Virus record (IMG/VR): IMGVR_UViG_3300005607_000414
Reading direction: 5' to 3' (one strand)
Length of the DNA: 64,000 nucleotides
DNA from: an uncultured virus (IMG/VR IMGVR_UViG_3300005607_000414)
Taxonomy: Duplodnaviria > Heunggongvirae > Uroviricota > Caudoviricetes
Positions 1-64,000 of the stretch are shown here, in pieces. The number at the start of each line of letters is the position of its first letter. Position 1 is the first letter of the stretch. The position numbers and the translations under genes are program-made. The notes beneath the pieces were generated by a model. It had not been told where the DNA came from. It saw nothing but the letters and a program-made list of their open reading frames with translations, and did no database searches.

Positions 1-261
1 TCACTCGCCCCCCTTGAGCGGGATCTCGATGGGCGTCACCATGCCGGATGGGTCCGTCCCGAAGCGGAAGAACCGCTGTTGCTCGTTTGGCTCGTCCAGG
101 AACTCGATCTCGATCATGTGCAGATGGTGCGCCGCCAGTTTCTCGCAATGCTTCTCTGCCAGTGTCGGAAGCACCGTGTCGAGGTCCATCGGGCTTACCT
201 CGATCCGATCCTCGAAGAGAGCCGTCCTGCCGACGTACCCGCGAATAGCAAGGCGAATCAT
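1..261 (-). CDS. hypothetical protein (phage-like small ORF)
   Basis: 86 aa ORF, overlaps the stop of the upstream ORF (258-261), GC-rich codon pattern. Confidence 0.6.
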   Translation of the reverse strand: MIRLAIRGYVGRTALFEDRIEVSPMDLDTVLPTLAEKHCEKLAAHHLHMIEIEFLDEPNEQQRFFRFGTDPSGMVTPIEIPLKGGE

Positions 262-464
262 ACGTCCTTCTCACTGGCGCGCAGGATGTTGCTGCGCCCG
301 TTCGGTCGGATCAGGAAGTAGTTGTTCTGCGCCGCCTCGCGCGGATGGCGCCGGATCGCCCACGCGAGCTTCCGGAAGCGCAACGGCGCGGACGCGCGCA
401 CGCGCAGCGGACGACCCAGAACAAGGATCGGAGCGTTGTTGGGTTCCTGGTCGAGGTACTTCAT
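258..464 (-). CDS. hypothetical protein
   Basis: ATG at 464 overlaps the TGA of the upstream ORF (ATGA coupling); MKYLDQEP... Confidence 0.5.
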   Translation of the reverse strand: MKYLDQEPNNAPILVLGRPLRVRASAPLRFRKLAWAIRRHPREAAQNNYFLIRPNGRSNILRASEKDV

Positions 465-697
465 CGTCGTTTCAACTCCGCGCGAGCTATAGCGGGCCAG
501 TGCTTCGGCGGCGGCGATGCCCGCTCGACCAGCAATCGCACTTCGAAGTTCAACTTCTCGCCGGCCAGCCACAGGTCACAGAGGCATTGGCAGATGATAC
601 AGCCGCCCTTGACGCCGCCTCGCCCGCCGTTCCTGGCCGGATCGAAGGACGGATGCTTGGGGCACTTCAGGTTGGCGCGCACCCGGAGTTTCAGCAT
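461..697 (-). CDS. small Cys/His-rich hypothetical protein (possible Zn binding)
   Basis: MLKLRVRANLKCPKHP...GGCIIC; GGAGG RBS upstream of ATG 697. Confidence 0.6.
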   Translation of the reverse strand: MLKLRVRANLKCPKHPSFDPARNGGRGGVKGGCIICQCLCDLWLAGEKLNFEVRLLVERASPPPKHWPAIARAELKRR

Positions 698-1017
698 GGG
701 CGGTCCTCCCGGTGGTCGAGCCAGTATCGGAACGCCGCCTGCGCCGCCTGCCGCAACGTCATTCCGGGCGGGTCGTGCTCGTCGCCGCCGTAGCAGGAGC
801 AACGGTGCTGCTGGTGTGCCAGACTGCCGGTTACCAGGCGCATGTGGCATTCGAAGTGGTAGGGCACGTCGGGCACCGGCCCGTCGCCCACGTGCGGGAT
901 CGTGCAGCCACGGTCGCCAGCCCCGATAGGCTCTTGGCAGAAGCCGCACGACTGGCCGACCGGCGTCGGGATGCGCGTCTCTTCCGGGTCCACAAGGGCG
1001 ATGCCGAACCACTTCAT
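691..1017 (-). CDS. Cys/His-rich hypothetical protein
   Basis: MKWFG...CGFC...HFEC...CSC; GGAGG upstream; overlaps next ORF. Confidence 0.6.
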   Translation of the reverse strand: MKWFGIALVDPEETRIPTPVGQSCGFCQEPIGAGDRGCTIPHVGDGPVPDVPYHFECHMRLVTGSLAHQQHRCSCYGGDEHDPPGMTLRQAAQAAFRYWLDHREDRPC

Positions 1018-1069
1018 CACGAGCGCGCCGCCTCCAACGTCGATTGGAAGTCCACGATCCTGGTCGGCG

Positions 1070-1570
1070 TCATGCGAGCGCGTCCTTTCGCAGCCACCGC
1101 GCCCTCGCCTCTTCAATCGATATGCCGTGCTCTCGGGCGTAGCGCCGAATCTTCTGGCATCTGCTCTTTCGCCCTTCGACGCCGCCGCAGACGAACTGCT
1201 TGGATGTGCCAGAGACCGGATCGATCGACTTGCCGCAGACCCCACACTTGATCGCGGGTCGGGATGATGGAATAGCGGTGCTCGGGCGGGTCCCAATCTT
1301 CCATAGGTACACGACCGCGCCGCTCACCTTGACGCTGACGCGAAGACCGGCGCGTGCCGCCGCCGCATGGATCGAGGATCGAACGCCCCGTGGAGCTTGA
1401 CTACTTCGGAAGACCAGCATCAAAACCTGATCGGGACGGAGCAGGAGGAGGTGTCTGACTGAGGAGTCCCAATAACCCTTCGAGATTCGCGGTGTGAAGT
1501 CCGCTTTCATCTCAGACCGGAGAACGATGTGTTCTTCCGGCTCTGAGCCGTGCTTCGATTGACGTTTCAC
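1070..1570 (-). CDS. hypothetical protein with CxxC...C...C zinc-ribbon-like C-terminus
   Basis: 166 aa ORF with CGVC...FVC...RC; start uncertain. Confidence 0.45.
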   Translation of the reverse strand: MKRQSKHGSEPEEHIVLRSEMKADFTPRISKGYWDSSVRHLLLLRPDQVLMLVFRSSQAPRGVRSSIHAAAARAGLRVSVKVSGAVVYLWKIGTRPSTAIPSSRPAIKCGVCGKSIDPVSGTSKQFVCGGVEGRKSRCQKIRRYAREHGISIEEARARWLRKDALA

Positions 1571-1871
1571 ATATCATGGCGACCCGATCTATCGCCGCAG
1601 TAGCCAATGCGCGTTGCCCGTCCCGCCAGCCGTCGTATTGGTGGCGGTCACGAGCAGACCGGCGTAGCGAAGTTCGACAGTCCGATTTTAGGAGGGCGCG
1701 CGGGAAATTTCCGGCGAGCGAGCGGGGTTACCACTTTGAAAATGCCTATTTCGGTTGGGCGGCAGGAGGTCGTAATCGGCTGAATCGGGGCTGCTTACGT
1801 AAGCGGGGAGAGGAAGGTGCCTGCGGCGGCTCGTACTCGCTCAATAAGTCCGGTATCGGGAGTACAAAGGG

Positions 1872-2066
1872 CCGCATTTTCGATCCGAAGTCAGGGTGCA
1901 GGAAGAGGCGCCTGCGGATCTCGGCCGGGTTGACGAAAAGGAACTAGAACTCGCCACGATGCTGGTGAACGCGCAGCGAGCGACGTTCGACGACACGAAG
2001 CTGAAGGACAAGCTCAAGCAGCGAGTGCCCGAACTCGTCGAGAATCGGGCGGCGGCGCCCCGTTAG
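1872..2066 (+). pseudogene. ku: remnant of Ku (NHEJ) protein C-terminal half
   Basis: Hand translation PHFRSEVRVQEEAPADLGRVDEKELELATMLVNAQRATFDDTKLKDKLKQRVPELVENR resembles the Ku segment DEVR...KELELA..L.....F.....D....L.ELI; N-terminal part absent. Confidence 0.55.
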
Positions 2067-2155
2067 CCGAATGGCCGGCGGCGCCAATGAGCAACGAATG
2101 GCCGCTCCAGATCCAGCCCGTGAGACGGCAATGCGCGCGGCTACGCCGCCTATTG

Positions 2156-2377
2156 TTAGCTTTTCGCGGGGCTCCGCTTCGAGACTGTGAGCACTAACCC
2201 GATCAGCGCCAAGACCGCGCCCACACCGATGGCCAGCGGGCCAGTGTTGTCTTGCATCCCGATTTCACGCGCCAGCCGTTGTCCAAAGCTGTTCATCACG
2301 TTGATTCCCCAGAGGGCAATCCCAATCCCGACTACAAGGAGGACCAATCCGCCTGCTGTCTTTCCGCTCATCTTCAA
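2156..2377 (-). CDS. small two-TM membrane protein (DUF3185-like)
   Basis: Two hydrophobic helices GLVLLVVGIGIALWG and LAIGVGAVLALIGLVL; AGGAG RBS. Confidence 0.65.
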   Translation of the reverse strand: MKMSGKTAGGLVLLVVGIGIALWGINVMNSFGQRLAREIGMQDNTGPLAIGVGAVLALIGLVLTVSKRSPAKS

Positions 2378-2649
2378 CTCCTATCAATTGAGTCGTCAAC
2401 TGCTCCCTGTGTCTGCTTTCCTGAATCGATCCGTGTTAACACAAAGCCGACCAACGCGCCGAGGATGGCACCGCCGACAATATAGTTGAAGGACTGTTCA
2501 GCCACCCCTTTTAGGATCGTGTCGAGGCCTCGGAGATTCCCTCCTCGCGTAATGACAGTCTCAAACGGGAGTTGCCCGAGCAGCGGAACCGACGGCCTGA
2601 ACCAATAGGCGACTACTGCGCCCAATATGGTGCTTAAAACAGTTCGCAT
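2374..2649 (-). CDS. small membrane protein
   Basis: 91 aa with N- and C-terminal hydrophobic segments, overlaps next ORF. Confidence 0.6.
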   Translation of the reverse strand: MRTVLSTILGAVVAYWFRPSVPLLGQLPFETVITRGGNLRGLDTILKGVAEQSFNYIVGGAILGALVGFVLTRIDSGKQTQGAVDDSIDRS

Positions 2650-2732
2650 GGTCTTTATGCCGGATCACGGCAGCCGCAATCATTTCCCGGTGATGATCAC
2701 GCCAGCGTGTCGTGTCAGACTGCCCCGATGTG

Positions 2733-5159
2733 CTATTGCACATCAGCCACCTTCCCGTCCTGGAAAATCACCTTCATGTCTTTATAGATGTAGGTAATTT
2801 TCGGGCCGAGATTAACGATCCGCTCAGGCCGTCCGAGGAGATCCTCAACCTCTTTCGTGCTTTGGCCCAAAGAGATGGTCTTCGTCGATGCGGCTTGAGC
2901 CTCAGCATCCGACGCAATAACTTCCGCTATCATCGGCTTGAGTTCCGACAAGCTCATTCGGGGGAGGGACGCCTTCTCGAACTTGAACGCCAAATAGGCC
3001 TTGTAGCGCGTCTGCGTGGTCCTCCCGCCACGCTCACTGACCGGGAACGTATCGTAAGAAACGAAGAATAGTCCGACATGATCATCGCCGATATTCGTCT
3101 TCCAGAGGTAGACTTTTTCACCCGCCTTAAAAGGACGACTCGTCTTCTTGTTTTGAAGAAACGCCACGGCACCCTTCGGCGCAAGAATGCGCCCCCCCTC
3201 GACAGTGTTTTGGGTGAAAGTACCATCGGAGGCTAAATCGCCGGTGATGCCATCTTTTTTGAGGACGAATACGGTCCCTGGGTCTGTTATACGAAGCCGG
3301 TCCGTGGCTAAACGGGTGACCTTCCAGGACGACTCGATATCGTCCTTAAGCTTCCGCTTCCATCCGGCAGTATTGACGTCCGCGTCCTGTTCCCTCTCAA
3401 CCGGTGCTTTATCATCCTGTAACTTGGCTGCCACCTCCGGTGACGACTTCCCTGTGACACCGCCATTGGTTCTCTCAGCGGCTGTCGCCGTCACGGCTGT
3501 AGCCCCATGTTCCTTTTGATCGGGCACTCCGGACTTGGTGGCAGTGCCGTTGTCCTGAGAATCAGTGGTTGCCGAATTGGTATCCGCTTTCGCCCCGTCC
3601 TTCACACGAAAATCCCAGGCCAACGCACCGTAACCTGTCCACTCCTCACCTTTCTTCATGAACCGTGCCATCTCATCGCTGCTCCATTGAGCTTTGAGAG
3701 GCACGTTCTCGGTATAGGCTCCGGCCGGTGACTTCGTAAACACTCCGATCGCGTACTCACCGGGCACGAGGGGCGCCTTGGGCCGCAATATGAACGAGTT
3801 ATTCGGCCCTTTTTCAACGTCAGCCGCGATCGTCTTTTGTTCGACAGACAACTCCGTCCGTTCAACCCCGGGCTGCGTGTCGAACTTCTTCTGCTTTTTC
3901 GTTTTCATTGTGACCTTCCGCGACGTGACGATTCGGACAGCATCTGTGCCCATGACATCCAACTGGATCAAGACCGGCTGGACATCCGTGATGTTGGCAT
4001 CGCTTGGTATGTACTGATTTAGAGGCAGCACGAACTCCACAGGGCCTTGCTTGATCTCCACGACGGCTTTCGAGTCGCGCAGGAATTCAAACTCGAAGCC
4101 CCGGATCTCCGGGTTGCGCTTTAGGAAGGGAATCATCGTAAGGACCGCAACAGGATACGCGAAATAGCCGCCAAGCGGGATGCCGCTTGTCGCAATGCGG
4201 GCACCGATGTTTGCGGCCATGGTTGTCCCGACTTGCGTTAAGGCAATGTCCTTTGCAGCGTCTTTCGCATCCGCCGCCTTACTCTTGGAGAAGGCGTGCT
4301 GCTGCGGCCTTGGCGCGAGAGTAATCTGCCACGTGTCACCCTGCCGAGCGATAACTTTGCCGAGGCTGTTCTGAAAGCGCAGCAGTTCTGCGAGATCTTC
4401 CCTGTCTGATTCTTTTGCGATGTTGAAAGTGCCTCTCCTGATCCCATTAGCTCCTGCAACCTTGAGCTGCACCTCGCCCGAGAGTGCCCCGGCTGAAACC
4501 GACGCCGGGGTGAATTCAACCTGGGCACCGGCGTCCGTTGCCGCAGACAGCAGCATGCCCGCCCCCTGCTCGCGCAGTTCAACGCGGCCACTGTTCGCCG
4601 CACCGGAGCCAGATTGGAAGGCAATAGCGCCAGAGTAGGTGCCCAACGCGCTCTTCTGGAATACCATCCTGATCGCCGTTGGTTCGCCCTCGACGGTCAT
4701 CTGCCCCGCCCACGTACCGCTCAGTGCCGCCGCCGGACGAGTCGGCTCCGGCTGCGGCTTCTGAGGCTCCGGAGGCTTGACATCGGCGACAGCCATGCCG
4801 GACTTCTCCATCATCGCGCGGATGACCGATGCAGGTACCTTCTTGTTCTTCAACTCGATGATTGAGTCGGTGTCGAGTTGGAATTCCGCCTTCTCAGCAG
4901 ATTTGATCTTGGCGCATATCAGCGCCTCATCGAGCCCGGCATCGACCAATTTGATGACCGCCTGGTTATTGAGTACGTCAGGCTTGGGGGCCGTGGGCGC
5001 TGACTTCTTCGTAACCGCCTTCTTGGTGGGCGGCGAGGTCTTCTGGCCCGTCGCCTGGGTCTGCGAAAGTGCAGTGGTTGACAACATCCAGAAAAGGGCA
5101 ACCGCAATAACTGCGGCGAGGACCGATGACATTCGATTCGCAAAGTTGCGAGTGGACAT
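2733..5159 (-). CDS. large secreted multidomain protein
   Basis: Signal peptide (VLAAVIAVALFWMLSTTALSQ); LNNQAVIKLVDAGL..I.AKI domain; C-terminal ISLGQSTKEVEDLLGRP...YIYKDMKVIFQDGKVADVQ (SmpA/BamE-like); GGAAGGAG RBS before ATG 5159. Confidence 0.75.
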   Translation of the reverse strand: MSTRNFANRMSSVLAAVIAVALFWMLSTTALSQTQATGQKTSPPTKKAVTKKSAPTAPKPDVLNNQAVIKLVDAGLDEALICAKIKSAEKAEFQLDTDSIIELKNKKVPASVIRAMMEKSGMAVADVKPPEPQKPQPEPTRPAAALSGTWAGQMTVEGEPTAIRMVFQKSALGTYSGAIAFQSGSGAANSGRVELREQGAGMLLSAATDAGAQVEFTPASVSAGALSGEVQLKVAGANGIRRGTFNIAKESDREDLAELLRFQNSLGKVIARQGDTWQITLAPRPQQHAFSKSKAADAKDAAKDIALTQVGTTMAANIGARIATSGIPLGGYFAYPVAVLTMIPFLKRNPEIRGFEFEFLRDSKAVVEIKQGPVEFVLPLNQYIPSDANITDVQPVLIQLDVMGTDAVRIVTSRKVTMKTKKQKKFDTQPGVERTELSVEQKTIAADVEKGPNNSFILRPKAPLVPGEYAIGVFTKSPAGAYTENVPLKAQWSSDEMARFMKKGEEWTGYGALAWDFRVKDGAKADTNSATTDSQDNGTATKSGVPDQKEHGATAVTATAAERTNGGVTGKSSPEVAAKLQDDKAPVEREQDADVNTAGWKRKLKDDIESSWKVTRLATDRLRITDPGTVFVLKKDGITGDLASDGTFTQNTVEGGRILAPKGAVAFLQNKKTSRPFKAGEKVYLWKTNIGDDHVGLFFVSYDTFPVSERGGRTTQTRYKAYLAFKFEKASLPRMSLSELKPMIAEVIASDAEAQAASTKTISLGQSTKEVEDLLGRPERIVNLGPKITYIYKDMKVIFQDGKVADVQ

Positions 5160-5206
5160 GAGCGTGAACTCCTTCCTTCGTGCGATCCAGATGGGCGTTG
5201 GAATCC

Positions 5207-6226
5207 TCATGAATAGCCTGCCCGAACGGCCAAGCATTCAGTCTTCAAATCGTTGAGCGCGCGGCTGTACCATGCCAAGCACTCCAATCCGAGGCCGAAA
5301 TACAACAGCCACCGGATTTGAACCATGTGCGTGAAGAGATTCATGTAGCGCGCCGGCTCCAGATTATCGAATAGGTGGCTAGTCATCGGAATTGACGCGA
5401 GCACCGCGGCCAGGAGAATCAACCATAGGGTTCTGACCGTGACATAGAATGCTCCGGGCGTGGATACCGCCCATTTTTGCTCCGTCAATAACGCCAGCAC
5501 GGCACCGTGTCGGCCGGCGCGCAATGCCGCCTGTTGAATCGCGACAAAATGGTACGGGACGCAGAAGAAGATGATTGCCAACGGAAGAGTGTACCGGATT
5601 CCCTTCAGGTACGCGCCTTGAGCGGTGTACGCTTGGATGCGCATCTGAGTGATGGGCTGGTCGGGCAGGAAGAAGCAAAGAGCGGCGTATAGCGCGACAG
5701 CGGCCACTGTGACCGTAGTAATCGAGAGGGCGAGACCGCCCCGCCGCCCCACCGAGGCTGCGCGCCAGTCCAAGAACGCTGCGGCCAGGAACGTCGCGGC
5801 GGTCCAAAGGAAAACGAGTGGAGCCAGCTTGAGCGCCTCGCCACCGAACTTGTCAAATGCGTACGACACCTCTGTTATGAGTCCAACCACGTAAAGCAGG
5901 GAGTACAGGACACAGGCGGCGATAACATGTCTTGCGTGGCCCGCGAACAGCCAGCCCAACCGCCCTCCTATACCCAAAAGCAGAGACAGATCAGACGGCC
6001 GAACGGAGCGCATCAGTGCCTTGTCGAATCGCAACACGCTCACCGCTGAACTCAGCCGTTGGACCTCTTCCCAACAGAAATCGCAGTCGATCAAATGAGC
6101 TTCGAACAGGCGTCGGTCACGTTCCGTTAGATCGGCGAAGCAATAATCCGTCAGGAACCGGTTCAACGCCGGGTCCACACAGCGCGGGTCCTGCGGAACC
6201 AGTTCGCCTTTCATCTCTGTCTTCAT
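5207..6226 (-). CDS. membrane anti-sigma factor with zf-HC2 (ZAS) motif
   Basis: FEAHLIDCDFC = HxxxCxxC followed by several TM helices; overlaps ECF sigma stop. Confidence 0.8.
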   Translation of the reverse strand: MKTEMKGELVPQDPRCVDPALNRFLTDYCFADLTERDRRLFEAHLIDCDFCWEEVQRLSSAVSVLRFDKALMRSVRPSDLSLLLGIGGRLGWLFAGHARHVIAACVLYSLLYVVGLITEVSYAFDKFGGEALKLAPLVFLWTAATFLAAAFLDWRAASVGRRGGLALSITTVTVAAVALYAALCFFLPDQPITQMRIQAYTAQGAYLKGIRYTLPLAIIFFCVPYHFVAIQQAALRAGRHGAVLALLTEQKWAVSTPGAFYVTVRTLWLILLAAVLASIPMTSHLFDNLEPARYMNLFTHMVQIRWLLYFGLGLECLAWYSRALNDLKTECLAVRAGYS

Positions 6227-6804
6227 ACTCTGTCGAGCGACCCTGGACTTTTCTTCGCGTGTCGCCTAAAGATCTCGTAGAACGTCGCCTTCGCTTCGGA
6301 GACCACTCTTCCCACGCTGCCGGGGGACCACCGCAACTTCGCACCGACCTCTTCGATGGTCAGGCCGAGCATTTTATGCAGGATCAGCACGGTGCGCTGT
6401 CGCGGCGGCATCTGATCGAGGATCTCGCGTACCGTAAGTACTAGATCTTGGGTATGCCAAGTGGCGACGAGGCCAACTTTTTGCGGATAACTGACGAGAT
6501 CGCCATCGGCATCGGCTGCGAGGACGACCTTCCCGGTCGAGCGCATGTAATCGATGATCTTTCCCCGCAGGATCGTCTCCAGCCATCTGCCAAGAGAGCA
6601 TTCCCCTCGAAACAGTCCGCGCTGAATCTGGCTGAGGCTGGCGGTAAGTGCCTCTTGGACAATATCTTCCGCATCCTGGGCGGGCACACCGGCGGACTGT
6701 GACAGCCAAAGGAGGCGCGGACGGTACCGGTCGCTAAAGGCGGTCCCCGCCGCGGCGTCGCCTTCAACCAGGCCCGAGAGTAACGCCGAATCGTCCGCTT
6801 TCAC
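6223..6804 (-). CDS. ECF sigma-70 family RNA polymerase sigma factor
   Basis: DAEDIVQEA (region 2), WLETILRGKIIDY, MPPRQRTVLILHKMLGLTIEEVGAKL (region 4); probable GTG start 6804. Confidence 0.9.
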   Translation of the reverse strand: MKADDSALLSGLVEGDAAAGTAFSDRYRPRLLWLSQSAGVPAQDAEDIVQEALTASLSQIQRGLFRGECSLGRWLETILRGKIIDYMRSTGKVVLAADADGDLVSYPQKVGLVATWHTQDLVLTVREILDQMPPRQRTVLILHKMLGLTIEEVGAKLRWSPGSVGRVVSEAKATFYEIFRRHAKKSPGSLDRV

Positions 6805-7060
6805 CGCCGTCTCGCTGCTTCGTGGTTTTGCTTGAAGCGCGAACAGTCTATCACATTGCGAACACAGGCGGTTGCTCAAAACAGAGAAAAATCCCTTGTC
6901 AGCCGAAAAAACTGGTGCGATGCTCCGACAAGAGTACTCAGAACTGGGAGTTTGGTTGGATATGTCGTCCGGGAAGGGCGAGAAGTCGAAGGTGTGCGTG
7001 TCGTTGGTGCCGCGCCTCTGAGTGCGCGTGGAGCATTGTGGACGAGTAGGAGCGCAGAAG

Positions 7061-9325
7061 ATGAGAATATCTCGATTTGTGCACATCCCATTGGCCGTTG
7101 TACTTTTCTCTCCGGCCGCGCTGGCATTAAGCGACGTGGCAAATCAAAGGGTCACTAAACAAGCACCTCCGCAGAGCGGGTGCGTACTGCCGCCCGCGGA
7201 ATCGACGTTCGTGCCTTCTGACGGGACCGTCTACCTATACTTTGAGGCGACTGAATCCAACAGCGACTACGTGACGAACGACTGGGTAGCGCCCGATGGG
7301 ACCGTCCTCAACGGAGGTAGCTGGTCCTCATCTTCCGGCAGGTATTGCTTTACCGGGGCAGCCCTGGGGATCTCCAACACGCCGACCAACCGTTTCGGCC
7401 AGTGGCAAGCCCGAGTTCTCAACGGTGGTTCGGTAGTGTTTTCCGTTCCATTCACGATCAACAATCCGGCGAATCCGAGCGGCGGGGCTCCGAATATTAC
7501 GGACGCGAATCCGAAATCGATTCCCGTCGGTGCGGATACGACGATCACACTGACCGGCACTGGCTTTCAGCCAGGGTTCAGCGCGAAGCTCTGGGTTGGG
7601 AGTACGCCTTGGCCCATCAATTCCGGTTCTCAGGCGCTTTATGACAGCCCGACGCAGGTTCGGTTGGTCGTCCGTGTGGGCCAGCCGAACGATCCGGCTA
7701 CCTCCTTCGGCCTGCAAGTCATAAACCCGGACGGCCAACCGAGCAATACCTATACTGGCCTCACGGCGATGCAGAGTTCAACTGGAGGTGGAGGAAGTGC
7801 TCCAGCTTTTAGATTGCCGTTGCCCGCAGGTAAGGATTGGTTGTTGAGCGTGGAGACCGGGACGGCAACCAGCACTAGCGACTGCAAGAGCGGTATGGGA
7901 GGCCGATACTATGGTGGCGGATATGACTGCCTCCACTCAGGAAAGTCTAAGTACTCGCTGGACTTCCTTGACAATAACCGCCAAGACGGCGAACTGACGG
8001 GCCGCGGAGATGTGAGTATTCTGGCGGCGGCTGACGGCACAGTTTCCGAGGTCGTCATAAATCCCGGCAAGAACGAGGGATGCAACTGCTTCGGAAATTA
8101 CGTCGTGATTGATCACGGAAATGGCTTTACAAGTTGGTACGGGCACTTAAAAGATGGATCAATTCCATCAGGACTGGTCCGCGGCCAACCGATCCACGCA
8201 GGGCAACAAGTCGGCGTCATGGGTACATCAGGAGATAGCACGGGAATTCACATTCACTTCATGGTCCGATACAACGGCGAAGGCGACGCCGCAAGTTCCG
8301 TGCTCGATCAGGTAATGGTCGAGGGAAGGAGGATGATCGATTACCGCGTCGGCAATTCCAGTCAGCCGATATACTATCCCTCATCGAATGGCAACCCGAT
8401 CACCGGTGGCGGTGGCGCATATCCGGAATCCGCTCACCCATACACCAACAACTTCGACAACACCTGGACCTACGTTATGAGTGGCAATCCGGCCGCAATT
8501 GCTGTGACTTTCGATTTGCAGACGCAGGTCGAGCAGAACTACGATTACATCTACATCATGGATGGAAATGGCAACAGCGTTGCCGGAAGCCCGTTCACGG
8601 GGACTGCCCTCGCCGGCCGGACCATCACCGTCCCTGGCAGCACTGTCAAGATCCGCCTCACATCCGACTTTAGCGTGACGTACTTCGGGTTCCGCGTAAC
8701 GAACGTGGCGGCGACATCGGGCGGCGGGAACGGCGGCAACGGCGGGTTGTATCAACCCGGCGATGGAGCAAGCGACCCGAACCCGTGGGTGCAAGCCTTC
8801 TACAGGAATCAATTCAACACGTACTCCGTCTTGCCGACCGACAATCCGGTCAGCCCCTCGGGCCCTGGTTGCATTCAATATTTCAAGGCGACGGACACGC
8901 AGCAGAAGACAGAAGTCCTCATGCAGCGGAATTGCACGGGTACTGTCTACCAGATCTACGGCGGGATGTGGAACAAGTACATCTCGGACGGGCGTCTTGG
9001 AGGGCCGACCGGGGCAATCGGGTATCCCACGAACGATCGCCAGAACGGACGCAGTAGCATTGACGGACAAGCATTTGAGTGGCAGGAGTTTCAGACCACC
9101 GGCGGCGCCAACACCCGGATCGTGCAGTACAACGGCACGGCGTACGCCGTCTTCGCTGGCATCCTCAGCTATTGGGCTAGCCAGGGTTACGAGAACAGCA
9201 AGATCGGCATTCCGACATCCGAAGAGTTTGACTGGGGAAGCAACGGATGCAAGCGCCAGAATTTTCAAAACGGATGGTACGTGTGGTGGACGCCGACTCC
9301 TGGAGCAAGCTGCAACGGAAATTAA
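7061..9325 (+). CDS. secreted M23 peptidase with IPT/TIG-like, CUB and LGFP-like domains
   Basis: Signal peptide; ILAAADGTV..GNYVVIDHGNGFTSWYGHL..STGIHIHF (M23); ESAHPYTNN..EQNYDYIYI (CUB); IGYPT/IGIPTSEE (LGFP-like). Confidence 0.85.
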   Translation: MRISRFVHIPLAVVLFSPAALALSDVANQRVTKQAPPQSGCVLPPAESTFVPSDGTVYLYFEATESNSDYVTNDWVAPDGTVLNGGSWSSSSGRYCFTGAALGISNTPTNRFGQWQARVLNGGSVVFSVPFTINNPANPSGGAPNITDANPKSIPVGADTTITLTGTGFQPGFSAKLWVGSTPWPINSGSQALYDSPTQVRLVVRVGQPNDPATSFGLQVINPDGQPSNTYTGLTAMQSSTGGGGSAPAFRLPLPAGKDWLLSVETGTATSTSDCKSGMGGRYYGGGYDCLHSGKSKYSLDFLDNNRQDGELTGRGDVSILAAADGTVSEVVINPGKNEGCNCFGNYVVIDHGNGFTSWYGHLKDGSIPSGLVRGQPIHAGQQVGVMGTSGDSTGIHIHFMVRYNGEGDAASSVLDQVMVEGRRMIDYRVGNSSQPIYYPSSNGNPITGGGGAYPESAHPYTNNFDNTWTYVMSGNPAAIAVTFDLQTQVEQNYDYIYIMDGNGNSVAGSPFTGTALAGRTITVPGSTVKIRLTSDFSVTYFGFRVTNVAATSGGGNGGNGGLYQPGDGASDPNPWVQAFYRNQFNTYSVLPTDNPVSPSGPGCIQYFKATDTQQKTEVLMQRNCTGTVYQIYGGMWNKYISDGRLGGPTGAIGYPTNDRQNGRSSIDGQAFEWQEFQTTGGANTRIVQYNGTAYAVFAGILSYWASQGYENSKIGIPTSEEFDWGSNGCKRQNFQNGWYVWWTPTPGASCNGN

Positions 9326-9433
9326 TAGAGGCCCAATTGCTGTCTAGATAGGATGGGCGACCTTTACGGTACGGTTGTGCTGATGAAGTGAATGTGCTAT
9401 ATAAGACTCTCATTCTCCAACGGAGCTAACATT

Positions 9434-10384
9434 ATGAATCGCGCATCGCTGATCGTGCTGGCATTTGGAATTTCGCTCCTTTGCGGCTGTAGCAAGACGC
9501 TAACCCAGTCGCGAGCCGCTAACCTGGCGCAGTCCTATGTCGATAAACAGAATGAAGGGACGGTAGGAACCTTTATAGGCGCACTCACGAACCAGCTTGG
9601 TCCGGAGATGCCGCAGCCGCTTCAGGCAGCGGGGATTCAGAGGTTGATACAGGCCGGGTACGTCGAGGAACGCAAGACGACGGTTGCCTATCCGAACTTT
9701 GCAGGCCAGTTCAGCGGCGGACATGAGATCAACATCATGGGATCGAGTCATCTGGACGACACGCTCGAACTCCGCACGGTCGCAACAAGCAAACCGCCAC
9801 AAGTGCAGGGCTCGTTCAAGACCTGCTTTTTCCAAAGTTGCGAGGCGGGTGCGGTGAACGGAGTCATCCAGCGGAACGGGCCTTCGAATCTGACGTTGAC
9901 TTTCCAGCAGAGGGAGAACCCGATCTCAGACCGGTGGGTCACGCGCAGTCGCACTCTCAACGTCTCCCTTGTTCGGGGCCAGCCCGATGCGTTGGTCGGG
10001 ACCTACTTTACAGGGCAGGAGAATCCATTTGTTAGTGCACAGAACAGCGCGTTTCGTGCGTCTGGTCGTGCCGAGGGCGGGGACATTCAACAGGAAGTGT
10101 TCGTCTACAGTTGGACGAACAAGCTGCCGAAGGACACGGTTCAGGGGGCAATGCTCAAGATGGGCCATCTGGTCGTTGATGCCTGTGAACAACTGCTGCT
10201 GAATTCTGAGACTACGGCTCGGGCGACGTGCAAGACGCACGTGAAGATGACGAGTGCAGCGGAGATGATTTTCGGCAAGGGACCAACCGACCAGCCTATG
10301 GAGGTTGCGTTTGGGAAGCAGCCGGATGGTAATTGGCTGGTAACGTCGGTCAGCTATCAGCCACCGAACTATCAGCTTCAGTAG
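9434..10384 (+). CDS. putative lipoprotein
   Basis: MNRASLIVLAFGISLLCGC lipobox-like signal; GGAG RBS. Confidence 0.7.
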   Translation: MNRASLIVLAFGISLLCGCSKTLTQSRAANLAQSYVDKQNEGTVGTFIGALTNQLGPEMPQPLQAAGIQRLIQAGYVEERKTTVAYPNFAGQFSGGHEINIMGSSHLDDTLELRTVATSKPPQVQGSFKTCFFQSCEAGAVNGVIQRNGPSNLTLTFQQRENPISDRWVTRSRTLNVSLVRGQPDALVGTYFTGQENPFVSAQNSAFRASGRAEGGDIQQEVFVYSWTNKLPKDTVQGAMLKMGHLVVDACEQLLLNSETTARATCKTHVKMTSAAEMIFGKGPTDQPMEVAFGKQPDGNWLVTSVSYQPPNYQLQ

Positions 10385-10546
10385 ATCAGCAAGCCTCCCA
10401 ACCCACTTGGCCAGGCGTGCGAAGAAGCGGCGCCACTCGGCGTCAAGCGGGTCCTTGCGCTCCCAGTGCGCGTACCCCGCAGCCAGATATGCGAGGAGAG
10501 CCTTCTGGTTCTCCTCGCTGTGATCCTCAAATTCGATCATCGCCAT
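9926..10546 (-). CDS. hypothetical protein downstream of integrase, probably truncated (only ~10385-10546 looks genuine)
   Basis: First ~54 codons lie in free space; the remainder runs antisense through the lipoprotein gene. Confidence 0.35.
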   Translation of the reverse strand: MAMIEFEDHSEENQKALLAYLAAGYAHWERKDPLDAEWRRFFARLAKWVGRLADLLKLIVRWLIADRRYQPITIRLLPKRNLHRLVGWSLAENHLRCTRHLHVRLARRPSRSLRIQQQLFTGINDQMAHLEHCPLNRVLRQLVRPTVDEHFLLNVPALGTTRRTKRAVLCTNKWILLPCKVGPDQRIGLAPNKGDVESATARDPPV

Positions 10547-10574
10547 CGTGGTGCGACATTCCCGTATTGCTATC

Positions 10575-11942
10575 CTACGCCACCGCTCCCTTCTGGATCT
10601 CGACCACGTTGGCCTTACGCTCCTTGATCGCGGCGCGGGCGATCCGTGCGCGCTTCCTCTGCGCCGCCAGCAGCGTCGTTACGGGTGGCTTCGTGCTATC
10701 CGTCTCCTCCGCAGCCTTGGCGCGCTTCTCCTGGATCTTGCGCGTCAACTCGTCCTGCCGTTGAATTCCGACGATGGTGTAATCGAGCGTCGTGGACACC
10801 TTCGAGTGGCCCGCGATCTTGCTGGCTTCGATGCTGCTGCCGCCCACGTCCTGCCGCCACGTGATGTTCGCGCGGCGCAGGGAGTGCGGGCCGAAGCCGG
10901 GAAAGTCGAGTCCGGTATCCTCGTCGGGCGCGCCGTCCGCGCGGATCGACCACGCCGCATCCTTCAGTGCCTTGCGGACGCCAGAGTCCCAACGGGGCAG
11001 GCTGAGATCCTCCTCCTGCGGGAAGACCCAATCGTTCGGCCCCTTGCGCTTCAGGCTGGCGATCCACTTCTGGTAGCGCGGGGTCAACGCGCCCAGCGTG
11101 AGGATGCGCTTGCTCTTGGCGGTTTTGGGCACGTCGATGTCGCCACGGCAGTTGCGCTGGTCGATCCGGATGGTTCCGTTCTTCAGATCGACATGCTTGA
11201 TCATCAGCCCCAGCGCTTCGGAAATGCGCGTCCCGGTATCGAGGCAGGTTTCGCAGATCAGCAGGTTCGGCTCTTCCAGTTGCGCGAGCACCTGCGCCGT
11301 CTCCTCCGGAGAGAGGATGCGCTTCTCGTACACCTCCCACTTCTTCGGGAGCTTCACCCACTTCATCGGGTTCGCGTATGAGCGCGGAATGATCTCCCAC
11401 TCCGTGGCCCTCGTGATGATTCCGCTCATCGCGTTCCGGAGGCCGCACATTCCGTGCCAGGAGGTGCTGACCTCCTGGAGCCAGTCCATCACGTCCTTGG
11501 CTTTCAGATCCTTGAGGCGCGCGTCCTTCCACTTCGGCAGGATGTAGCCGAGGGCCCAGGTGTACTTGGTCCTGGTGCCCACCGCGATCAGATGCTTGCC
11601 CGCCGCCACCTTGTCTACGTAATCGCGCTTCCACATCTCCGCGAGCGGGCCAAACTTGAACTCTCCGGGATCGGTCGGCGTGTCCTCCGGGTTCGGCTGC
11701 ATCGCTGCCTGCACCGTCGTCGTCGCCTTATTCAGGTCGGCCAGGAACTTATCGCGCTCCTCGCGCGCCTTTGTGATCGTCCATGCGTCCTTGCCCTTGC
11801 TCGGGCCAAGCGTCTTGAAAGCCCGTGTCGTCCGCACGGTGCCGTCCGGTTGGATCTCATCCTTCCGGTAGCGGAAGAACCAGTAGTATTCGCCTCGATC
11901 CTTCCGCTCATGTACTTCCGGATGCTGTACTCGCGTCTTCAA
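10575..11942 (-). CDS. int: tyrosine recombinase/phage integrase
   Basis: Catalytic set R (TGTRISE), K (VPKT), HxxR (HSLRR), H (AGH), Y (LDYT); likely TTG start at 11942 after GGAGG (ORF track starts 11993). Confidence 0.93.
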   Translation of the reverse strand: MKTRVQHPEVHERKDRGEYYWFFRYRKDEIQPDGTVRTTRAFKTLGPSKGKDAWTITKAREERDKFLADLNKATTTVQAAMQPNPEDTPTDPGEFKFGPLAEMWKRDYVDKVAAGKHLIAVGTRTKYTWALGYILPKWKDARLKDLKAKDVMDWLQEVSTSWHGMCGLRNAMSGIITRATEWEIIPRSYANPMKWVKLPKKWEVYEKRILSPEETAQVLAQLEEPNLLICETCLDTGTRISEALGLMIKHVDLKNGTIRIDQRNCRGDIDVPKTAKSKRILTLGALTPRYQKWIASLKRKGPNDWVFPQEEDLSLPRWDSGVRKALKDAAWSIRADGAPDEDTGLDFPGFGPHSLRRANITWRQDVGGSSIEASKIAGHSKVSTTLDYTIVGIQRQDELTRKIQEKRAKAAEETDSTKPPVTTLLAAQRKRARIARAAIKERKANVVEIQKGAVA

Positions 11943-11970
11943 TTGGCTGCCTCCAGTCAACAGCGCCCGG

Positions 11971-12000
11971 AGGTTACCTTCGGTGGAGTCCATAAAGCAA
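11971..12000 (-). promoter_or_regulatory. putative sigma70 promoter of integrase with TGGACTCCAC motif in the spacer
   Basis: TTGCTT-N18-TAACCT on minus strand. Confidence 0.45.
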
Positions 12001-12037
12001 GTGCCCTAACTTCAACGATTTACGCGCGGCGCGCGCC

Positions 12038-13735
12038 CTACAACGGGATACCCAAAGCCACCCGCTGGCAGATGTGCAACTCCTCGAAGGCGCGCGTTGC
12101 GCCCACATAGAACAGCCGGATCACGGAGTCGCGGTCCTCGCCGCCGCGCCCGTACTGCGCGTCGGCGGCTTGGGAGAGATCCGGAAACAGATAAACCACG
12201 TCGGCCTGGCCTCCCTTCACGGAGTGGATCGTGCCGACGACGACCTTGGGCGTCTCCAGCAAGGCGTGCGGCCCGCGCGTGGCGGCGATGTCGGCGGGAT
12301 ACTTCACGCGCTCTGCGAAGTCCGTCGTCACGCGCGACCGCCACCACGCCAGCAGGTCGCGGTAGTTGCCGCCCCACGCCTCCACCAGCGAGTCGAGCGC
12401 GCCGGTCTCGAAGATTTCGTCCAACCGCTCCATCGTGGCCGGCTGGTCGAGGTCGGCGTTCTTGAGCTTCCCCTTCACGCCGCGCCGGAGGATGCCTTCC
12501 GCGCGCAACGCCTCGACCCACTGCGCGATGTCGCGGTTTGTCCAGCCGCGATGGTCCTCACCGAAATCCGGGTGCGCTACCAGCAGCGACAGGATGCGGC
12601 TGGGCGTCGTCACCCGCTTGCTGGACAGCCGGAGCGGGTTCCACACGCCGTTGCTCTTGCGATACGGGTTGTGGAACGGGATGCCGGCCTTCCGGAGCAC
12701 CTGGATCAGCGGGCGCAGCATGAACGAGCAGGAGGCCAGGAACATCACGGTCTTTCCGGCCGAGAGATGCTTCTCCGCATCGCGGAGAATGGCGCACTCG
12801 ATGTGCTTGTAGGTGTCACGGTCCCGGTAGAGCGCGCCAGCCGCATCGCGCGGCAGATACTCCTTGGCCTGGCGGCGAGTAAGAGGCTTCACCAGACTCT
12901 CCGCGAACGCATGAACGGCGCGCGGCACCCGGAACGACTGTTTGAGGATGATCTTGTGGTCGTCGGGAATGTCGGGATCGAGGAACGCCTCCGGCGTGGC
13001 GCCGGTGAACGAATAGATCGTCTGGTCGTCGTCGCCAGCCACGATGAAGTACTCTGCGTGCCGCCCCCACTTGCGGATCAACTGGAGTTGCATCGCGTTC
13101 AAGTCCTGCGCCTCGTCCGCGAAGATGACGGACGGGTTCTTGGGCGCGAACGCCACGTCGCGCAGGCAGTTCTCGATCAGGTCGGTGAAGTCGAGCAGCC
13201 CGTTGTCCTGCTTGTACTGGGCCCACAGGCTGTCGAACTCGATCAGGGTCGCGGGCCAGAGGCTCTTGGGGATCATGCGTCCGCGAAACCGGCCCAGCCG
13301 CGCGAGCAGTTCGTCGCCGCCCTTCTTCTGGTCGTCGTCCTCCTCCTCCGACTCCTCGCCTTCGAGCTTCCCCTGCTGCCTCTGCTGGGTGATCGCAAGG
13401 TTCGGGTGGTCCTTGTTCCACTCGCCCACGTGCGACTCCGCGATCTCCGGGCCGCTGAGCGCGTGCCAGCAATGGGAATGGAGGGTGCCCACCCGGTCGT
13501 TCGAGATGGGCAGATCGCGGCCAGTCAACTCCGCGGCAGCACCGCGCGAGAAGGACGTTACCAGGATCGACTCCGCGCCATACCGATCTGCTGCGCGCCG
13601 GATCTGGCGGGTGAGGTTCGTCGTCTTCCCGGTGCCCGGAGGCCCGAAGATCCGGTACTCCGAAGTGACCTCGTTGTCCCGCCGGCCGATATCGTCCAAC
13701 GTGCCGGTCGCCCGCTGCTCAGTTGACGGCGGCAT
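12038..13735 (-). CDS. UvrD/Rep-like SF1 DNA helicase
   Basis: GPPGTGKT, DEAQD, GDDDQTIY, QSFR, TIHSVKGGQAD, FYVGATRA motifs. Confidence 0.92.
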   Translation of the reverse strand: MPPSTEQRATGTLDDIGRRDNEVTSEYRIFGPPGTGKTTNLTRQIRRAADRYGAESILVTSFSRGAAAELTGRDLPISNDRVGTLHSHCWHALSGPEIAESHVGEWNKDHPNLAITQQRQQGKLEGEESEEEDDDQKKGGDELLARLGRFRGRMIPKSLWPATLIEFDSLWAQYKQDNGLLDFTDLIENCLRDVAFAPKNPSVIFADEAQDLNAMQLQLIRKWGRHAEYFIVAGDDDQTIYSFTGATPEAFLDPDIPDDHKIILKQSFRVPRAVHAFAESLVKPLTRRQAKEYLPRDAAGALYRDRDTYKHIECAILRDAEKHLSAGKTVMFLASCSFMLRPLIQVLRKAGIPFHNPYRKSNGVWNPLRLSSKRVTTPSRILSLLVAHPDFGEDHRGWTNRDIAQWVEALRAEGILRRGVKGKLKNADLDQPATMERLDEIFETGALDSLVEAWGGNYRDLLAWWRSRVTTDFAERVKYPADIAATRGPHALLETPKVVVGTIHSVKGGQADVVYLFPDLSQAADAQYGRGGEDRDSVIRLFYVGATRAFEELHICQRVALGIPL

Positions 13736-15530
13736 CGGCTTCTCCTCCCTTCGTCTGCGGGTACTCCTGCGGATCGAACTCGGCGATCGGCAACACCCAC
13801 CGGGACTGGTCCTTGAACTTGGGACCGCGCACCCGGATGCTCACCGCTCCGATGGCCGACAGCATTCCGGCCACGGCTTTGACGGAGAGGTTCTGAAAGG
13901 TGGTCTTGTTCACGTACGTCTGGAGATCCGAAGCGCAGACGGTGACCTCGCCGTCGATGACCATCGGCTTCCTCTGATCCTGGAGGCGCACGTCCTCGAT
14001 AGACGGGATGAAGTTCGTCTCCGCGAGATAGCTGTGGAGGTACATGCGCGCCGCGCCCTCCCACTCCGTCTCCTCCGTGCCGTTGGCGATGATGCAGGCG
14101 TCGAGCATAACCTGCGAGAGAGCCTCCCACTCCTTGGCTTTGATCTTCGGGATGATCCTGCCAAGCGTGGCGGCGATGGCCGACCGCACCGACTCGTACG
14201 CAATCAGTTTGTTTACGTTCGGGAACTCGATCTTCTGCTCGTCGGCCAACTCCATCCGGTACTGCGGTTCCTTGCCGGTGATCTTCACCAGCCGGAGGAC
14301 CGGGATGCCCAGCGTCTCCGAAATCCGCTTACAGAGCATGGCCTTCTGGAGTTCCGGATCGGACGGCGCAGGGGGCGCGGCTGGCGCGTCCGCAGGCTGG
14401 GTGGTATTGGCGGTCGCCTCCCGGCCTTCCGGCGCAACGGGCGCAGCCTGTGGCGCAGCCAGGCCGGTCGTGGTGGCCGGAGTGCTGGCGGGGACCGCCG
14501 CCGCCGCGCCGCCCGTCCTCTTTTCGGCCTTCGAGATGGTCCTCTGGAAATAGTCGAGCCGCGTGCGCGCCCGGAGTTTGTGGAGCCTCCGGTGGTGGAT
14601 GATCAGGTCCACGATCTGCTGCTCCGACAGACCCGCGTCGATACCGAAGCACGCGAGAGCCAGATCGTACCCGGAACCGCTCTGGTCCTTGAGGTCGTGA
14701 CGCTGGCGGTTCCAGGTGTTCCGGAACTTCATCGCGGTCTGCGGATCGACCTTCTTCGGGTCCATCCACGTGTCAAGCATCTCCTGCGGGATGCTGGCGG
14801 CGAGATCGATCTTGATGGGCTTGTCCGCGAACCGCTCCTTCCACTCGCGCGCCGCCCGCTCCTCTTCCTCCGGGTCGGGCACCTGCGCGTCGTCCAAGTA
14901 CTCCTCGAAATCGGACAGGTTGTAGAACCGCTCCGTCTTGCTGTGCACGATGACGTTCTTCGGATTGGCCGGGTCCTTGTGGTTTAGGGTGCCGGGAATG
15001 CGGAGAATGCGCGCCAGATCGGAAAGCCGGTCGTACACCCAGCCGCGCGCCGCCGACTTCAGCCGGAGCATGGTGTGCCAGCGAGTAAGGACGCACGCAA
15101 CGTCGGCCCGCTCCTGCTCCGTCTCGAAGGTGTGAGGCTCCTTGAGCAACCACCAGGCGTGCGCGCCATTGCCGGTGGCGATGATGATGGTCGGCGGCAG
15201 GTCCTTGGGCAGGATCGAGAGCGCCTCCACGAGCGTGGTCGGAAGCGGCTTGTTGCCGTGCGCTTCCGACTTCAGGTCGAGATCGGTCCCGATGCCGCAG
15301 ATGCCCGACACCTGCTCCGACCTGCACCGCAACGTGGGGCCGTGGTCCTCCTTCGAAAGCCCGACGCCGACGTACACGTCCATGCTGGCGGTCGTGGCCG
15401 CGACGAACTCCGCAGCCTTGCCGAGATCCTGGAACCAGTGAGAACGCTTGTCCTGCAAGGTCCAGATCAGGATGTACTGCTCCTCCGGCTTGTACTGCCA
15501 AAGGAGGTCGAGGAAGGCGCGGGGCGTCAT
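13719..15530 (-). CDS. RepB-like (AEP-type) DNA primase
   Basis: DLD, TGNGAHAWWLL, DLARILRIPGTLNHK, DQSGSGYDLALA; ATG 15530 coupled to upstream stop. Confidence 0.8.
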   Translation of the reverse strand: MTPRAFLDLLWQYKPEEQYILIWTLQDKRSHWFQDLGKAAEFVAATTASMDVYVGVGLSKEDHGPTLRCRSEQVSGICGIGTDLDLKSEAHGNKPLPTTLVEALSILPKDLPPTIIIATGNGAHAWWLLKEPHTFETEQERADVACVLTRWHTMLRLKSAARGWVYDRLSDLARILRIPGTLNHKDPANPKNVIVHSKTERFYNLSDFEEYLDDAQVPDPEEEERAAREWKERFADKPIKIDLAASIPQEMLDTWMDPKKVDPQTAMKFRNTWNRQRHDLKDQSGSGYDLALACFGIDAGLSEQQIVDLIIHHRRLHKLRARTRLDYFQRTISKAEKRTGGAAAAVPASTPATTTGLAAPQAAPVAPEGREATANTTQPADAPAAPPAPSDPELQKAMLCKRISETLGIPVLRLVKITGKEPQYRMELADEQKIEFPNVNKLIAYESVRSAIAATLGRIIPKIKAKEWEALSQVMLDACIIANGTEETEWEGAARMYLHSYLAETNFIPSIEDVRLQDQRKPMVIDGEVTVCASDLQTYVNKTTFQNLSVKAVAGMLSAIGAVSIRVRGPKFKDQSRWVLPIAEFDPQEYPQTKGGEADAAVN

Positions 15531-16063
15531 GCGGTCAACTCCTGAAAGCGCTCCATAAACCGGCACTCCGCGACGACGGGAGGCCACGGCACCACGTGGT
15601 AATCCCACAACGGCTTCTGGCCACACTCGGTGATGATCCAGTCCGGATCGTCCATGGTGGTCACGTCGCGGAACTCCGTGGCCAGCAGCACCTTGTCCGC
15701 GACCGCAACGGAGTGCGGCATCTTCGGCGGCAGGCCGAACTTCTTACAGACCGCCAGCATGAGGCGGTCCTCCGCGATCCGATAGATGTTCATATTCGGA
15801 TCGCGTTTGATGGGCGCGGGCAGGTCGCAGAGATACGCTTCACTGGCGTCGTGCAGAAGGCCCCACAAGGCGTCCTCGCGCGGCACCTGTTCGCTTACGT
15901 GGACGGAGTGCTGCGCGACCGAATAGAAGCCTTCCGTGTGCCCAAGGAACCGGCACATCTGCGAGAGCGAGTGCGCCACGTCCTCGATATCGATCTCCTC
16001 CGGACGGGGAGAGAGCGGGTGGACGTGCTTCCCGCTGTACGTGCGGAAATAGCGCGTGCCCAT
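15527..16063 (-). CDS. HD-domain phosphohydrolase (YfdR/5'-deoxynucleotidase-like)
   Basis: DVAHSLSQMCRFLGH..YSVAQHSV..LLHDASEAYLCD. Confidence 0.88.
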   Translation of the reverse strand: MGTRYFRTYSGKHVHPLSPRPEEIDIEDVAHSLSQMCRFLGHTEGFYSVAQHSVHVSEQVPREDALWGLLHDASEAYLCDLPAPIKRDPNMNIYRIAEDRLMLAVCKKFGLPPKMPHSVAVADKVLLATEFRDVTTMDDPDWIITECGQKPLWDYHVVPWPPVVAECRFMERFQELTA

Positions 16064-16308
16064 TACCCGCGCCTCCCGGTCAACCAGCCGCGCAGCGGTG
16101 CCCCGTGGTTGGCGGCGGCGCAAACCCTCCTCGTGTACGCTTTGATCGCGCGGTGCAGCGGGGTCAACGCCACGCTGCCGAGGTTCCAGTCCTTACCGAC
16201 TGGGTTCGTGCCCATCCAGATCCAGATCATCGTGTCCTCGCTTGCCAGCCCGTCCTTCAACGGTTGAATTCTCCGGAGGTAAATCCGCGGCTTGCCTTGC
16301 AGTCCCAT
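16063..16308 (-). CDS. hypothetical protein
   Basis: Fills gap; TAATG coupling to HD gene; overlaps tail of upstream ORF. Confidence 0.4.
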   Translation of the reverse strand: MGLQGKPRIYLRRIQPLKDGLASEDTMIWIWMGTNPVGKDWNLGSVALTPLHRAIKAYTRRVCAAANHGAPLRGWLTGRRG

Positions 16309-16744
16309 CGCTTCCCTTCTCCGCGCGCCAGCCGCCGCCGGCCGCGCCGTACCAGTGCTCTGCCGTGCGGATCGCGTGCTCGACGTACGGCGTGGCGAAG
16401 TCCCTGCGCCGCCCACCAGCCCGCCGCGATCCGGCGTACATCAACCAGCGCTCGCCTTCTTTCACGAGCCAGACCTTCGTCCCACTGCACTCGCCGGCCA
16501 CGCAGGTCGCGTCTCTCGGGACCGCCAGGCCTGCATCCTGCGGCGGCGTCTCGTCCCGCTCGATGGGCGTGGTCGCCAGCCACTTGTCCCACGCGACGAA
16601 CCGCTCGCCGTTCCAAACGGTGATCGTGGCCTCGTCCATCGGCGCGTCGGCCGGAATCGAATCCAGGAGGGACGGCTGGCGTGCTGGCTCCTGCGGCGCA
16701 GCCTGCTTCTCGCGCAGGCGGCGCCATTCATCGCGCAGGTTCAT
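16193..16744 (-). CDS. hypothetical protein
   Basis: MNLRDEWRRL..., ATGA coupling and GGAGG RBS. Confidence 0.6.
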   Translation of the reverse strand: MNLRDEWRRLREKQAAPQEPARQPSLLDSIPADAPMDEATITVWNGERFVAWDKWLATTPIERDETPPQDAGLAVPRDATCVAGECSGTKVWLVKEGERWLMYAGSRRAGGRRRDFATPYVEHAIRTAEHWYGAAGGGWRAEKGSDGTARQAADLPPENSTVEGRAGKRGHDDLDLDGHEPSR

Positions 16745-16905
16745 GCCGCCTCCAGTTCGCGGTCGGTGAACCGCGCGCCGCACTCCGGGCACTCCCACCA
16801 CTCGTCGTGGAAGTGCTCGTACGGCCCGCACTCCAGCCCGTGCATCTCGATGCTGTCGTGCTCCTTGAACAGCAACTCAGGCTTGCCGCAACCGGGGCAG
16901 ATCAT
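16741..16905 (-). CDS. small zinc-ribbon protein
   Basis: MICPGC...WECPECG; ATGA coupling. Confidence 0.65.
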   Translation of the reverse strand: MICPGCGKPELLFKEHDSIEMHGLECGPYEHFHDEWWECPECGARFTDRELEAA

Positions 16906-17393
16906 GCCGCCACCTTGAATTCCGTAATGCACCGCGCGAGGGTCACGCCAACGACATCAGGGGGCGCAAATGCCGCCGCGCCCAATTCCATCCTCAACGT
17001 CGCAATCGGGACCTCCGGCGTCGGAAAAAACGCGATCTTGCGAATATCGAGAGCGACAAATGCGAACACGTCCACTTCGCTCGCGTCGTACATCCTGCGC
17101 TGGCGAGATCCGTCGCTTTTCCACCGGTTGGCGCCGCCCAGATACCACTGGTACTTTCCCGGCGACCGCTCCCTGCGTGTGGTTTTCACCTGCACACGCA
17201 CGGGCTTGTGCGGGAGTTGGATCTCCACATCAAACGGCAGGCCCTCCGGCATCGGCGCCGCACAGAAAAAGCGGGCTTCCAATTCACAGCAGACGAGGTG
17301 CTGACCCGCACGCGACACATGCATGTGCTCCTGGTCGCGCGGCACCCAAATCTGCCCTCGGTGCTCGAACAGATCCATCTGTTCGTAGTTCAC
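16902..17393 (-). CDS. PD-(D/E)XK endonuclease (homing-endonuclease-like)
   Basis: PFDVEI...VRVQVKTT...YDASEVDVFAFV. Confidence 0.75.
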   Translation of the reverse strand: MNYEQMDLFEHRGQIWVPRDQEHMHVSRAGQHLVCCELEARFFCAAPMPEGLPFDVEIQLPHKPVRVQVKTTRRERSPGKYQWYLGGANRWKSDGSRQRRMYDASEVDVFAFVALDIRKIAFFPTPEVPIATLRMELGAAAFAPPDVVGVTLARCITEFKVAA

Positions 17394-18811
17394 GCCGCCT
17401 CCCGGAGGATGCGATCCACGTGGTCGATCCGCGCGCCGATCCAGTGCATGACCGGGACCGCCATCGAGTTCCCGATGGCCTTGTAGCGCGGGCCGTCCGG
17501 AGTCGCGCCCAGCCGCCGCGCTTCATCGAGGGAGATGCGGAGGTACCCCGCGACCTCCAGGATCTCGTCGGGCCGGAGCTTCTGGCGGTAGTTCGGCACC
17601 AGCGTCCAATCGTCGGGGAAGCCCTGCAACCGTTCGCACTCGCGCGGAGTCAGCCGCCGCACCGCGACCCACGACGCCACAAGCGGTGCGCCGTCGCCCT
17701 TGCCGGTCGATCCGGACTGCGCCTTCAGCGGTGGCGCGATCACATCCGGTGCACCGCGCCCGTTGCGCGCGAAGCGGGCCTCGAACACCATCGGCGTCGT
17801 GTTGCCGCCGTCCGTGGCCACGATGGGCGGCGCGACCTCGCGCGGCACGAAGCCGTCCTGCCCGCAGCCGCGGAAGGCGACCGCCAGTTGGCCTCCGGCG
17901 TTCGGGTGCGATTCGTCGTGGCCCATCGCCCGGAGCGTGGGCGCCACGTCCTCCGATGCGTCCGCGCCGTAATCCTTGCACGAGAATGCGACGGCCAGTG
18001 GGATGCCCTTGCCGGAGCCATCCTCGGTCGCGTCGAAGCCCTCGCCACGGAGAGTGTGCGCGACGAGGTTGTGGTACTCGCTACCGGACGGCCCACTGCC
18101 GCGCTTCGCCCACTTCGCGCTTACGGAGTGGCCGACGACGGCGGCGGGGAGGATGTGCCCCGCCTGTGCCTGTTTGGGATCGCCGCCACACGTTCCAAGG
18201 CTGTTCGCAGTAATGGCGGTAACGATCTCTTCCTTTTTTCGGCGCGGCGCAAGATCCCGGCGCAGGCTGTCGCACTCAAAAAGTACCGCAGCGGAAGCCT
18301 GCCAGCCTCCAGTACATCCAACAACGAAGACCCGACGACGACGCTGGGGCACTCCGAAGAACTGAGCGTCGAGAATGCGGTACGCCAGCCCATACCCGAA
18401 CTGAGCCAGCGTCCCGAGGACGGTTCCAAACGTCCGTCCTCCGTCAATCGACAGGACACCGGGGACGTTTTCCCACACGAACCAGCGGGGGCGAAGGCGC
18501 TTAACAGCGTGGAGATACTCCAGCGTGAGATTGCCACGCGCGTCATCCAATCCAAGCCGGTGACCGGCGAGGGAGAAGGACTGGCAGGGGGTTCCTCCCA
18601 CGAGAAGGTCAACTGGAGTTGTTCCGATGCGCCGGAGCCAGTGCGTCCGGATCGCCGTGAAGTCGCCAAGGTTACGAACCTCCGGAAAACGGTGCGCGAG
18701 GACCGCCCGCGCGAACGGGTCGATCTCCGCGAACCACGCCGGAGTCCAGCCCAAGGGATGCCACGCGACGGTGGCCGCTTCGATGCCGGAGCAGACGGAC
18801 CCGTAGATCAT
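17390..18811 (-). CDS. DNA (cytosine-5)-methyltransferase
   Basis: SVCSGIEA (I), GGTPCQSFS (IV), WENVPG (VI), PQRRRRVF (VIII), RRLTPRECERLQGFP (IX), YKAIGNS (X). Confidence 0.95.
   Translation of the reverse strand: MIYGSVCSGIEAATVAWHPLGWTPAWFAEIDPFARAVLAHRFPEVRNLGDFTAIRTHWLRRIGTTPVDLLVGGTPCQSFSLAGHRLGLDDARGNLTLEYLHAVKRLRPRWFVWENVPGVLSIDGGRTFGTVLGTLAQFGYGLAYRILDAQFFGVPQRRRRVFVVGCTGGWQASAAVLFECDSLRRDLAPRRKKEEIVTAITANSLGTCGGDPKQAQAGHILPAAVVGHSVSAKWAKRGSGPSGSEYHNLVAHTLRGEGFDATEDGSGKGIPLAVAFSCKDYGADASEDVAPTLRAMGHDESHPNAGGQLAVAFRGCGQDGFVPREVAPPIVATDGGNTTPMVFEARFARNGRGAPDVIAPPLKAQSGSTGKGDGAPLVASWVAVRRLTPRECERLQGFPDDWTLVPNYRQKLRPDEILEVAGYLRISLDEARRLGATPDGPRYKAIGNSMAVPVMHWIGARIDHVDRILREAA
18121..18669 (-). 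CDS. nested out-of-frame ORF in C5 MTase (M.EcoHK31I beta-polypeptide-like)
   Basis: SSLLDVLE...RYFLSATACAGILRRAEKRKRSLPPLLRTAL motif in alternative frame; start uncertain. Confidence 0.5.
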   Translation of the reverse strand: MATSRRSGRTGSGASEQLQLTFSWEEPPASPSPSPVTGLDWMTRVAISRWSISTLLSAFAPAGSCGKTSPVSCRLTEDGRLEPSSGRWLSSGMGWRTAFSTLSSSECPSVVVGSSLLDVLEAGRLPLRYFLSATACAGILRRAEKRKRSLPPLLRTALERVAAIPNRHRRGTSSPPPSSATP

Positions 18812-19089
18812 TTGAGCGGTGGCCTCTCGCTCTCCGGGACCAGCCACACGCCGTCCTTCATCAGCACACGGCACGCGCCGGTATTGGCCTCGATCTCTGC
18901 CGCTCTGCGCTTGTGGTTTTCGATGATGGTCTTGATCGTCACGGCCATCGGGCGCAGGTGCCCGCCCAGGTGCTTGCGCGCACGGCTGGCGCGGCGGCGT
19001 TCCACCGTGTCCACCTCGACGGCGAAGCCGTCCGCGCGGTCGTCCTTCCCGAAGAGGAGGTGCGGAGAGTGCCTGCTATCAATCGACAC
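18808..19089 (-). CDS. hypothetical protein
   Basis: GTG start after GAGGAG; coupled to MTase ATG. Confidence 0.55.
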   Translation of the reverse strand: MSIDSRHSPHLLFGKDDRADGFAVEVDTVERRRASRARKHLGGHLRPMAVTIKTIIENHKRRAAEIEANTGACRVLMKDGVWLVPESERPPLK

Positions 19090-19516
19090 GCTGCTTCTCC
19101 TCCTCGAACCGGGTGTGGCCGCATGCGGGGCACCGTGCGGGCGCGTCCACTCCGTGATAGCGACACGTGCGGCAGCCGGAGCAGAGCCACACCGTGAGTT
19201 CCTCCGGGCGCGCGTGCTGCTTGCCCAGGAGGGCGAGTGCGTCGTCAACTGACCGCGCAACTCCGGTGATCGCGCCCGCGAGATTCCACTCCAGCAGCCG
19301 CTTGGTCTGCAACTCCGTCAACTGCGAGGACGGGTCATCCGGCCGCTTAACCTCGATCTCGAAGTGGCGACCGTTGATGGTGCCGTAGAGATCCGGGTCG
19401 CCAGCCATCCCCATTGCCGTACCGTGGCGCTTCCGGACGACGATGTGCGGGTACTTCTTGAGCGCGGCCATGATCCGCGCGACCACGCTCTTTTCGAGGA
19501 CCGGCTGCCGCCTCAC
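19079..19516 (-). CDS. VRR-NUC domain nuclease with C-terminal zinc ribbon
   Basis: GDPDL...FEIEVKRP...LTELQ; CSGC...CPAC. Confidence 0.85.
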   Translation of the reverse strand: MRRQPVLEKSVVARIMAALKKYPHIVVRKRHGTAMGMAGDPDLYGTINGRHFEIEVKRPDDPSSQLTELQTKRLLEWNLAGAITGVARSVDDALALLGKQHARPEELTVWLCSGCRTCRYHGVDAPARCPACGHTRFEEEKQRVD

Positions 19517-19749
19517 GGCAGCACCTCCGGCTTGGCGGGCAACCACGTGGCGGTGATCCGGACGGCCTGCGCGTCCCCGTCGCACACCAGATCGATCTCG
19601 TCGTCGGGGAAGTCATAGTCGATCTCGTCGTACCGGACCACCAGTCCGGTCTTGCCGGTGCGCCGTGCGAGCGCAGCCAGACACGCGCGGGCGAGCTTGT
19701 CCTTCATGCACTCCTGGCACGTGCAGGGAGTCTTCGCGGTCTCGGGCAT
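19513..19749 (-). CDS. hypothetical protein
   Basis: MPETAKTPCTCQEC; GGAGG RBS. Confidence 0.6.
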   Translation of the reverse strand: MPETAKTPCTCQECMKDKLARACLAALARRTGKTGLVVRYDEIDYDFPDDEIDLVCDGDAQAVRITATWLPAKPEVLP

Positions 19750-19751
19750 GG

Positions 19752-20246
19752 CTATTTGCCCTCCGCGCGGCGATACACGGTGCATTCGCGTCCGCGCCCC
19801 TGCTTGACAACTTCGAGGTCGCCGCCCTTGGCCATCGACGTGAGCGCGAGGCTGATGCTGGCTTTGCGCTGGCGTTCGAACTCCGGATGCTGGTACTTCG
19901 GATCTCCGTGGCCCCGGTGCGAGATGCTGGCGGTGTAGATCTCGTGGACCGTGAACGTTTGGCCCGCCGCGACCTGCTTCACGTACTCGCGGACCCGCTG
20001 CATCCCGACGTAGTGCTTCTCGCCGCCGTCGCCCTTGTTGCCGTTCGGGACCGCCACACCGCTCTGCACCGCCAGCCCGACCACCACGTCCTTCATCAAC
20101 TCCTGCGTGGTGGGATCTTCGAGCAGGTAGTACATCGACTCCAGCTTGGCGATCTTGCCTTCCTCCTCTTCGGCCTGCCGGAGGTACACGTTCCGCTGTT
20201 CTTGCGTCTGCGAGATGCGTTCAAGGATTCCTTCGAGCACGTCCAT
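19752..20246 (-). CDS. hypothetical protein (N-terminal coiled coil, possible C-terminal winged helix)
   Basis: TGATG-coupled to the Tas-like gene; SISLALTSMAKGGDLEVVKQGRGRECTVYR resembles a wHTH wing. Confidence 0.6.
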   Translation of the reverse strand: MDVLEGILERISQTQEQRNVYLRQAEEEEGKIAKLESMYYLLEDPTTQELMKDVVVGLAVQSGVAVPNGNKGDGGEKHYVGMQRVREYVKQVAAGQTFTVHEIYTASISHRGHGDPKYQHPEFERQRKASISLALTSMAKGGDLEVVKQGRGRECTVYRRAEGK

Positions 20247-21091
20247 CACGCCACCTCCTGCATCGGGAAGTTCGGTGGCTGGATCATGTCGGCGTGGCCG
20301 AGGATCGAGATGACGTACGGCTTGGGCGGCGGCGTGCCGGTGGCCAGCGTCCACGCGACATGGTGGTAGTGGGCCAGAAACAACTTCACGACCCAGCGCT
20401 TCGCCCGCGCGTGGATGTGGGCCGGCGGGAGCTTCCCGGCAGCGTACGCCTGGTACGCATCCGTGCTCTTGCCGATGTTGAACCGCTCCAGTTTGTAAGG
20501 GGCCTGGTCCGCGAACTTACCGGCCTCGTTGCGCTCCTGCTCGATCTGCTTCCTCTGGAGATACAACTGGCCGTAGAAGTCGTCCGGGCGTCCGGACACC
20601 TTCACAAAGGATTCCCCGATCTTCCAGCAGAGGCACTTCAGGCCCGCGTTCCACGGGCGGCGTTCACCCTTCTTCCACTCGACGGTGGGATCGAGGCCCG
20701 CGAACCGCCAGATACGCCCGACCGTCGCGCAGCGGGAGATGTCGATGTGCGCCGCCAGCCCCGCCGAAATGACGGGGCCGATGCCGACAATCGACTTCGC
20801 CCACCGCGCGGCCGGAAGCCCGTCCGTCCACGAGTTCAACGCACGCCTGATCTGCTTCTCGACCGTCTCGTTCTGCTCGAACAGCCAGCGCAGGACCTCG
20901 TGCGGCTCCTTCGACTCTGCGAGTGCGCGCACCTGATTGGCCGCAGCCTTGCGGTGTTCCTGCATCGCGTAATAGGCATCGACCAGATACCGCGCCTCAT
21001 CGATGCTCAGACTGACTGCGGCCTTTACAAGGTCGCGCTGGAGACGCCGAACAACATCGGGTGCCCCGCTCGTATCGGTGGTTTGCTCCAC
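20246..21091 (-). CDS. TasA-like Nop/IS110-Tnp-domain RNA-binding protein without nuclease domain
   Basis: YYAMQEHRKAAANQ coiled coil; SIVGIGPVISAGL; IWRFAGLDP; HARAKRWVVKLFL; no DEDD RuvC or HNH; no catalytic SG serine; adjacent 36-nt dual-repeat array. Confidence 0.8.
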   Translation of the reverse strand: MEQTTDTSGAPDVVRRLQRDLVKAAVSLSIDEARYLVDAYYAMQEHRKAAANQVRALAESKEPHEVLRWLFEQNETVEKQIRRALNSWTDGLPAARWAKSIVGIGPVISAGLAAHIDISRCATVGRIWRFAGLDPTVEWKKGERRPWNAGLKCLCWKIGESFVKVSGRPDDFYGQLYLQRKQIEQERNEAGKFADQAPYKLERFNIGKSTDAYQAYAAGKLPPAHIHARAKRWVVKLFLAHYHHVAWTLATGTPPPKPYVISILGHADMIQPPNFPMQEVA

Positions 21092-21117
21092 TGTGTTTCC
21101 CTTCCTTGGTGCTGCTG

Positions 21118-21265
21118 TTACTCGCTGGTGTCCTGGCGCGCTCGACCTTTATGGATCGCTCCATGACCTTGGTTCTCTCCGGCGGCATGGCTCGCGCGTA
21201 ATAAGTGGCACTCCCGGTCCCGATGGCTCGCTCAACTTGCCTGGTGCTCTCGACCTTCTTGGCTG
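21118..21265 (-). ncRNA. TIGR-like array 1 (about four 36-nt dual-spacer units)
   Basis: TGG (CCA on minus) at 21134, 21152, 21170, 21188, 21206, 21224, 21242, 21260, exactly 18 nt apart, with alternating AGCGAGCCA-type and AGAGNACCA-type repeats. Confidence 0.85.
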
Positions 21266-21302
21266 TTGCGCGGCGGGCCGACGCGCGACCCGCCGCTACG
21301 AG

Positions 21303-22148
21303 TTACTCCGCGCCGACGCTCCCAGCGAGGATGCCCATCGTCGTCTCGCCAGCCACGCGCTCGCGGATCTCCTTGAGCGCGTCTTCGATGAAGCGGTTGG
21401 GGCGAACGATCTCGTACCAGAAAATGAGCTTTCCCTCCTGGAGCCTCCAGCGCAGGCGCACCGGGATGCGGTACGCGGGACCGTTGACGTGGATCGGAAC
21501 GCCGAGGATGAACTGCTCCGGAACCTCCATCGTTCCTTTCTGCGCCGTGCCGCGGACCACTTCATCGAACTGGAATTGGATCTGCCCGTTCGACAGCCGC
21601 ACTCCGGAAGAGAACTCCACAGTCTTCTTGGCCTCGAACGTGAGCGCGACCTGGAGCAGATCCGCGCTGTTTGGTTCCACGATGTCGGGCATGTTCTCTT
21701 CGAGGAAGCGGGCAAAATCGACCTGAGTGAACTGCTTGCGGTTGCTGGCCATCCACGTCTCGAACTCCACGCTGCGGCGCGGCTTGAACGTGGCGGTGTG
21801 GCCACACCAGCCCGCCGTCTCGACCTCGTGGTAATCCAGCACTGCGATGAACTCCTCCTCCACCGTGTTGAAGAAGATCCGCGACACGGGCAGTTTGAAG
21901 TTGTTCACGTACGCGATGAACGAGTCGGTGTCGTACAGGTGGACCGACTCCTTAATCCGGAGCGGGCGCGGGAGAAACTTCTCCAGATCGACAACGTGGT
22001 AATCCTTCGGAACCACGGTGAAGACGCCCGCCTTCTCATCCACGCAGGGAGAGCGCGGATCGCCCAACGCCGCGCCAGCCGCAATCGCGGCCTGCGTGTC
22101 GCCAAACTGCTGCGTCTCCTGATTGCTGTTGCGATAGTCGTACGCCAC
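21303..22148 (-). CDS. DUF2303 (YfdQ-like) phage protein
   Basis: AVLDYH..GWCGHTA..QVDFARFLEEN..FSSGVRLSNGQIQFQF..RLRWRL. Confidence 0.85.
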   Translation of the reverse strand: MAYDYRNSNQETQQFGDTQAAIAAGAALGDPRSPCVDEKAGVFTVVPKDYHVVDLEKFLPRPLRIKESVHLYDTDSFIAYVNNFKLPVSRIFFNTVEEEFIAVLDYHEVETAGWCGHTATFKPRRSVEFETWMASNRKQFTQVDFARFLEENMPDIVEPNSADLLQVALTFEAKKTVEFSSGVRLSNGQIQFQFDEVVRGTAQKGTMEVPEQFILGVPIHVNGPAYRIPVRLRWRLQEGKLIFWYEIVRPNRFIEDALKEIRERVAGETTMGILAGSVGAE

Positions 22149-22484
22149 TTACACGACCTCCTTCAGTTGCTTCGGTTGCTGCTCGATATCGACCACGCGC
22201 AGCGGGAGCATCTGCTGCTTGGGATCGTTCCGGACGAGGCGGTTGTCCTCCGTGGCATAGAAGATCGTCATGCCACGCTCCGGTTCGGGCAGTTTGGTTT
22301 TCACTTGGGACTCGACCATCAGCACGTCGGTGGACTTCTTCGAAGCCGGTGCCACCTTGATCGTGAGAGTGATCGATCCCGCTTTTCCGGCCGCGCGCAC
22401 GGCGGCGACGACCTGTTCGAGCGCCTCACCGAGTTCAGTGACGGTCGCTCCGTTGTTCATCTGGAGAATGGTCTCGGGGAACAC
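22149..22484 (-). CDS. conserved phage protein (DUF2303 partner)
   Basis: VVAAVRAAGKAGSITLTIKV...IFYATEDNRLVRNDPKQ; GTG start after AAGGAGG. Confidence 0.75.
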   Translation of the reverse strand: MFPETILQMNNGATVTELGEALEQVVAAVRAAGKAGSITLTIKVAPASKKSTDVLMVESQVKTKLPEPERGMTIFYATEDNRLVRNDPKQQMLPLRVVDIEQQPKQLKEVV

Positions 22485-22494
22485 ACGAGCCTCC

Positions 22495-23190
22495 TTATTC
22501 CGTTGCGGCGCCAGGCGTGACGCGCGTGGAGAACGTTTCCACGAACGCACGCACTTCTTCTGCGCGGCTGATTTCATCGGGCGAGAGCTTCCGCACGAAC
22601 TTCAGCACCGCCTTGCCGTAGACCTTGCCCTGCGCGTTCTGCGCCTTCTCCAACTCGACCCGCAGGATGCAGTGGTAATACTGGATTCCCTGCGTGGCGA
22701 GCTTCAGGAAGAACTGCCGGATTGCCTTCAGGCTGGTGGGCGGCAGGGAGACGACCTCCGGCAGCATCGACGCGCCGCGCAGCATGAACAACTGCTTCAC
22801 CTGCTTGCAGGCCTGCGCGCCGTTCTCGCCGGAGTCCCACTGCGCCAGCGGGCACCCCGCGCACTCGCCGCCCGGATCGCCCTTTCCGTGCACGCCGTCG
22901 ATGGACGAGCAATCGGGCGGCACGTTCCCGGCGTCCTTGCTCTTGTAGTAAACGCGCGTGTCGCGCGCCGAGACGACCACGCCCTCGATGGACTGAGCCG
23001 TGGTGTCTCCTTCCAGGCCGGGGATCAACCAGAGCGCGGTGCCCGAGTTGACCTTGATCCGCGGCAGATCGAATTCGGTGATGCTGCCACTCGCGCAGTT
23101 GACGGCGAACGCCGCCATTACCGCCTGCCGTTCTTCCTCCGGCATGGAGAGCGCGAGAGGCGCGGGGGTTGCTTTTACGATGTCCGACAT
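22495..23190 (-). CDS. putative phage ssDNA-binding/replication accessory protein
   Basis: FDLPRIKV..PPDCSSIDG..CAGCP..GAQACK..LPPTSLK; position next to helicase. Confidence 0.55.
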   Translation of the reverse strand: MSDIVKATPAPLALSMPEEERQAVMAAFAVNCASGSITEFDLPRIKVNSGTALWLIPGLEGDTTAQSIEGVVVSARDTRVYYKSKDAGNVPPDCSSIDGVHGKGDPGGECAGCPLAQWDSGENGAQACKQVKQLFMLRGASMLPEVVSLPPTSLKAIRQFFLKLATQGIQYYHCILRVELEKAQNAQGKVYGKAVLKFVRKLSPDEISRAEEVRAFVETFSTRVTPGAATE

Positions 23191-23206
23191 AGTTCTCCTT
23201 TTCCGT

Positions 23207-23650
23207 TCAAGCCTTGCGGCTGCTGAGTTTGTGGCCGAGGTACACCTTGAGCGCGCGGCCCAACGATTCCGGAAGCGCCGCGCGAACGTCCTCCGCGCTC
23301 GCCACACGTTCCTCGTCCTGTGCGCGGGACATGACTTCTCCCGCGATCTCTTTCACGAACGCCCGCAGTTGCGAGTCGTTGTAGTTCTGCGGGATGAACT
23401 GATCCAGCCCAGCCTCTTTGAGGGCCTCCACAACCGCCCAGCGGTCCTCGATGGGGCTGGCGTACACGTCCGGAACGAGCTTCAGTTTCCGGCCATCCAC
23501 GCTGATCTCCTGGAACCCCGCGTTGACCATCTCGTCAACGACCACGCGCTCCAGAGACTTCAGATCCTGTTCAACCTGCTTCAGTTCTGCCGAGAGGGAG
23601 TCCTTGCGCCGTTCCAGACACACGTACTCCTTCGCCTTGGTGCTATCCAT
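23207..23650 (-). CDS. conserved phage coiled-coil protein (gp33-like)
   Basis: 147 aa, AGGAG RBS, N-terminal heptad pattern. Confidence 0.6.
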   Translation of the reverse strand: MDSTKAKEYVCLERRKDSLSAELKQVEQDLKSLERVVVDEMVNAGFQEISVDGRKLKLVPDVYASPIEDRWAVVEALKEAGLDQFIPQNYNDSQLRAFVKEIAGEVMSRAQDEERVASAEDVRAALPESLGRALKVYLGHKLSSRKA

Positions 23651-23665
23651 GCTGTTCGTCTCCTG

Positions 23666-25402
23666 CTAGTTGCCTTTGATCTCCGCGAGGATCGACTGCA
23701 CGATGTCCGCGCGCTTTTCGAGGGCGCGCATGACTTTCACATCCACCGTGCCCCGCGCGATCAGGTGGATGTGCGTGACGGGTTTCGTCTGTCCGGGCCG
23801 GTGCGTGCGCTTGCGCGCCTGATCGTACTTGCCCAAGGAGTACCCGACTGAGTAGAAGATCGAATAGCGAGCGCGCGTGAAGTCCACGCCCTCGCTGCCA
23901 GCGTCGATCTGCACGGCGAGCACCTGTGCCTCGCCAGCCTGCCAACGCTTCAGTTCGTCCCGCTTGCCCGACAGTTCGAGCGACGTAAGCTTCAACTGCT
24001 CGCAGACCTCGTGGACCGCCAGCAGGTCGGCCACGAACCGGCAGAAGACCACCACTGGCTCGCCGGAGGCTTCGAAGCCGTCCGCGCGATCCGTGCCGAT
24101 ATCTTCGAGCACGTCGGCCAGGAGCTTCTGCTTGCTGCTGTCGATACGGTGGATGGTGTCGTCGTCGGTCGGTACGCAGCCTCCGGTGATCTGCTGAAGC
24201 CGGAGGAGCTTCACCATCGCGTTCGCGGCGGTGATCGTGCCGTCCTGGACGCGAGCCACGAAGTCCTCGTCCAAGTCCTTATAGATCCGCGCGGCTTCGC
24301 CAGTCAGAGCGCAGTTGTAAGTGACGTCCGTGGCTGGCGGCAGGTCGAGTACCTCGTCGCCTACCTTGAACGTGACCTTACTCATGAGTCGCTGTAAGTC
24401 GTCCAAGTTCTGAAAGCCGGTGATCTGGCGCTTCTGGTAGCCGCCCATCACCGCATACTTGGTCCGGAACGCCGTGAACGAGGGACCGAAGATCGAGATA
24501 TCCAGGAAGCGGAAGATCGCGTAAATGTCCATCGGGCCGTGCGGCATCGGCGTGCCGGTAAGCGCCACGCGATGGGCGGCGCGCAGCCGCAACCGTTTGA
24601 AGAAGAGACTGGCCTTGCCGCCCGGAGCCTTGATCCTATGAGCCTCGTCCGCAATGACCAGATCCCACGTCACTTTCTCTGCCCACTCCGCGAAGGGGTC
24701 GCGCCAGGCCGAATCGTAGTTGATCACCGCGATGAACGGCTTGCCGAGGACCCGCGCGAGTTCCATCTTCACGGCAGCCTCGCGCATCTTGTCGGCCACG
24801 GAGCCGATATCCTCGTCAAGAGCAACGAGCACGACCGGCAGGCCGACGTGCTTCTCGAACTGCGCCACCCAAACCTGGACCACGCGCAAGGGTGCGACTA
24901 TCAGCGTGCGCCGCGCCGCGAGCCAGAGTACAAGCATGCAAGCCACGAGCGACTTTCCTGTGCCCATGCCCATCGCCAGGAGAATGCCGCGCAGCCCCGC
25001 GCTGAAGTGGTCGAGGCAGAATTTGAAAGCCACCTTCTGGTGTCGCCAGGGGCGCGTCTTCATCCCCTGCGGGACCGGGACCTCCGGTTCAGCCGGAGGC
25101 TCCGGCGCGGCCACGGGCGCCACCGCAGGCGTGGCGGGTTCCGTGGCCTCGCTCGTGCGCCTTGGTTCCATCCGCATCAATGGCTGTGCGCCGGAAATCA
25201 AACTCTCAAGGACGGTCGCGTCGTCGGTGGGCACGTGGCGCAGGCTGGCGCGCAGCCGCTTGGCCTGGCTCGCCGTGGCGGGGAACACCCAGCCGCGCAC
25301 GGCGTTTTCCCACCGGCCACCCAGCCGCGAGCACTGGAGGAGGTCCACGAGCGAAGGCCGAACGATGATCCGGCCGGCGGCGAGCGAGACGGTCGTTGTC
25401 AC
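23666..25402 (-). CDS. SNF2-family DEAH helicase
   Basis: MGMGTGKS, DEAHRIK, LTGTP, EGVDFT, QARKRTHRPGQ; GTG start 25402. Confidence 0.92.
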   Translation of the reverse strand: MTTTVSLAAGRIIVRPSLVDLLQCSRLGGRWENAVRGWVFPATASQAKRLRASLRHVPTDDATVLESLISGAQPLMRMEPRRTSEATEPATPAVAPVAAPEPPAEPEVPVPQGMKTRPWRHQKVAFKFCLDHFSAGLRGILLAMGMGTGKSLVACMLVLWLAARRTLIVAPLRVVQVWVAQFEKHVGLPVVLVALDEDIGSVADKMREAAVKMELARVLGKPFIAVINYDSAWRDPFAEWAEKVTWDLVIADEAHRIKAPGGKASLFFKRLRLRAAHRVALTGTPMPHGPMDIYAIFRFLDISIFGPSFTAFRTKYAVMGGYQKRQITGFQNLDDLQRLMSKVTFKVGDEVLDLPPATDVTYNCALTGEAARIYKDLDEDFVARVQDGTITAANAMVKLLRLQQITGGCVPTDDDTIHRIDSSKQKLLADVLEDIGTDRADGFEASGEPVVVFCRFVADLLAVHEVCEQLKLTSLELSGKRDELKRWQAGEAQVLAVQIDAGSEGVDFTRARYSIFYSVGYSLGKYDQARKRTHRPGQTKPVTHIHLIARGTVDVKVMRALEKRADIVQSILAEIKGN

Positions 25403-25602
25403 GCTGCCCTCTTTCTGGCCTTCTGGAGTTGGCGGCGCGCGTCCTCGATGGCCCGCGAGACATGTGCGGATTTCACCCGGCCATAGATCACCGCGTACAC
25501 GGTGTAAACCGAGACGCCCGCGATCTGCGCCGCCAGTTGCGGAACGCCGTTGTGGTTCGTGCGCTGGCGTTTGCGCGCAGGTTTCCTGTACTTCGTGGCC
25601 AT
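25399..25602 (-). CDS. small HTH DNA-binding protein (Cro-like)
   Basis: QLAAQIAGVSVYTVYAVIYGRVKS; first gene of early operon; GGAGAGG RBS. Confidence 0.7.
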   Translation of the reverse strand: MATKYRKPARKRQRTNHNGVPQLAAQIAGVSVYTVYAVIYGRVKSAHVSRAIEDARRQLQKARKRAA

Positions 25603-25747
25603 GCCTCTCCGCTCGTCCTTTGCGTTTAGGGACACGTCGGGCGCTCGACTTGTGACCCACCGGATGCTGAAGGTTTAGTAAGTGCGCGAGCTACCCGTCT
25701 CGCGCCGTTTCCTGCTCCGTGGCGAACTGCCCTGTGGCGTTTCCCGC

Positions 25748-25894
25748 TTGTGAACTACAATCCGAAAGTAACCCCACGTACTGCATCGGTCAAGCTATCG
25801 ACCTGACCCGATGTATCAGATTTTGAGCGAAATGTTTGATTACCCGGCAAATATTCCTGCAAAATAAACGAGCATTGTAGCTACAAGTCCGAAA
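25748..25894. promoter_or_regulatory. early control region with two operator-like sites
   Basis: AT-rich gap; perfect palindrome TTGTAGCTACAA (25875-25886) and variant TTGTGAACTACAA (25748-25760), both followed by TCCGAAA. Confidence 0.45.
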
Positions 25895-25947
25895 TACAAT
25901 TCAACCAACAGAAACGAAGGGGTTCTAAGCCTGCGGCTGGCAACGAT

Positions 25948-26556
25948 TTAGCACGTGTGGACGCGCGAGCAGGCGAGGGAATTCGCGGAAATGGTGAAGC
26001 CCGCGAAGTACGAGCGTGGCGGGAACAGGGAGTACGGGTGGGTTTGGAGGATGGCCTTGCCGAGCAGCCCCTCCGCGCGATAGACGGCATGGAAGAACGC
26101 CCCGCGATTCAGCGGGCGCGGCAGGTGGAGGCTGGCGTTGACGCGCGGCACGGCGACGAGCCACTCCTGGTCGTCCACGTGGTACGCCTCGAAGACGGCC
26201 AGTTCAATCGGCCGGCTGGCGAGGACACGCCGCGCCAGCATGATGAAGTCGGCGGCATACTCCGCTCGTTTGAAAGACGCGACGATGGCGCACCGGCCCT
26301 GCGCGTGGCCGACACGCTCGTACTGCACCGCGCCAGCCGATCCCATCGACGCCTGGCAGTGGTGGTACGAGGTCAAGCAGGCCCGGAAAACGCGCCGATA
26401 GACGCAGGCACACGTCCGGTATCCCCGACGCTTGCGGATCGTGCCAAGGCCACCGCAACGGCGGCAGGACGGCGTGGAGAGAGCCAGCGGGTCTGCGCCG
26501 GAGGCATGGTCGCCCGGATCAACGTCGCGGGCGACCAGGACACGAGCCAGAGACAT
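25948..26556 (-). CDS. zinc-finger-containing hypothetical protein (possible transcription regulator)
   Basis: CRRCGGLG...CACVYRRVFRAC; GGAGG RBS. Confidence 0.65.
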   Translation of the reverse strand: MSLARVLVARDVDPGDHASGADPLALSTPSCRRCGGLGTIRKRRGYRTCACVYRRVFRACLTSYHHCQASMGSAGAVQYERVGHAQGRCAIVASFKRAEYAADFIMLARRVLASRPIELAVFEAYHVDDQEWLVAVPRVNASLHLPRPLNRGAFFHAVYRAEGLLGKAILQTHPYSLFPPRSYFAGFTISANSLACSRVHTC

Positions 26557-26572
26557 GGGGCCTCCGTTGGGG

Positions 26573-26911
26573 TCACTCCGGCGTGTGACACCGGAGAGCC
26601 ATGCACTCCTTGGGGCGTTCCTCGCATCGCTTCTCGACGCGATCCACGCGCGTCTCCAGTTGATTGAGTTCCCGGCCAAGACTGCCGCGGATCTCCGCGA
26701 TCAACTGCGCGCTCACGTACTTGCCATTCAGCGTGGCCAGCACGTCGTCCTTCCACGTGACGAACTGCTTCACGAGAGTGACTTCGAGCGCGGAGGTATC
26801 CGCCTTCAACTTCGATTGGATGGCGGCGAGCCGGAGGCCGACGAACACGTTGATCGCGGTGCCTGCCACCGTCAACAGCGACAGGCCAACCGCGATCTCC
26901 TGCGGACTCAC
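26573..26911 (-). CDS. holin-like/membrane protein (one TM plus coiled coil)
   Basis: VGLSLLTVAGTAINVFVGL hydrophobic N-terminus; GTGA coupling. Confidence 0.55.
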   Translation of the reverse strand: MSPQEIAVGLSLLTVAGTAINVFVGLRLAAIQSKLKADTSALEVTLVKQFVTWKDDVLATLNGKYVSAQLIAEIRGSLGRELNQLETRVDRVEKRCEERPKECMALRCHTPE

Positions 26912-27174
26912 TGCGCGGACGCCGGAGCGCCCTTGGCGAACACGCCGGTCTTGTTGAGCACGTCCACGACGCCATCGACCAGATGAGCGACCGTCTGCAC
27001 GTGCTCCTCCGGCACCACTTCGCCCGCGATCTGCGATGCGGTCTGGATGGTGTTCAACGCGACCTGCGCCTTGGTGGTTCCGGGCGCGTGGACGCTCTGC
27101 TCGACGGCGACGACGGTGCTCATCACCACCGGCAGGTACTTGGCGATGAGGGCAATAATGCTGAGTGCGTTCAT
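26908..27174 (-). CDS. holin-like small protein
   Basis: MNALSIIALIAKYLPVV...GTTKAQVAL...DGVVDVLNKTGVF resembles LL-H-type holins. Confidence 0.5.
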   Translation of the reverse strand: MNALSIIALIAKYLPVVMSTVVAVEQSVHAPGTTKAQVALNTIQTASQIAGEVVPEEHVQTVAHLVDGVVDVLNKTGVFAKGAPASAQ

Positions 27175-27533
27175 TTGGAGTCTCCTTCTTGCGGTTCGGT
27201 CGGGAACAGCGTCTCGACCAGTGGTTGCAGCCAACGGCGGTCGGCGTTGGCGCCGTACGAGTCCCACATCTGGATCGCCGCCTTGATGCGCGCGACTTCC
27301 GGATCGGCGAACTCGAACTCTTTGCAGGGAATGGAGAGCGCGGGATTCCACACCGCGCGCTCCTGGCCCGCCACAATCTCGCGCTTCAACTCGACGGCTT
27401 TCTCCTCGTCGGCGTCGAGCGCGATGCGATCCTGGACAGCCCAGATCGCGCGAATAGAACCCACGTCTGCCCGCTGCGCGCCCAAAAGCGCGTGCAGGTT
27501 CAGACGCTGGGTGTGGTCCAGCGTCAACTTCAT
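27171..27533 (-). CDS. hypothetical protein (possible tail fibre chaperone)
   Basis: 120 aa directly downstream of tail fibre. Confidence 0.6.
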   Translation of the reverse strand: MKLTLDHTQRLNLHALLGAQRADVGSIRAIWAVQDRIALDADEEKAVELKREIVAGQERAVWNPALSIPCKEFEFADPEVARIKAAIQMWDSYGANADRRWLQPLVETLFPTEPQEGDSK

Positions 27534-27549
27534 CGGTTTGCCTTTCGAA

Positions 27550-29697
27550 CTACGGGTTGGAGTAGAGCAGGATGTAGCCTGCGGTCACGCCTGCGGGATT
27601 CTTCACCTTGAGGACTCCGGACCACCCGGACGGGTTGGTCGCGCCCATCAACTCAGCGAAGCGGTAGCCGTTGCCGGTGCTGCCCGCGATGATCAATTCG
27701 CCGCCAGCCGTGACCTCCACCAGCGTGTGGTCAGCAAGGTTGGAGCCGGGGCCGCGCACCTTGAACGGCGACTCGCTCGTGTCCTTACCGACGACGAGCA
27801 GAGCGCCGCACGCGATTCCGGCAGCAACCGGCGCGGTCTGGTATCCCCACGTGCGCGCGTATCCCTTCTTCGGGTCGGTGCCCTGCTGGAGGCACGCTCC
27901 CCACAGGAGGATGTTGCCGGAGGACCAATCGTCGCCGTTGCCCGCGTACTGGCGCACGACAACCCAGAGGCCGGTCTGCCCTCCGGCCAGAGTGCCGGTG
28001 ACGCCGAACCGCTGCCACGTGGTCGTGAGCGTCTTCTGCGTGGGACCGGCGAGGTAGGATGCGTACCCGTTGTCCACGATGGCCAGCGACACCTTCTTGG
28101 TGCCGGAGGCGACCTTGGCCCACACGTAGAACGTGTACGTGCCACCCGAGGACAGGCCCGCGATCTGCTGCTGGATGAGCGGCGTGCCGGTACTGGCCGC
28201 GATCTGGTCGGCGGTGCCGTTGCCATCCGGCGCGGTGTCGGCGTTCGCGCTCACCGAGCAGGACCCGCCGTTCTTGTCCCACGTCGTCGCGGAGAAGTCT
28301 TCGGAGTACTTCGCCATGTTCTCGTACGGCCCGCCCGCCGATCCGAATGGCCCGCACTCGATGGAGTTCAGGTGCGAATCGAGGTACGCCCACAGGTTGT
28401 TGGCGGCGGCATACGCGAAGTTCGCGCCGCCCGACCCGTCGCGCAGGACGACGGTGCCCGCCGTTGCGTTCGCAGTCGCGTCGGTGATCTGCGAGGACGT
28501 GTGCGTGTGGACCGACGCCGCCTTGCCCGCGAGGTCCGTTACCAGGCCGGTGATATCGGCCTCGGCGTGCGTGTGGCTGGTCGGAGCCTTGCCCGCCAGA
28601 GCGGTAACTAGGCCGGTCACGTCGGCCTGCGCGTGCGTGTGGGTGAGCGGGGCCTTGCCAGCCAGATCCGTCGTGAGGCTGGTTACGTCGGCCTCCGCAT
28701 GGGTGTGGCCGGGAACCGACGCGAGCGCGATGGTGACGTTCACGCGGTCGCTGGCGGGCACGTCCAGGAACGTAAGTCCGATGTTCGCGCCCTGGATCAG
28801 GTTTAACGCACGGCGCGTCCCGACCGCCGCGCCATTGTTCTGGATCGAGAACGGGAGCGATCCGGACACGATGTCCGCAGCCACGTGCGTGTGGCTGGGC
28901 AGGTCGCCAGCGGCCAGGAGCGCGCCAGCCGTCGTGCGCCCCCACGAGTCCACGGTCACCTTGGTATAGGTGCCAGGCCCGACGCCGGAGGCCGAGAGCG
29001 AGATGACGCCCGCAGCCACGCTGATCCCGCCGACCGGATCGATCTGCACGACGCCCTTGGCGAGCGTCGTGGCGTCCGGAACCGTGGTCGCGCCGAACGT
29101 CTGGCCCGCAGCGAAGTCGATGACGGCGTCCATCGCCAGATGGTTGTTGGCGGCGAGCGCGATGCCGAGGTCGCCGGAGTTGTCCTGCTTCCGCCATTTG
29201 ACCGCGCCAGCGTTGGGCAGGCGTACCAGGCCGGTGCTCGACTTGGTGCCCGTGCCAAACTCCGCGCCGTCCTGGAACGTCTTGAGGCCGGTGACGGTGA
29301 CCGCGCCGTCCTTGCGGATATAGTTGCGCGCGGCGGCGGTGCCCAACTCGTTCTCGACGGCCAGCACCGCCGACTGGAGAGAGGTGATGAAGCCCGAGAC
29401 CATGTTCGCCTTCACCGCCGCGCCGTTGTTGTGGCCGGAGGCGGCGGTCCCGAAGGCTCCACGCTGGCATCCGGTGAACTGCGTGGCGTTCTTGCCGGTG
29501 TACACCACCAGTTCGTCGTCAACGGAGAGCACGCCGTAGCTCGCGGCAAAGCCTCCGGACGTGGAGGACACGTTGATCGTGGAGTCGCCAGCCAGCACCG
29601 CGCCCGTCGTGGTCGTCTCCAAGGGCGCACCGGAGAACGCATCGACCGGTGTGAATAGGCTGGCAGCGCTGTCGATTGAGCCGGGATAGTTAGCCAC
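27550..29697 (-). CDS. tail fibre protein with HTH-A-x-A-D-(I/V)-T-x-L repeats and carbohydrate-binding-like domain
   Basis: GTYTKVTVDSWGR fibre motif; His-x-His repeats; YSEDFS..APDGNGTAD..YTFYVWAK..TTTWQRF domain. Confidence 0.85.
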   Translation of the reverse strand: MANYPGSIDSAASLFTPVDAFSGAPLETTTTGAVLAGDSTINVSSTSGGFAASYGVLSVDDELVVYTGKNATQFTGCQRGAFGTAASGHNNGAAVKANMVSGFITSLQSAVLAVENELGTAAARNYIRKDGAVTVTGLKTFQDGAEFGTGTKSSTGLVRLPNAGAVKWRKQDNSGDLGIALAANNHLAMDAVIDFAAGQTFGATTVPDATTLAKGVVQIDPVGGISVAAGVISLSASGVGPGTYTKVTVDSWGRTTAGALLAAGDLPSHTHVAADIVSGSLPFSIQNNGAAVGTRRALNLIQGANIGLTFLDVPASDRVNVTIALASVPGHTHAEADVTSLTTDLAGKAPLTHTHAQADVTGLVTALAGKAPTSHTHAEADITGLVTDLAGKAASVHTHTSSQITDATANATAGTVVLRDGSGGANFAYAAANNLWAYLDSHLNSIECGPFGSAGGPYENMAKYSEDFSATTWDKNGGSCSVSANADTAPDGNGTADQIAASTGTPLIQQQIAGLSSGGTYTFYVWAKVASGTKKVSLAIVDNGYASYLAGPTQKTLTTTWQRFGVTGTLAGGQTGLWVVVRQYAGNGDDWSSGNILLWGACLQQGTDPKKGYARTWGYQTAPVAAGIACGALLVVGKDTSESPFKVRGPGSNLADHTLVEVTAGGELIIAGSTGNGYRFAELMGATNPSGWSGVLKVKNPAGVTAGYILLYSNP
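28483..28710 (-). repeat. 66-bp (22-aa) tandem repeats in tail fibre
   Basis: HTHAEADVTSLTTDLAGKA / HTHAQADVTGLVTALAGKA / HTHAEADITGLVTDLAGKA / HTHTSSQITD. Confidence 0.85.
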
Positions 29698-32600
29698 TGA
29701 GCTTCCTCTCGTTCAACTTGAAGCGGTTGAGCGCGCCAGCAGCGGGCGGCGTGACCACAACCGCCCTCGGCGTTTCCACCGCACGCGCAACGCGCGGCTT
29801 GTGGTACACGGTCGCCGTGGCGGGGGATTGCATCCACACCTCCAGCGGGTTCGGCCTGCTGTTGAGGCAGTACTGGTCGAACGCCCAGAAGCACATCGAG
29901 TAGTAGGGCGCGGTCAACCACTGGCCGTACGCCTGCGCCATCGGCGGGTCCGGAGGACCGTAGAGTCCCGCGAGGTACATGCACTCCGATGCGGGCCGTC
30001 CAAGCACCTGCGCGCCGTAACTCATCGTGGCGCGCATCAACGGCACGTTCTTGTTCCACACGTCGTAATCGAATCCCTCACAGCGGAAGTACTTGATGCC
30101 GTACGACGACGACTTCCACTGCTCCGGCAGGTTGACGTGCATCAGTAGTTTCCGGTAGAGGTTCGCGGGCGAGAGCCTCCCCTGGTTCGCATCGAGAGGC
30201 CAAAGGCATTCGAACACCGCTGCCGGATGGGACGCGCGCACGTATGCGATCACCTCCTGGCAATAGGACCAGATCCGGTCCCGCAGGAAATCAGCAGTTT
30301 CCTTCGGGTGCGCCGGATCGCCAGCAGGATCATCCGTATTGGCAAGGAACGGCCAAATCTGGTGACCCTTCGCCGCCGCAAACGCATCGATCGTCTCCTG
30401 GTCATAGAACGGCATCCCGCCCTCCACGTCGGCTTGGCGGTTGTCGAAGTACCACCACTGCGTCTCACCGAACTGGAGCGCAACGGGGAGACCCGCCGCC
30501 GCGACTTGATCGGCGCACTCCTTGTACATCTGCTTGAGGTAGTTCCGGACGCGCGCACCGAAGTGCATCTGGTACGACGGCACCTCGAGGAACACGTCGT
30601 CTCCGGGCGTCACGACGCCGCCCGCGCGGTGCAGATACTTCGCGCGCATCGGGGCCGGCGGGTTGTAAATCTCCATCGAGAACGCGAACGAGGCCAGGAT
30701 GCCCGCCGCCGCGAACTCCGTGGCGAGATCCTTGATCCACTTCCGCGCGCCCTCCGTCATGACCGGCGACACGGAGTCGATCAACTCCCAATCGCCCTCG
30801 TCGCCCGGAGTGCCGAGGTGGTCAGTGAGCGTGGCGCGCACGGAGTTCACGAGGCCCTGGCTTCCGGGGAAGAAGCCGAGCACATCGCACGCGGTCCCAT
30901 CGACGGACACATCCGTCTGCGACTCGACCCAGATCTGGCCGAAGCTCACCGGCCGTGCCGTCGCCGGGACGCCCGCCGCATCGAACGCCGTCTGAATATC
31001 TGCGGCGACCTCCGCACCCGTCCTGGACGCGCCAGCCGTGAGAGTAACGGTCGCCACCGGCCCGCCGCCAAACGTGAACACCAGACCATCGTTCACGCCC
31101 GCGCTGATGTCGAACGGTTCGTTCACGGCCCCGCCGATGGTCGCGGCGCCGTCCAGCACCCGAATATCCCCGTAGGCCCACGACGGAGCCTTGGACTGGA
31201 TGCGAAGTGTACTGCTGCTGCCGTAGTTGTCGTCGGCCCACACGCCGGAGAACTGGTTGATCAGCACGCGCATCCCGTTGACGATATCCTGCAAGGACTC
31301 ACCATCGAGGACCGTGTGGCGCATAGCGCTTCCGGACAACTGGATTACCACCACGTCTCCGGCGCGCGGCGCGCTGTGGCCCTCCCCGAGCGAGTACTCG
31401 ATGGCCGCGTACGGGTAGCTCGCGCCGACGCGCCGCCGCTTGTTATTCCAGAAGACGCCCATGTACACGTCGGCGTGGCCCCGGAACCCGAGCTTCTGGA
31501 GATGCCAGAGGTGCCAGGCCGGGGGCTTCCTGTAGCCGTGGTCCGTATCGAAGTCGATGGCCAGCGACACGTCCGGATACTCCTTCTGCGGGTCCGGAAC
31601 ATCCTGCGCGACCAACGGCCAGAGGTAATCGAAGTAAAGGTAGTACCCGAGGCTGGCCGCGTTGCGGTCGTACAGAGCGGTGATCACGACGGTGTGGTTT
31701 CCGGCCGCAACGCCGGAGGCGACCTTCACGTTGGCCGTGGTCCCGCCGTACTCATCGAGGTAGAGATCGAGCGGGGACTCTGCCGTCTCCGCGCCGTCCA
31801 CCTCGACCCGGATCTTGCCGCAGTTCGTGTAGAGGAACGTGCCGAGGTACAGGTCGTGCCCCTCTGTGGCCGAGTACTTGATCGTCACGCTCCGGACATC
31901 GGCCTCGTTGCTGGGGCCGGTGCGCTTCGCGTGCCCCATGCTCCACCACTGCGAGGGCCATCCGGTGTTGTACTTGTACTCCTCCCAATAGCCGGTGAAC
32001 ACGCACCGCTTGTCGGTGTCCTCGATGCGCTCCGAATCGCCGCCGACCTTGAGGCTGGCGTCTCCCGTGACCGCGATGTTCGAGATGGTTGCGCCCCACT
32101 CCACGTCGGACTGGAAGCCGGAGATCGGCGGGAGCTTCTTGAGGCGCGTGCCAGCAGGCCAGGAGCCAGGCGTCGAGGACTCGTACCCGCGTTGCACTTG
32201 GATGCTGGTCGCGCCGCCAGCCACGAGGAGGATGCGCTCCTCGCTCGACTCGTCTCCGATGAAGTACCGGCCACCCGTGAGGCTGGCCCCGCTGTCCACG
32301 CTCCAGGTCGTGTCGCCCGGATCAACCGGGGCGGTGAGGAAGCATCCGTCCTCCAGGGCTTCCTCCACGATCTCGAATCGCGGTGCGAAGACCATGTACA
32401 CCTTCCGGCAGTCCACGGTCGGGACCGTATCGCCGTTCTTGTCCGTCAACGCGCCCAACGGAAGGGCGATGTGGTACTTCGTGTCGTTGTCGCCGCCACG
32501 GAACCGGATGCTCCTGTTTGCGCCGAACGTGACGCCCTGAACGTCCTTGGCCGGATCGTACCCGTCGAACTGCTCGTCCTCCGGAACCGTCTCGTGGAAC

Positions 32601-33904
32601 GAGCGCACCGAAAGGATCTCGCCGTTGCCCAACTTGCCCATGACCGTCGCGGGTGGCGCGCTGGTCTTGAACGCAATGGTGATCGTCTTGCCGGAGGCCG
32701 TAGCCTGAATCACCCCGGACTGGTCCGGGCCGGTGCGCGAGGTGTTCTTCAGGTTGCCGTTGATCGAGTCCGCGAGGTTCTGCGCTGCGGATTCTGCGGT
32801 GGCGAGTCCGTGGACGTGCCACTGCGGGCCCGCGCCCGCGTACACGCCGACGTTGATCTGGATGGTCGATTGGGCGGTCCCGCCGTACATGTTGATCTCG
32901 CCCTCGCCAACCGGCTTCGTGGACGTGACCCGCACGCATCCGTCGTCGGTCACGTCGGCGGTCGCCGCCAGGCCCGCGCCGATGAACGCCGTGTTGATGC
33001 CGGCGGCGACCTGCGCCGAGGTCTGCGCGGGTCCCGCCGTGAGGCCGACATAGATGGGCGTCCCGTCGATGATAAACGTCAACGTGTCATTCGCGCCCGC
33101 CGTGATCGCGAACGGGCCGGGATTGTACGTGCGGCAGGTCGCCGGCCCACCATGCGGCAGAGTGTTGTCGAACGTCACCCGGTTCTTATAAACCGGATCG
33201 ATGGCCGTGACGTGGCAGATCTCCTCCAGAGCGTACGGCGGGTCGTCCAGATAGATCGGATCGTACGTGAAGTACACCGTATCCCCGACCTTCAACTCCA
33301 ACTCGCCCGTCACCGGGTCGAGATCGGACGCCCAGAGGTCGATGGTCCCGTTGGGCGCGGAGAGCGAGCGCGGGAGTGCGTAGAGCTTTCCCCACGGGAC
33401 GCAATCGAACTCCGTGTCGCGGAAGACGATGGCGACGTGGTCGAGGCCCTCGTCGGCCTGCGTGCCCGACAATTCCACGCTCACACTGGCGGGCGTCTCG
33501 CCTCCAGACACGACGCTGGCGTACGAGAGGAGCTTCACCTCGCGGATCTCGCCGGGACCGCCCTTCCCGCAGACGAAGGTCATCGCGTCCCATGACACGG
33601 AGGGGTACTTGGCGGCGTCGAGGCGCATGGCACCATCGAGGTCGTGGTTGTACTCGATATCGAACTCCAGCGTCAGGCCGGAGAGATCCGTCCGCGGCAG
33701 GTGCTTCTGGCGCAGGTGGTTGAAGTAATCGTACGCGTTGTAAAGCCCGAGCACCGCGAAGTCTTCGGCGGCTTGGAAGATGCCGGAGATGGAGACACCC
33801 GTGGCGGTCGCATCATGGAGCGTGGTCGTCGCGGCACGCCCCGTGAAGCCCTGCAACTGGAAGTTCCTGCGCGGATCGAAGATAGTGAGCGGTTCGCCAG
33901 CCAT
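29690..33904 (-). CDS. large virion tail protein (C-terminal TIM-barrel, non-contractile tail sheath protein-like)
   Basis: 1404 aa in tail cluster; LQFGETQWWYF motif; two inserted PFxI(T/S)AGxND.L.F...LTAG..T.A.VAA.I..AF modules. Confidence 0.7.
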   Translation of the reverse strand: MAGEPLTIFDPRRNFQLQGFTGRAATTTLHDATATGVSISGIFQAAEDFAVLGLYNAYDYFNHLRQKHLPRTDLSGLTLEFDIEYNHDLDGAMRLDAAKYPSVSWDAMTFVCGKGGPGEIREVKLLSYASVVSGGETPASVSVELSGTQADEGLDHVAIVFRDTEFDCVPWGKLYALPRSLSAPNGTIDLWASDLDPVTGELELKVGDTVYFTYDPIYLDDPPYALEEICHVTAIDPVYKNRVTFDNTLPHGGPATCRTYNPGPFAITAGANDTLTFIIDGTPIYVGLTAGPAQTSAQVAAGINTAFIGAGLAATADVTDDGCVRVTSTKPVGEGEINMYGGTAQSTIQINVGVYAGAGPQWHVHGLATAESAAQNLADSINGNLKNTSRTGPDQSGVIQATASGKTITIAFKTSAPPATVMGKLGNGEILSVRSFHETVPEDEQFDGYDPAKDVQGVTFGANRSIRFRGGDNDTKYHIALPLGALTDKNGDTVPTVDCRKVYMVFAPRFEIVEEALEDGCFLTAPVDPGDTTWSVDSGASLTGGRYFIGDESSEERILLVAGGATSIQVQRGYESSTPGSWPAGTRLKKLPPISGFQSDVEWGATISNIAVTGDASLKVGGDSERIEDTDKRCVFTGYWEEYKYNTGWPSQWWSMGHAKRTGPSNEADVRSVTIKYSATEGHDLYLGTFLYTNCGKIRVEVDGAETAESPLDLYLDEYGGTTANVKVASGVAAGNHTVVITALYDRNAASLGYYLYFDYLWPLVAQDVPDPQKEYPDVSLAIDFDTDHGYRKPPAWHLWHLQKLGFRGHADVYMGVFWNNKRRRVGASYPYAAIEYSLGEGHSAPRAGDVVVIQLSGSAMRHTVLDGESLQDIVNGMRVLINQFSGVWADDNYGSSSTLRIQSKAPSWAYGDIRVLDGAATIGGAVNEPFDISAGVNDGLVFTFGGGPVATVTLTAGASRTGAEVAADIQTAFDAAGVPATARPVSFGQIWVESQTDVSVDGTACDVLGFFPGSQGLVNSVRATLTDHLGTPGDEGDWELIDSVSPVMTEGARKWIKDLATEFAAAGILASFAFSMEIYNPPAPMRAKYLHRAGGVVTPGDDVFLEVPSYQMHFGARVRNYLKQMYKECADQVAAAGLPVALQFGETQWWYFDNRQADVEGGMPFYDQETIDAFAAAKGHQIWPFLANTDDPAGDPAHPKETADFLRDRIWSYCQEVIAYVRASHPAAVFECLWPLDANQGRLSPANLYRKLLMHVNLPEQWKSSSYGIKYFRCEGFDYDVWNKNVPLMRATMSYGAQVLGRPASECMYLAGLYGPPDPPMAQAYGQWLTAPYYSMCFWAFDQYCLNSRPNPLEVWMQSPATATVYHKPRVARAVETPRAVVVTPPAAGALNRFKLNERKLSG

Positions 33905-33906
33905 TT

Positions 33907-36900
33907 TTAGGTCTGGATTACAACGGTCAAATCGGTGCCGGGGTCCGGACTGGCCACGGCGAGGATATCGAACGCAAGGCTGTCGCCCTCGCTGATGGTC
34001 GCGGTCGGCCAGATCGTCGGGCGCACCGTGGCGCCGGGGTCGTGGTCCTTGGTGAAGATGGCGTCGAACGTCTGTGCGTCCGGATCGGCCGCGAGCACCT
34101 GGACGTACTCCTCGTCGGCCTTGCCGAGGTTGATGTGAACGAACTCTCCCACATCGAAGCCGAGTTTGTTCGCACCGTACGACGCCGTGTTGACGGTCTG
34201 TTGGCCCGCGCCGAGCGTCACAGCGTCCACAATGATGATGCCGAAGTCGTTGTAAGGCAGGCGGCGCGTCGGCGGCTTGCCGTACCCCTCCTCCAGCAGG
34301 AAGTCGTACGTGTTCTTCGCGCCGTCCGGAATCATCTGTGCGATACCCATGTACTCAAGCGGTTGCCACGTTGCACCGTCGTCCTTCGAGTACTTCACCA
34401 GGAACGCGCTCTGCCCGTCCGTGGTCGGCGTCTGCACGTACGCGAAGACGCACCGGATCGAGGCGCTATCGTGGACGCGCATTGGGATGACCACGGTGTC
34501 CGCAACCGCCAGAGGGCCGGGGATCTGGAAGGAGTAAGCGCCGCCGTTGCACGTCCGGTCTCCCGGCATGAACGGTTCGCTGTGGTGCGACAACGGCCAG
34601 ACGGTGAACGGACTGTAGCCGAAGTTATTGGCCACGCCGACGAGCATCGCGACCACGCTGGCAGACGGGAGGCTTGCTTCCACGCGTGCCGGGATGCCCG
34701 GCGTCCGGAAGAAGCCCTTCTTCACCGAGTAAGTGAAGATCCGGTAATCGAGCTTGAAGAACCGGATGCCAGCAGCGTGCGCGCACCGCAATGTCCCAAA
34801 CGTGGCGAAGCCAGGATCGACTCCGGGCCACGCACGCTGAAACTGGAAATTGCCGGTCGGGACCACGTCGCCCGTGGCACCAGGCCCAACGATCTGCGCG
34901 CACTCGTACGAGCGCAGGTATCCCACGTCCGGATTCTTCCCCTCGTCGTTGAAGACCACGAAGTCGCCCACCTTGAACGTGCGGCTGGTGTCCGGGTTCA
35001 TCGTGCAGGCGACCGTCGCTGGATCGGTGGTCTTGTCGATGGCGGCGTCGAGGCTGGCCCACAGATCGGTGGCCAGTTCGTCCACGTAGTACAGTGCCAT
35101 CGCGACCTCGTGCGCGGAGACGATGTTCATGTTGCCCGCCGCATCCGGCGCGACCTGAATGTCATCGAGCGCGATGGTCCCGTAGTCTCCGAGCTTCGGC
35201 GTCCCGCTGACAATGCCCGGAACCCCGGTGTCGTACATGATCTCTTCGGGCACCGGCTCCGGCACCACGTCGGCGGGTTTCGGGCCGGTGACCAGATCGT
35301 ACATGCTGTCGGTCGTCGTGCGGCCCTGCACGTCAATGGAGAAGTCCTTGTTGAGCTTCCAGGAGACCACACGGAACTCGCCCGCGCCTCCGGGCATGTC
35401 CGCATGGGTCATCGAGCAGACCATCCCAGGCTCCGTGTTGAGCGCGAGCACCGTCGTCTTGAAGCCGATCTGCCGCGCAGCTTTCCACTCCGACGCGCTG
35501 ATGCCGCCCAACTCCTCACGCAGCCTCGTGCTGATGATCCGGGCGGCTTGGCTCTTGGTGGACGTGCCAGAGAGGTTGACGCTCGACTTGAGGTACGTCG
35601 GCCCCGCGCCGCCGCCGATGAGTACGGCGTGGCCGATGTCGTACACCGCCACGCTGTTGTTTACGAACGCGAAGTCCTGGTCCGCGAAGTTGGCCGTCAG
35701 ATGGTTGAACGACGGCTTCACCGGAGCCAGTTGCAGGCTGGCGAAGAGGATGTTGCCCTCTGTGAACGCCTCGACCGCAGATGAGTTCTCGCGGATGCCG
35801 ATCCGGAGCTTCCCGAACGCGAACGTGTAATAGCCGAGGCAGTTCATCAGGACCTCTTGAATCCAGTCCCGAAGCGGCTTCTCCTCCTGGAGCGCGCCGC
35901 GGAACGCAAACTGCGTCTCTGTGCCCGCGCCGACCATTTTGGTAACGGAGTCGTTGCAGATCGCGGCGGCATCGCTCGCGGCCTGCGCGTCGAACAGAGT
36001 GGCGGCGGCGACCAACTGATCGTGGGTCGCGTCCGCGCCCAACCGGAGGCCACGCGCCCGGAGGAGCATGTTGACCGCGATCCACACCGGGTTGGTGAGA
36101 GCCGGCCCGTAAACCGGCGTGTCCGGATCGTCCCACGTCCAGCCACGGAGTCCCTGCGCGACCGTGGCGATCATCGCGTGGTCTCCGGGCTTCGAGAGTT
36201 GCAGGCCCTTCGAGTCCGACCGCCGGATCACTACGAACGCCGTGCCCGCTGCGAAGTTGTCCTTGTAGGTCGAGTTGCCGGAGTACACCTTCCGGAAGTC
36301 GCCGCCCGTCTGGTTGCCGGATTGGTCGAGCGAGAAGAAGTCCGTGTCTCCGGCCGGATCGCTGCCAAGCACCAACCGCAGGCCATAGTCGTTCTTCGGG
36401 AAGCCGTGGTGCGCCTGCCCGTCGAGCGTGTGGCCGACCAGCGTCTCCGCGTTGCCGTCGCCGTCCTTGTCCTCGTAGTGGGTCGGCGTGTACGCGACCA
36501 GCGGGCCTTCGCCCACGATCCCCAACGCCTCGTAGAAGTCGCTCTCGTCCCGGCCCGCCGCGACCTTGCAGTTGACCGGCATCTCCGTGTCGGTGTACAC
36601 CTCCGGCAGCACTTGGTCGTAGATCGAATCCGCGACGATGGACGTGCTGGTAAGCGTGCTCCTGCCGAAGCCCCACACGCCGGTCGAGTTGTCCTTGATC
36701 CGGACGCCCTGCGGTTCCGCGATGATGCCTCCGTAGTACTTCTTCATCCCGTGCGCGAGGCACCCGTTTGGCGTGTCGTAGTTCTTGTCGCAGGAGTTGG
36801 CGGCGGCATCGGGAAAGTGGACGAGATCGAGCGCGCCGTGGCCGGAGTACGGGCACGCCTGCGTGTTGAACGCCTTCCAGCACGTGCGGGAGATCTTGCG

Positions 36901-37764
36901 CGTCGGGTACGGCAGGTTCAACTCGTAGAGGCCATCCGACGCGCGCACCTGGAACTCCGGGCCAGCGTCGAGGGACCAGTCCACGATATCGCCCTTCCAC
37001 AGGTCGATCTTGATGCCGGTGCCGACGTGGAACAGCGAGAACTCGACCGACGCGCGATACAGATCCACGTCGTTGGCGAGGTCGCGCATCACGCGATCCG
37101 CGTTGCCAAAGACGAACGTGGCGTCGTCCGACTCGTTGCCCATCCCCTGCGTTATGCCGTCGAAGTCGATCAGGCGCGGCAGGTAGAGCTGCGCGCCGAC
37201 CGTGCAACGGCGGTCGGAGACATAGATAGCCGGATACCCCGCCGTAAGCGGGAGGATCTTGATCAGCGGGATGACCTGCTGGACCTGCGAGAGGAGTGCG
37301 GTCGCCAAGGCTCCGGACGGGAAGCGGGTGACCGTGGAGTTGAGCGTGTACGTCGGCGGGTTGGCCGGGATCTCGATCAGGTTCACGCCGACCGAACACA
37401 CCCAATCCGCGACCATCTGCCAGGAGAGCGGTTCGTTGGCGAACCGGCAGGTGTAAGCGGTCGTGCCGTTGCCGTCGTCGTTGGGCGCGTTATAGGTGAA
37501 CGCGCCGTACGGCCCGTACTTCGACTCCCAAAAGTTCCGGAGCGCGATCCGCTGCGTGTCGTTCAACCACGTGCGGCGCACAGTGAAGTGCCGCGCGCCC
37601 GTGCCCAACAGGAACCGCTGCTCGATCTTGACGTTCCCCGAACCGAACTGGTGGATCGCCACGTCCGGATGGCTTGCGCGCCCGTACGGGAACTCGGGCA
37701 CGATGGGGAACGTGCCGGAGGCAGCAATCTCCGGCACGTTGATGTTGCCGATCTGGTCAGCCAT
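33907..37764 (-). CDS. tail tip/hub protein (DUF2460-like N-terminus, GpJ-like central domain)
   Basis: LRNFWESKYGPYGAFTY; SRTCWK..C..CDK..GC cluster; TNPVWIAVNML; ATG 37764. Confidence 0.8.
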   Translation of the reverse strand: MADQIGNINVPEIAASGTFPIVPEFPYGRASHPDVAIHQFGSGNVKIEQRFLLGTGARHFTVRRTWLNDTQRIALRNFWESKYGPYGAFTYNAPNDDGNGTTAYTCRFANEPLSWQMVADWVCSVGVNLIEIPANPPTYTLNSTVTRFPSGALATALLSQVQQVIPLIKILPLTAGYPAIYVSDRRCTVGAQLYLPRLIDFDGITQGMGNESDDATFVFGNADRVMRDLANDVDLYRASVEFSLFHVGTGIKIDLWKGDIVDWSLDAGPEFQVRASDGLYELNLPYPTRKISRTCWKAFNTQACPYSGHGALDLVHFPDAAANSCDKNYDTPNGCLAHGMKKYYGGIIAEPQGVRIKDNSTGVWGFGRSTLTSTSIVADSIYDQVLPEVYTDTEMPVNCKVAAGRDESDFYEALGIVGEGPLVAYTPTHYEDKDGDGNAETLVGHTLDGQAHHGFPKNDYGLRLVLGSDPAGDTDFFSLDQSGNQTGGDFRKVYSGNSTYKDNFAAGTAFVVIRRSDSKGLQLSKPGDHAMIATVAQGLRGWTWDDPDTPVYGPALTNPVWIAVNMLLRARGLRLGADATHDQLVAAATLFDAQAASDAAAICNDSVTKMVGAGTETQFAFRGALQEEKPLRDWIQEVLMNCLGYYTFAFGKLRIGIRENSSAVEAFTEGNILFASLQLAPVKPSFNHLTANFADQDFAFVNNSVAVYDIGHAVLIGGGAGPTYLKSSVNLSGTSTKSQAARIISTRLREELGGISASEWKAARQIGFKTTVLALNTEPGMVCSMTHADMPGGAGEFRVVSWKLNKDFSIDVQGRTTTDSMYDLVTGPKPADVVPEPVPEEIMYDTGVPGIVSGTPKLGDYGTIALDDIQVAPDAAGNMNIVSAHEVAMALYYVDELATDLWASLDAAIDKTTDPATVACTMNPDTSRTFKVGDFVVFNDEGKNPDVGYLRSYECAQIVGPGATGDVVPTGNFQFQRAWPGVDPGFATFGTLRCAHAAGIRFFKLDYRIFTYSVKKGFFRTPGIPARVEASLPSASVVAMLVGVANNFGYSPFTVWPLSHHSEPFMPGDRTCNGGAYSFQIPGPLAVADTVVIPMRVHDSASIRCVFAYVQTPTTDGQSAFLVKYSKDDGATWQPLEYMGIAQMIPDGAKNTYDFLLEEGYGKPPTRRLPYNDFGIIIVDAVTLGAGQQTVNTASYGANKLGFDVGEFVHINLGKADEEYVQVLAADPDAQTFDAIFTKDHDPGATVRPTIWPTATISEGDSLAFDILAVASPDPGTDLTVVIQT

Positions 37765-38074
37765 TGATTTCCTGCTTGGGTTGGAACTCGATGTGGATGT
37801 GGTCCACTTCCAGGAGCACGTCGAAGTCCTCGCCCAAACACGTCTTGATCTGCGCGATGAGCTTCGGAACGTCGGCGGGCGCCACGTCGCGCGTGCGGAG
37901 GTCGATGGCCGCGCCCGCATAGTGGAGCGAGCCAGCCATGTGCTTTCCGTCCACGCAGGCGGTGATCATCAGGTCGTGGCCCGCCGCCTTGTAGACTTCC
38001 ATCGCGGCAACCGCCGCGAGCAGGATCTCCGGACGCATGCCGGTGATCCGCACACCAGCCTTGAGAGAGAGCAT
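37757..38074 (-). CDS. peptidase M15 family endolysin
   Basis: SLHYAGAAIDL and DHIHIE Zn-binding motifs; TAATG coupling. Confidence 0.85.
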   Translation of the reverse strand: MLSLKAGVRITGMRPEILLAAVAAMEVYKAAGHDLMITACVDGKHMAGSLHYAGAAIDLRTRDVAPADVPKLIAQIKTCLGEDFDVLLEVDHIHIEFQPKQEING

Positions 38075-38343
38075 TACCGATCCTCCACTTTGACCGAGAT
38101 GGTCCTGTCGTCCGTCTTGCCGCCCGCCGTCACGATCCGGTTGGTGACGAGGTATGTTGTCCCAGCGTTGCCTCCGCGCAGCCACACCGTCGTCTTGCTG
38201 GCGGTGGTGGTGTCGGTCACCTTCTCGATGGCCGCGCCTTCCTCCAGCAGCCACTCGCTGGACGCGATCTCGTCGCCAGCCAGCCACGCCGACCAGTCCA
38301 CCGAATAGTCGAGGACCGCATCCGGATCTTTGGTAAACGTCAT
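38074..38343 (-). CDS. small phage virion protein (fibre-tail adaptor-like)
   Basis: KDPDAVLDYSVDWSAWL...TTVWLRGG..G..Y.VTNRIVTAGG. Confidence 0.75.
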   Translation of the reverse strand: MTFTKDPDAVLDYSVDWSAWLAGDEIASSEWLLEEGAAIEKVTDTTTASKTTVWLRGGNAGTTYLVTNRIVTAGGKTDDRTISVKVEDR

Positions 38344-38966
38344 GCGTCGATGCTCCTTTTCTCCCGTTGGGGATGGATGGTCCGGTCCTCTCCGGCGACC
38401 GCCAGGGCGCGCGGCTCCGTGCGCACCAGGAGGCTCCGGTCCTCGCTACCAGGCCGGTACACCCGTGCCTCCGGGCGCACGCGCAAGGTGCGGCTGGCGG
38501 GCGTCCCGAGCGCCGACAGCATGACGCCCACGACCCTGGACCGGCCTGCCGCCACGCCAGCCAAGGATCGCGCGCAGGACGCGCGCCCGAGGACGGTGGA
38601 CGAACCACTTGCGGTGCCAGCCAACGGCGCAACACGGGCCAACTGTGCGCTAACGGTGGCCGATCCTGCGAGGACTCCCGCCAGCCTGCGGACGACCGCC
38701 AGGCGCGCGGCCACCGTGCCGGAGGCGGGGGCGATCCCGCGCAGGCCGCAAACTACCGCGACCGCGCCGGAGACGTACGACGTGCCAGCCGCCGCGCCGC
38801 CAAACCCGCGCGCACGGGCCAGGATGCCGGAGGACACACCCTGGCCCGTGGCCGCGCCAGCCAGCCTCCGGACGACCGCCAGACGAGCGGTGCCGGAAGA
38901 CAGGCCCGTTGCGGTGCCCGCCAGGACGACCGAGCGCGTCCCGCCGAACAGCAGGAGGAGGGACAT
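38340..38966 (-). CDS. Ala/Gly-rich repeat virion protein
   Basis: About seven 20-aa repeats LAGxAxGxSxVxxxLxxxRx; ATG 38966. Confidence 0.65.
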   Translation of the reverse strand: MSLLLLFGGTRSVVLAGTATGLSSGTARLAVVRRLAGAATGQGVSSGILARARGFGGAAAGTSYVSGAVAVVCGLRGIAPASGTVAARLAVVRRLAGVLAGSATVSAQLARVAPLAGTASGSSTVLGRASCARSLAGVAAGRSRVVGVMLSALGTPASRTLRVRPEARVYRPGSEDRSLLVRTEPRALAVAGEDRTIHPQREKRSIDA

Positions 38967-38970
38967 AGCC

Positions 38971-40512
38971 CTACTTCTGCACCGCCATCTCGAAGACTTC
39001 CGCGCCTGCCATGCGATGGAGCAGCAGGAAAACGAGCTTCGTGCTGCCATCCACGAACATCGCGGTCGCCATGCGCTGGCCGACCGCCGCCGTGCCGACC
39101 GGATACCGCAGGTAGAACGCCGGAGAGAGCGTCCGGTTCTTGTTGTCCCACTTCAGGCACCGCTGCCCGCCGTTCGGGTTGATGAACGTGAACCGCCCGC
39201 CACTCGTGTACGGATCGGGAGTGGCGGTCGTGCCGGTCGTGAACGTCATACCGGACCCGCCGTAAACGATGTTGGCGGTCCACAAGCCGGTCGCGCCGCC
39301 CGCAATGTCGAACAGATCCATCACGGCGCCCGCGCCGCCACGGAAGACGTACACGTAACTGTGCCGCGCCTGCTTTGCGGCGTCCGGACGCATGAAGAAC
39401 GACGGGCAGGCGACCGAGCCAGCAGCGTGCGCCGCCGAGCGCGCGGCGAACGTGGTCGTGTCCCAGGTGTTGCCGTTGATCTGGTACGTGTACGTGTTGG
39501 TCTGGCCCGATCCCCAGTACAGGATGCGGTCGCCGTTCAACTCGATCACGAAGACGGCGTTCGCGGAGGGCGTCACCGTCCAAGCCGCGACCGTATAGAC
39601 CGGAGACGCGCCCGCCGTGTGGGACGTGATGTTCCTGCGCTGGCCAACGGCGGTCGGCGTCGTGGTGTCCTGCACAATGCGAATCTGGAAGTTCCGGTAC
39701 TCGTTGGCGAGCACCGCCGCATCGCCGCCCGCCGCTTGCCCCGTGATGCTGGTGGCCGCGCTCGCGGTCGCAGTCAACTGGCCGAAGAAGCCATCGCCGG
39801 GATTCGCGTCGTACGGGACGTACGATTCATCGAGTCCCAGGAGGCAGCAGTCCGTGCCGAGCGGGGTCGGCAGGTTCGTGGTCGCGAGATTGCCGGAGAA
39901 CGAGTTGGTAGCGATGTCGTAATACTTCCAGCAGCCTGCGGCCAGCGTGCCCGCGCTCATCATGAACAGGCGTCCGGAGAGGATCTCGTACGCATCGCCG
40001 TTTGCCGGAGTGAAGGAGAGCGGAGAGTCGAGATAGATGGTCGGTGTCGTGCCACCCGTGTTGCCGATGATGGTCCGCTCCTCGACCTTGCCCGACCCGC
40101 CCGCGCTATTGCCGATGATGCGGATTTTGAAGCCGTTCGAGTTGCCCTTGTTCGCCAACTGGTTCGGCGCAACGGCGGCGGGCAGAGCGGTGCTGAGGAC
40201 CACGCTGGTCGTCGTGCCGCCCGCTGCGAGGGTGCCGCGCGGTCCCTGCGACGGCATCATCACCGCGCCCGCGCCCGCGCCGAACGTGCCGGTCAACGCG
40301 GGCGATCCCAACTGGAACCAATCGTCGTCCTCCACGTCGTACGCCCACAGCGTGGTCGCGTTGACCAGCAGGTACACGTAGGCTCCACGGTCGGCATTGT
40401 TCCGCAAGCCCGCGACGAGCGCGGTCCCGGCAGCGGACGCAGCGGGCGCGTTGGCAATCGGGCGCCACTCGGGGAGATCGATCAACGGCTTGAAAGCGAG
40501 AGTCGTAGGCAT
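38971..40512 (-). CDS. virion structural protein (beta-rich, internally duplicated module)
   Basis: 513 aa; FKIRII..VEERTIIGNTGG repeated as FQIRIV..GQRRNITSHTAG. Confidence 0.7.
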   Translation of the reverse strand: MPTTLAFKPLIDLPEWRPIANAPAASAAGTALVAGLRNNADRGAYVYLLVNATTLWAYDVEDDDWFQLGSPALTGTFGAGAGAVMMPSQGPRGTLAAGGTTTSVVLSTALPAAVAPNQLANKGNSNGFKIRIIGNSAGGSGKVEERTIIGNTGGTTPTIYLDSPLSFTPANGDAYEILSGRLFMMSAGTLAAGCWKYYDIATNSFSGNLATTNLPTPLGTDCCLLGLDESYVPYDANPGDGFFGQLTATASAATSITGQAAGGDAAVLANEYRNFQIRIVQDTTTPTAVGQRRNITSHTAGASPVYTVAAWTVTPSANAVFVIELNGDRILYWGSGQTNTYTYQINGNTWDTTTFAARSAAHAAGSVACPSFFMRPDAAKQARHSYVYVFRGGAGAVMDLFDIAGGATGLWTANIVYGGSGMTFTTGTTATPDPYTSGGRFTFINPNGGQRCLKWDNKNRTLSPAFYLRYPVGTAAVGQRMATAMFVDGSTKLVFLLLHRMAGAEVFEMAVQK

Positions 40513-40932
40513 TTAGCTGATCCTCATCCGGACGGAGTTATACCAGAGGTTCCGATCCAAGGGTTTACCGAGCACGTCCCAAATGGGAGCGCTGTTCAAC
40601 TGGTTCAGGGACGTGACTGCGGTCACGCCCGAGACTGTCGTGATGGTCGCCAGCGTGAGGCTGGCGGTGATCGCGTCGAGCAGGACGCGCGTCCTGCCGG
40701 AGCCGGGGTCCTGGTTGATCGGACGGGTGAGAGCCTCCAGGATCGCGTACAGGGCAGCGTTGATATCGGAGAGCGTTACCTCCTGCGTGCCGTCCGCGCG
40801 CACGCTGGCGTGATTCTCCGACCCCTCCGCGCCGTCCGTGAGCTTCATGCGCTGGTAATGCCGCCCGCTGCCGACCTGATCTGTGGCGACGGTGGCACCA
40901 GCACCGGGAGTGATATCTACGTTGTCGGCCAT
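40513..40932 (-). CDS. virion protein
   Basis: MADNVDITPGAGATVATDQVG..HYQRMKL; tail cluster. Confidence 0.7.
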   Translation of the reverse strand: MADNVDITPGAGATVATDQVGSGRHYQRMKLTDGAEGSENHASVRADGTQEVTLSDINAALYAILEALTRPINQDPGSGRTRVLLDAITASLTLATITTVSGVTAVTSLNQLNSAPIWDVLGKPLDRNLWYNSVRMRIS

Positions 40933-40936
40933 CGGA

Positions 40937-41335
40937 TCAGTCCTCCTTCACGACCAGCGTCCCCGCACCGAACTGGCCGAAGTCTCCGTTGCCGACCGTC
41001 TTCGGCGTCGTGAGCGCGTCCCAGTAGAGCAGGTTGCCGTTGGTCTGAGCATCGAACACGCCGAACGCGACGGCCTGCGACCAGTCCGCGAGCGCCGGCC
41101 CGAACTGGATGTTGTTCGTGTTCGCCACCTTCCGGACGTTCCCGGCGTCGGTGGCGGGCGCACCGAACGTGATGGCCTGCCTCTGGTAGCCGTTCCCGGC
41201 CAACTCCGTGCCCGCGCCCGCATCGTCGGCGGGCGCCACAGAGAACAGGCCGACGTACGGCGTCACTCCGGCGAGTGCGCTGCCGCGCAGGACGTTGAGC
41301 ACGGCATCGGTATAGGACTGCGACTTACCAGGCAT
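40937..41335 (-). CDS. phage tail/fibre-associated protein
   Basis: YVGLFS..ELAGNGYQRQAI..ADWSQ..GVFDAQTNGNLL motif common in tail proteins. Confidence 0.8.
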   Translation of the reverse strand: MPGKSQSYTDAVLNVLRGSALAGVTPYVGLFSVAPADDAGAGTELAGNGYQRQAITFGAPATDAGNVRKVANTNNIQFGPALADWSQAVAFGVFDAQTNGNLLYWDALTTPKTVGNGDFGQFGAGTLVVKED

Positions 41336-41345
41336 GGGCTTCCCC

Positions 41346-41747
41346 TCAAGCGAGTTCGATCAGTTCGATTTGCACGTCCGACCGGCCAGGAGTTACGGAC
41401 TGGCTCCAATCGGAATTGAAGCGGACAGTGTACCTGCCGGTCACCGCCACGCCGGTCGGGTCGTACGAGAACTTAGGGCTCGTCTCGTACGGATCGTAAA
41501 AGTAGAACGGTTCGTGCGTCCCGTTCCGGGCTTCGTAAAAGGTCCGGAGCGCCGCCAACTGCGACGGCGTGAGGCGCTTCGTGAGCGTCCACTTCTTGCG
41601 GCTGGTGGACGCCTGCGCCGACCGTTGGGACTCGCCATTCCGGTACTCGTTGTCGATGACCGGGTACTCGCGCGTGTGGGTGAACGCGCGAGAGAGCGAG
41701 TTGGGCATCACCGTGGTCGGCGCGGCATTTGCAACGGAGCCAGGCAT
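41346..41747 (-). CDS. distal tail protein (DUF2460/gpM-like)
   Basis: GESQR...LRTFYEARNGTHEPFYFYDP...VRF; TAATG-coupled to tape measure. Confidence 0.8.
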   Translation of the reverse strand: MPGSVANAAPTTVMPNSLSRAFTHTREYPVIDNEYRNGESQRSAQASTSRKKWTLTKRLTPSQLAALRTFYEARNGTHEPFYFYDPYETSPKFSYDPTGVAVTGRYTVRFNSDWSQSVTPGRSDVQIELIELA

Positions 41748-44700
41748 TACGAGGTCACCAAGCCGGGACTGAGTTGCAGGCTGGTCAACTCCCGCCGGCC
41801 CGCGTTCGACTTCGACGCGCTCATCACCGCGCTCTGGACGACGCGCGGGTTGCTGGCGATGGCCTGCACCGCCTGCCCTTGGAGGAGGCTTGTGGTCGCA
41901 GGCCCGTCGAGTTGTATGACCACAGGCTGCGCGCCGGAGGCCACGCCGCCGCCGATGCTGTCCAGCGTCGGCAGGCCACCCAAGCCGGGGAGAGCGGTCC
42001 CGTTGGAGTAACTCGGGGCTTGGTAGAGCGACCCGCCCCGCTGTGCAAGGTTGAGCGGTTGCATCGTGGCGGGTATCCCCTTCACGTCCTTGCCGGTGCT
42101 CATGCCGTACAACTGGATCAGATCGCGGACAGGCTGCGTCCGGATCGCCATGTCGAGGTTGCCACCACAGGACTGCTTGGCCATGTCCACGATCTGCTGG
42201 AGCACCGCCTTGTCGGTGATATCGACGCCGTACAGGGCCTTGACCTTGTCGTGCGCCTTCTCCGTCGCTCCTTTCACAAACAACCGGACGATGCCCGACA
42301 GGAACCCGACGCCCGCGCCGATGGCCGCGCCCAAGGGACCGCCGACGTTCCAACCGAACATCGCGCCGCCCGCCGTGCCCTCCGCGACACCGCCCCAACC
42401 GCCACGCCGCATGGCGTCCATATACAGGCCGATGCCCGCGCCGCCAATCGCGCCGATGGGACCACCAGAGAGGCCGATGCCCGCGCCCATGAGCGCGCCG
42501 CCGCCGATGGTGCTGAAGGCGCTGCCCTTCTGCATCCCGCTCAACATGAGCATGCCGCCAGCCAGCGTCATCGCGCCGTAGAGGTTCTTCCAACTGGCGA
42601 GGCTCTTGAGGTTCGACCAGTTGAAGTTCAGCAGACCGCCCGCGCCAGCCTTGGACGTGATGCCGCCGCCGCCCGGATTGAACGGAGGCGTGGTGCCCGG
42701 AGTCACGCCGGGGATAACGCCGCCGCCAGGAGAGGTGCTGCCGAAGACCGGCACCGCGCCGATCCCCAGGAGGCCACCAAGCCCACCGAGGATGCCGCCC
42801 GCACCACCAGGCCCCGCGCCGCCGCCTTCAAACGTGACCTTCTGGCCGGTGAACATCTGCATCAGGAGCGCGGCCACACGAGAGGTGACTACCTCCTTGA
42901 TCGCGGTGAGGATCGCCGTCTTGAACGAGTTGGCGATGGCAGACCACACGGACTGCGACTTCTGGAGGAGCGCGTCGAAGATGCCGCCCGCCTGCTGCTT
43001 GAGCGAGTCGAAGATCGCCTTGTTGTGGTCGCGGACCAACTGCGCCTGCCGGTTGGCTGCGTTCTCGCGCGCCGCCTTGATCGCGGCATCGTTCGCCTCG
43101 TCGTTCTCGTCGCGGATCTCCTGGCGTTGGCCCTTCAGTTCATCGATACGCGCCTTGATTTCATCGGCTCTGTAGCCGAGGCGCTTCATCGTCAACTCCT
43201 CTTCATCGAGGATCTGGCGCGTCTCGATATCGTAGAGGGCCTGCTTCACCTTGTGGACCTTCTCCAGATAGTCGATCTCGATCTGCGCCTTCTGCGCCTC
43301 GACCGCGACCTTCTGCTGGAGCGTTACGGCGTCCTGGCCTTCCACCTGCCGGAGGCGCGCGTCCCGCTCGAACCCCGCGCGCTGCTCCTCGAAGCCGTAC
43401 ACCTCCTTGAGATGGTCGAGGTTGCGTTGAGCGATCTCCGTGTCGTTCTGGAGACGCTGCTGGAACCGGTGTGCCTCCCACTCCATCTGCTTGTGGGCTG
43501 CGTCCTCTTGGTCCTTGACGTAATCCGCGAGTGCCTTCTTGTTCTCGTCGGCACTCTTGCCAAGAAACGCCTTCAGCTTGTTATTCGCGTACTCGATGAT
43601 CGAGTCCCACGCCTTCTTGGTGAGCGGGACGTGGTGCTCGCCGTTGTCGTCCACCCACGTGGTCTTGCTGGCGATCTCCTTGTTGATGTCGGCCACGTCC
43701 TTGGCGAACCCGGAGAGCGGAACCTCCATCGGCTTGCCGTTGACCATGATCGTGTTCAACCGGGAGCCAATGGCCTGATCGCGAAAGTACTTCTCGTTCT
43801 CCCGCTGCCGCTTCTGGATCTCGATCTGCCGCTTCAACTCCTCCGGATCGGGCTGGCCCGCGATCTTGATCTTGGGCAGGCCCGCGCCCAACTCCCACTG
43901 CGAGCCTTCCTCGTCCATGCCGGGAACCGACTTCCGGCCGGAGACCAACTCGCGGATCTGGTCGTCCGTCATGCCGCGCTTCCGGAGGTCGTCAATCTTG
44001 ACCTTGCCTTTGAACAGATCGTTCCGGAGCGCGTTGTTCTGCATCTCCTGGGTGCGCCGTTCCCAGGTCTCCTGCATGTCGGAGTACTCCTTGTACACGA
44101 TGGCGCCCGCCGCCACGACGCCGGTAATGAGCAATGCCCACGGGTTGGCTGCGAGCGCCACGGTCAGCGCCTTCACCGCCGCCGCGATGCCGAGGATCTT
44201 CGTGGCGATGGCGTACGTCGCCAGGATGCCCGCCAGCCAGATCGCCATCTGGCCGAACTTCTCGATCAGGCCAATGTTGTCCTTGAGCCAGGCCACCATG
44301 TCTTTCAGGTGCCCAACGACGGCTTTCAACTCGCCCTGGAACGCCTTGCCTACGTCCTCCTTGAGATCCGTGACCTCGCGCCCGAGAGCCTTCATCTGGC
44401 CAGCCACGGTGCCCGCCTCATCGCCCGCCGCGCCCTGGATCTTGGTCGCCGCCTCCACGATGGCGTTGTACCGGATCATCTGGACTTCGTTATCGGAAAG
44501 GGTCTTGCCGTGGAGTTGCGCCTGCAACCGCGCGACCTGCTCTGCCTTGGCGAGGTCGGGGAACAGCGAGAGTGTCCGGAGGCCACGGGACTGCCCCGTC
44601 TCGATCGCCAGCATGATCTTCTCGAACGCCGTGCGTGCGTTGTCGCCTTCCGTGCTCATGGCGGCGGCGTCCTTGGCGATCTTGGCGAGGCCCTTGGCTT

Positions 44701-45127
44701 TGTCCAACCCGATATCTGCGATGATGAGCTTCTGGACGGCGACGGTCGCGTCGGCGGCGGTGAAGCCCACCGCGCGCACGGCCTCTACCGCCTTGCTCGC
44801 GGCGGCGGCACTGTCGCCGTGCGCCTTGGCGAGTCCCTGCGTGACGGCGGCGGCGCGCTCTGCCTGCGCCGCCTCCTTCGCCGCCTCGACGGTCCACTCC
44901 TTGGCGAACTCGATGGCCTTCTTGATCGCGTCCGCGAGAAGATTGCCAGCCGTCGCGCCCTTGACCATCGAGGCCGTCATGCCGTCGATTCCCTGCGAGG
45001 CGCCGCGCGCCGCGCGCACGGCGGTCTGCTCGATGCCCGAGAGGTTCGCGTTGACGGATTTGATGGACGAGTTGGCCTTGTCCACCTCGACGGTGACGAC
45101 CAGTTCGACTTGGTTGCTATTTGCCAT
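41747..45127 (-). CDS. tape measure protein
   Basis: 1126 aa Ala-rich helical protein with hydrophobic Gly-rich segments, follows chaperones. Confidence 0.9.
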   Translation of the reverse strand: MANSNQVELVVTVEVDKANSSIKSVNANLSGIEQTAVRAARGASQGIDGMTASMVKGATAGNLLADAIKKAIEFAKEWTVEAAKEAAQAERAAAVTQGLAKAHGDSAAAASKAVEAVRAVGFTAADATVAVQKLIIADIGLDKAKGLAKIAKDAAAMSTEGDNARTAFEKIMLAIETGQSRGLRTLSLFPDLAKAEQVARLQAQLHGKTLSDNEVQMIRYNAIVEAATKIQGAAGDEAGTVAGQMKALGREVTDLKEDVGKAFQGELKAVVGHLKDMVAWLKDNIGLIEKFGQMAIWLAGILATYAIATKILGIAAAVKALTVALAANPWALLITGVVAAGAIVYKEYSDMQETWERRTQEMQNNALRNDLFKGKVKIDDLRKRGMTDDQIRELVSGRKSVPGMDEEGSQWELGAGLPKIKIAGQPDPEELKRQIEIQKRQRENEKYFRDQAIGSRLNTIMVNGKPMEVPLSGFAKDVADINKEIASKTTWVDDNGEHHVPLTKKAWDSIIEYANNKLKAFLGKSADENKKALADYVKDQEDAAHKQMEWEAHRFQQRLQNDTEIAQRNLDHLKEVYGFEEQRAGFERDARLRQVEGQDAVTLQQKVAVEAQKAQIEIDYLEKVHKVKQALYDIETRQILDEEELTMKRLGYRADEIKARIDELKGQRQEIRDENDEANDAAIKAARENAANRQAQLVRDHNKAIFDSLKQQAGGIFDALLQKSQSVWSAIANSFKTAILTAIKEVVTSRVAALLMQMFTGQKVTFEGGGAGPGGAGGILGGLGGLLGIGAVPVFGSTSPGGGVIPGVTPGTTPPFNPGGGGITSKAGAGGLLNFNWSNLKSLASWKNLYGAMTLAGGMLMLSGMQKGSAFSTIGGGALMGAGIGLSGGPIGAIGGAGIGLYMDAMRRGGWGGVAEGTAGGAMFGWNVGGPLGAAIGAGVGFLSGIVRLFVKGATEKAHDKVKALYGVDITDKAVLQQIVDMAKQSCGGNLDMAIRTQPVRDLIQLYGMSTGKDVKGIPATMQPLNLAQRGGSLYQAPSYSNGTALPGLGGLPTLDSIGGGVASGAQPVVIQLDGPATTSLLQGQAVQAIASNPRVVQSAVMSASKSNAGRRELTSLQLSPGLVTS

Positions 45128-45443
45128 GGGCGTTGATCCGTTCGCGCTCCAACTGGTCCCGTTCGTCGTCCAGGATCAGCATGGTGTAGAACTCGTCGGC
45201 CCGGATATCGTCAAGGCCGATGTGGATGCCGAGGTTGAGTGCCGCGCGCAGGTCGAGAGCGCGCCGGATGAGCAGTCCGGATTCGGAAGTCTGCGCGGCG
45301 TCGAGTTGGTCTTGGGGGCAGTGGTCGCAACGACCACCTTCGGGCGCGTCCGGACACAAACCCGGTTCGCAGAGTTCATCACGCCGGAGCGCCCAATGGA
45401 TGAGGTAACGGAGGGAGGGTTTCTCCGGCCACTCCCCCGCTAA
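45117..45443 (-). CDS. tail assembly chaperone GT extension (-1 frameshift frame)
   Basis: Open -1 frame from slippery A AAT TTT (45449-45443) to stop at 45117. Confidence 0.75.
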   Translation of the reverse strand, partial: LAGEWPEKPSLRYLIHWALRRDELCEPGLCPDAPEGGRCDHCPQDQLDAAQTSESGLLIRRALDLRAALNLGIHIGLDDIRADEFYTMLILDDERDQLERERINAHGK

Positions 45444-46057
45444 AAATTTGCGTCCCGATCCTCCTGGAAGGAGGCGTCGAGAGCATCGACGGCGGCTTTG
45501 ACGGCGACGGCCTGATGCACAATCGGCACGTCGCCCGCGTACCCTTCGGTCGCGTCGGTGAGCTTCTTGTACAGGTCTGCCGCCGCGCGCACGTTGATGG
45601 TCAACTCCTGCCGGTTGAACGGCAGGTCGAGCACGCGCGCAAAGGCGCGACGGTACGTGTTCACGTCCTTCGCGGACGGCATCTTCAGCAGGTGCGTGAC
45701 AGAACCGCCAAGAACGCGCAGGACCACCCGGAAGGAATCGCCCACCAGCACCACGTCGTCCACGTCGCAGGTGGCCAACTGCTCGATGACCTTCTGCGCC
45801 TCGAACGCATCAACTTCGGGTTCTTCCTCGGTCCGGATCTTCGCCAGGAGCGCGGCGTCGATATCCTCGCCGTTCGGGATCTGCGTTTCGGAGATCCCGC
45901 GCCCGAGGTTCTTCACGATCACCTTGCGGCGGCGCTGCCTTTCCACCCACTCGTCGTCGGAGGGGAAACGGACCCGGATGGTCTTGACACCATCCGGGCC
46001 ACGGAGTTGGATCGCTACCGGCCTGGTAGCGTCAAAAACAGGAGCGTTGGTTTCCAT
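45440..46057 (-). CDS. tail assembly chaperone G
   Basis: Between tail tube and tape measure; ends ...DANF* on slippery heptamer. Confidence 0.8.
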   Translation of the reverse strand: METNAPVFDATRPVAIQLRGPDGVKTIRVRFPSDDEWVERQRRRKVIVKNLGRGISETQIPNGEDIDAALLAKIRTEEEPEVDAFEAQKVIEQLATCDVDDVVLVGDSFRVVLRVLGGSVTHLLKMPSAKDVNTYRRAFARVLDLPFNRQELTINVRAAADLYKKLTDATEGYAGDVPIVHQAVAVKAAVDALDASFQEDRDANF

Positions 46058-46067
46058 CGAAAATCCT

Positions 46068-47108
46068 TTACTGGCAGATGTTGTCCACCGCGCACTTGCC
46101 GACCGCCGTGAGGATGCCCTGCGCGGCGTCGTACAACGGCACGCAGTCCACCGCGACCGTGAGGATCTGGTCCGTCTCCGCGATCTCGACCACGGAGTAC
46201 GCGATCTTCTGCCACGTCAACTGGAGCGAGTTGTTGGTGTCGTACGCCAGCGTGACGACCGCCGTGCCGGTGGTTTGCGCCTTGAGCTTCGTGTACTCGT
46301 CCGATCCGTTCATGAACCGAGCAACCAAGCGCAAGTTGCCCTGCCGGTTGCCGAACTCCAGCCTGCCGCGGATCGCGCCCGTGGACCCGTCGCCCGCAGT
46401 CTGGAAGCCGGAGCCGGGGAAGAAGCCGGAGTCCATCCGGATGTTGTTCTTCCAGCCCGTCTCCAGGGAGACGATGTTCTTGTTGGTCACATAGTCCACG
46501 CCGTTGATCGAGAGCGTGAGCGATGCGGACGGCAGGAGCTTCTCTGCGGTCGCGGAGGGCATCGTGATGCCGGTCGCGGAGTCGATGACCTTGCCGGAGC
46601 CGACCAGTTCGACGCTGATCTTGCTGTTGGCGCGGCCAGGACCGGAGCCAACGCTGATCTGGAACGACTCGACGGCCATGCCGACCGCCTGCCGGTCCAC
46701 GACAACGCCCGCGCCCGGACGGATCTGCTCGACGTACGACAGGTACGGCAACTCCGCAGCATCGCCGTTCGCCGGGATCAGCGGAGTGCAGGTGTACACG
46801 AAGTTCGGCCCGCCCGACTTGACGACCTTGCCGAGCGCGAACGCGACCGCCCACGACCCGATCTCCGCGCCGAGGTACTTCTCCAGCGTGCATCCCACGT
46901 CCCACGCCGTCTTGTACGTGACGGTGGCGAACTCGTGGCCCTTGCCGTACTCTTCGGCGTCGTTCTCCGTGGCGAGCTTCGGGTTGATGAGGGACGCGTT
47001 GAGCTTCGTGAACCGCCACATATCCGCAGCAGCCTGCGCCGTGGCGATATCGGCCTGCTTCTTCTTCCCGAAGCAGATCAGTACTTCCTGGAGCCTAGTC
47101 GTGGACAT
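46068..47108 (-). CDS. major tail (tube) protein
   Basis: 346 aa beta-rich; canonical position; GAGGAGG RBS. Confidence 0.75.
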   Translation of the reverse strand: MSTTRLQEVLICFGKKKQADIATAQAAADMWRFTKLNASLINPKLATENDAEEYGKGHEFATVTYKTAWDVGCTLEKYLGAEIGSWAVAFALGKVVKSGGPNFVYTCTPLIPANGDAAELPYLSYVEQIRPGAGVVVDRQAVGMAVESFQISVGSGPGRANSKISVELVGSGKVIDSATGITMPSATAEKLLPSASLTLSINGVDYVTNKNIVSLETGWKNNIRMDSGFFPGSGFQTAGDGSTGAIRGRLEFGNRQGNLRLVARFMNGSDEYTKLKAQTTGTAVVTLAYDTNNSLQLTWQKIAYSVVEIAETDQILTVAVDCVPLYDAAQGILTAVGKCAVDNICQ

Positions 47109-47253
47109 TCGTCGTTACCTCCTCGTGATCGGCCGGCGGGTCACACTGGCTCCAGCCAGCGACCATAAGCGGCGTCAAAACCTCGGGCGTTGCGTCAACC
47201 TCCTTCGGATCGCCCACTCCGAAAGGCGGCTTCATCCAAAGCTTGTCCATCAT
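47095..47253 (-). CDS. small hypothetical protein
   Basis: MMDKLWMKPPFG...LMVAGWSQC; coupled to neighbours. Confidence 0.55.
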   Translation of the reverse strand: MMDKLWMKPPFGVGDPKEVDATPEVLTPLMVAGWSQCDPPADHEEVTTNVHD

Positions 47254-47726
47254 TCGTCTCCCATCTCGGTGAACGTAATCGGCACTTCGAAATAATCCAG
47301 ACCCTCGGCGTCCGTCTGGCGTTGGATCAGTGGCAGATCCATCGGGTGGCACGACGGGTGAATCTGGAGGTTGAGCAATGGCTGGCCATCTCCGGAAGTG
47401 GGGACGCCCTTCGTGACCAACCGGAAAATCCGGTAGTACGGGGTGGCCGGTTCCCCGTCGAACGACTCGCGCGCCCGGACGTACAACGTGATCGAGTGCT
47501 TCCACACGTCGAAGCCGCCGAAGGAGCCCGGCGCGGTGCCTTGCCACGCCGCCATGACGGACGGCGCGGGCATCGTGTGGATCGCGTGCGCGAGGCTCAC
47601 GCGCTTCGGGTACTGGTCGTGGTATGCGAAGATCCGCTCCGGATCGCCGCCCATTTCATCGACCAGATCGGGAATGTCGCGCAGGGCCGCGACGAGGTTG
47701 TCCACCAGGACAGAGGAATCAATCAT
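47250..47726 (-). CDS. tail terminator/completion protein
   Basis: 158 aa, position upstream of tail tube. Confidence 0.6.
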   Translation of the reverse strand: MIDSSVLVDNLVAALRDIPDLVDEMGGDPERIFAYHDQYPKRVSLAHAIHTMPAPSVMAAWQGTAPGSFGGFDVWKHSITLYVRARESFDGEPATPYYRIFRLVTKGVPTSGDGQPLLNLQIHPSCHPMDLPLIQRQTDAEGLDYFEVPITFTEMGDE

Positions 47727-48178
47727 AGCTGTCTCCCGCCGAGGCTGCGCTCAATCGCAAGGCGCGGCGCGATCTCGTTCAACACCTGCTGCGCAGTCTG
47801 CTGAACCACCAAACGATTCTTCGGAGAGAACACGGCCCAAGGCTCGATCCTGTTCGTGATCCACGCCTTGACGCGCTCCTTGCGGGTGGAGTTGCTGGCT
47901 TTGGCCTTGTTCTCGCTGACCGTCCGGACCATGAAGTTCCGGAGCATGTCGCCGGTCAGCATCAGGTCGCGGCGGTTGCCCTTGCCCATCTTGGTCTTTC
48001 GGATCGCGTAATACCGGGAGAGGGGCTTGGCCGCGCCATCGTTCGGGCCCTGCGCCGCCGCCAGACGGTTCTTGACGGAAGCCAGGCCGACGTTCCCGAT
48101 CTTGAACATCTGCGCCTGCTTGATATTCAGGCGATCGAGACGCACTTCTTTTTTTTGGTAGATCCGGACGGACGGCAT
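47723..48178 (-). CDS. neck/tail completion protein (virion morphogenesis-like)
   Basis: Basic; KPLSRYYAIRK..DLMLTGDML motif. Confidence 0.7.
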   Translation of the reverse strand: MPSVRIYQKKEVRLDRLNIKQAQMFKIGNVGLASVKNRLAAAQGPNDGAAKPLSRYYAIRKTKMGKGNRRDLMLTGDMLRNFMVRTVSENKAKASNSTRKERVKAWITNRIEPWAVFSPKNRLVVQQTAQQVLNEIAPRLAIERSLGGRQL

Positions 48179-48185
48179 GCTGGCC

Positions 48186-48485
48186 TCACGCGACCGCGCG
48201 CAGGGAGAGCGTTGCGCCGCCCATCGCGTCGGCTTTAGGCTCGAACACGGTATACGCCTGCCCGTCGATGGTGACCACGTCGCCGTGGTCCGGGGGCGTC
48301 GGAAGGTCTGCCATGTTGAGGAACAGGCGGGTGTACAAGCCGCCCACGTGCTGCTCCTCGTCGGAATCCTTCATCGGAACGGCCTTGATGGAGATCGGCG
48401 CGGCGGCGCCCTGCTGATAGGACACCGCCTTGCCGAACGCCTTCAGGACCGACTTGTTGAGCGCGGCAAACGGATCTGCCGCCAT
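48186..48485 (-). CDS. head-tail joining protein (FII-like)
   Basis: AFGKAVSY...PDHGDVVTIDGQAYTV. Confidence 0.75.
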   Translation of the reverse strand: MAADPFAALNKSVLKAFGKAVSYQQGAAAPISIKAVPMKDSDEEQHVGGLYTRLFLNMADLPTPPDHGDVVTIDGQAYTVFEPKADAMGGATLSLRAVA

Positions 48486-48490
48486 CGGAG

Positions 48491-49036
48491 TTACGCCTTC
48501 CTCGCGTACTCGATCCAGGCGGCATCGAGGTAGAGCGCGTCACCGGCATGCGCGCCAGGAACGAGCGCGAGGTTGAGCACCTCCGGCGCGGCGGGCACGT
48601 CGGCGGCGGCGAGCGTTACCACGTACTCCGCGCGAGCCTGCGCGATGGTCGGAGTCGCTGCGCCGCACTCCGTGTCACCCACGCCGAAGAACGCCTGCAC
48701 GTCGATGTTGACCGTGTTCGCGTTCGCATCCTTGGCGCAGATGAGGTGGACCTCCATCGGCGCGGCGTCGTCCAGATCGGGAGGGAGGGCGACGGCGGGA
48801 AACTGCAACTCCACCTGCGACCCCGCCGCCCACGTAAGCCGGAGCGCCTTGTCGGTCGCGGAGTTGATGCGCTGGAGGATCGGCGCGGTGTTGCCGTCCG
48901 GACGCCCGCCCTCCGTCGTGTTCTGCACGACGTTGGCGGCGATGATGACGGCGTTGGCAAAATCGAGCGGGATCAACCCGACCTTCAGGTTTCCGTACTG
49001 CTCGATCATGCGGATCGTCTGAACCTGCTTGGACAT
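48491..49036 (-). CDS. virion accessory protein
   Basis: 181 aa in head cluster. Confidence 0.65.
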   Translation of the reverse strand: MSKQVQTIRMIEQYGNLKVGLIPLDFANAVIIAANVVQNTTEGGRPDGNTAPILQRINSATDKALRLTWAAGSQVELQFPAVALPPDLDDAAPMEVHLICAKDANANTVNIDVQAFFGVGDTECGAATPTIAQARAEYVVTLAAADVPAAPEVLNLALVPGAHAGDALYLDAAWIEYARKA

Positions 49037-49255
49037 TTACCTTTTCCCCTTCCTGGCGGCAGGCGCCGCCTCCTTGTGCTGCGCTGCGGGCGGCGCGCTG
49101 GTCACTTGGCGCGTCTCGAACAACTGCCGCAGGCGGCGCGTGGGAATGCCTTCGACCAATTCTCCGGGCTGGACCGAGTGGCCGTTATACAGGAAGGGCC
49201 GGTTCACGATGAACCGGCCTTCCGGGTTGAACTTCGGCAGAGAGCGGTAAGCCAT
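49037..49255 (-). CDS. small head-associated protein
   Basis: MAYRSLPKFNP...QPGELV...RRLRQL; follows capsid. Confidence 0.6.
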   Translation of the reverse strand: MAYRSLPKFNPEGRFIVNRPFLYNGHSVQPGELVEGIPTRRLRQLFETRQVTSAPPAAQHKEAAPAARKGKR

Positions 49256-49266
49256 CGGGCACCTGC

Positions 49267-50256
49267 TTACGCGACGGCGTCCTTGAAAAAGTACCCGAGT
49301 TCCGTGGCGACGAGCTTGATGTCGAAGGCCATCTCGATCTCCACGATGTCGCTGGCGATGATCTCCCAGCGATACCGCTTGACACGGTTGCCTTCGTTGC
49401 CCGCGCCGAGGTAGCCGGTCCACCCGAAGGTGTACGCAGCAGACGGCGTGAGCAAGCCCGGATTGGGCGCCACGTGGCACAGGAGCGCGTTCTTGCCGCC
49501 GATGAAGGAGTGCGAAGCCGCCACGCCCTCGTCTGCGGTGTTCTCGATGGACCCCATGACGAGGATGCGGTCGATCTCCAGGATGGCCGCGAGGGCCTCG
49601 CGGGTGATGCGCGCGGGACCGCCGTTGGTCTGGCCGTACTTCACGCGGTCCACGAGGTCCGGATGATCCACGAGCTTCAGCCACACGGGTTCGCTGATGA
49701 CGAGCGTGTTGGCCGGGTAACCCGTGGCCTGTTTGATGGCCAGTTTGCCCGCGCGGATGTCCTCGATGGGCGTCGAGGCGCCGTCGTTCCACTGAAGGAA
49801 CTCGCCAGCACCAGGCGCGGCGGCTTTGCCCGCCACGTCGGTGGCCCACTTGCTGGCTGCGAAGAGGTTGGCGGCGAAAATCTTCTCGCGCCGGATGAGC
49901 GCCTGCTGCGTGAGGAACTCCGTGGCGTCCCGATCCATGTTGAGCACGGCGTCGGCGTTGCCGCGCAACTGGTCGGGGATCGGCTTCGACTCGGCCCACA
50001 CGTCGCAGAAGTACGTCGGCGTGTTGTCGAGCTTGTAGCCGACGCTCGTGGCGGGAGTGCCGGGAGCGCGCTTCTGCATCTGGTCGCGGAAGAAGTCGCC
50101 CCGGTTATAGACGTAATACCGGTCGGACTGCTTGGAGACCGGGATCACGGGAGCGAACTGCGCGGCCACGAACTCCGTCTGGCTTTGCAGGTACGCGATG
50201 CTGATCTGCGTCAGCGGCGTGTTTACATGGACATCACCGGGAGTCGGCGTGTACAT
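49267..50256 (-). CDS. major capsid protein (lambda E-like)
   Basis: LTQISIAY..APVIPV..W....TPIEDI..ELGYFFKDAVA; AAAGGAG RBS. Confidence 0.9.
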   Translation of the reverse strand: MYTPTPGDVHVNTPLTQISIAYLQSQTEFVAAQFAPVIPVSKQSDRYYVYNRGDFFRDQMQKRAPGTPATSVGYKLDNTPTYFCDVWAESKPIPDQLRGNADAVLNMDRDATEFLTQQALIRREKIFAANLFAASKWATDVAGKAAAPGAGEFLQWNDGASTPIEDIRAGKLAIKQATGYPANTLVISEPVWLKLVDHPDLVDRVKYGQTNGGPARITREALAAILEIDRILVMGSIENTADEGVAASHSFIGGKNALLCHVAPNPGLLTPSAAYTFGWTGYLGAGNEGNRVKRYRWEIIASDIVEIEMAFDIKLVATELGYFFKDAVA

Positions 50257-50291
50257 CGTTCAGTTCTCCTTTCGTTGTCTGTGCGGGCAAT

Positions 50292-50326
50292 AAAAAAGGC
50301 CCCGGAGCCTCGCGGCCCGGAGCCTT
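50292..50326 (-). terminator. intrinsic terminator between decoration and capsid genes
   Basis: AGGCTCCGGGCC-GCGA-GGCTCCGGGGCCT followed by T run on minus strand. Confidence 0.7.
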
Positions 50327-50349
50327 GTTCGCACCCGCTTGTTGGTTGA

Positions 50350-50712
50350 CTACCGCTGAAGGATCAGCAGGGCGGGGATGATGGACCCGTCCCCGGCGCC
50401 CGCAGCCAGAGCCCTTGCGAGGATCTTCCCCGCAGCCTGCGTCACTGCCTTACCAGCAGCGTCCGCTTCGAGCAACGCGCCGTTCGCCACGGCAGCGCCG
50501 CACATGACCTTGACCACCATGCCAGGCGTCGCATAGAGCGCGCAGGGACGGCCCGCCGCAGCGGGCTTATCCGCAATCACTCCGTCCGCGGCAAGGCCCG
50601 CGCCGGTCACCGCCACCCCGGTAGCACCGATGGTGCCGAACAGAAACTGCTTCGCAGAGAGGTCGGCACTGGCAGGAACGGAAATCGCTTGGTTTCCAAC
50701 TTCGTAAGCCAT
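50350..50712 (-). CDS. head decoration/capsid cement protein
   Basis: ASADLSAKQF..GVIADKP..GAAVANGALL..DAAGKAV. Confidence 0.8.
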   Translation of the reverse strand: MAYEVGNQAISVPASADLSAKQFLFGTIGATGVAVTGAGLAADGVIADKPAAAGRPCALYATPGMVVKVMCGAAVANGALLEADAAGKAVTQAAGKILARALAAGAGDGSIIPALLILQR

Positions 50713-50747
50713 CGTTCGTTTCTCCTTTCGTGGATTGGCTCGCCGCC

Positions 50748-52253
50748 TTAGTTCGGCTTCACCGTGGCCGACTTCTCAGCGAGGTACTGCTGGTAAAGAG
50801 CAGGCTGGAGCTTCATCGCCTCCACGTACGCCTGCGCGAACGTGATGTGCTTGCTGGCCGCGATCTGCGTGGCGGCAGCGTTCAACTGCGCCTCCGCGCC
50901 CACCGGAGCAGCGTCGGTGTGCGAACTGATCTGCGTACCCTGCGACTTCGCGGCTTTGCGCGCCAGGAGGGACTCGCGCGCCTGCGCAGGCGTCAGGCGC
51001 TTCGAGATGGCCTCCGCGAGAAATCCGGGTTCACCGGCCAACGTGCAGAGCGCCGCGATCTCCTCGTGCTCGCCGCGGATGCGCGCCTCGATAGCTGCGG
51101 CGTCCGGAGCGGGCGGCGCGGCCGGAGGCGCAGCAGCGGGCTCCGGAGTGGGCGGCGCGGCGGCGGAAGGCTGGGCCGGCGGTTGGGCAGCGGGGGCCGG
51201 AGCCTCCGTGCCAGTCTTCGTTTCGGCGGGCGCAGCACCCTGCGGGTTCGGAACGTCTGCCGGTTTGGTCTCGGTCGTTTGAGGCATCGTCGTATCCTCG
51301 TCCTTTCCTTGCTCGATTTGCGCTTCGGCAGACGCCGTTGCGCGAGACTGCCTGAAGCCCTTCGCCGCCTGAGTCACCGCAGCGAGAGCATCATCAAAAC
51401 TGCCAACCTGATCTGCAAGCCCTGCGGAGATCGCCTTCTCCCCCCAGAACAGGCCCGCATCCGTGTTCCGGATGAGCGCGGGCTTGAGGCCCCGGTTGCG
51501 CGCAACCGCCGTCACGAACATGTCGTAAAGCCGGTCCACCTCCGTTTGGAGGTTCGCGCGGGCGTCGTCCGACAACGGCTGGTGCGTCGAGAAGTCGTTC
51601 TTCCGCGCGCCAGCATAGACCGCCGTGTACTTGCGCCCGACCTTCTCGTCCCATCCGGACTGATCCATGTGGACCGCGATCACGCCGATGGAACCCACGC
51701 CGCCCGTCCTGGTGAGGAACAGGCGTTGCGCGCTCGAAGCCAGAGCGTACGCAGCCGAGAACGCCTCGTCGTTGGCGATGGCGTAACACGGCTTCTGGTC
51801 GCGGACGGCGTACACCTCGTCCGCGAGATCGAACAGCCCGCCGACCTCGCCGCCAGGCGAGTCAACGTCGAGCAGGATGCCGCGGATACCGGGATCGTCG
51901 CGGGCGTCCGCGAGGTGGCTGCGGATCTGCTCGTAAGACTGAAGGCCGGATTCGGCGTCCATCCACGACGCCTTTTTCACCAGCGTGCCGGAGACGGAGA
52001 GAACCGCGATACCGTCCGGAGTCACCGGGTACGGCTTCCGGCCGGATGCGAGGGACAGAATCTCGTCGTCCTCTTCCTCGTCGTCCGGAGCGGGACGGGT
52101 GACCACAACCGGCATCCCCTCGACCACGACATGCTCGCGCATTCCAATGCGCGGGCCGATGGCCTCCAGAATCACCATCAACTTGTCGATCTGGACCATC
52201 AGAGGCACGCCAAACACGCGCGCCGCGAGGTGCGGCAGATAGTTCTGCTTCAC
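50748..52253 (-). CDS. S49 prohead protease with C-terminal scaffold region (lambda C/Nu3-like)
   Basis: LDVDSPGGEV, AFSAAYALAS, VGSIGV; Pro/Ala linker; possible internal start MPQTT. Confidence 0.92.
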   Translation of the reverse strand: MKQNYLPHLAARVFGVPLMVQIDKLMVILEAIGPRIGMREHVVVEGMPVVVTRPAPDDEEEDDEILSLASGRKPYPVTPDGIAVLSVSGTLVKKASWMDAESGLQSYEQIRSHLADARDDPGIRGILLDVDSPGGEVGGLFDLADEVYAVRDQKPCYAIANDEAFSAAYALASSAQRLFLTRTGGVGSIGVIAVHMDQSGWDEKVGRKYTAVYAGARKNDFSTHQPLSDDARANLQTEVDRLYDMFVTAVARNRGLKPALIRNTDAGLFWGEKAISAGLADQVGSFDDALAAVTQAAKGFRQSRATASAEAQIEQGKDEDTTMPQTTETKPADVPNPQGAAPAETKTGTEAPAPAAQPPAQPSAAAPPTPEPAAAPPAAPPAPDAAAIEARIRGEHEEIAALCTLAGEPGFLAEAISKRLTPAQARESLLARKAAKSQGTQISSHTDAAPVGAEAQLNAAATQIAASKHITFAQAYVEAMKLQPALYQQYLAEKSATVKPN

Positions 52254-53899
52254 TTTTTGGGCTCCTTCCCTCGCTTCTTCGTGGGTGGCTTGGCGGGCGT
52301 CTTCGCCGGAGGCTTGGCAGGCTGGCCGCTTTCGCCGCCGTCCGCTTCGCCCTCCGGCGTCACATCCTCGATCTTTTGGGCGCCACGGGCGTCCGTCCTG
52401 CGCGGGTCGGAGTCGAAGACCAACTCCAACTCGTCGGCGCGCTCGTTGTCCTTGGCGATCTGCTGATCGACCGCCTCCTCGTCCTCGCCCGTTTCGTTGA
52501 TGGACATACTGCGCGACTTCAAGCCCGCACGGATCGCCAGCACTTCAGCCTTCACGTCCTTCTCCGGATCAACCCATGCCCACTTCGGCGTGTGGTGCTG
52601 GACCGCCAGATACAGGGAGCGGTTGGCCTGGTAGTCACGGGCATCCAACTCACCGGCCAACACCGCCGCCTCGATGAACGCGCGCCACACCGGACGGCAG
52701 AACTGGTGGATGAAGACGCCGTACTGGATCTGCTCGCAGAGCCTCCGGAACGAGAGGATGCCCGCGCGGATCGAGCTATAGCTCGTCTGCGAGAGATCGC
52801 CGGTCAGCATGTCGTACGGCAGGCCCAAGCCCGCACCAATCCGCAGGAGTGTCTGGCGTTCGAACGCCTCGTAGTTCCCGCCCACGTCGGCGGGATCGGT
52901 GAACTTCACATCCTCGCCGGGTTCGAGATCCATCATCGTCCCGGCTTCGAGTTGCGCCACCTGGACGCCTTGCTCGTTGGACTCGATCTGCCCTCCGGCA
53001 TCGGTCGCCTGCGGCCCGTCCTGCTCGTTGCCGAAGAACGGGTCCTCCGGGTTCTGCCGGATGATGAACGCCATCATCATGGCGGCGAACTTCTTCCGGA
53101 GCAGTTCGGCGTCGTCGTACTGATCGAGTTCCCACAACCGCACGAGTGCGTTGGCCAGCCACGGCACGCCACGGAGTTGGCCGGGGCGCATCGGACGGAA
53201 CACGTGCATGATCTCGTCTGCCGGTACCCGGATCAGATCGAGATAGTTCGGGAAGAACAACCGCTCGCCAGGATGCTCCTTGTAGAAGTAGTAAGCCGTC
53301 CTCCGCTTCTGCTGGTCGAACTCGATCGACGCGCGCACGACATTGCCCTGCGGCGTCTCCGGCGTGGGGCGCGCGAGGTAGAACGGCAACTGCTCCGTCT
53401 CCATCAACTGGAGTTGAAGCGGAACAGTCAGGCCCCAATCCATCGGACGGATGTGCTTCCGGACGAAGCACTCGCCGCCTTCCACCATCGACCGGAAGGC
53501 GAGCGCCTGAAAGCCGTAGAAGTCGGTCAAGCCATCGGCATCGCACTCGTTTACGAACTGCGACCAGAGGTTCTGGATCTTCTCCTTCGTGGTCGCGTCC
53601 GGATGAAGCGACTGCGGCTTGATGCCGTTGCCGACAGCGTTGCAGACCCACTCATCGATGGCCTTGCCCGCCCACCCGTCCTTACGGGCGAGGTCGCGGG
53701 AGCGCGCGACCAACTGGTCCGCGCTCTGATACCAGACGGAGTTGACGGCATCGCGGGTCGTGGACCACGTGCCGAGCCGCCGGCCGGTCGTCGCGCCCTC
53801 GTACGGAGACGCGCTCGCGCGGCGCGCGAGCGCACCGCCAGGCGCAACCGCCCCGCTCCGCTTGAAGCGGGTCAAAAAACTGGAGAGTTTGAACGCCAT
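52250..53899 (-). CDS. phage portal protein, lambda family
   Basis: RSRDLAR, VGNGIKP, RPGQLRGVPWL, LTGDLSQTSYSSIRAG, WVDPEKD. Confidence 0.95.
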   Translation of the reverse strand: MAFKLSSFLTRFKRSGAVAPGGALARRASASPYEGATTGRRLGTWSTTRDAVNSVWYQSADQLVARSRDLARKDGWAGKAIDEWVCNAVGNGIKPQSLHPDATTKEKIQNLWSQFVNECDADGLTDFYGFQALAFRSMVEGGECFVRKHIRPMDWGLTVPLQLQLMETEQLPFYLARPTPETPQGNVVRASIEFDQQKRRTAYYFYKEHPGERLFFPNYLDLIRVPADEIMHVFRPMRPGQLRGVPWLANALVRLWELDQYDDAELLRKKFAAMMMAFIIRQNPEDPFFGNEQDGPQATDAGGQIESNEQGVQVAQLEAGTMMDLEPGEDVKFTDPADVGGNYEAFERQTLLRIGAGLGLPYDMLTGDLSQTSYSSIRAGILSFRRLCEQIQYGVFIHQFCRPVWRAFIEAAVLAGELDARDYQANRSLYLAVQHHTPKWAWVDPEKDVKAEVLAIRAGLKSRSMSINETGEDEEAVDQQIAKDNERADELELVFDSDPRRTDARGAQKIEDVTPEGEADGGESGQPAKPPAKTPAKPPTKKRGKEPKK

Positions 53900-54111
53900 T
53901 AGAAGCCCTTGCTCGACATCAGGCGCGTCTGGCGTTTGCGAACGCCCGACTTGGCGCGGTTCGAATTGACCATGTACTGCTGCGCCTTGATCTCCTCATC
54001 CGTGGTGCGGAACTCTACCGCGCGCCCGTCCGGAGCGACGACGCGCTTCTCGGGCGATGCAATGCGGTCCAGCGAGTCCTGAACCTGCTGGTCAGTAAAC
54101 GTGTTTGCCAT
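53899..54111 (-). CDS. head-tail joining protein gpW-like
   Basis: DGRAVEFRT..E...KGF; between terminase and portal. Confidence 0.8.
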   Translation of the reverse strand: MANTFTDQQVQDSLDRIASPEKRVVAPDGRAVEFRTTDEEIKAQQYMVNSNRAKSGVRKRQTRLMSSKGF

Positions 54112-54114
54112 CGC

Positions 54115-56052
54115 TCACATCCCGAAGCGCCCGCTCACCCGCCGGCCACGGCGCGCGGCTGGCGCGGGTGCTTTCGTTGGGGGCGGTGCCTGTACCTGCG
54201 GCGCGGGCCGTGGCGCCGACGCGACCGGCAGGCCCATGCGATCCGCGACGATCTTCCAGTGCTTCTCCTGGAAGCGATCCAGCCCGACGCGCGCCGCCGC
54301 CGCACGGGCGTACACACGGCAGTCCAGAGCCTCGTTGCGGTCGCGCATCTTCTGCCACTCCAGTTTGCGGTAGCCCTTGACGAGCTTCGCCACCAACTGT
54401 TCAGCGGTGATCTGCTTGAAGTACTCCTCGCTGTAGCGCGGGAAGTGGCAGTATCCGGGCGGGAACGGGATTCCCTGTTCGAGATCCTCGTCGGTCGGAC
54501 GTTCAAGCCGGAGCCATCGGTACAACTCCTCCTTCGCCATTCCGGAGTTGACCGGCCAGACTTTAACGCCCCGCTTCAATTTTACGCCCAGCGGTCCAAC
54601 TTCGATCGGAGAAGCAGCACCGATAATCGCGGGAGCGCGCGAGTCGCCTTTGATCACCAGGACGCGATGGCCCTGCCGCCGCGCCCATTCGTACACCTCG
54701 TTGGTCGCGTAACCGGAGTCCACGGCCAACTGAATGATCGGCAACTCCAGTCCGGAAACCGTTGTGAACGTCTCGTTCAGCAGGCCGGTGAGTTTCTCCC
54801 ATACCTGCGGGCGCGCGGTGTCGCCTTCGAAGACCCGGTAGTCAATCGACCACGATTCCTTACCGCGCCCCCACGCGACGACCTCGACCTCGATGCGATC
54901 CCGCTGAACGTCCGCTCCGGCCGTAACGAAGATACCGCCGCGAGGCACGAGGCCGATCTTATACGCCTCGCGCCGGTCGTACAGGATCTTCCAGTCCGGA
55001 GCCTCACCCAGCAGCGTCCACGTTTCGCCCAGCACGGTGTTCACGAAGACCTGAAGCAGCGACGGGTTCTTCTGCGCCTGCTCGAACTGCTTGGCGGCGT
55101 CTCCCCACGAGAACCAGCCGACCGGCGAGTACATGCTCGACAAGTGGAAGCCCGCCGTCTTGCCGTCTCCCTTGGCGGTCGCACGCCACTGGCCGCGCGG
55201 CAGCATCCACTGCTTCTGGTGGTTCTGAATCTCCTGGCCGCAATGCTCGCAGATGTACACCGCCTTCTCCGCTTCGCCCTTGGGCCACCGGAGTTGCGGA
55301 AACTTCAAGACCTGGAACTCCCGGCAGATCGGGCACGGAACGGCGAAGTACCGCTTGTCCGACTCCTCGAACGCCGCCTCGATCCGCGACATGCCGGTGA
55401 TCTTCGGCGTCGAGACGAGGAACACCTTGCGGCGGGCGAACGTGCGGGTGCGCGCCATCGCCAGATTGATCGGGTCGCCCTCGCCGTCCACATCGCCGGG
55501 ATACCCGTCCACCTCGTCCAGGAACAGGTAACGCGCCGCCATCGAGCGCAGGCCGATCGCGCTATTCGCGCCGGTCATCACCAGGACGCCGCCCGGAAAC
55601 TCCTTCGCCAGCACCGTGTTTCCGGAGTCGCGCGAGCGCGGGTCGTGGACGAGGTTTCGGAGCACCTCCGACTCCTCGATCAGGGGATCGACCCTCTGCT
55701 TCGAGTTGCGCTTGGCCATCTCGACGGTCGGCTGCACCGCCATCATCGGGCCTGGCGCCTGATGGATCACGTACCCGATCCAATTGTTACCGCACTCGGT
55801 CCCGCCGATCTGCGCGCCCTTCATGAACACCGTGCGCTCGATCAGGCTGGTCGGCGACAGGCAGTCCATGATCTCGCGCAGGTACGGCGTCCGGTCGGTG
55901 CGCCACTGTCCCGGTTCGCTCGACGCCCGTTGCGAGAGCGTCCGATACTTGTCGGCCCACTGCGAGATCGTGAGGAACGGATCGGGACGCGCGCCAGCAG
56001 CCGCCGACGCCCGGATGATCGCTTCAGTTGACGAGGCTGTCTGCGTAATCAT
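54115..56052 (-). CDS. terminase large subunit, GpA family
   Basis: TPYLREIMD, KGAQIGGTE, LFLDEVDGY, STP, GADVQ, RNEALDCRVYA. Confidence 0.96.
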   Translation of the reverse strand: MITQTASSTEAIIRASAAAGARPDPFLTISQWADKYRTLSQRASSEPGQWRTDRTPYLREIMDCLSPTSLIERTVFMKGAQIGGTECGNNWIGYVIHQAPGPMMAVQPTVEMAKRNSKQRVDPLIEESEVLRNLVHDPRSRDSGNTVLAKEFPGGVLVMTGANSAIGLRSMAARYLFLDEVDGYPGDVDGEGDPINLAMARTRTFARRKVFLVSTPKITGMSRIEAAFEESDKRYFAVPCPICREFQVLKFPQLRWPKGEAEKAVYICEHCGQEIQNHQKQWMLPRGQWRATAKGDGKTAGFHLSSMYSPVGWFSWGDAAKQFEQAQKNPSLLQVFVNTVLGETWTLLGEAPDWKILYDRREAYKIGLVPRGGIFVTAGADVQRDRIEVEVVAWGRGKESWSIDYRVFEGDTARPQVWEKLTGLLNETFTTVSGLELPIIQLAVDSGYATNEVYEWARRQGHRVLVIKGDSRAPAIIGAASPIEVGPLGVKLKRGVKVWPVNSGMAKEELYRWLRLERPTDEDLEQGIPFPPGYCHFPRYSEEYFKQITAEQLVAKLVKGYRKLEWQKMRDRNEALDCRVYARAAAARVGLDRFQEKHWKIVADRMGLPVASAPRPAPQVQAPPPTKAPAPAARRGRRVSGRFGM

Positions 56053-56566
56053 TCAGGCCCTTGCGAATCTCGTCCGTGAGAATCTCGTGGATGCGAGACG
56101 TGTCGAGCGCGTCGGCCCGCTCTGCTGGCACGCCCGCGCCGAGCAGGATGTCCTTCACCTCCGCTGCGATGCTGGCGCACACCCGATCCGCGATGTTGAG
56201 CATCGCGTCCCGGCGCTGCCGGTCGATGTTGAACTGCGCGATCTTTACCTCGTCCTTGGAGACGAGACTGCCGACCTTCTCCTCGTACTCGATCTTGGCG
56301 AGGCGCGCCTGGTAGTGCTCCCGAACCGCCCGCGCCTTGGTGTACTGCGCCGCGCCGAAGCCGTCGCCGTCGTCCTCCGGCTGGCGGCGCGTCCCAATGA
56401 CGGGACCACGCTTGTGCGTATTCGTCTCCCATTCCTGATCGGCGCGGTCGGAGTCGATCCGGCCATCCGGCAGCAGCGAGATCCGGCCAGACGTAATCGC
56501 CTTTTGTACGGTGGAGAGGCCGACGCCACGGTGCCGTGCGTACGCCCTCTGGCTCAAAACTGCCAT
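56024..56566 (-). CDS. terminase small subunit (Nu1-like)
   Basis: SQRAYARHRGVGLSTVQKAITSGRI HTH; YTKARAVREHYQARLAKIEYE..GSLV. Confidence 0.85.
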   Translation of the reverse strand: MAVLSQRAYARHRGVGLSTVQKAITSGRISLLPDGRIDSDRADQEWETNTHKRGPVIGTRRQPEDDGDGFGAAQYTKARAVREHYQARLAKIEYEEKVGSLVSKDEVKIAQFNIDRQRRDAMLNIADRVCASIAAEVKDILLGAGVPAERADALDTSRIHEILTDEIRKGLNDYADSLVN

Positions 56567-56589
56567 CGGAATTCTTTTTGAACTTTCCG

Positions 56590-56628
56590 CTTTACTTCCC
56601 GCGCGACCGGAGTGATGAATCGTCATGC
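56590..56628 (+). promoter_or_regulatory. conserved moron promoter, copy 1
   Basis: CTTTACTTCCCGCGCGACCGGAGTGATGAATCGTCATGC, similar to copies at 57154 and 63133. Confidence 0.65.
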
Positions 56629-56667
56629 GCGGACGACAAGCCGCCAGAAAGGAAAGCAGATACGACC

Positions 56668-57099
56668 ATGACGAACGAGACCAGCACCACCGAAACCGCC
56701 GCCGTTGCGGAACAGAGCGCCAGCCCCGCGCCCGCCACGAAGAAGGCCAGCAAGAAGGCCTCCAAGAAGACCAGCAAGAAGGAAGCGAAGCCTGTCAGCA
56801 AGAAGGCCTCCAAAAAGGACGCCAAGCCCCCCGCCAAGAAGGAAGCGAAGCCCACCGGCAAGAAGACCTCCAAAGCCACGGACGGCCAGCCCCGCGAGGG
56901 CAGCAAGAAGGCCATCGTACTGGACCTCCTGCGCCGCAAGAATGGCGCGACGATGGCCGAGATCGCCAAGGCCACCGACTGGCAGAATCACTCGATTAGG
57001 GGCTTCATCTCCGGCACCCTCACCAAGAAGATGGGGCTGACGGTCGAGAGCAGCAAGAACGAGGCTGGCGACCGCGTGTACCGCATCGCCAGCAAGTAG
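56668..57099 (+). CDS. DUF3489 winged-helix protein with Lys-rich histone-H1-like N-terminus
   Basis: REGSKKAIVLDLLRRKNGATMAEIAKATDWQNHSIRGFISGTLTKKMGL; KKASKK repeats. Confidence 0.9.
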   Translation: MTNETSTTETAAVAEQSASPAPATKKASKKASKKTSKKEAKPVSKKASKKDAKPPAKKEAKPTGKKTSKATDGQPREGSKKAIVLDLLRRKNGATMAEIAKATDWQNHSIRGFISGTLTKKMGLTVESSKNEAGDRVYRIASK

Positions 57100-57118
57100 G
57101 CCTCCATACCGGAGGCCA

Positions 57119-57146
57119 GCCGCCCGGTCCTCCGGGCGGCTTTATT
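57119..57146 (+). terminator. intrinsic terminator
   Basis: GCCGCCCGG-TCCT-CCGGGCGGC-TTTATT. Confidence 0.75.
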
Positions 57147-57153
57147 AGTTCAG

Positions 57154-57220
57154 GGCGCGATTATCCCCTTGATCTTCCGCGCGACCGAAGGGATGAATGG
57201 TCGTGCAAGGAGATAAGCAG
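57154..57220 (+). promoter_or_regulatory. conserved moron promoter and RBS, copy 2
   Basis: GGCGCGATTATCCCCTTGATCTTCCGCGCGACCGAAGGGATGAATGGTCGTGCAAGGAGATAAGCAG-ATG. Confidence 0.7.
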
Positions 57221-57544
57221 ATGGCCAGAGCCAGGAAACAGACCAAAGAGACGACGCCAGGATTTGCGATCAAGATCAACCCGCAAACGGAACTCGGCCT
57301 CGCGATGCTGATCGCGGAAACGGAAGACGGTCACTACGAGCCGGTGGCGGTAGTGTCCTCCGTATCGGAGGCGCGCGAGATTGCCGCCAGCGACTTCGCC
57401 CGCCGCCTCAAGGAAGTAGGGATGGGGTGCGAGGACGTAACCTGCCCCGCGCGGTACGCGATCTGGGCGCAGGGTATTGGCGGCGAGTACAAGCCACTCC
57501 GCGAATACGAGATCGACGGCACCGCCCCGCAGATCGAATGGTAG
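57221..57544 (+). CDS. hypothetical moron protein
   Basis: AAGGAG RBS, own promoter and terminator. Confidence 0.75.
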   Translation: MARARKQTKETTPGFAIKINPQTELGLAMLIAETEDGHYEPVAVVSSVSEAREIAASDFARRLKEVGMGCEDVTCPARYAIWAQGIGGEYKPLREYEIDGTAPQIEW

Positions 57545-57560
57545 CGCGCCCCGCGCGCCA

Positions 57561-57587
57561 GCCGCCCCGAGACGGGCGGCTTCTTTG
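57561..57587 (+). terminator. intrinsic terminator
   Basis: GCCGCCC-CGAGAC-GGGCGGC-TTCTTT. Confidence 0.7.
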
Positions 57588-57595
57588 CTTCTTGC

Positions 57596-58891
57596 CTATT
57601 GGCTCACCGGGTGAGCCTCCCCACTGACTTCTGCTGCCACATCATCGAACGCGCGTCCGGACCCATCGAGGCGCGCCACTTGCCCCGTGAACGCCTGCCA
57701 GCGCCGCACGATCACATCGCAGTACTTCGGGTCCAGTTCGATCACTCGCGCCTGCCGCCCGGTCTTCTCGCACGCGATGATCGTCGTCCCGCTCCCACCG
57801 AACGGGTCTAGGATCGTGTCACGCGACTTGCTGTTGTTCCGGAGGGCGCGCTCGACCAACTCGACTGGCTTCATTGTCGGGTGCTCGCGGTTTGCGCTGG
57901 GCCGCTTAATCTCCCACGTGTCGCTCTGGCCCCGGTCGCCGCACCAATAGTGCGTGCCGCCCTCGCGCCAACCGTACATGATCGGTTCGTAGTTGTGCCG
58001 GTAGTCTCCCCAGCCCAGAGTGAAGTGGTTCTTGACCCAGATGATGATGCCCGACCAGTGGCCTCCGGCCTCGAGGAACGCCTGCCGGAGCGTGTGCATC
58101 TCGGACGAGGACATGCAGATGTACACCGCGCCCTTGCAGACGGCCAGGATGTTCGCGGAGGCGTCCTTGAGGAAGCCGTAGAACTTGGCGCCCAGCGAGT
58201 CGTTCTGGATCTTGAGTTTGTCCTTGGTGCGGCCCTCGTAATCGATGTTGTACGGCGGGTCGGTGAAGCACATGTCGGCCAGATCGCCAGCCAGCACCTT
58301 CTCCACATGCCCGAGGACCGTTGCATCCCCGCACAGCAACCGATGCTGCCCCATGACCCACAGGTCGCCCGCCACCGTGACGACCTTTTCCTGCTCGTCC
58401 GGAACGGCGTCCTCGTCCGTGAGTCCGGTCTTGGTCTGCTCCGGGCCCGCAAGGATCTCCTCGATCTCGTCCTCGGTGAAGCCCACAAGGTCCAAATCGA
58501 ACTCGTCCTCTTTCAACGACTCCAACTCGACGCGCAGCATCTCTTCGTCCCATCCGGCACTCAGAGCCAGGCGGTTGTCCGCGAGGACGAGCGCGCGGCG
58601 TTGGGTTTCCGTGAGGTGGTCCAGGACAATGACCGGCACCTCCGTCATCTTCAACTTGCGCGCCGCAGCCAGGCGCGCGTGGCCCGCGATGATAATTCCG
58701 TCCGCGCCGACCAGGATCGGGTTGGTCCAACCGAATTCCGCGATGCTGGCGGCGACCTGGGCGACCTGCTCCTCCGTGTGCGTCCGCGCGTTGCGGGCGT
58801 ACGGAATCAGTTTATCGATCGGCCAGAACTGGACAAGGAGGTTGCGAAGGCGCTCCACAGGTTTGAGATGTTCTTCCACTTTGGCTTTCAC
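57596..58891 (-). CDS. ParB N-terminal domain plus N6A/N4C DNA methyltransferase (beta class)
   Basis: PYARNARTH..IIAGHARL..ADNRL; TDPPY; HPTMKP; DPFGGSGT; GTG start after GGAGG. Confidence 0.93.
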   Translation of the reverse strand: MKAKVEEHLKPVERLRNLLVQFWPIDKLIPYARNARTHTEEQVAQVAASIAEFGWTNPILVGADGIIIAGHARLAAARKLKMTEVPVIVLDHLTETQRRALVLADNRLALSAGWDEEMLRVELESLKEDEFDLDLVGFTEDEIEEILAGPEQTKTGLTDEDAVPDEQEKVVTVAGDLWVMGQHRLLCGDATVLGHVEKVLAGDLADMCFTDPPYNIDYEGRTKDKLKIQNDSLGAKFYGFLKDASANILAVCKGAVYICMSSSEMHTLRQAFLEAGGHWSGIIIWVKNHFTLGWGDYRHNYEPIMYGWREGGTHYWCGDRGQSDTWEIKRPSANREHPTMKPVELVERALRNNSKSRDTILDPFGGSGTTIIACEKTGRQARVIELDPKYCDVIVRRWQAFTGQVARLDGSGRAFDDVAAEVSGEAHPVSQ

Positions 58892-58910
58892 TCCGCAACC
58901 TCCATCTTGT

Positions 58911-59447
58911 TTAGGCCGCAGTCTTCGGCTGGGCCTGGTTGACCACGTTCGCAATCGACGTGGTGGCGGTGGCGAGCGCCTGGACGATCTGCTGCAACGT
59001 CGCCAGGACCGGCGTGATGGTGGCGTCCACCTGCTTGGCGACCGCCGCCGCGACAGCCTGCGCGTCCACGCCGACGCCAGCCGCGCTCACGTCCGTGGCG
59101 CGATTGGCGGGCACGGCGCCAGCCGTCAGGTTCGAACCCGCGCCGCGCGAGACGGGGTTCAACTCGTCGGTCCAGAGGGCATCGGCGGCAACGTCGGCGT
59201 GTTTGATGGCCTGCTTCGCCACCATGTTGCTCGTCTCCACGGCGTTCTGGAGCGCCTGGAGAGCGACGTTCTGGATCTGATCGAACTGAATCTGCGAACG
59301 GCGCGCGATCAGCAGATCGAGATCCTGGTAAGCGTCATACGTGCGCTTGGTGTTGGCTGCGGTGAGTTCGGAATGCGCTTTGAAAAACTCATCCGTTCCG
59401 GTTTCGAATTCACGCTCGCCCTGGTTGGGCGTGGCGACTTCAGGCAT
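58911..59447 (-). CDS. Ala/Gln/Thr-rich helical hypothetical protein
   Basis: 178 aa, strong AAGGAG RBS, between the two MTases. Confidence 0.75.
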   Translation of the reverse strand: MPEVATPNQGEREFETGTDEFFKAHSELTAANTKRTYDAYQDLDLLIARRSQIQFDQIQNVALQALQNAVETSNMVAKQAIKHADVAADALWTDELNPVSRGAGSNLTAGAVPANRATDVSAAGVGVDAQAVAAAVAKQVDATITPVLATLQQIVQALATATTSIANVVNQAQPKTAA

Positions 59448-59473
59448 ACATTCTCTCCTTCGAAAGATGATTT

Positions 59474-59552
59474 AAGAACGCTCCCCAATCACGGTTCTCT
59501 CCGTTGCTATGGCTCGCTCGGACGGCTCGATGCCGCCGCTTTCATTGGCTTA
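59474..59552 (-). ncRNA. TIGR-like mini-array 2 (two 36-nt units, partly degenerate)
   Basis: Repeat blocks at 59474, 59492, 59510, 59528, 59546 (18-nt period) including exact GAGCGAGCCA and GAGAGAACCG. Confidence 0.7.
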
Positions 59553-61088
59553 GGAAGCCTTGCGCTTCCTGGGGCCGTAGTGTGGGTTTGGCCCGTGGTG
59601 CCTTATCGCCCGCGAGTCCTGGGCCTTCGCGTTGACGGCCTGCTCGACCGGGATGCCTCGCGCCGCCGCAACCGACTGGAACGTGCCGGTGCTCCCGTCC
59701 CCGTCCACCAGCAACGGCGTCTCGCCGGTCAAATTCCAGATGCGCCGGAGGATCACATCGCAGTAGGCTGGCGACAGTTCGCAGCCACACCCGGTGCGCG
59801 CGAGAAGCGCCGCCGCCGCGATGGTGGTGCCGGACCCCATAAACGGATCGAAGACCACGTCGCCCTCGTCACTGAACGCGAGGAGGAAGAACTCGACCAG
59901 CGCGCGGGGGAACGGAGCGGAGTGCGATCCCTGCGAGGATTCCGACTTCACCTCGATCACATTGGACGGGCGCGCGACTCCCTTGTACCGGCCTTCGCTA
60001 TCCGTGGCGTCTGCTTTGCCAGCCGCATCGCCACGCGCGCCCGTGCCCAGCAAGCCCGAGCCAGACTTCGACTTCGGGTTGTTGGGCGAGTAGTCGAAAC
60101 AATCCTCGCTCTCGTGTCCGACCCGCTTGGGCCGGAATTTGATCTGCTGCTGGCGCGAGAAGTGGAAGATTGGCTCCCATGCGTTTTTGAAACGGTTGTT
60201 CCAACCGCCAGGCACGCCGTTGTCGGTCTTGCGCCAGCAGAACTCGTCAACAAACCGCCACTCCCACTGGCGGCGGTGTGCGATGACCAGATCCTTCACG
60301 TACAGGTTCCGCTCGCCCTCGTCGGCGTGCTCCTTGATGTTCAGAAGGTAGGAGCCATCGTCCGCGAGCACCGACCGGATGTTGGTCGCCACATCCTTGT
60401 ACCAGGCCACGTACTCCTCCGGCCGGATCGGTTTGAACCCGCTGGAGGAGTCGTACTCCCGCTGCGTGGCGTACGGCGGTGAGGTGATGCAGACGTTCGG
60501 GCGCGCGTCGTCCAGGAGCTTCAGGACGACCGTGATGTCCCGGCAGTCTCCGCAGATCAAACGGTGCGGCCCGATGGTCCACAGGTCGCCAGCCCGAGTA
60601 ACCGGGTTGACCGGAGCCTCCGGAACGTCCTCTTCCTCGTCCGGAGCGGACTGCGGTTCGTCGCCGGCCAGCAGATCCTCCAACTCGTCGTCGGAGAAGC
60701 CCACGAGCGCGAGGTCCACGCCGTCCGATTCGAGGTCGCGTAACTCCGCGGCAAGGACCTTCTCGTCCCACCCGGCGTTGAGCGCCAACTTGTTGTCCGC
60801 GATGATGTATGCGCGCCGTTGAGTCTCGGTGAGGTGATCCAGGACGACAACCGGAACCTCACCGAGATTCAACTTGCGGGCAGCCAGGAGACGACCGTGG
60901 CCAGCGATGATCCCGGCGTTGGAGTCCACCAGGATAGGAGCGTTGAAACCGAATTCCGCGATCGACGCCGCGATTTGCGCCACTTGCGCATCGGAGTGCG
61001 TGCGCGCGTTCTTCGCGTACGGCACCAGCCGGTCGGTGGGCCAGATCTCGATGCGCCGCGCCATCGCGGTCGTGATGGAAGTGCTCAT
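59550..61088 (-). CDS. ParB N-terminal domain plus N4C/N6A DNA methyltransferase (beta class)
   Basis: PYAKNARTH..IIAGHGRL..ADNKL; TSPPY; HSAPFP; DPFMGSGT; ATG 61088 (or 61064). Confidence 0.93.
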   Translation of the reverse strand: MSTSITTAMARRIEIWPTDRLVPYAKNARTHSDAQVAQIAASIAEFGFNAPILVDSNAGIIAGHGRLLAARKLNLGEVPVVVLDHLTETQRRAYIIADNKLALNAGWDEKVLAAELRDLESDGVDLALVGFSDDELEDLLAGDEPQSAPDEEEDVPEAPVNPVTRAGDLWTIGPHRLICGDCRDITVVLKLLDDARPNVCITSPPYATQREYDSSSGFKPIRPEEYVAWYKDVATNIRSVLADDGSYLLNIKEHADEGERNLYVKDLVIAHRRQWEWRFVDEFCWRKTDNGVPGGWNNRFKNAWEPIFHFSRQQQIKFRPKRVGHESEDCFDYSPNNPKSKSGSGLLGTGARGDAAGKADATDSEGRYKGVARPSNVIEVKSESSQGSHSAPFPRALVEFFLLAFSDEGDVVFDPFMGSGTTIAAAALLARTGCGCELSPAYCDVILRRIWNLTGETPLLVDGDGSTGTFQSVAAARGIPVEQAVNAKAQDSRAIRHHGPNPHYGPRKRKAS

Positions 61089-61151
61089 GCTGGAGCCGAA
61101 GGCCGAAAGTGATTGCAGTATTCGCTGATCGAGCGCACAATCAAAATCACA

Positions 61152-61394
61152 ATGGCAAGAAGCAACCACATCTCCGTCGAGATCGAGGCGAAGTTTGGCA
61201 GCACTTTTCAGGAAGAAGTGGCGATGCGCATGCTGCCCAAGTACATCAACGCCTGGAAAGCGTTCTTCCTGGAAAAGCACTCCAAGAACGCCATCGAGTT
61301 CCGAATCACGAACGTCGAGCACATCACGCCCATGAGAGAACCTGCGCCCCGGAACAGGCAACGGCGGTCCGATAGACTGCCGTGCTCCCGCTAA
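61152..61394 (+). CDS. small hypothetical moron protein
   Basis: MARSNHISVEIE...; TTGCAG-N17-CACAAT promoter at 61113-61141 just upstream. Confidence 0.5.
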   Translation: MARSNHISVEIEAKFGSTFQEEVAMRMLPKYINAWKAFFLEKHSKNAIEFRITNVEHITPMREPAPRNRQRRSDRLPCSR

Positions 61395-61537
61395 ACGCCG
61401 CCACGTCGCCCACATCTCGCCCCGTTCGCGCCGGAGCGCGGCAGGTGGAGGCGTTGGGCCAAGAGACGGGCGGCGGCGCAACGGGGCGCGCGGGGGCGCG
61501 AACGCCGCCAGCCGTACCCGACCACCTCACTTTTTTT

Positions 61538-61600
61538 GTGACGCTGGCGAAATGGTGCAATCGCGGAACGCGCCGGAGATTTTGCCCCGGTAGTACCTAA
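61538..61600 (-). other. putative lambda-like cos (packaging) region
   Basis: AGGTACTACCGG...GGCGCGTTCCGCG...TTTCGCCAGCG resembles the lambda cosQ-cosN-I2 layout; upstream of packaging genes. Confidence 0.4.
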
Positions 61601-61712
61601 AGTGGAGCGAGAATTGCATGGTCGGCCGGCGCTTCGCGTTCATTCTGACCGCTGTGGTGGTCGGTGAGTTGGGTGCGCCAACGCCACCGACCCGTTGCCG
61701 GATTGATGGCGT

Positions 61713-61803
61713 TGGCCTCTCGAAACAGTGGTTCAAATCCAGTCCTTGGATAGTCGCTCGGCTCGCATGGTTCTCTCAAGGACTGTGGCTCGCTCAACTG
61801 TTT
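61713..61803 (-). ncRNA. TIGR-like mini-array 3 (one clean unit plus degenerate, self-complementary continuation)
   Basis: GAGCGAGCCA-CAGTCCTT-GAGAGAACCA-TGCGAGCC-GAGCGACT; repeat blocks at 61750, 61768, 61786. Confidence 0.72.
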
Positions 61804-62051
61804 GATAAGCCGCACGTGCAACGGAACAACTGGCAATCGCAGACTGGCAGTGGCGTGCGCTGCGGACCAGGGCCGTGCGTGAGCATGTGCTGGCGGTACG
61901 CCTTGCGCGTGCCGAACTCCTGCCCGCACGCGCCGCAGATATCGCCAGCCCACGGGCCGTCGTCGTCGTTCGAGGACTCAGCACGATCTGGAAACGACTC
62001 TTCGCTGTAATCGTCCTCAACGCAAGGCCCTGAAAGTGATTGGATCAACAC
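61794..62051 (-). CDS. C2H2 zinc-finger small protein
   Basis: CGACGQEFGTRKAYRQHMLTH = C-x2-C-x3-F-x8-H-x3-H; overlaps stop of upstream ORF. Confidence 0.55.
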   Translation of the reverse strand: MLIQSLSGPCVEDDYSEESFPDRAESSNDDDGPWAGDICGACGQEFGTRKAYRQHMLTHGPGPQRTPLPVCDCQLFRCTCGLSNS

Positions 62052-62407
62052 GTCGCGTTCCCCGCCATGCAGTCCAGCAGAACGCGCAAAAAGATTGGGC
62101 GCGTCTCAGGCGGCGCGAGGTTGTACTCGCAACTCTGATCGGTCTTGATCCGATGACCCAAGGGCCTCAATGCCCAAGGCTGGTGGCCGTCGTTCAGTTC
62201 GTGCCTGTACGAATACGCTTGACCCATGTGGTCGCGCACCGTCGTAGGCTTCGGATCTCCGGGCCGCTTGTACATGATGGCTCGGGAGACGCGCCCCTTT
62301 TTGTGGCGCACAACCTTCGCCAAGCCGTCGCGTTCGAGTTTCAAAGCCCTGCGTAGCGGAACGAGGCCCTGGAATTCACAGTCGTAGGAATAGAGCGGAA
62401 CCGTCAT
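62045..62407 (-). CDS. conserved hypothetical phage protein
   Basis: 120 aa, GGGAG RBS; first gene toward the late operon. Confidence 0.7.
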   Translation of the reverse strand: MTVPLYSYDCEFQGLVPLRRALKLERDGLAKVVRHKKGRVSRAIMYKRPGDPKPTTVRDHMGQAYSYRHELNDGHQPWALRPLGHRIKTDQSCEYNLAPPETRPIFLRVLLDCMAGNATC

Positions 62408-62601
62408 GGTCGTCTCCCATGACGCTCAGCGCTGTGGTGCTTTCTGCGGGGTGGCTCTAAATGAAAATCGCCAGCAGCGACACCGCTACTGGCCGATCAT
62501 GCGGGATTGAGTTTTTTTGTCGAGGTGTCCCGGCACCTCGTATTTGGCTGCTCTGATTTTCTCAGAAACGTAAGCGCCGGTCAATGTTTTTTATGGTGGG
62601 A

Positions 62602-62678
62602 TGGTGGGCCCGACAGAACTCGAATCTGTGACCTTCTGCGTGTCAAGCAGACGCTCTAACCAACTGAGCTACGGGCCC
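62602..62678 (-). tRNA. tRNA-Val(GAC)
   Basis: GGGCCCGTAGCTCAGTTGGTTAGAGCGTCTGCTT-GAC-ACGCAGAAGGTCACAGATTCGAGTTCTGTCGGGCCCACCA, 77 nt cloverleaf with encoded CCA; TGnTACGAT promoter upstream. Confidence 0.95.
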
Positions 62679-62730
62679 GCAAGACTCATCGTACCAAACT
62701 TGAAGAGGACTGACCAAACAGCATCGAGGA

Positions 62731-62758
62731 TAAAAAAAGCCGCCCGTCTCCGGGCGGC
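62731..62758 (-). terminator. intrinsic terminator
   Basis: GCCGCCCG-GAGA-CGGGCGGC-TTTTTTT on minus strand. Confidence 0.85.
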
Positions 62759-62798
62759 ATCAGTGGTCGGCGGCAAGTCCGCGATCTTGCGCGCCAGC

Positions 62799-63137
62799 CT
62801 ATCGGCGGTTGACCGGCGTCTTCTCGTAATCCTCCAGCGTACGCGTCCCGTGGACTTCGGCGTCGTGCTTCTCAGCCCAGTTGGTGAGCTCGGCTGCGGA
62901 TTTGAACATCCGGCGCCACGGCTTGTTGGCGAGGCCCTTCACTCCATACGCCTCGATCTGGTTCAGCCTGATTACGGTCGCCGGAGCCAGATCCGACTCG
63001 CTGTAATAACCGGCGTGTTTGCCCCTGATCGCAATCGCGTAAAAGGAGCCAGAAGGAGCAACCTCCGTGACGACGCCACGCTCGCCCTGGTGCTCTCCGT
63101 ACTCGATCAGAACTTTGTCGCCTTCCTGGTATGCCAT
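62799..63137 (-). CDS. moron protein with KOW/SH3-like N-terminus
   Basis: YQEGDKVLIEYGEHQGERGVVTEV; AAGGAG RBS, own promoter and terminator. Confidence 0.75.
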   Translation of the reverse strand: MAYQEGDKVLIEYGEHQGERGVVTEVAPSGSFYAIAIRGKHAGYYSESDLAPATVIRLNQIEAYGVKGLANKPWRRMFKSAAELTNWAEKHDAEVHGTRTLEDYEKTPVNRR

Positions 63138-63204
63138 CTGCCTATCTCCTTGCACCACGATTCATCACTCCGGTTGGCGGGAAAGGCAAGAAGATAAGCG
63201 CGCC
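63133..63204 (-). promoter_or_regulatory. conserved moron promoter and RBS, copy 3
   Basis: GGCGCGCTTATCTTCTTGCCTTTCCCGCCAACCGGAGTGATGAATCGTGGTGCAAGGAGATAGGCAG-ATG. Confidence 0.7.
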
Positions 63205-63467
63205 GATCACGATCTTTTTTCGCCAGCCACACGGCACGTGGGCGCGCCCACGCGTTGGCTGGCACCACACGTCCACCGGCCTGGCTCCGGCCAAACGTGC
63301 GCGCCCCCTGCGCGACGGGTGGCGCGTTTTTCCTTCGTCCATATATAGGAGTCGGAAAATCTTGTCCTTGGCGCACGGCGTGGCGAAAGGACAGGACGGC
63401 GTCTGGAAACCCTCCCATAGCTACCATCTTCCCAACTCTGTGATTCTGGCTGGGTTATACTGGCGTA

Positions 63468-63786
63468 ACGTGGAGTCCACGTATGGAATGGTGACAGGCT
63501 GGTGGTTGGGCAGTGTGGACTCCAGTTGGACTCCACAGGGGTAGACGACCACGCCTAAGTGATAGTAGAATATAGAGATAGTGGGTCGGGGCCTCTTCCT
63601 TGACACGTATAAAATATCAATCACTTACAGACACCCCTACTGAAAACACAAGAGTTACACGTTTTCGATTTGGACCCCACACGGACCCCGGCATAGCGAT
63701 TTAGGCCTCTTCCGTGCGCGTTTGGACCCCGGTTGGACCCCACGACCATAGAGTTCTTCCGCGATACATAAGTGTTCCGGACCCCA
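63468..63786. repeat. cluster of eight (T/C)GGACYCC(AC) motifs flanking an AT-rich core
   Basis: Palindrome ACGTGGA-G-TCCACGT at 63468; copies at 63516, 63527, 63671, 63682, 63723, 63734, 63778. Confidence 0.75.
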
Positions 63787-64000
63787 TAATCTGATGTGGT
63801 CACAAACGTGCTTTCACGCGTGCGCGCGCGGTCGTACTCGCCTTCCAAAAACTTCTCATCTGTATGTCACAGGCAGAAGAGAAGTTTTTTGAACTCCTAT
63901 ATAGAGCAAGCGAAAAATCGGCTCCCGGCGACATGTGATACTGGGGAGCGTGAGACGGCGCATGATCAGCGTGGCGGTCAACGGCGCGGAGATGCTCCGG

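What the first reader, a model, noticed from the sequence alone, without database searches (positions are those of the whole stretch)
59474..59552. Orphan TIGR mini-array ~38 kb from the tas gene, inside the late/packaging operon
The short gap between the first ParB-MTase stop codon and the RBS of the 178-aa gene is filled by the same 18-nt periodic repeats: TAAGCCA-ATGAAAGCG-GCGGCATCG-AGCCGTCCG-AGCGAGCCA-TAGCAACGG-AGAGAACCG-TGATTGGGG-AGCG. It begins exactly at the stop codon. Inference: guides are distributed through the phage genome and loaded in trans. This could give stage-specific (late) guides, or Tas-dependent processing/regulation of the host mRNA. I am not aware of this distributed architecture being described.
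Basis: partly seen in the sequence, partly recalled or inferred. Interest (0 to 1): 0.85.

Follow-up and report, generated by a model that had tools for sequence, protein, structure and literature searches.

The report
Distant TIGR guide units in prophage
A prophage of a soil bacterium keeps single guide-RNA units of its TIGR-TasA system 38-41 kb away from the tasA gene, and these guides fit the packaging genes of sister phages better than its own, which gives a first hint of what these recently found RNA-guided systems are used for in nature.

Summary
Confirmed. The 71 bases between the stop codon of the first ParB-methylase gene and the ribosome site of the 178-aa gene (59479-59549, minus strand) are a TIGR mini-array. 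It has a 5'-truncated edge repeat fused to the TAA, one decayed unit and one intact unit (GAGCGAGCCA-8-GAGAGAACCG-8-GAGCG, 22 of 23 template positions). The repeats are those of the 4-unit array beside the prophage's tasA (20246-21091), 38 kb away. A second lone unit (23/23) lies at 61755-61795. These two are among the three best template matches in the 8.2-Mb genome. Two related proviruses carry arrays at the same two places, 37-44 kb from tasA, with the same repeats, unrelated spacers and other unit numbers. The site is empty in one metagenome contig and in all 32 related IMG/VR loci examined, one of them a tas-bearing relative. Under the published pairing geometry, 4 of 19 distal guides fit sibling phages' packaging-module DNA (16/16 twice, 15/16 twice; 0-2 in 20 control sets). 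Resident copies match only 11-13/16 or are split by 12 nt. Best reading: trans-acting TasA guides cut out of operon mRNA and aimed at sibling phages. Expression, loading and effect are untested. Published surveys looked only 5-10 kb around tas. New variant of a known kind.

The parts
59479..59549 (-). Distal TIGR mini-array 1 (the finding). It holds a 5'-truncated edge GCCA (59546-59549) fused to the TAA stop. Decayed unit 1 spans 59520-59545 and its loop repeat matches 5 of 10. Intact unit 2 spans 59479-59519: edge GAGCGAGCCA, spacer A tagcaacg, loop GAGAGAACCG, spacer B tgattggg, 3'-truncated edge GAGCG.
   Evidence: Sequence. Pattern matches. Template score 22/23 genome-wide. Syntenic arrays in relatives.
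61755..61795 (-). Distal lone TIGR unit 2 (new here). Edge GAGCGAGCCA begins inside the TGA stop of an 85-aa zinc-finger-like ORF. Then spacer A cagtcctt, loop GAGAGAACCA, spacer B tgcgagcc, then GAGCG.
   Evidence: Score 23/23, the best in the genome. Syntenic arrays in two relatives.
61740..61759 (-). Altered resident junction next to unit 2: GAGCG-ACTAT-CCA followed by AAGGACTG. AAGGACTG is the reverse complement of spacer A. In relative G004 the same place reads as an intact edge-like repeat plus AAGGACTG, which is the 16/16 match of this guide.
   Evidence: (alignment A1). The 9-bp inverted repeat appears in the fold.
21116..21269 (-). Main TIGR array of 4 units between the DUF2303 gene stop and the tas ribosome site. 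Edge consensus GAGCGAGCCA, loop GAGAGNNCCA, 8-nt spacers.
20246..21091 (-). tasA, 281 aa. It has a Nop-type Tas domain and no nuclease domain. Y259 and H266 align with the Y289/H296 processing dyad of SpTasH.
   Evidence: PDB sequence search: 9mty 2.5e-16 (its aligned text equals TaTasR in the paper's Table S1) and TasH 21kl 7.1e-13. PHROG 4285 at 1.3e-48. The identical protein is listed in the published Tas catalogue.
59422..59437 (-). Resident near-cognate site of the unit-2 guide of array 1, covering codons 4-9 of the 178-aa gene. It matches 13 of 16, and the three differences from the guide-specified sequence are at third codon positions relative to the sibling alleles.
   Evidence: (0.005 of shuffles reach 13).
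58911..59447 (-). 178-aa gene downstream of array 1, with no family match. Its conserved 5' end is the predicted target in sibling phages.
59550..61481 (-). ParB_N + N6_N4 DNA methylase gene 1, flanked by the two distal arrays. The true start is uncertain, because family matches begin near residue 133.
56331..56346 (-). Site in this prophage's terS gene that is a perfect 16/16 match for a distal-array guide of the related provirus on G006:C200. That provirus's own terS has 5 mismatches at this site.

Best explanation
The site is a genuine, selectively kept guide-encoding unit of the prophage's dual-repeat TIGR-TasA system, placed 38 kb from tasA.

Proposed mechanism:
1. The unit is transcribed as part of the minus-strand gene block ParB-methylase 1 -> 178-aa gene -> ParB-methylase 2 -> terS/terL (inferred).
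2. TasA dimers made from the distant gene bind the box-C-bearing edge and loop repeats. The Y/H dyad cuts in the edge repeats, which releases a 36-nt tigRNA (AGCCA + 8 + 10 + 8 + GAGCG). This necessarily severs the operon mRNA between two genes (inferred from the published dual-repeat mechanism).
3. The loaded, nuclease-free TasA binds double-stranded DNA whose top strand reads spacer A followed by the reverse complement of spacer B. It acts as a roadblock or repressor (inferred from published TasA and dead-TasR work).
4. The best natural matches are not in the host or the resident phage. They lie in the same packaging module of sibling phages. This unit's guide matches codons 4-9 of the 178-aa gene at 15/16 in six sibling loci but only 13/16 in the resident copy. 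I therefore read the distal units as weapons, or drive elements, against closely related phages, with the resident copy immunised by a few changes.

Shown: the anatomy, non-random occurrence, synteny, repeat conservation with spacer turnover, presence/absence polymorphism, and the target matches. Inferred: transcription, processing, trans loading, DNA binding and biological effect.
For: 1. Real unit of the resident system.
- The repeats are identical to the tas-adjacent array.
- The two distal units are among the three top template scores in 8.2 Mb (23/23, and 22/23 tied with main-array unit 3); the background maximum is 18.
- All 44 template hits of 17/23 or better in six related phage sequences lie on the tas strand. 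The opposite strands never exceed 16.
- The repeats closely resemble the experimentally processed SpTIGR array (edge AAGCGAGCCA, loop AAGACAACCA, 8-nt spacers), as printed in Table S1 of PMC12045711.

2. A single tas gene in the genome. It is a TasA: the PDB hits are TasR and TasH, there is no nuclease domain, and the Y/H dyad is conserved. The dyad's role comes from the preprint 10.64898/2026.09.09.750476 (sections read).

3. Selection on the repeats but not the spacers.
- The provirus IMGVR_UViG_3300036906_000230 (Tas 75% identical) has a 2-unit array starting TAA-GCCA at the same stop codon and a 3-unit array at the second site, 36.7 and 38.3 kb from tas.
- The provirus on a Bryobacterales MAG contig (G006:C200, Tas 72%) has 3 units at the same stop codon, plus 4- and 2-unit arrays, 39-44 kb from tas.
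- Edge repeats are identical and no spacer is shared.

4. A discrete accessory module.
- The site is empty (stop + 25-45 nt + ATG) in the tas-bearing relative G004.
- A contig of coded run X7 replaces 59449-59549 with 25 letters (table 5c).
- All 32 IMG/VR loci holding a 178-aa-gene homologue with its start in view are empty at this site.

5. Targets, using arrangement A + rc(B) with gap 0. I derived this geometry from the 8-nt 3' overhangs and the C-5 rule of PMC12045711 (sections read).
- The lone unit at 61.8 kb matches 16/16 in G004-type phages.
- A G006 distal guide matches 16/16 in terS of this window, of G004-type phages and of L099, L100 and L129, against 11/16 in its own terS.
- This finding's guide matches 15/16 in L097, L098, L100 and L101-L103.
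- A guide of the syntenic G003 array matches 15/16 in the ParB-methylase gene of 5 loci, against 11/16 in its own.
- In a 302-kb packaging-module set, 4 of 19 distal guides reach 15/16 or better. None of 20 control sets reached 4 (range 0-2). Of 12 tas-adjacent guides, 0 did.
- There were no perfect hits in the other arrangement or with reversed spacers.
- No match with 0 mismatches exists in the host genome for any of the six guides.
Against: - No expression data exist. No RNA run holds the stretch, and the organism is known only from metagenomes.
- The loop repeat of the intact unit ends in CCG, not the canonical box C CCA. CCG is, however, the regular edge ending in relatives G015 and G016.
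- The 3' edge is truncated to GAGCG. [quoted passage not shown]
- Unit 1 is decayed.
- This unit's guide has no perfect target anywhere. The 7 exact hits in IMG/VR are unrelated loci.
- In the broad test, guides with a hit of one mismatch or fewer were only mildly enriched: 11 of 254 against a control mean of 6.5, with 2 of 30 swapped sets reaching 11. Four of 30 swapped sets had one perfect hit.
- The 16/16 hit of the 61.8-kb unit lies in homologous flanking DNA. It could reflect local copying of neighbouring DNA into a guide rather than aiming at a rival.
- Spacer A of the 61.8-kb unit also forms a 9-bp hairpin with its flank (z -4.27).
- TasA's mismatch tolerance is unknown, so the 13/16 resident site might still be bound.
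- Repression has been shown for a stem-loop TasA and for dead TasR, not for a dual-repeat TasA.
Confidence: 0.6

Rival explanations
1. Cis-acting Tas site only. The repeats recruit TasA to the polycistronic mRNA so that it is cut between the ParB-methylase gene and the 178-aa gene, uncoupling or tuning their expression. The excised RNA has no guide role and the spacers drift neutrally.
For: - The arrays run from a stop codon to the next ribosome site at three places in this phage: the main array, 59.5 kb and 61.8 kb.
- TasA keeps the Y/H dyad.
- Unconstrained intergenic sequence beside the arrays is also saturated between relatives. Spacer divergence alone therefore does not prove guide function.
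Against: - It does not explain why spacer pairs match sibling packaging genes at 15-16 of 16 in the one arrangement that Tas uses.
- It does not explain why spacer lengths are held at 8 nt.
- All 32 relatives examined express the same gene pair without any array.
- This reading is not exclusive of the main reading, which also entails mRNA cleavage.
Confidence: 0.15
2. Autoregulation. The guide is aimed at the resident 178-aa gene start (13/16), and the phage uses it to hold down or time its own packaging operon.
For: - The best local match of the guide in its own genome lies 45-60 nt downstream, in the first codons of the next gene. Only 0.005 of shuffled guides do as well.
- TasA-type proteins repress transcription.
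Against: - The resident site has three mismatches spread over both halves, while sibling alleles have one.
- The same better-on-others-than-on-self pattern holds for three other distal guides.
- Single mismatches already impair TasR and TasH activity (section read; abstract of PMC13421893).
Confidence: 0.1
3. Inert relic. The units are scars of recombination or of an older, larger array, kept only by chance and no longer used.
For: - Unit 1 of the array is decayed.
- Decayed units follow the 61.8-kb unit both here and in G004.
- Arrays are lost in some relatives.
Against: - The two distal units match the clade consensus as well as or better than the units next to tas: 23 and 22 against 22, 21, 19 and 19 of 23.
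- Edge repeats are identical across proviruses whose Tas proteins are only 72-75% identical, while neighbouring intergenic DNA is saturated.
- Unit numbers differ, which indicates turnover.
Confidence: 0.08
4. Chance resemblance of a GC-rich intergenic stretch to the TIGR repeat.
For: None beyond the short length of the motif.
Against: (shuffles and the genome-wide background), plus the synteny.
Confidence: 0.01

Closest known systems
Dual-repeat TIGR-TasA systems (Faure et al. 2025, PMC12045711; Xu et al. 2026 preprint 10.64898/2026.09.09.750476)
   Same: - Alternating edge and loop repeats ending in box C, two short spacers and a 36-nt unit.
- 5'- and 3'-truncated edge repeats at the array ends.
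- A solo-Nop TasA with the Y/H dyad.
- A phage setting.
- This exact TasA protein is in the published catalogue.
   Different: - Published arrays are described upstream, downstream, flanking or inside tas, and were sought within 5 kb or up to 10 kb of tas.
- Here one- and two-unit arrays lie 38 and 41 kb away in another gene module, and a third of the phage's intact guides (2 of 6) are distal.
- Natural targets are said to be undetermined in both papers. Here sibling-phage matches are found.
tasParB-tasA operons (Faure et al. 2025, methods section read)
   Same: TIGR arrays interleaved with a gene that has a ParB-like domain. The arrays lie upstream, downstream or between the genes.
   Different: - Here the ParB domain is fused to an N6/N4 DNA methylase and sits 38 kb from tasA.
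- The same methylase genes occur in all 32 relatives examined without any array, so partnership is not indicated.
- I could not compare sequences with TasParB because fig. S14 was not seen.
VIPR systems (preprint 10.64898/2026.04.26.720920; passages read)
   Same: Phage-encoded RNA-guided DNA binders that repress competing phages. Their natural guide targets lie on related elements, and some guides are aimed at other VIPR loci.
   Different: Unrelated protein and guide code (GGY/NN repeats). The role there is shown by experiment, whereas here it is inferred from sequence matches only.
Virus-borne mini-CRISPR arrays and solitary repeat units aimed at related viruses
   Same: One- or two-unit guide arrays lying away from, or without, effector genes and carrying guides against sibling viruses.
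   Different: The guide system is different. TIGR has no known adaptation machinery, and the guides here are bipartite 8+8 nt.
Homing endonuclease genes and IS110 bridge-RNA elements (general knowledge; the IS110-Tas relationship is stated in PMC12045711)
   Same: The element's recognition specificity is for DNA next to its own position in alleles that lack it. The resident copy is protected by sequence changes.
   Different: TasA has no nuclease or recombinase domain. No mobility of the mini-arrays has been shown.

Membership tests
Dual-repeat TIGR array | Two distinct alternating 8-12-nt repeats separated by spacers of about 8-12 nt, with a unit of 36 nt | tested here: met
   10-nt edge GAGCGAGCCA, 10-nt loop GAGAGAACCG, 8-nt spacers and a 36-nt period at 59479-59549. 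The definition comes from PMC12045711.
Dual-repeat TIGR array | Each repeat ends in box C (CCA) and begins with box D (UG in TasR arrays) | tested here: inconclusive
   Box C is CCA in the edge but CCG in the loop of the intact unit. CCG is the regular edge ending in relatives. The repeats begin with a conserved G preceded by a variable base, as in SpTIGR (AAG...), not a literal UG.
Dual-repeat TIGR array | [quoted passage not shown] | tested here: met
   GCCA after the TAA and a terminal GAGCG. The same ends occur in the syntenic arrays of two relatives.
Dual-repeat TIGR array | Repeats conserved and spacers variable between related loci | tested here: met
   Edge repeats are identical in three proviruses and no spacer is shared among them.
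Dual-repeat TIGR array | Located next to (upstream, downstream or inside) a tas gene | tested here: not met
   The array lies 38.4 kb from the only tas gene of the genome. This is the point of novelty. A tas gene with matching repeats is present in the same prophage.
Dual-repeat TIGR array | Transcribed and processed into 36-nt tigRNAs bound by Tas | not testable with these tools
   No RNA run holds the stretch.
TasA (solo-Nop Tas protein) | Nop-type Tas domain homologous to solved TasR and TasH | tested here: met
   phmmer against PDB: 9mty 2.5e-16 and TasH 21kl 7.1e-13, covering residues 68-279.
TasA (solo-Nop Tas protein) | No HNH or RuvC nuclease domain | tested here: met
   The protein is 281 aa. 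Only about 67 residues precede the aligned Nop region, and Pfam gives only a weak Transposase_20 match.
TasA (solo-Nop Tas protein) | C-terminal Y/H dyad of dual-repeat systems (SpTasH Y289/H296) | tested here: met
   Y259 and H266 align to Y289 and H296 in the HMMER alignment. The dyad positions come from the preprint's methods.
Anti-sibling guide (interference between related phages) | Guide matches sibling elements better than self, beyond chance | tested here: met
   4 of 19 distal guides reach 15/16 or better on non-self packaging modules, against 0-2 in 20 control sets. Resident sites match 11-13/16. The broad test was weaker.
Anti-sibling guide (interference between related phages) | Guide-dependent inhibition of the sibling phage | not testable with these tools
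   No cultured host or phage is available.

The most novel reading that the evidence does not exclude
The distal mini-arrays are self-propagating RNA-guided cassettes. Each guide is written from the 16 bp of DNA next to its own position, either a gene start or a repeat-spacer junction. It recognises the unaltered, array-less allele in sibling phages, while the resident copy is immunised by synonymous changes or a broken repeat. During co-infection, TasA binding at that site blocks the rival's packaging operon or stalls replication there, so that repair copies the cassette across. That would make it an RNA-guided analogue of homing. It would also be the first clue to how TIGR arrays gain guides, and it would explain tas genes that appear to lack arrays.
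Probability: 0.2. Interest if true: 0.9.

Novelty: new variant of a known kind. Interest (0 to 1): 0.8.

Why it matters
TIGR-Tas was described in 2025. Both key papers state that its natural targets and biological role are unknown, that array growth is unexplained, and that some tas genes seem to have no array.

This locus bears on each of those points:
- Guides can lie tens of kilobases from tas, outside the 5-10 kb windows surveyed so far. One relative, G004, has tas with no adjacent array and only a decayed unit 39 kb away. Apparently array-less tas genes should therefore be re-examined genome-wide.
- It supplies concrete candidate natural targets: 16-bp sites in the terS, ParB-methylase and 178-aa genes of sibling phages. 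The resident copies are mismatched. This turns the competition-between-mobile-elements idea into a testable prediction with defined RNAs and DNA sites.
- The closeness of guide and target locus hints at how guides arise.

Tried and rejected
- Tandem Repeats Finder over the window reported no array at 59.5, 61.8 or 21.2 kb. The repeats are too short for it, so this says nothing.
- The host-genome target search for the six guides (both arrangements, gaps 0-4) found no perfect match. The one-mismatch hits looked like chance.
- No RNA holder was listed for window:59300-62100, so expression could not be examined.
- The Rfam scan of 59300-62700 found only the tRNA.
- Exact scans of IMG/VR for the two predicted 16-bp targets gave 7 unrelated loci for the 59.5-kb guide. 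For the 61.8-kb guide they gave 10 hits, of which 3 are G004-type phage contigs and 7 are unrelated. The background is about 7 exact hits per 16-mer.
- I tested whether guides in general resemble DNA within 400 nt of themselves. Only 3 of 30 did (p 0.015 or less), so this is not a general rule.
- No attachment-site repeat was found between the tRNA-Val end (62.6 kb) and the integrase end (10.5 kb). The prophage borders are not established.
- Pfam and PHROGs gave nothing for the 178-aa protein or for the 163-aa protein coupled to tas. I could not test whether the latter is a TasParB.
- The depth dips over both arrays in the laid metagenome contigs are not used as evidence. Only the contigs that join across them are used.
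- I considered RNA-guided recruitment of the flanking ParB-methylase by TasA, by analogy with box C/D snoRNPs and fibrillarin. I set it aside as unsupported, because all 32 relatives examined have the methylase without arrays.

Full report
**What is at the coordinates**

All genes of this part of the window run on the minus strand. On that strand the 643-aa ParB_N + N6/N4-methylase ORF ends with TAA at 59552-59550, and the next gene (178 aa, no family match) starts at 59447 behind an AAGGAGAG ribosome site.

The bases in between read, in order:
- GCCA
- atgaaagc
- GGCGGCATCG
- agccgtcc
- GAGCGAGCCA
- tagcaacg
- GAGAGAACCG
- tgattggg
- GAGCG

The register is 10-nt repeats plus 8-nt spacers, not 9+9. 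The first loop repeat is decayed (5 of 10), so there is one intact unit (59479-59519) behind one decayed unit.

**The system it belongs to**

The ORF at 20246-21091 (minus, 281 aa) is a Tas protein.
- A sequence search of the PDB gives 9mty (2.5e-16) and TasH entries such as 21kl (7.1e-13). The aligned text of 9mty equals the TaTasR sequence printed in Table S1 of PMC12045711.
- There is no room for a nuclease domain, so it is a TasA.
- Y259 and H266 align with SpTasH Y289/H296. The Xu et al. preprint names this dyad as the one that cuts the edge repeat in dual-repeat systems.
- The identical protein is listed in the published Tas catalogue, so the gene itself is known.
- It is the only tas in the 8.2-Mb assembly.

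Directly upstream, between the stop of a DUF2303 gene and the tas ribosome site, lies a 4-unit array (21116-21269) with edge GAGCGAGCCA, loop GAGAGNNCCA and 8-nt spacers. These repeats are close to the experimentally processed SpTIGR array (edge AAGCGAGCCA, loop AAGACAACCA, 8-nt spacers).

**More than chance, and not alone**

- A pattern of two half-units found 9 sites in the window against 0.43 expected. Seven are in the main array, one is the finding, and one is a new site at 61755-61788 (4 against 0.18).
- The new site is a lone perfect unit whose edge repeat begins inside the TGA of an 85-aa zinc-finger-like ORF: GAGCGAGCCA / cagtcctt / GAGAGAACCA / tgcgagcc / GAGCG.
- Scoring a 23-position unit template at every position of both strands of the genome gave 23/23 and 22/22-of-23 ties for the distal units and main-array unit 3, then 21, 20, 19 and 19 for other main-array frames. 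Everywhere else scored at most 18.
- The distal units therefore fit the clade consensus as well as or better than the units beside tas.

**Relatives**

Tas relatives were fetched from IMG/VR (27 loci) and from species-representative genomes (6 loci). Three records are long enough to reach about 38 kb upstream of tas.

1. IMGVR_UViG_3300036906_000230 (G003; Tas 75% identical).
   - It has a 2-unit array that begins TAA-GCCA at the stop of its ParB-methylase gene.
   - It has a 3-unit array at the second site. These two arrays lie 36.7 and 38.3 kb from tas.
   - It also has further lone units at 49,672 and 15,016, both scoring 20/23.
2. The provirus on contig C200 of a Bryobacterales MAG (G006; Tas 72%).
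   - It has 3 units starting TAA-GCCA at the same stop codon.
   - It has arrays of 4 and 2 units further upstream. All three arrays lie 39-44 kb from tas.
3. G004 (Tas 73%).
   - The first site is empty: TAA, 26 nt, then ATG.
   - The second site holds only a decayed array.
   - There is no array beside tas.

Edge repeats are identical among the three array-bearing proviruses. No spacer is shared, and unit numbers differ.

The first site is also empty in two other data sets:
- A contig of coded run X7 puts 25 letters in place of 59449-59549 (table 5c).
- All 32 IMG/VR loci with a homologue of the 178-aa gene whose start is in view lack the array.

Contigs of X7 and X8 replace 61733-61883 with 74 letters (table 5). 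All 44 template hits of 17/23 or better in the six phage sequences lie on the tas strand.

In more distant Tas phages (Tas 52-60% identical) the arrays are long. They lie beside tas or are split into several blocks within a few kb of it.

**What the guides match**

Faure et al. report that spacer A pairs with one DNA strand and spacer B with the other, on adjacent sequence. Cuts follow a "C-5 rule", leave 8-nt 3' overhangs, and tolerate gaps of at most 2 bp. From this I derive that the top strand of a target reads spacer A followed by the reverse complement of spacer B. The opposite order would give 5' overhangs. This derivation is my inference.

Results under that rule:
- None of the six window guides has a perfect site in the host genome.
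- Among six related phage sequences (327 kb; 32 guides; gaps 0-2) there were three perfect hits from two guides. All were in that arrangement with gap 0. Three control designs gave none.

The four informative guides are these.

(a) The 61.8-kb unit.
- It matches 16/16 in G004-type phages, at the junction of an edge-like repeat and the following spacer of their decayed array.
- In the window the same junction is altered to GAGCG-ACTAT-CCA, which leaves the two halves 12 nt apart.

(b) A guide of G006's 4-unit distal array.
- It matches 16/16 in the terS gene of this window (56331-56346), of G004-type phages and of L099, L100 and L129.
- G006's own terS has 5 mismatches and G003's has 3, mostly at third codon positions.

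(c) The finding's own guide.
- It matches 15/16 at codons 4-9 of the 178-aa gene in six IMG/VR loci, in two allele types.
- It matches 14/16 in six more loci and 13/16 in the resident copy at 59422-59437.

(d) The first guide of G003's syntenic array.
- It matches 15/16 in the ParB-methylase gene of five loci and 14/16 in this window.
- It matches 11/16 in G003 itself.

Two statistical tests were run.
- In a focused test on 302 kb of non-self packaging modules, 4 of 19 distal guides reached 15/16 or better. Twenty control sets gave 0-2. None of the 12 tas-adjacent guides reached it.
- In a broad test (254 guides, 939 kb), 2 guides had perfect hits. The other arrangement gave 0 and reversed spacers gave 0. 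Four of 30 swapped sets had one perfect hit each and none had two. Hits with one mismatch or fewer were only mildly enriched: 11 against a mean of 6.5, with 2 of 30 sets reaching 11.

Scans of IMG/VR for the exact 16-mers show a background of about 7 unrelated hits per motif.

**How it most likely works**

Shown:
- The anatomy and the non-random occurrence.
- Strand and intergenic placement.
- Synteny with repeat conservation and spacer turnover.
- The presence/absence polymorphism.
- The match pattern.

Inferred from the published dual-repeat mechanism:
- The units are transcribed with their gene block.
- TasA made from the distant gene binds the repeats, and its Y/H dyad cuts in the edge repeats. 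This frees a 36-nt tigRNA and cuts the operon mRNA.
- The RNP binds matching double-stranded DNA and blocks it. Repression has been shown for a stem-loop TasA and for dead TasR, not yet for a dual-repeat TasA.

The matches are better on sibling phages than on the resident copy, and they fall in the very module where the distal arrays sit. I therefore favour interference with, or drive against, sibling phages. The ideas that the units are only cis-processing sites, autoregulators or relics are weighed under rivals. Whether the distal guides are "late" guides cannot be told.

**Caveats**

- There are no RNA data.
- Box C of the intact loop repeat is CCG.
- The 3' edge is truncated.
- The finding's own guide has no perfect target.
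- The 16/16 match of the 61.8-kb unit lies in homologous flank. It may record how the guide was made rather than what it attacks, and spacer A there also pairs with the flank in a predicted hairpin.
- The prophage borders are not established.

**Relation to what is known**

Both TIGR papers describe arrays upstream, downstream, flanking or inside tas. They examined 5 kb or up to 10 kb (median 5.4 kb) around tas.
- The words "orphan" and "standalone" are absent from both papers' main text.
- "Orphan" and "distant" are absent from the four held supplement files of PMC12045711, one of which is cut.
- A library search for tigRNA + orphan gave one unrelated review.
- Fig. S4 and S14 and the TIGRSafari resource were not visible to me and might show such arrays.
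- Both papers state that natural targets are undetermined.

Phage-borne RNA-guided repression of sibling phages is documented for the unrelated VIPR systems.

Earlier notes of this scan, which are unchecked AI notes, describe related cases in other genomes: TIGR guides aimed at the repeat-spacer junction beside them with the resident junction altered (e1-6077640, e1-6077653), an array 10 kb from tasA (e1-5763179), and array-less TasA genes (e1-5814653). My result for the 61.8-kb unit agrees with the first two and was worked out here before I saw them.

**Verdict**

I rate it a new variant of a known kind and of high interest. It extends where TIGR guides must be looked for, and it gives defined candidate natural targets.

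Noticed in passing
window 61677-61716 (minus): A 12-bp-stem hairpin lies just downstream of the 61.8-kb unit. It is conserved in relative G004 with a compensatory change (CCA/TGG to CCG/CGG) and has no U-tract. It may be the terminator-like element reported after TIGR arrays, or a separate RNA element.
   Followed up: partly
L006 9926-9996 (= G004, upstream of its tas): Relative G004 has an intact tas gene but no array beside it, only the hairpin that precedes the array in the window. Its sole TIGR-like unit is a decayed one about 39 kb away. It is a candidate example of the array-less tas loci discussed in the 2026 preprint.
   Followed up: partly
window 58846-58891 (minus); G003 46746-46791; G004 3260; G006:C200 9733: At the first codons of the second ParB-methylase gene, four related phages show a TIGR-unit-like pattern in register (16-19 of 23 template positions). 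This could be an intragenic guide unit or only a conserved coding motif (..ER..).
   Followed up: no
window 19752-20243 (minus): A 163-aa ORF starts at an ATGA overlap with the tas stop codon, which suggests translational coupling. It is conserved downstream of tas in G004 and has no Pfam or PHROG match. Whether it is the ParB-like TasA partner described in the literature could not be tested.
   Followed up: partly
G004 5613-5824 (terS): Guides from three different Tas phages fall within about 210 bp of this terS gene: G006 at 16/16, and L029/L032 and L010-L012 at 15/16. This may be a target hot spot. One-mismatch hits are near the chance rate, so it is only a lead.
   Followed up: partly
genome contig C209, about 51806-51865 (minus): Two edge-repeat-like decamers (GAGCGAGCC.) lie 18 nt apart outside the prophage and score 18/23. 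There is no tas on that contig's hit list. Probably chance, but not examined.
   Followed up: no
window 56740-56865: 12- and 24-nt tandem repeats encode a lysine/alanine-rich tract (AAGAAGGCC...) in the 127-aa ORF just upstream of terS.
   Followed up: no
window 28501-28708: Three copies of a 66-nt tandem repeat lie inside the 715-aa tail-fibre-like gene (Pfam phage tail repeat PTR).
   Followed up: no
window 62496-62584 (minus): Two sigma-70-like promoter matches and a terminator-like hairpin lie directly downstream of tRNA-Val, at the head of the minus-strand block that contains both distal arrays. They may form the promoter region of that block.
   Followed up: no

Follow-up and report, generated by a model that had tools for sequence, protein, structure and literature searches.

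A predicted two-unit TIGR mini-array far from tasA in a prophage and a possible origin of its self-complementarity

Why should a TIGR unit that lies ~40 kb from the Tas gene of its own prophage have spacers that base-pair with the sequence directly downstream? The question arises at positions 61713 to 61803 of the window, the 64,000-nucleotide stretch of an uncultured virus (IMG/VR record IMGVR_UViG_3300005607_000414) that was analyzed here. The first-pass annotation, made from the letters of the DNA, had described this locus as a third TIGR-like unit folded on itself and had proposed a sequestered or switchable guide, a box C/D-like stem-loop variant, or an intermediate in array formation.

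The mini-array and its prophage setting

The window is a GC-rich prophage with an integrase gene (10575-11993), tail and head genes, a gene for a gpA-type large terminase (54115-56052), and two ParB-methylase genes. The product of the minus-strand open reading frame at 20246-21091 matched the NCBIfam model NF052498 ("TIGR-Tas system RNA-guided endonuclease") with an E value of 5.9e-64 and a score of 216 bits (cutoff, 100), and just a weak IS110-type match was obtained with Pfam. When the protein was compared with solved structures, it aligned solely to residues 126-303 of TasH and to residues 144-261 of a 331-aa chain; the aligned region of TasH is its coiled-coil/Nop part, and the N-terminal parts of both TasH and the 331-aa chain were unmatched. 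Because the alignment covers only the coiled-coil/Nop part, the protein, which has 281 aa with a coiled coil and a Nop domain and neither RuvC nor HNH, is a TasA, a TIGR-associated protein without a nuclease domain.

The array that adjoins tasA is array 1 (21116-21233, minus strand), which lies directly upstream of the gene and has three units of 10-nt repeats and 8-nt spacers. Array 2 (59479-59519, minus strand) has one unit (TAGCAACG / TGATTGGG) and is located between the methylase gene and the next gene. The word AGCGAGCCA was found without mismatches at five places in the window, three of which (21224, 59510, and 61786) are the first repeats of arrays; another, at 37926, is on the plus strand. 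The pattern GAGCGAGCCA-N8-GAGAGAACC occurred three times in the 8.2-Mb genome, in each case in this prophage, and its reversed control did not occur. Elsewhere, stretches with the same repeat pair numbered 82 in viral contigs and 16 in genome contigs, and they include arrays of up to 26 units. With this repeat pair and a Tas protein (NF052498) in one prophage, and with repeats letter-identical to those of array 1 at the locus of interest, the general setting given by the first-pass annotation, a TIGR unit that shares its repeats with array 1 in a Tas-encoding prophage, was right.

On the minus strand, 61712-61795 is predicted to be a two-unit, dual-repeat TIGR mini-array. It is placed at the 3' end of a small operon that consists of a gene for a 120-aa protein and a small C2H2-type open reading frame (61794-62051, minus strand; 85 aa; zf-C2H2_4, E 7e-4, below the cutoff). 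The stop codon of the latter (TGA, 61794-61796) overlaps the first edge repeat, E1 (GAGCGAGCCA, repeat family D4; 61786-61795), and AAACAGT (61797-61803) lies in its last codons. E1 is followed by spacer A1 (CAGTCCTT; 61778-61785), loop repeat L1 (GAGAGAACCA; 61768-61777), and spacer B1 (TGCGAGCC; 61760-61767); E1 and L1 are each letter-identical to an array 1 repeat. The second unit comprises a degenerate 13-nt edge repeat, E2 (GAGCGACTATCCA; 61747-61759), spacer A2 (AGGACTGG; 61739-61746), a degenerate loop repeat, L2 (ATTTGAACCA; 61729-61738), and spacer B2 (CTGTTTC; 61722-61728). The array ends with a truncated or degenerate terminal edge repeat, E3 (GAGAGGCCAA; 61712-61721), and then a conserved terminal hairpin (GCCAACGCCA ... 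TGGCGTTGGC; 61677-61716), all on the minus strand.

The repeats and spacers that had been recognized at first stood, but not their division into 9 and 9 nt; 10-nt repeats with 8-nt spacers, a 36-nt unit, fit all three arrays. The lengths are 10, 8, 10, and 8 nt in unit 1 and 13, 8, 10, and 7 nt in the degenerate unit 2. All five repeats (E1, L1, E2, L2, and E3) end in CCA, the box C end, and the three CCA motifs noted in the first pass, at 61747, 61729, and 61713, proved to be the box C ends of E2, L2, and E3. At box D, E1, L1, E2, and E3 begin with GAG and L2 follows a G with A, compared to UG in TasR arrays.

The locus resembles the dual-repeat arrays with TasA in the text of Faure et al. 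2025 (Science, PMC12045711) in its alternating edge and loop repeats ending in CCA, its 36-nt unit, its truncated terminal edge repeat followed by a hairpin, and the nuclease-less Nop-domain Tas protein in a prophage; its 10-nt repeats are like those of the tasParB-tasA loci of that study. Unlike the arrays described there, which the paper and TIGRFinder sought in the neighborhood of tas loci, it lies at a distance of 40 kb from tasA and has only two units, one of which has decayed repeats, conserved spacers, and a complementary neighbor unit.

Distant units were also seen in a provirus (genome G063, loci L161 and L169) whose Tas protein is 75% identical to that of the window. Its units (contig positions 47695-47730, 49320-49387, and 49646-49672) lie ~37-39 kb from tas; one comes after the stop codon of the methylase gene, an array of two units borders the start codon of this gene, and a further unit begins at the stop codon of an upstream open reading frame.

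Conservation of the array in sister lineages

Syntenic relatives were collected via the methylase gene, a conserved-core pattern, and alignment, and fell into eight lineages: the window (with an identical metagenome copy, L298); L330; L168/L263/L303; L164/L165/L209; L266; L267; L261/L307; and L270-272. The sister lineages derive from metagenomes, in which the conserved-core pattern (18 fixed bases) gave 75 matches, mostly by chance, with ~10 true homologues. A DNA search of 60 related genomes returned only two paralogous prophages of the window's own genome, both without the C2H2 open reading frame and the units; a DNA search of a phage collection returned methylase matches only, and a search of viral contigs with the C2H2 protein gave one weak locus, which was left out. 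Contigs of four DNA runs that were compared with the window yielded no usable variant of the array.

The gene order common to the eight lineages is the 120-aa gene, the C2H2 open reading frame in some, the array, a conserved block, and the methylase gene. Homologues of the C2H2 open reading frame precede the array in L168, L266, and L330, and the frame is absent from L164, L267, and L270. The downstream arm of the hairpin, which had been proposed to be a target or decoy, turned out to be the second TIGR unit (E2-A2-L2-B2-E3), with spacers that are kept in all eight lineages. AGGACTG in A2 is invariant in 8/8, and CTGT in B2 is also invariant, with the form CTGTTTCG in five of the eight. The interiors of E2 and L2 vary between lineages, and the CCA ends are kept in all; E2 has 9- to 10-nt forms in other lineages (e.g., GTGCGAGCCA and GAGCGATCCA), and L2 is intact in L261 and L270 (GAGAGCACCA). 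The spacers of unit 1 vary between lineages: A1 is the same in L330 and L298 and differs in the six other lineages, and B1 in L330 is AGCGAGCC. As judged from these alignments, unit 2 is the conserved part of the array and unit 1 is lineage specific.

The terminal hairpin has 18 pairs, 5 of which are changed on both sides among six lineages. It is followed by a U-run in two of the six sequences (L267 and L261) and not in the window. A conserved terminal hairpin fits the array ends described in the text of Faure et al. 2025 (PMC12045711).

In most lineages (loci L266, L168, L261, and L270), spacer B1 (CAAGGACT-like) is nearly a direct copy of CA plus A2 and A1 (TTCTGTTC-like) resembles B2, so that unit 1 has the look of a copy of unit 2 that has been shifted and swapped. 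Downstream of the array, the block at 61530-61600 (TAGGTACTACCGGG ... CGGCGCGTTCCGCGAT) is kept in many relatives, including some without TIGR units, and the T-run terminator of the plus-strand gene at 61152-61394 adjoins it.

The self-complementary fold and how it may have arisen

The letters and coordinates of the repeats, inverted matches, and CCA motifs in the first-pass annotation were all correct. The word CAGTCCTTG (61777-61785) has a perfect 9-nt reverse complement at 61740-61748, so that A1 and the combination of A2 with its preceding CA are the 5' and 3' arms of an inner stem; AAACAGT has a perfect 7-nt reverse complement at 61723-61729, and B2 is the 3' arm of this outer stem. The resulting long hairpin is a real fold in the window sequence. 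The minus-strand RNA of 61700-61815 had a predicted energy of -37.4 kcal/mol (z score, -3.57), with none of 200 shuffles equally good, and a 98-nt cut of the array region had a z score of -4.37, compared to +0.39 for the plus strand of 61700-61815. Perfect inverted repeats of 9 nt whose loops span 3-40 nt number 52 in the whole window (shuffle mean, 22), and the nested 9+7 form is represented by a single hairpin, that at this locus (mean per shuffled window, 0.43; maximum, 2; 30 shuffles). Once the inner stem is given, the chance expectation for the outer stem alone is ~2%. The fold is thus improbable mainly because it is placed exactly on a TIGR unit.

One explanation is that the fold sequesters or switches the conserved guide in cis: the spacers of unit 2 would be paired upstream, the AAACAGT flank with B2 and A1 with A2, with E1 facing L2 as an internal loop, and loading of that guide into Tas, or its processing, would be delayed or gated by this pairing. 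The strength of the fold in the window is consistent with such a role, as are the coverage of both unit 2 spacers in the right order and spacing and the retention of the inner stem in L330; it also accounts for the outer stem. However, the fold is absent in six of the eight lineages, all of which still keep unit 2. Across the homologous 98 nt, z scores were -1.08 in L330, the closest relative, where the fold is weak, and -0.58 to +0.86 in the other six, and the outer arm of L330 (GAAGAGT) carries two changes that give one mismatch and one wobble, without compensation. Lack of conservation of the complementarity, one of the refuting outcomes named in the first-pass annotation, was thus observed. 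The comparison also covered 98 units that end arrays of this repeat family elsewhere: none was followed within 70 nt by an 8/8 complement of spacer A and two were followed by a 7/8 complement, and spacer B gave the same result. A sequestering fold also gives no reason for a further feature, that B1 copies positions 2-9 of the edge repeat in exact register. Since the hairpin is lineage specific and shows no compensatory change, selection for sequestering is considered unlikely, with a regulatory fold particular to this lineage being a live rival about as probable as plain decay of the array, and what stands of the earlier proposal is the fold in the window rather than its comparative support.

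Nor does the locus resemble the stem-loop class of TIGR units beyond its general outline. Like the stem-loop units in the text of Faure et al. 2025 (PMC12045711), Xu et al. 2026 (bioRxiv 10.64898/2026.09.09.750476), and Guan et al. 2026 (bioRxiv 10.64898/2026.08.11.744272), it has a hairpin that encloses repeats and spacers with a box C/D-like outline. In those units, the palindromic flanks pair, the spacers are left unpaired between box C and box D, and CUU is at the base of the stem, whereas in the window the spacers themselves form the stems (A1 with A2 and the flank with B2) and the fold is not conserved. Furthermore, the window Tas protein goes with a dual-repeat array, array 1, unlike the stem-loop systems. 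An intermediate in array formation may still be represented here, because spacer B of unit 1 copies an edge repeat.

In published descriptions, the two spacers of a TIGR guide pair with opposite strands of neighboring stretches of DNA, spacer A with one strand and spacer B with its complement, and gaps of ≤2 bp are tolerated by TasR. The breaks have 3' overhangs of 8 nt and fall 5' of the target base that pairs with base 5 of the spacer; the unwinding junction is where the first paired base of the guide is located (Guan et al. 2026, bioRxiv 10.64898/2026.08.11.744272). The target geometry used here, 5'-A.rc(B)-3' with zero gap (rc, reverse complement), was derived from the last three of these printed statements; one sentence in Faure et al. 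2025 (PMC12045711), with the words "cut 3' to," disagrees with the derived strand order. In this geometry, the two-strand 16-mer of unit 1, B1 followed by rc(A1), is TGCGAGCC.AAGGACTG. It matched the E2/A2 junction at 16 of 16 positions with a gap of 0 in L164, L165, and L209, at 15 in L266, and at 14 in L168/L303, L267, and L270/271/272, compared to 12 of 16 at the window's own E2/A2 junction. In 33,095 nt of nonredundant sister DNA, with ≤1 mismatch, there were two matches in the canonical geometry versus 1, 0, and 1 in the three other geometries, and 3 of 500 shuffled guides matched sister DNA.

These matches suggest, with a probability that we put at roughly 0.5, that the self-complementarity is best read as that of a guide written against its neighbor's DNA as carried by sibling phages. 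A1 is complementary to CA plus AGGACT(G) at the E2/A2 junction and B1 copies the edge repeat, so that under the two-strand rule unit 1 would be a guide directed at this junction of unit 2 in the form that it has in the sister phages. The resident copy would escape this guide because its E2 has CTAT instead of G. The RNA hairpin would then be a by-product, because a guide against a neighboring guide gene necessarily complements the transcript of that neighbor. Given an A1 complementary to A2 and a B1 that copies the edge repeat, the unit 1 match is a trivial consequence, and both of these features could have other origins; the 7-nt outer stem is left unexplained by a guide-target relation. Two edge mismatches abolish editing by TasR in yeast, according to the published text, and with such low mismatch tolerance the 14/16 matches may be inert. 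Owing to the degeneracy of E2 and L2, processing may fail for unit 2 and even for unit 1.

The same degeneracy (E2, with its 13 nt, and L2) would be expected of a decaying array, a relic with degenerating repeats and no guide use in which the inverted matches were made by template switching or inter-repeat recombination, and in which B1 would be a misplaced edge repeat. The 40 kb between the array and tasA, the lack of any 0-mismatch canonical target for six window guides in the 8.2-Mb host genome, and the lack of general enrichment of nearby targets in the repeat family are consistent with decay. However, the unit 2 spacers and all CCA ends are kept in eight lineages while the flanks and repeat interiors vary, the terminal hairpin covaries, the relative with the 75%-identical Tas protein keeps distal units at homologous places, and an invariant 16-mer beside tRNA-Val matches unit 2 in four lineages; decay without guide use is accordingly regarded as improbable. 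A terminator or RNA-stability hairpin of the 120-aa/C2H2 operon, unrelated to guides, would suit the position directly after a stop codon and at a convergent gene junction, but neither stem is followed by a U-run (the sequences after the stems are GAUUUGAACC and UCGAGAGG), a consensus scan called no terminator in 61700-61810, and the covarying hairpin able to play this role is the next one, at 61677-61716, which makes it a very unlikely source of the fold. Chance, or the remnant of a tRNA-derived attachment site, is given as little credence. A nested 9+7 hairpin is not rare in shuffled windows, at the frequency given above, and the plus strand of L2 contains a word resembling a tRNA T-loop (GGTTCAAATCC, at 61729-61739); but the location coincides exactly with a TIGR unit, and GGTTCAAATCC is the reverse complement of a degenerate loop repeat. 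When it was considered as part of a tRNA, ARAGORN and Rfam found only the tRNA-Val at 62602-62678. Because there was no tRNA or Rfam match and the word varies between lineages, this explanation is largely refuted. A search for attachment-site repeats between the prophage ends found none longer than 17 nt and none at the tRNA.

Other guide-target pairs and the tRNA-Val site

A candidate two-strand target of the conserved unit 2, AGGACTGACCAAACAG (62706-62721), lies 27 nt upstream of a tRNA-Val(GAC) gene (62602-62678, minus strand; ARAGORN and Rfam). The site matched the window guide at 14 of 16 positions and the guides of L266 and L164 at 15 of 16. It is identical and at the same position beside tRNA-Val in L266, L261, L270, and L271, with flanks that vary. 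Upstream of tRNA-Val in the related-genome loci surveyed, the site was missing, as it was beside the other two tRNA-Val genes in the window's own genome (best, 6 to 10 mismatches), and the tRNA-Val copy beside a sibling prophage (contig C94) shares just the 23 nt next to the tRNA. Because the site is missing at other tRNA-Val loci, it is most likely that the site and the tRNA gene are both phage sequences; the tRNA-Val flank also differs from that in a same-genus genome, so that the tRNA-Val is probably phage borne. By eye, the site overlaps a weak -35 element (TTGGTCA, 17 nt, TACGAT), and a promoter scan called no promoter for tRNA-Val. Two different prophages of this one genome have a tRNA-Val(GAC) gene beside them, and over the gene and 23 nt of upstream sequence (62602-62701; C94 near 18626-18725) the two copies are 99% identical.

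Array 2 gave a comparable pair. Its guide is 60 nt upstream of the gene at 58911-59447 and matched codons 4-9 of this gene at 15 of 16 positions in four sister loci without the array, versus 13 of 16 in the window's own imperfect copy (59422-59437, minus strand). The two extra differences in the self target are synonymous (GCC and AAC), and one is at spacer position 5. In sister DNA, other geometries gave no matches for this guide, and 2 of 500 shuffles matched. Unit 1 of L266 matched the A2-L2 part of unit 2 in L330 at 15 of 16 positions with a 1-nt gap, and its own copy was unmatched. Similarly, unit 0 of L261 matched the end of the 120-aa gene at 15 of 16 positions in L270/271 and at 13 of 16 in its own lineage.

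With 24 guides, 260 kb, and ≤2 mismatches, there were 67 canonical versus 20 mirror-geometry matches, many of them nonindependent. However, a survey of 955 guides of the repeat family against 1.47 Mb with ≤1 mismatch found no enrichment (85 canonical matches versus 78, 75, and 60 in the controls), and exact matches in this survey came from 2 guides in the canonical geometry versus 1, 5, and 0 in the controls. Therefore, the signal is confined to this phage family and to few independent events. In the host genome, where the six window guides had no canonical target without mismatches, ≤2-mismatch matches numbered 1 to 103 per guide and geometry; since the counts were alike in both geometries, these matches are at chance level, the site at 62706 excepted. 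Targets of the three array 1 guides were found neither in the host genome nor in sister DNA. A guide from the array of another contig, locus L106, has a 16/16 two-strand match in two siblings of the window phage, at L113:9665 and L138:9489, where the site is ~340-510 nt upstream of tas; this match is not significant alone. An unrelated viral array at locus L017 (4819-4848 and near 4457) has a spacer identical to A1 (CAGTCCTT) together with AGGACTTG, which may be chance.

A wider reading of these pairs is possible, although we advance it tentatively and hold it with some doubt: mini-arrays scattered far from tasA would combine a conserved guide that binds the phage's own DNA upstream of tRNA-Val with lineage-specific guides against sibling alleles. 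The site of the unit 2 guide, just upstream of tRNA-Val, would be a self-regulatory TasA operator. The lineage-specific guides would target sibling alleles of the loci that adjoin the arrays, including the sibling's conserved guide gene, and the carrier's own copy of the target would bear mismatches at or near the seed. Beyond the observed anatomy, conservation, and matches, we infer from sequence that the array RNAs would be loaded by Tas, that TasA would bind the sites, and that repression or interference between sibling phages would follow.

Self-targeting or regulatory CRISPR guides are known, as are phage-borne CRISPR arrays aimed at rival elements, in which guides on a mobile element match its relatives and the element's own copy is shielded by mismatches, as here. 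The TIGR locus differs from CRISPR in its protein family, in its split guides of 8 plus 8 nt that read both strands, and in having no PAM and no expected cleavage. In reporter assays, TasA repressed transcription (Xu et al. 2026, bioRxiv 10.64898/2026.09.09.750476). The window is similar to the TasA and dead-TasR repressors of that study in its nuclease-less effector and in the matches of its guides, which in one case are to a site that neighbors a promoter-proximal region (upstream of tRNA-Val) and in the other to the beginning of a coding region (array 2). The text of that study describes reprogrammed guides on reporters and on cysG in Escherichia coli and gives no natural target.

Natural TIGR targets are described as hard to identify (Faure et al. 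2025, PMC12045711), and the discussion of Xu et al. 2026 (bioRxiv 10.64898/2026.09.09.750476) states that they cannot yet be determined; the texts of both papers from the discovering laboratory treat the natural targets and the origin of the spacers as unknown. In the text of the literature searched, neither natural protospacers nor arrays remote from tas were reported. If the pairs described here are true, they would be the first natural TIGR protospacers and would hint at close relatives as the source of spacers, or as what spacers are selected against; the decay of the unit 2 repeats would then represent escape changes in an arms race over a guide gene. The locus provides pairs that can be tested, namely, a conserved guide with an invariant cis site and three guides that fit siblings better than self. 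If these pairs hold, the role of TasA would be repression inside the phage and interference between sibling phages, the natural target geometry would be fixed, and array finders limited to the neighborhood of tas would miss functional units. If they fail, the locus is still a clear example of TIGR unit decay.

Two other sets of repeated sequences were seen in this part of the prophage. Three copies (75-79% alike, one inverted) of a 48- to 72-nt element, at 56586-56633, 57154-57225, and 63133-63204, lie just upstream of three small genes and may be a shared promoter or leader. Clusters of the words GGACTCC and GGACCCC are present at 63460-63760 and in locus L232 near 1430-1500, with similar words between two tandem tRNA-Val genes of a same-genus genome and after a tRNA-Val gene 4.8 kb to the left of the window. 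It is possible that these clusters are integrase or replication sites that mark the borders of elements.
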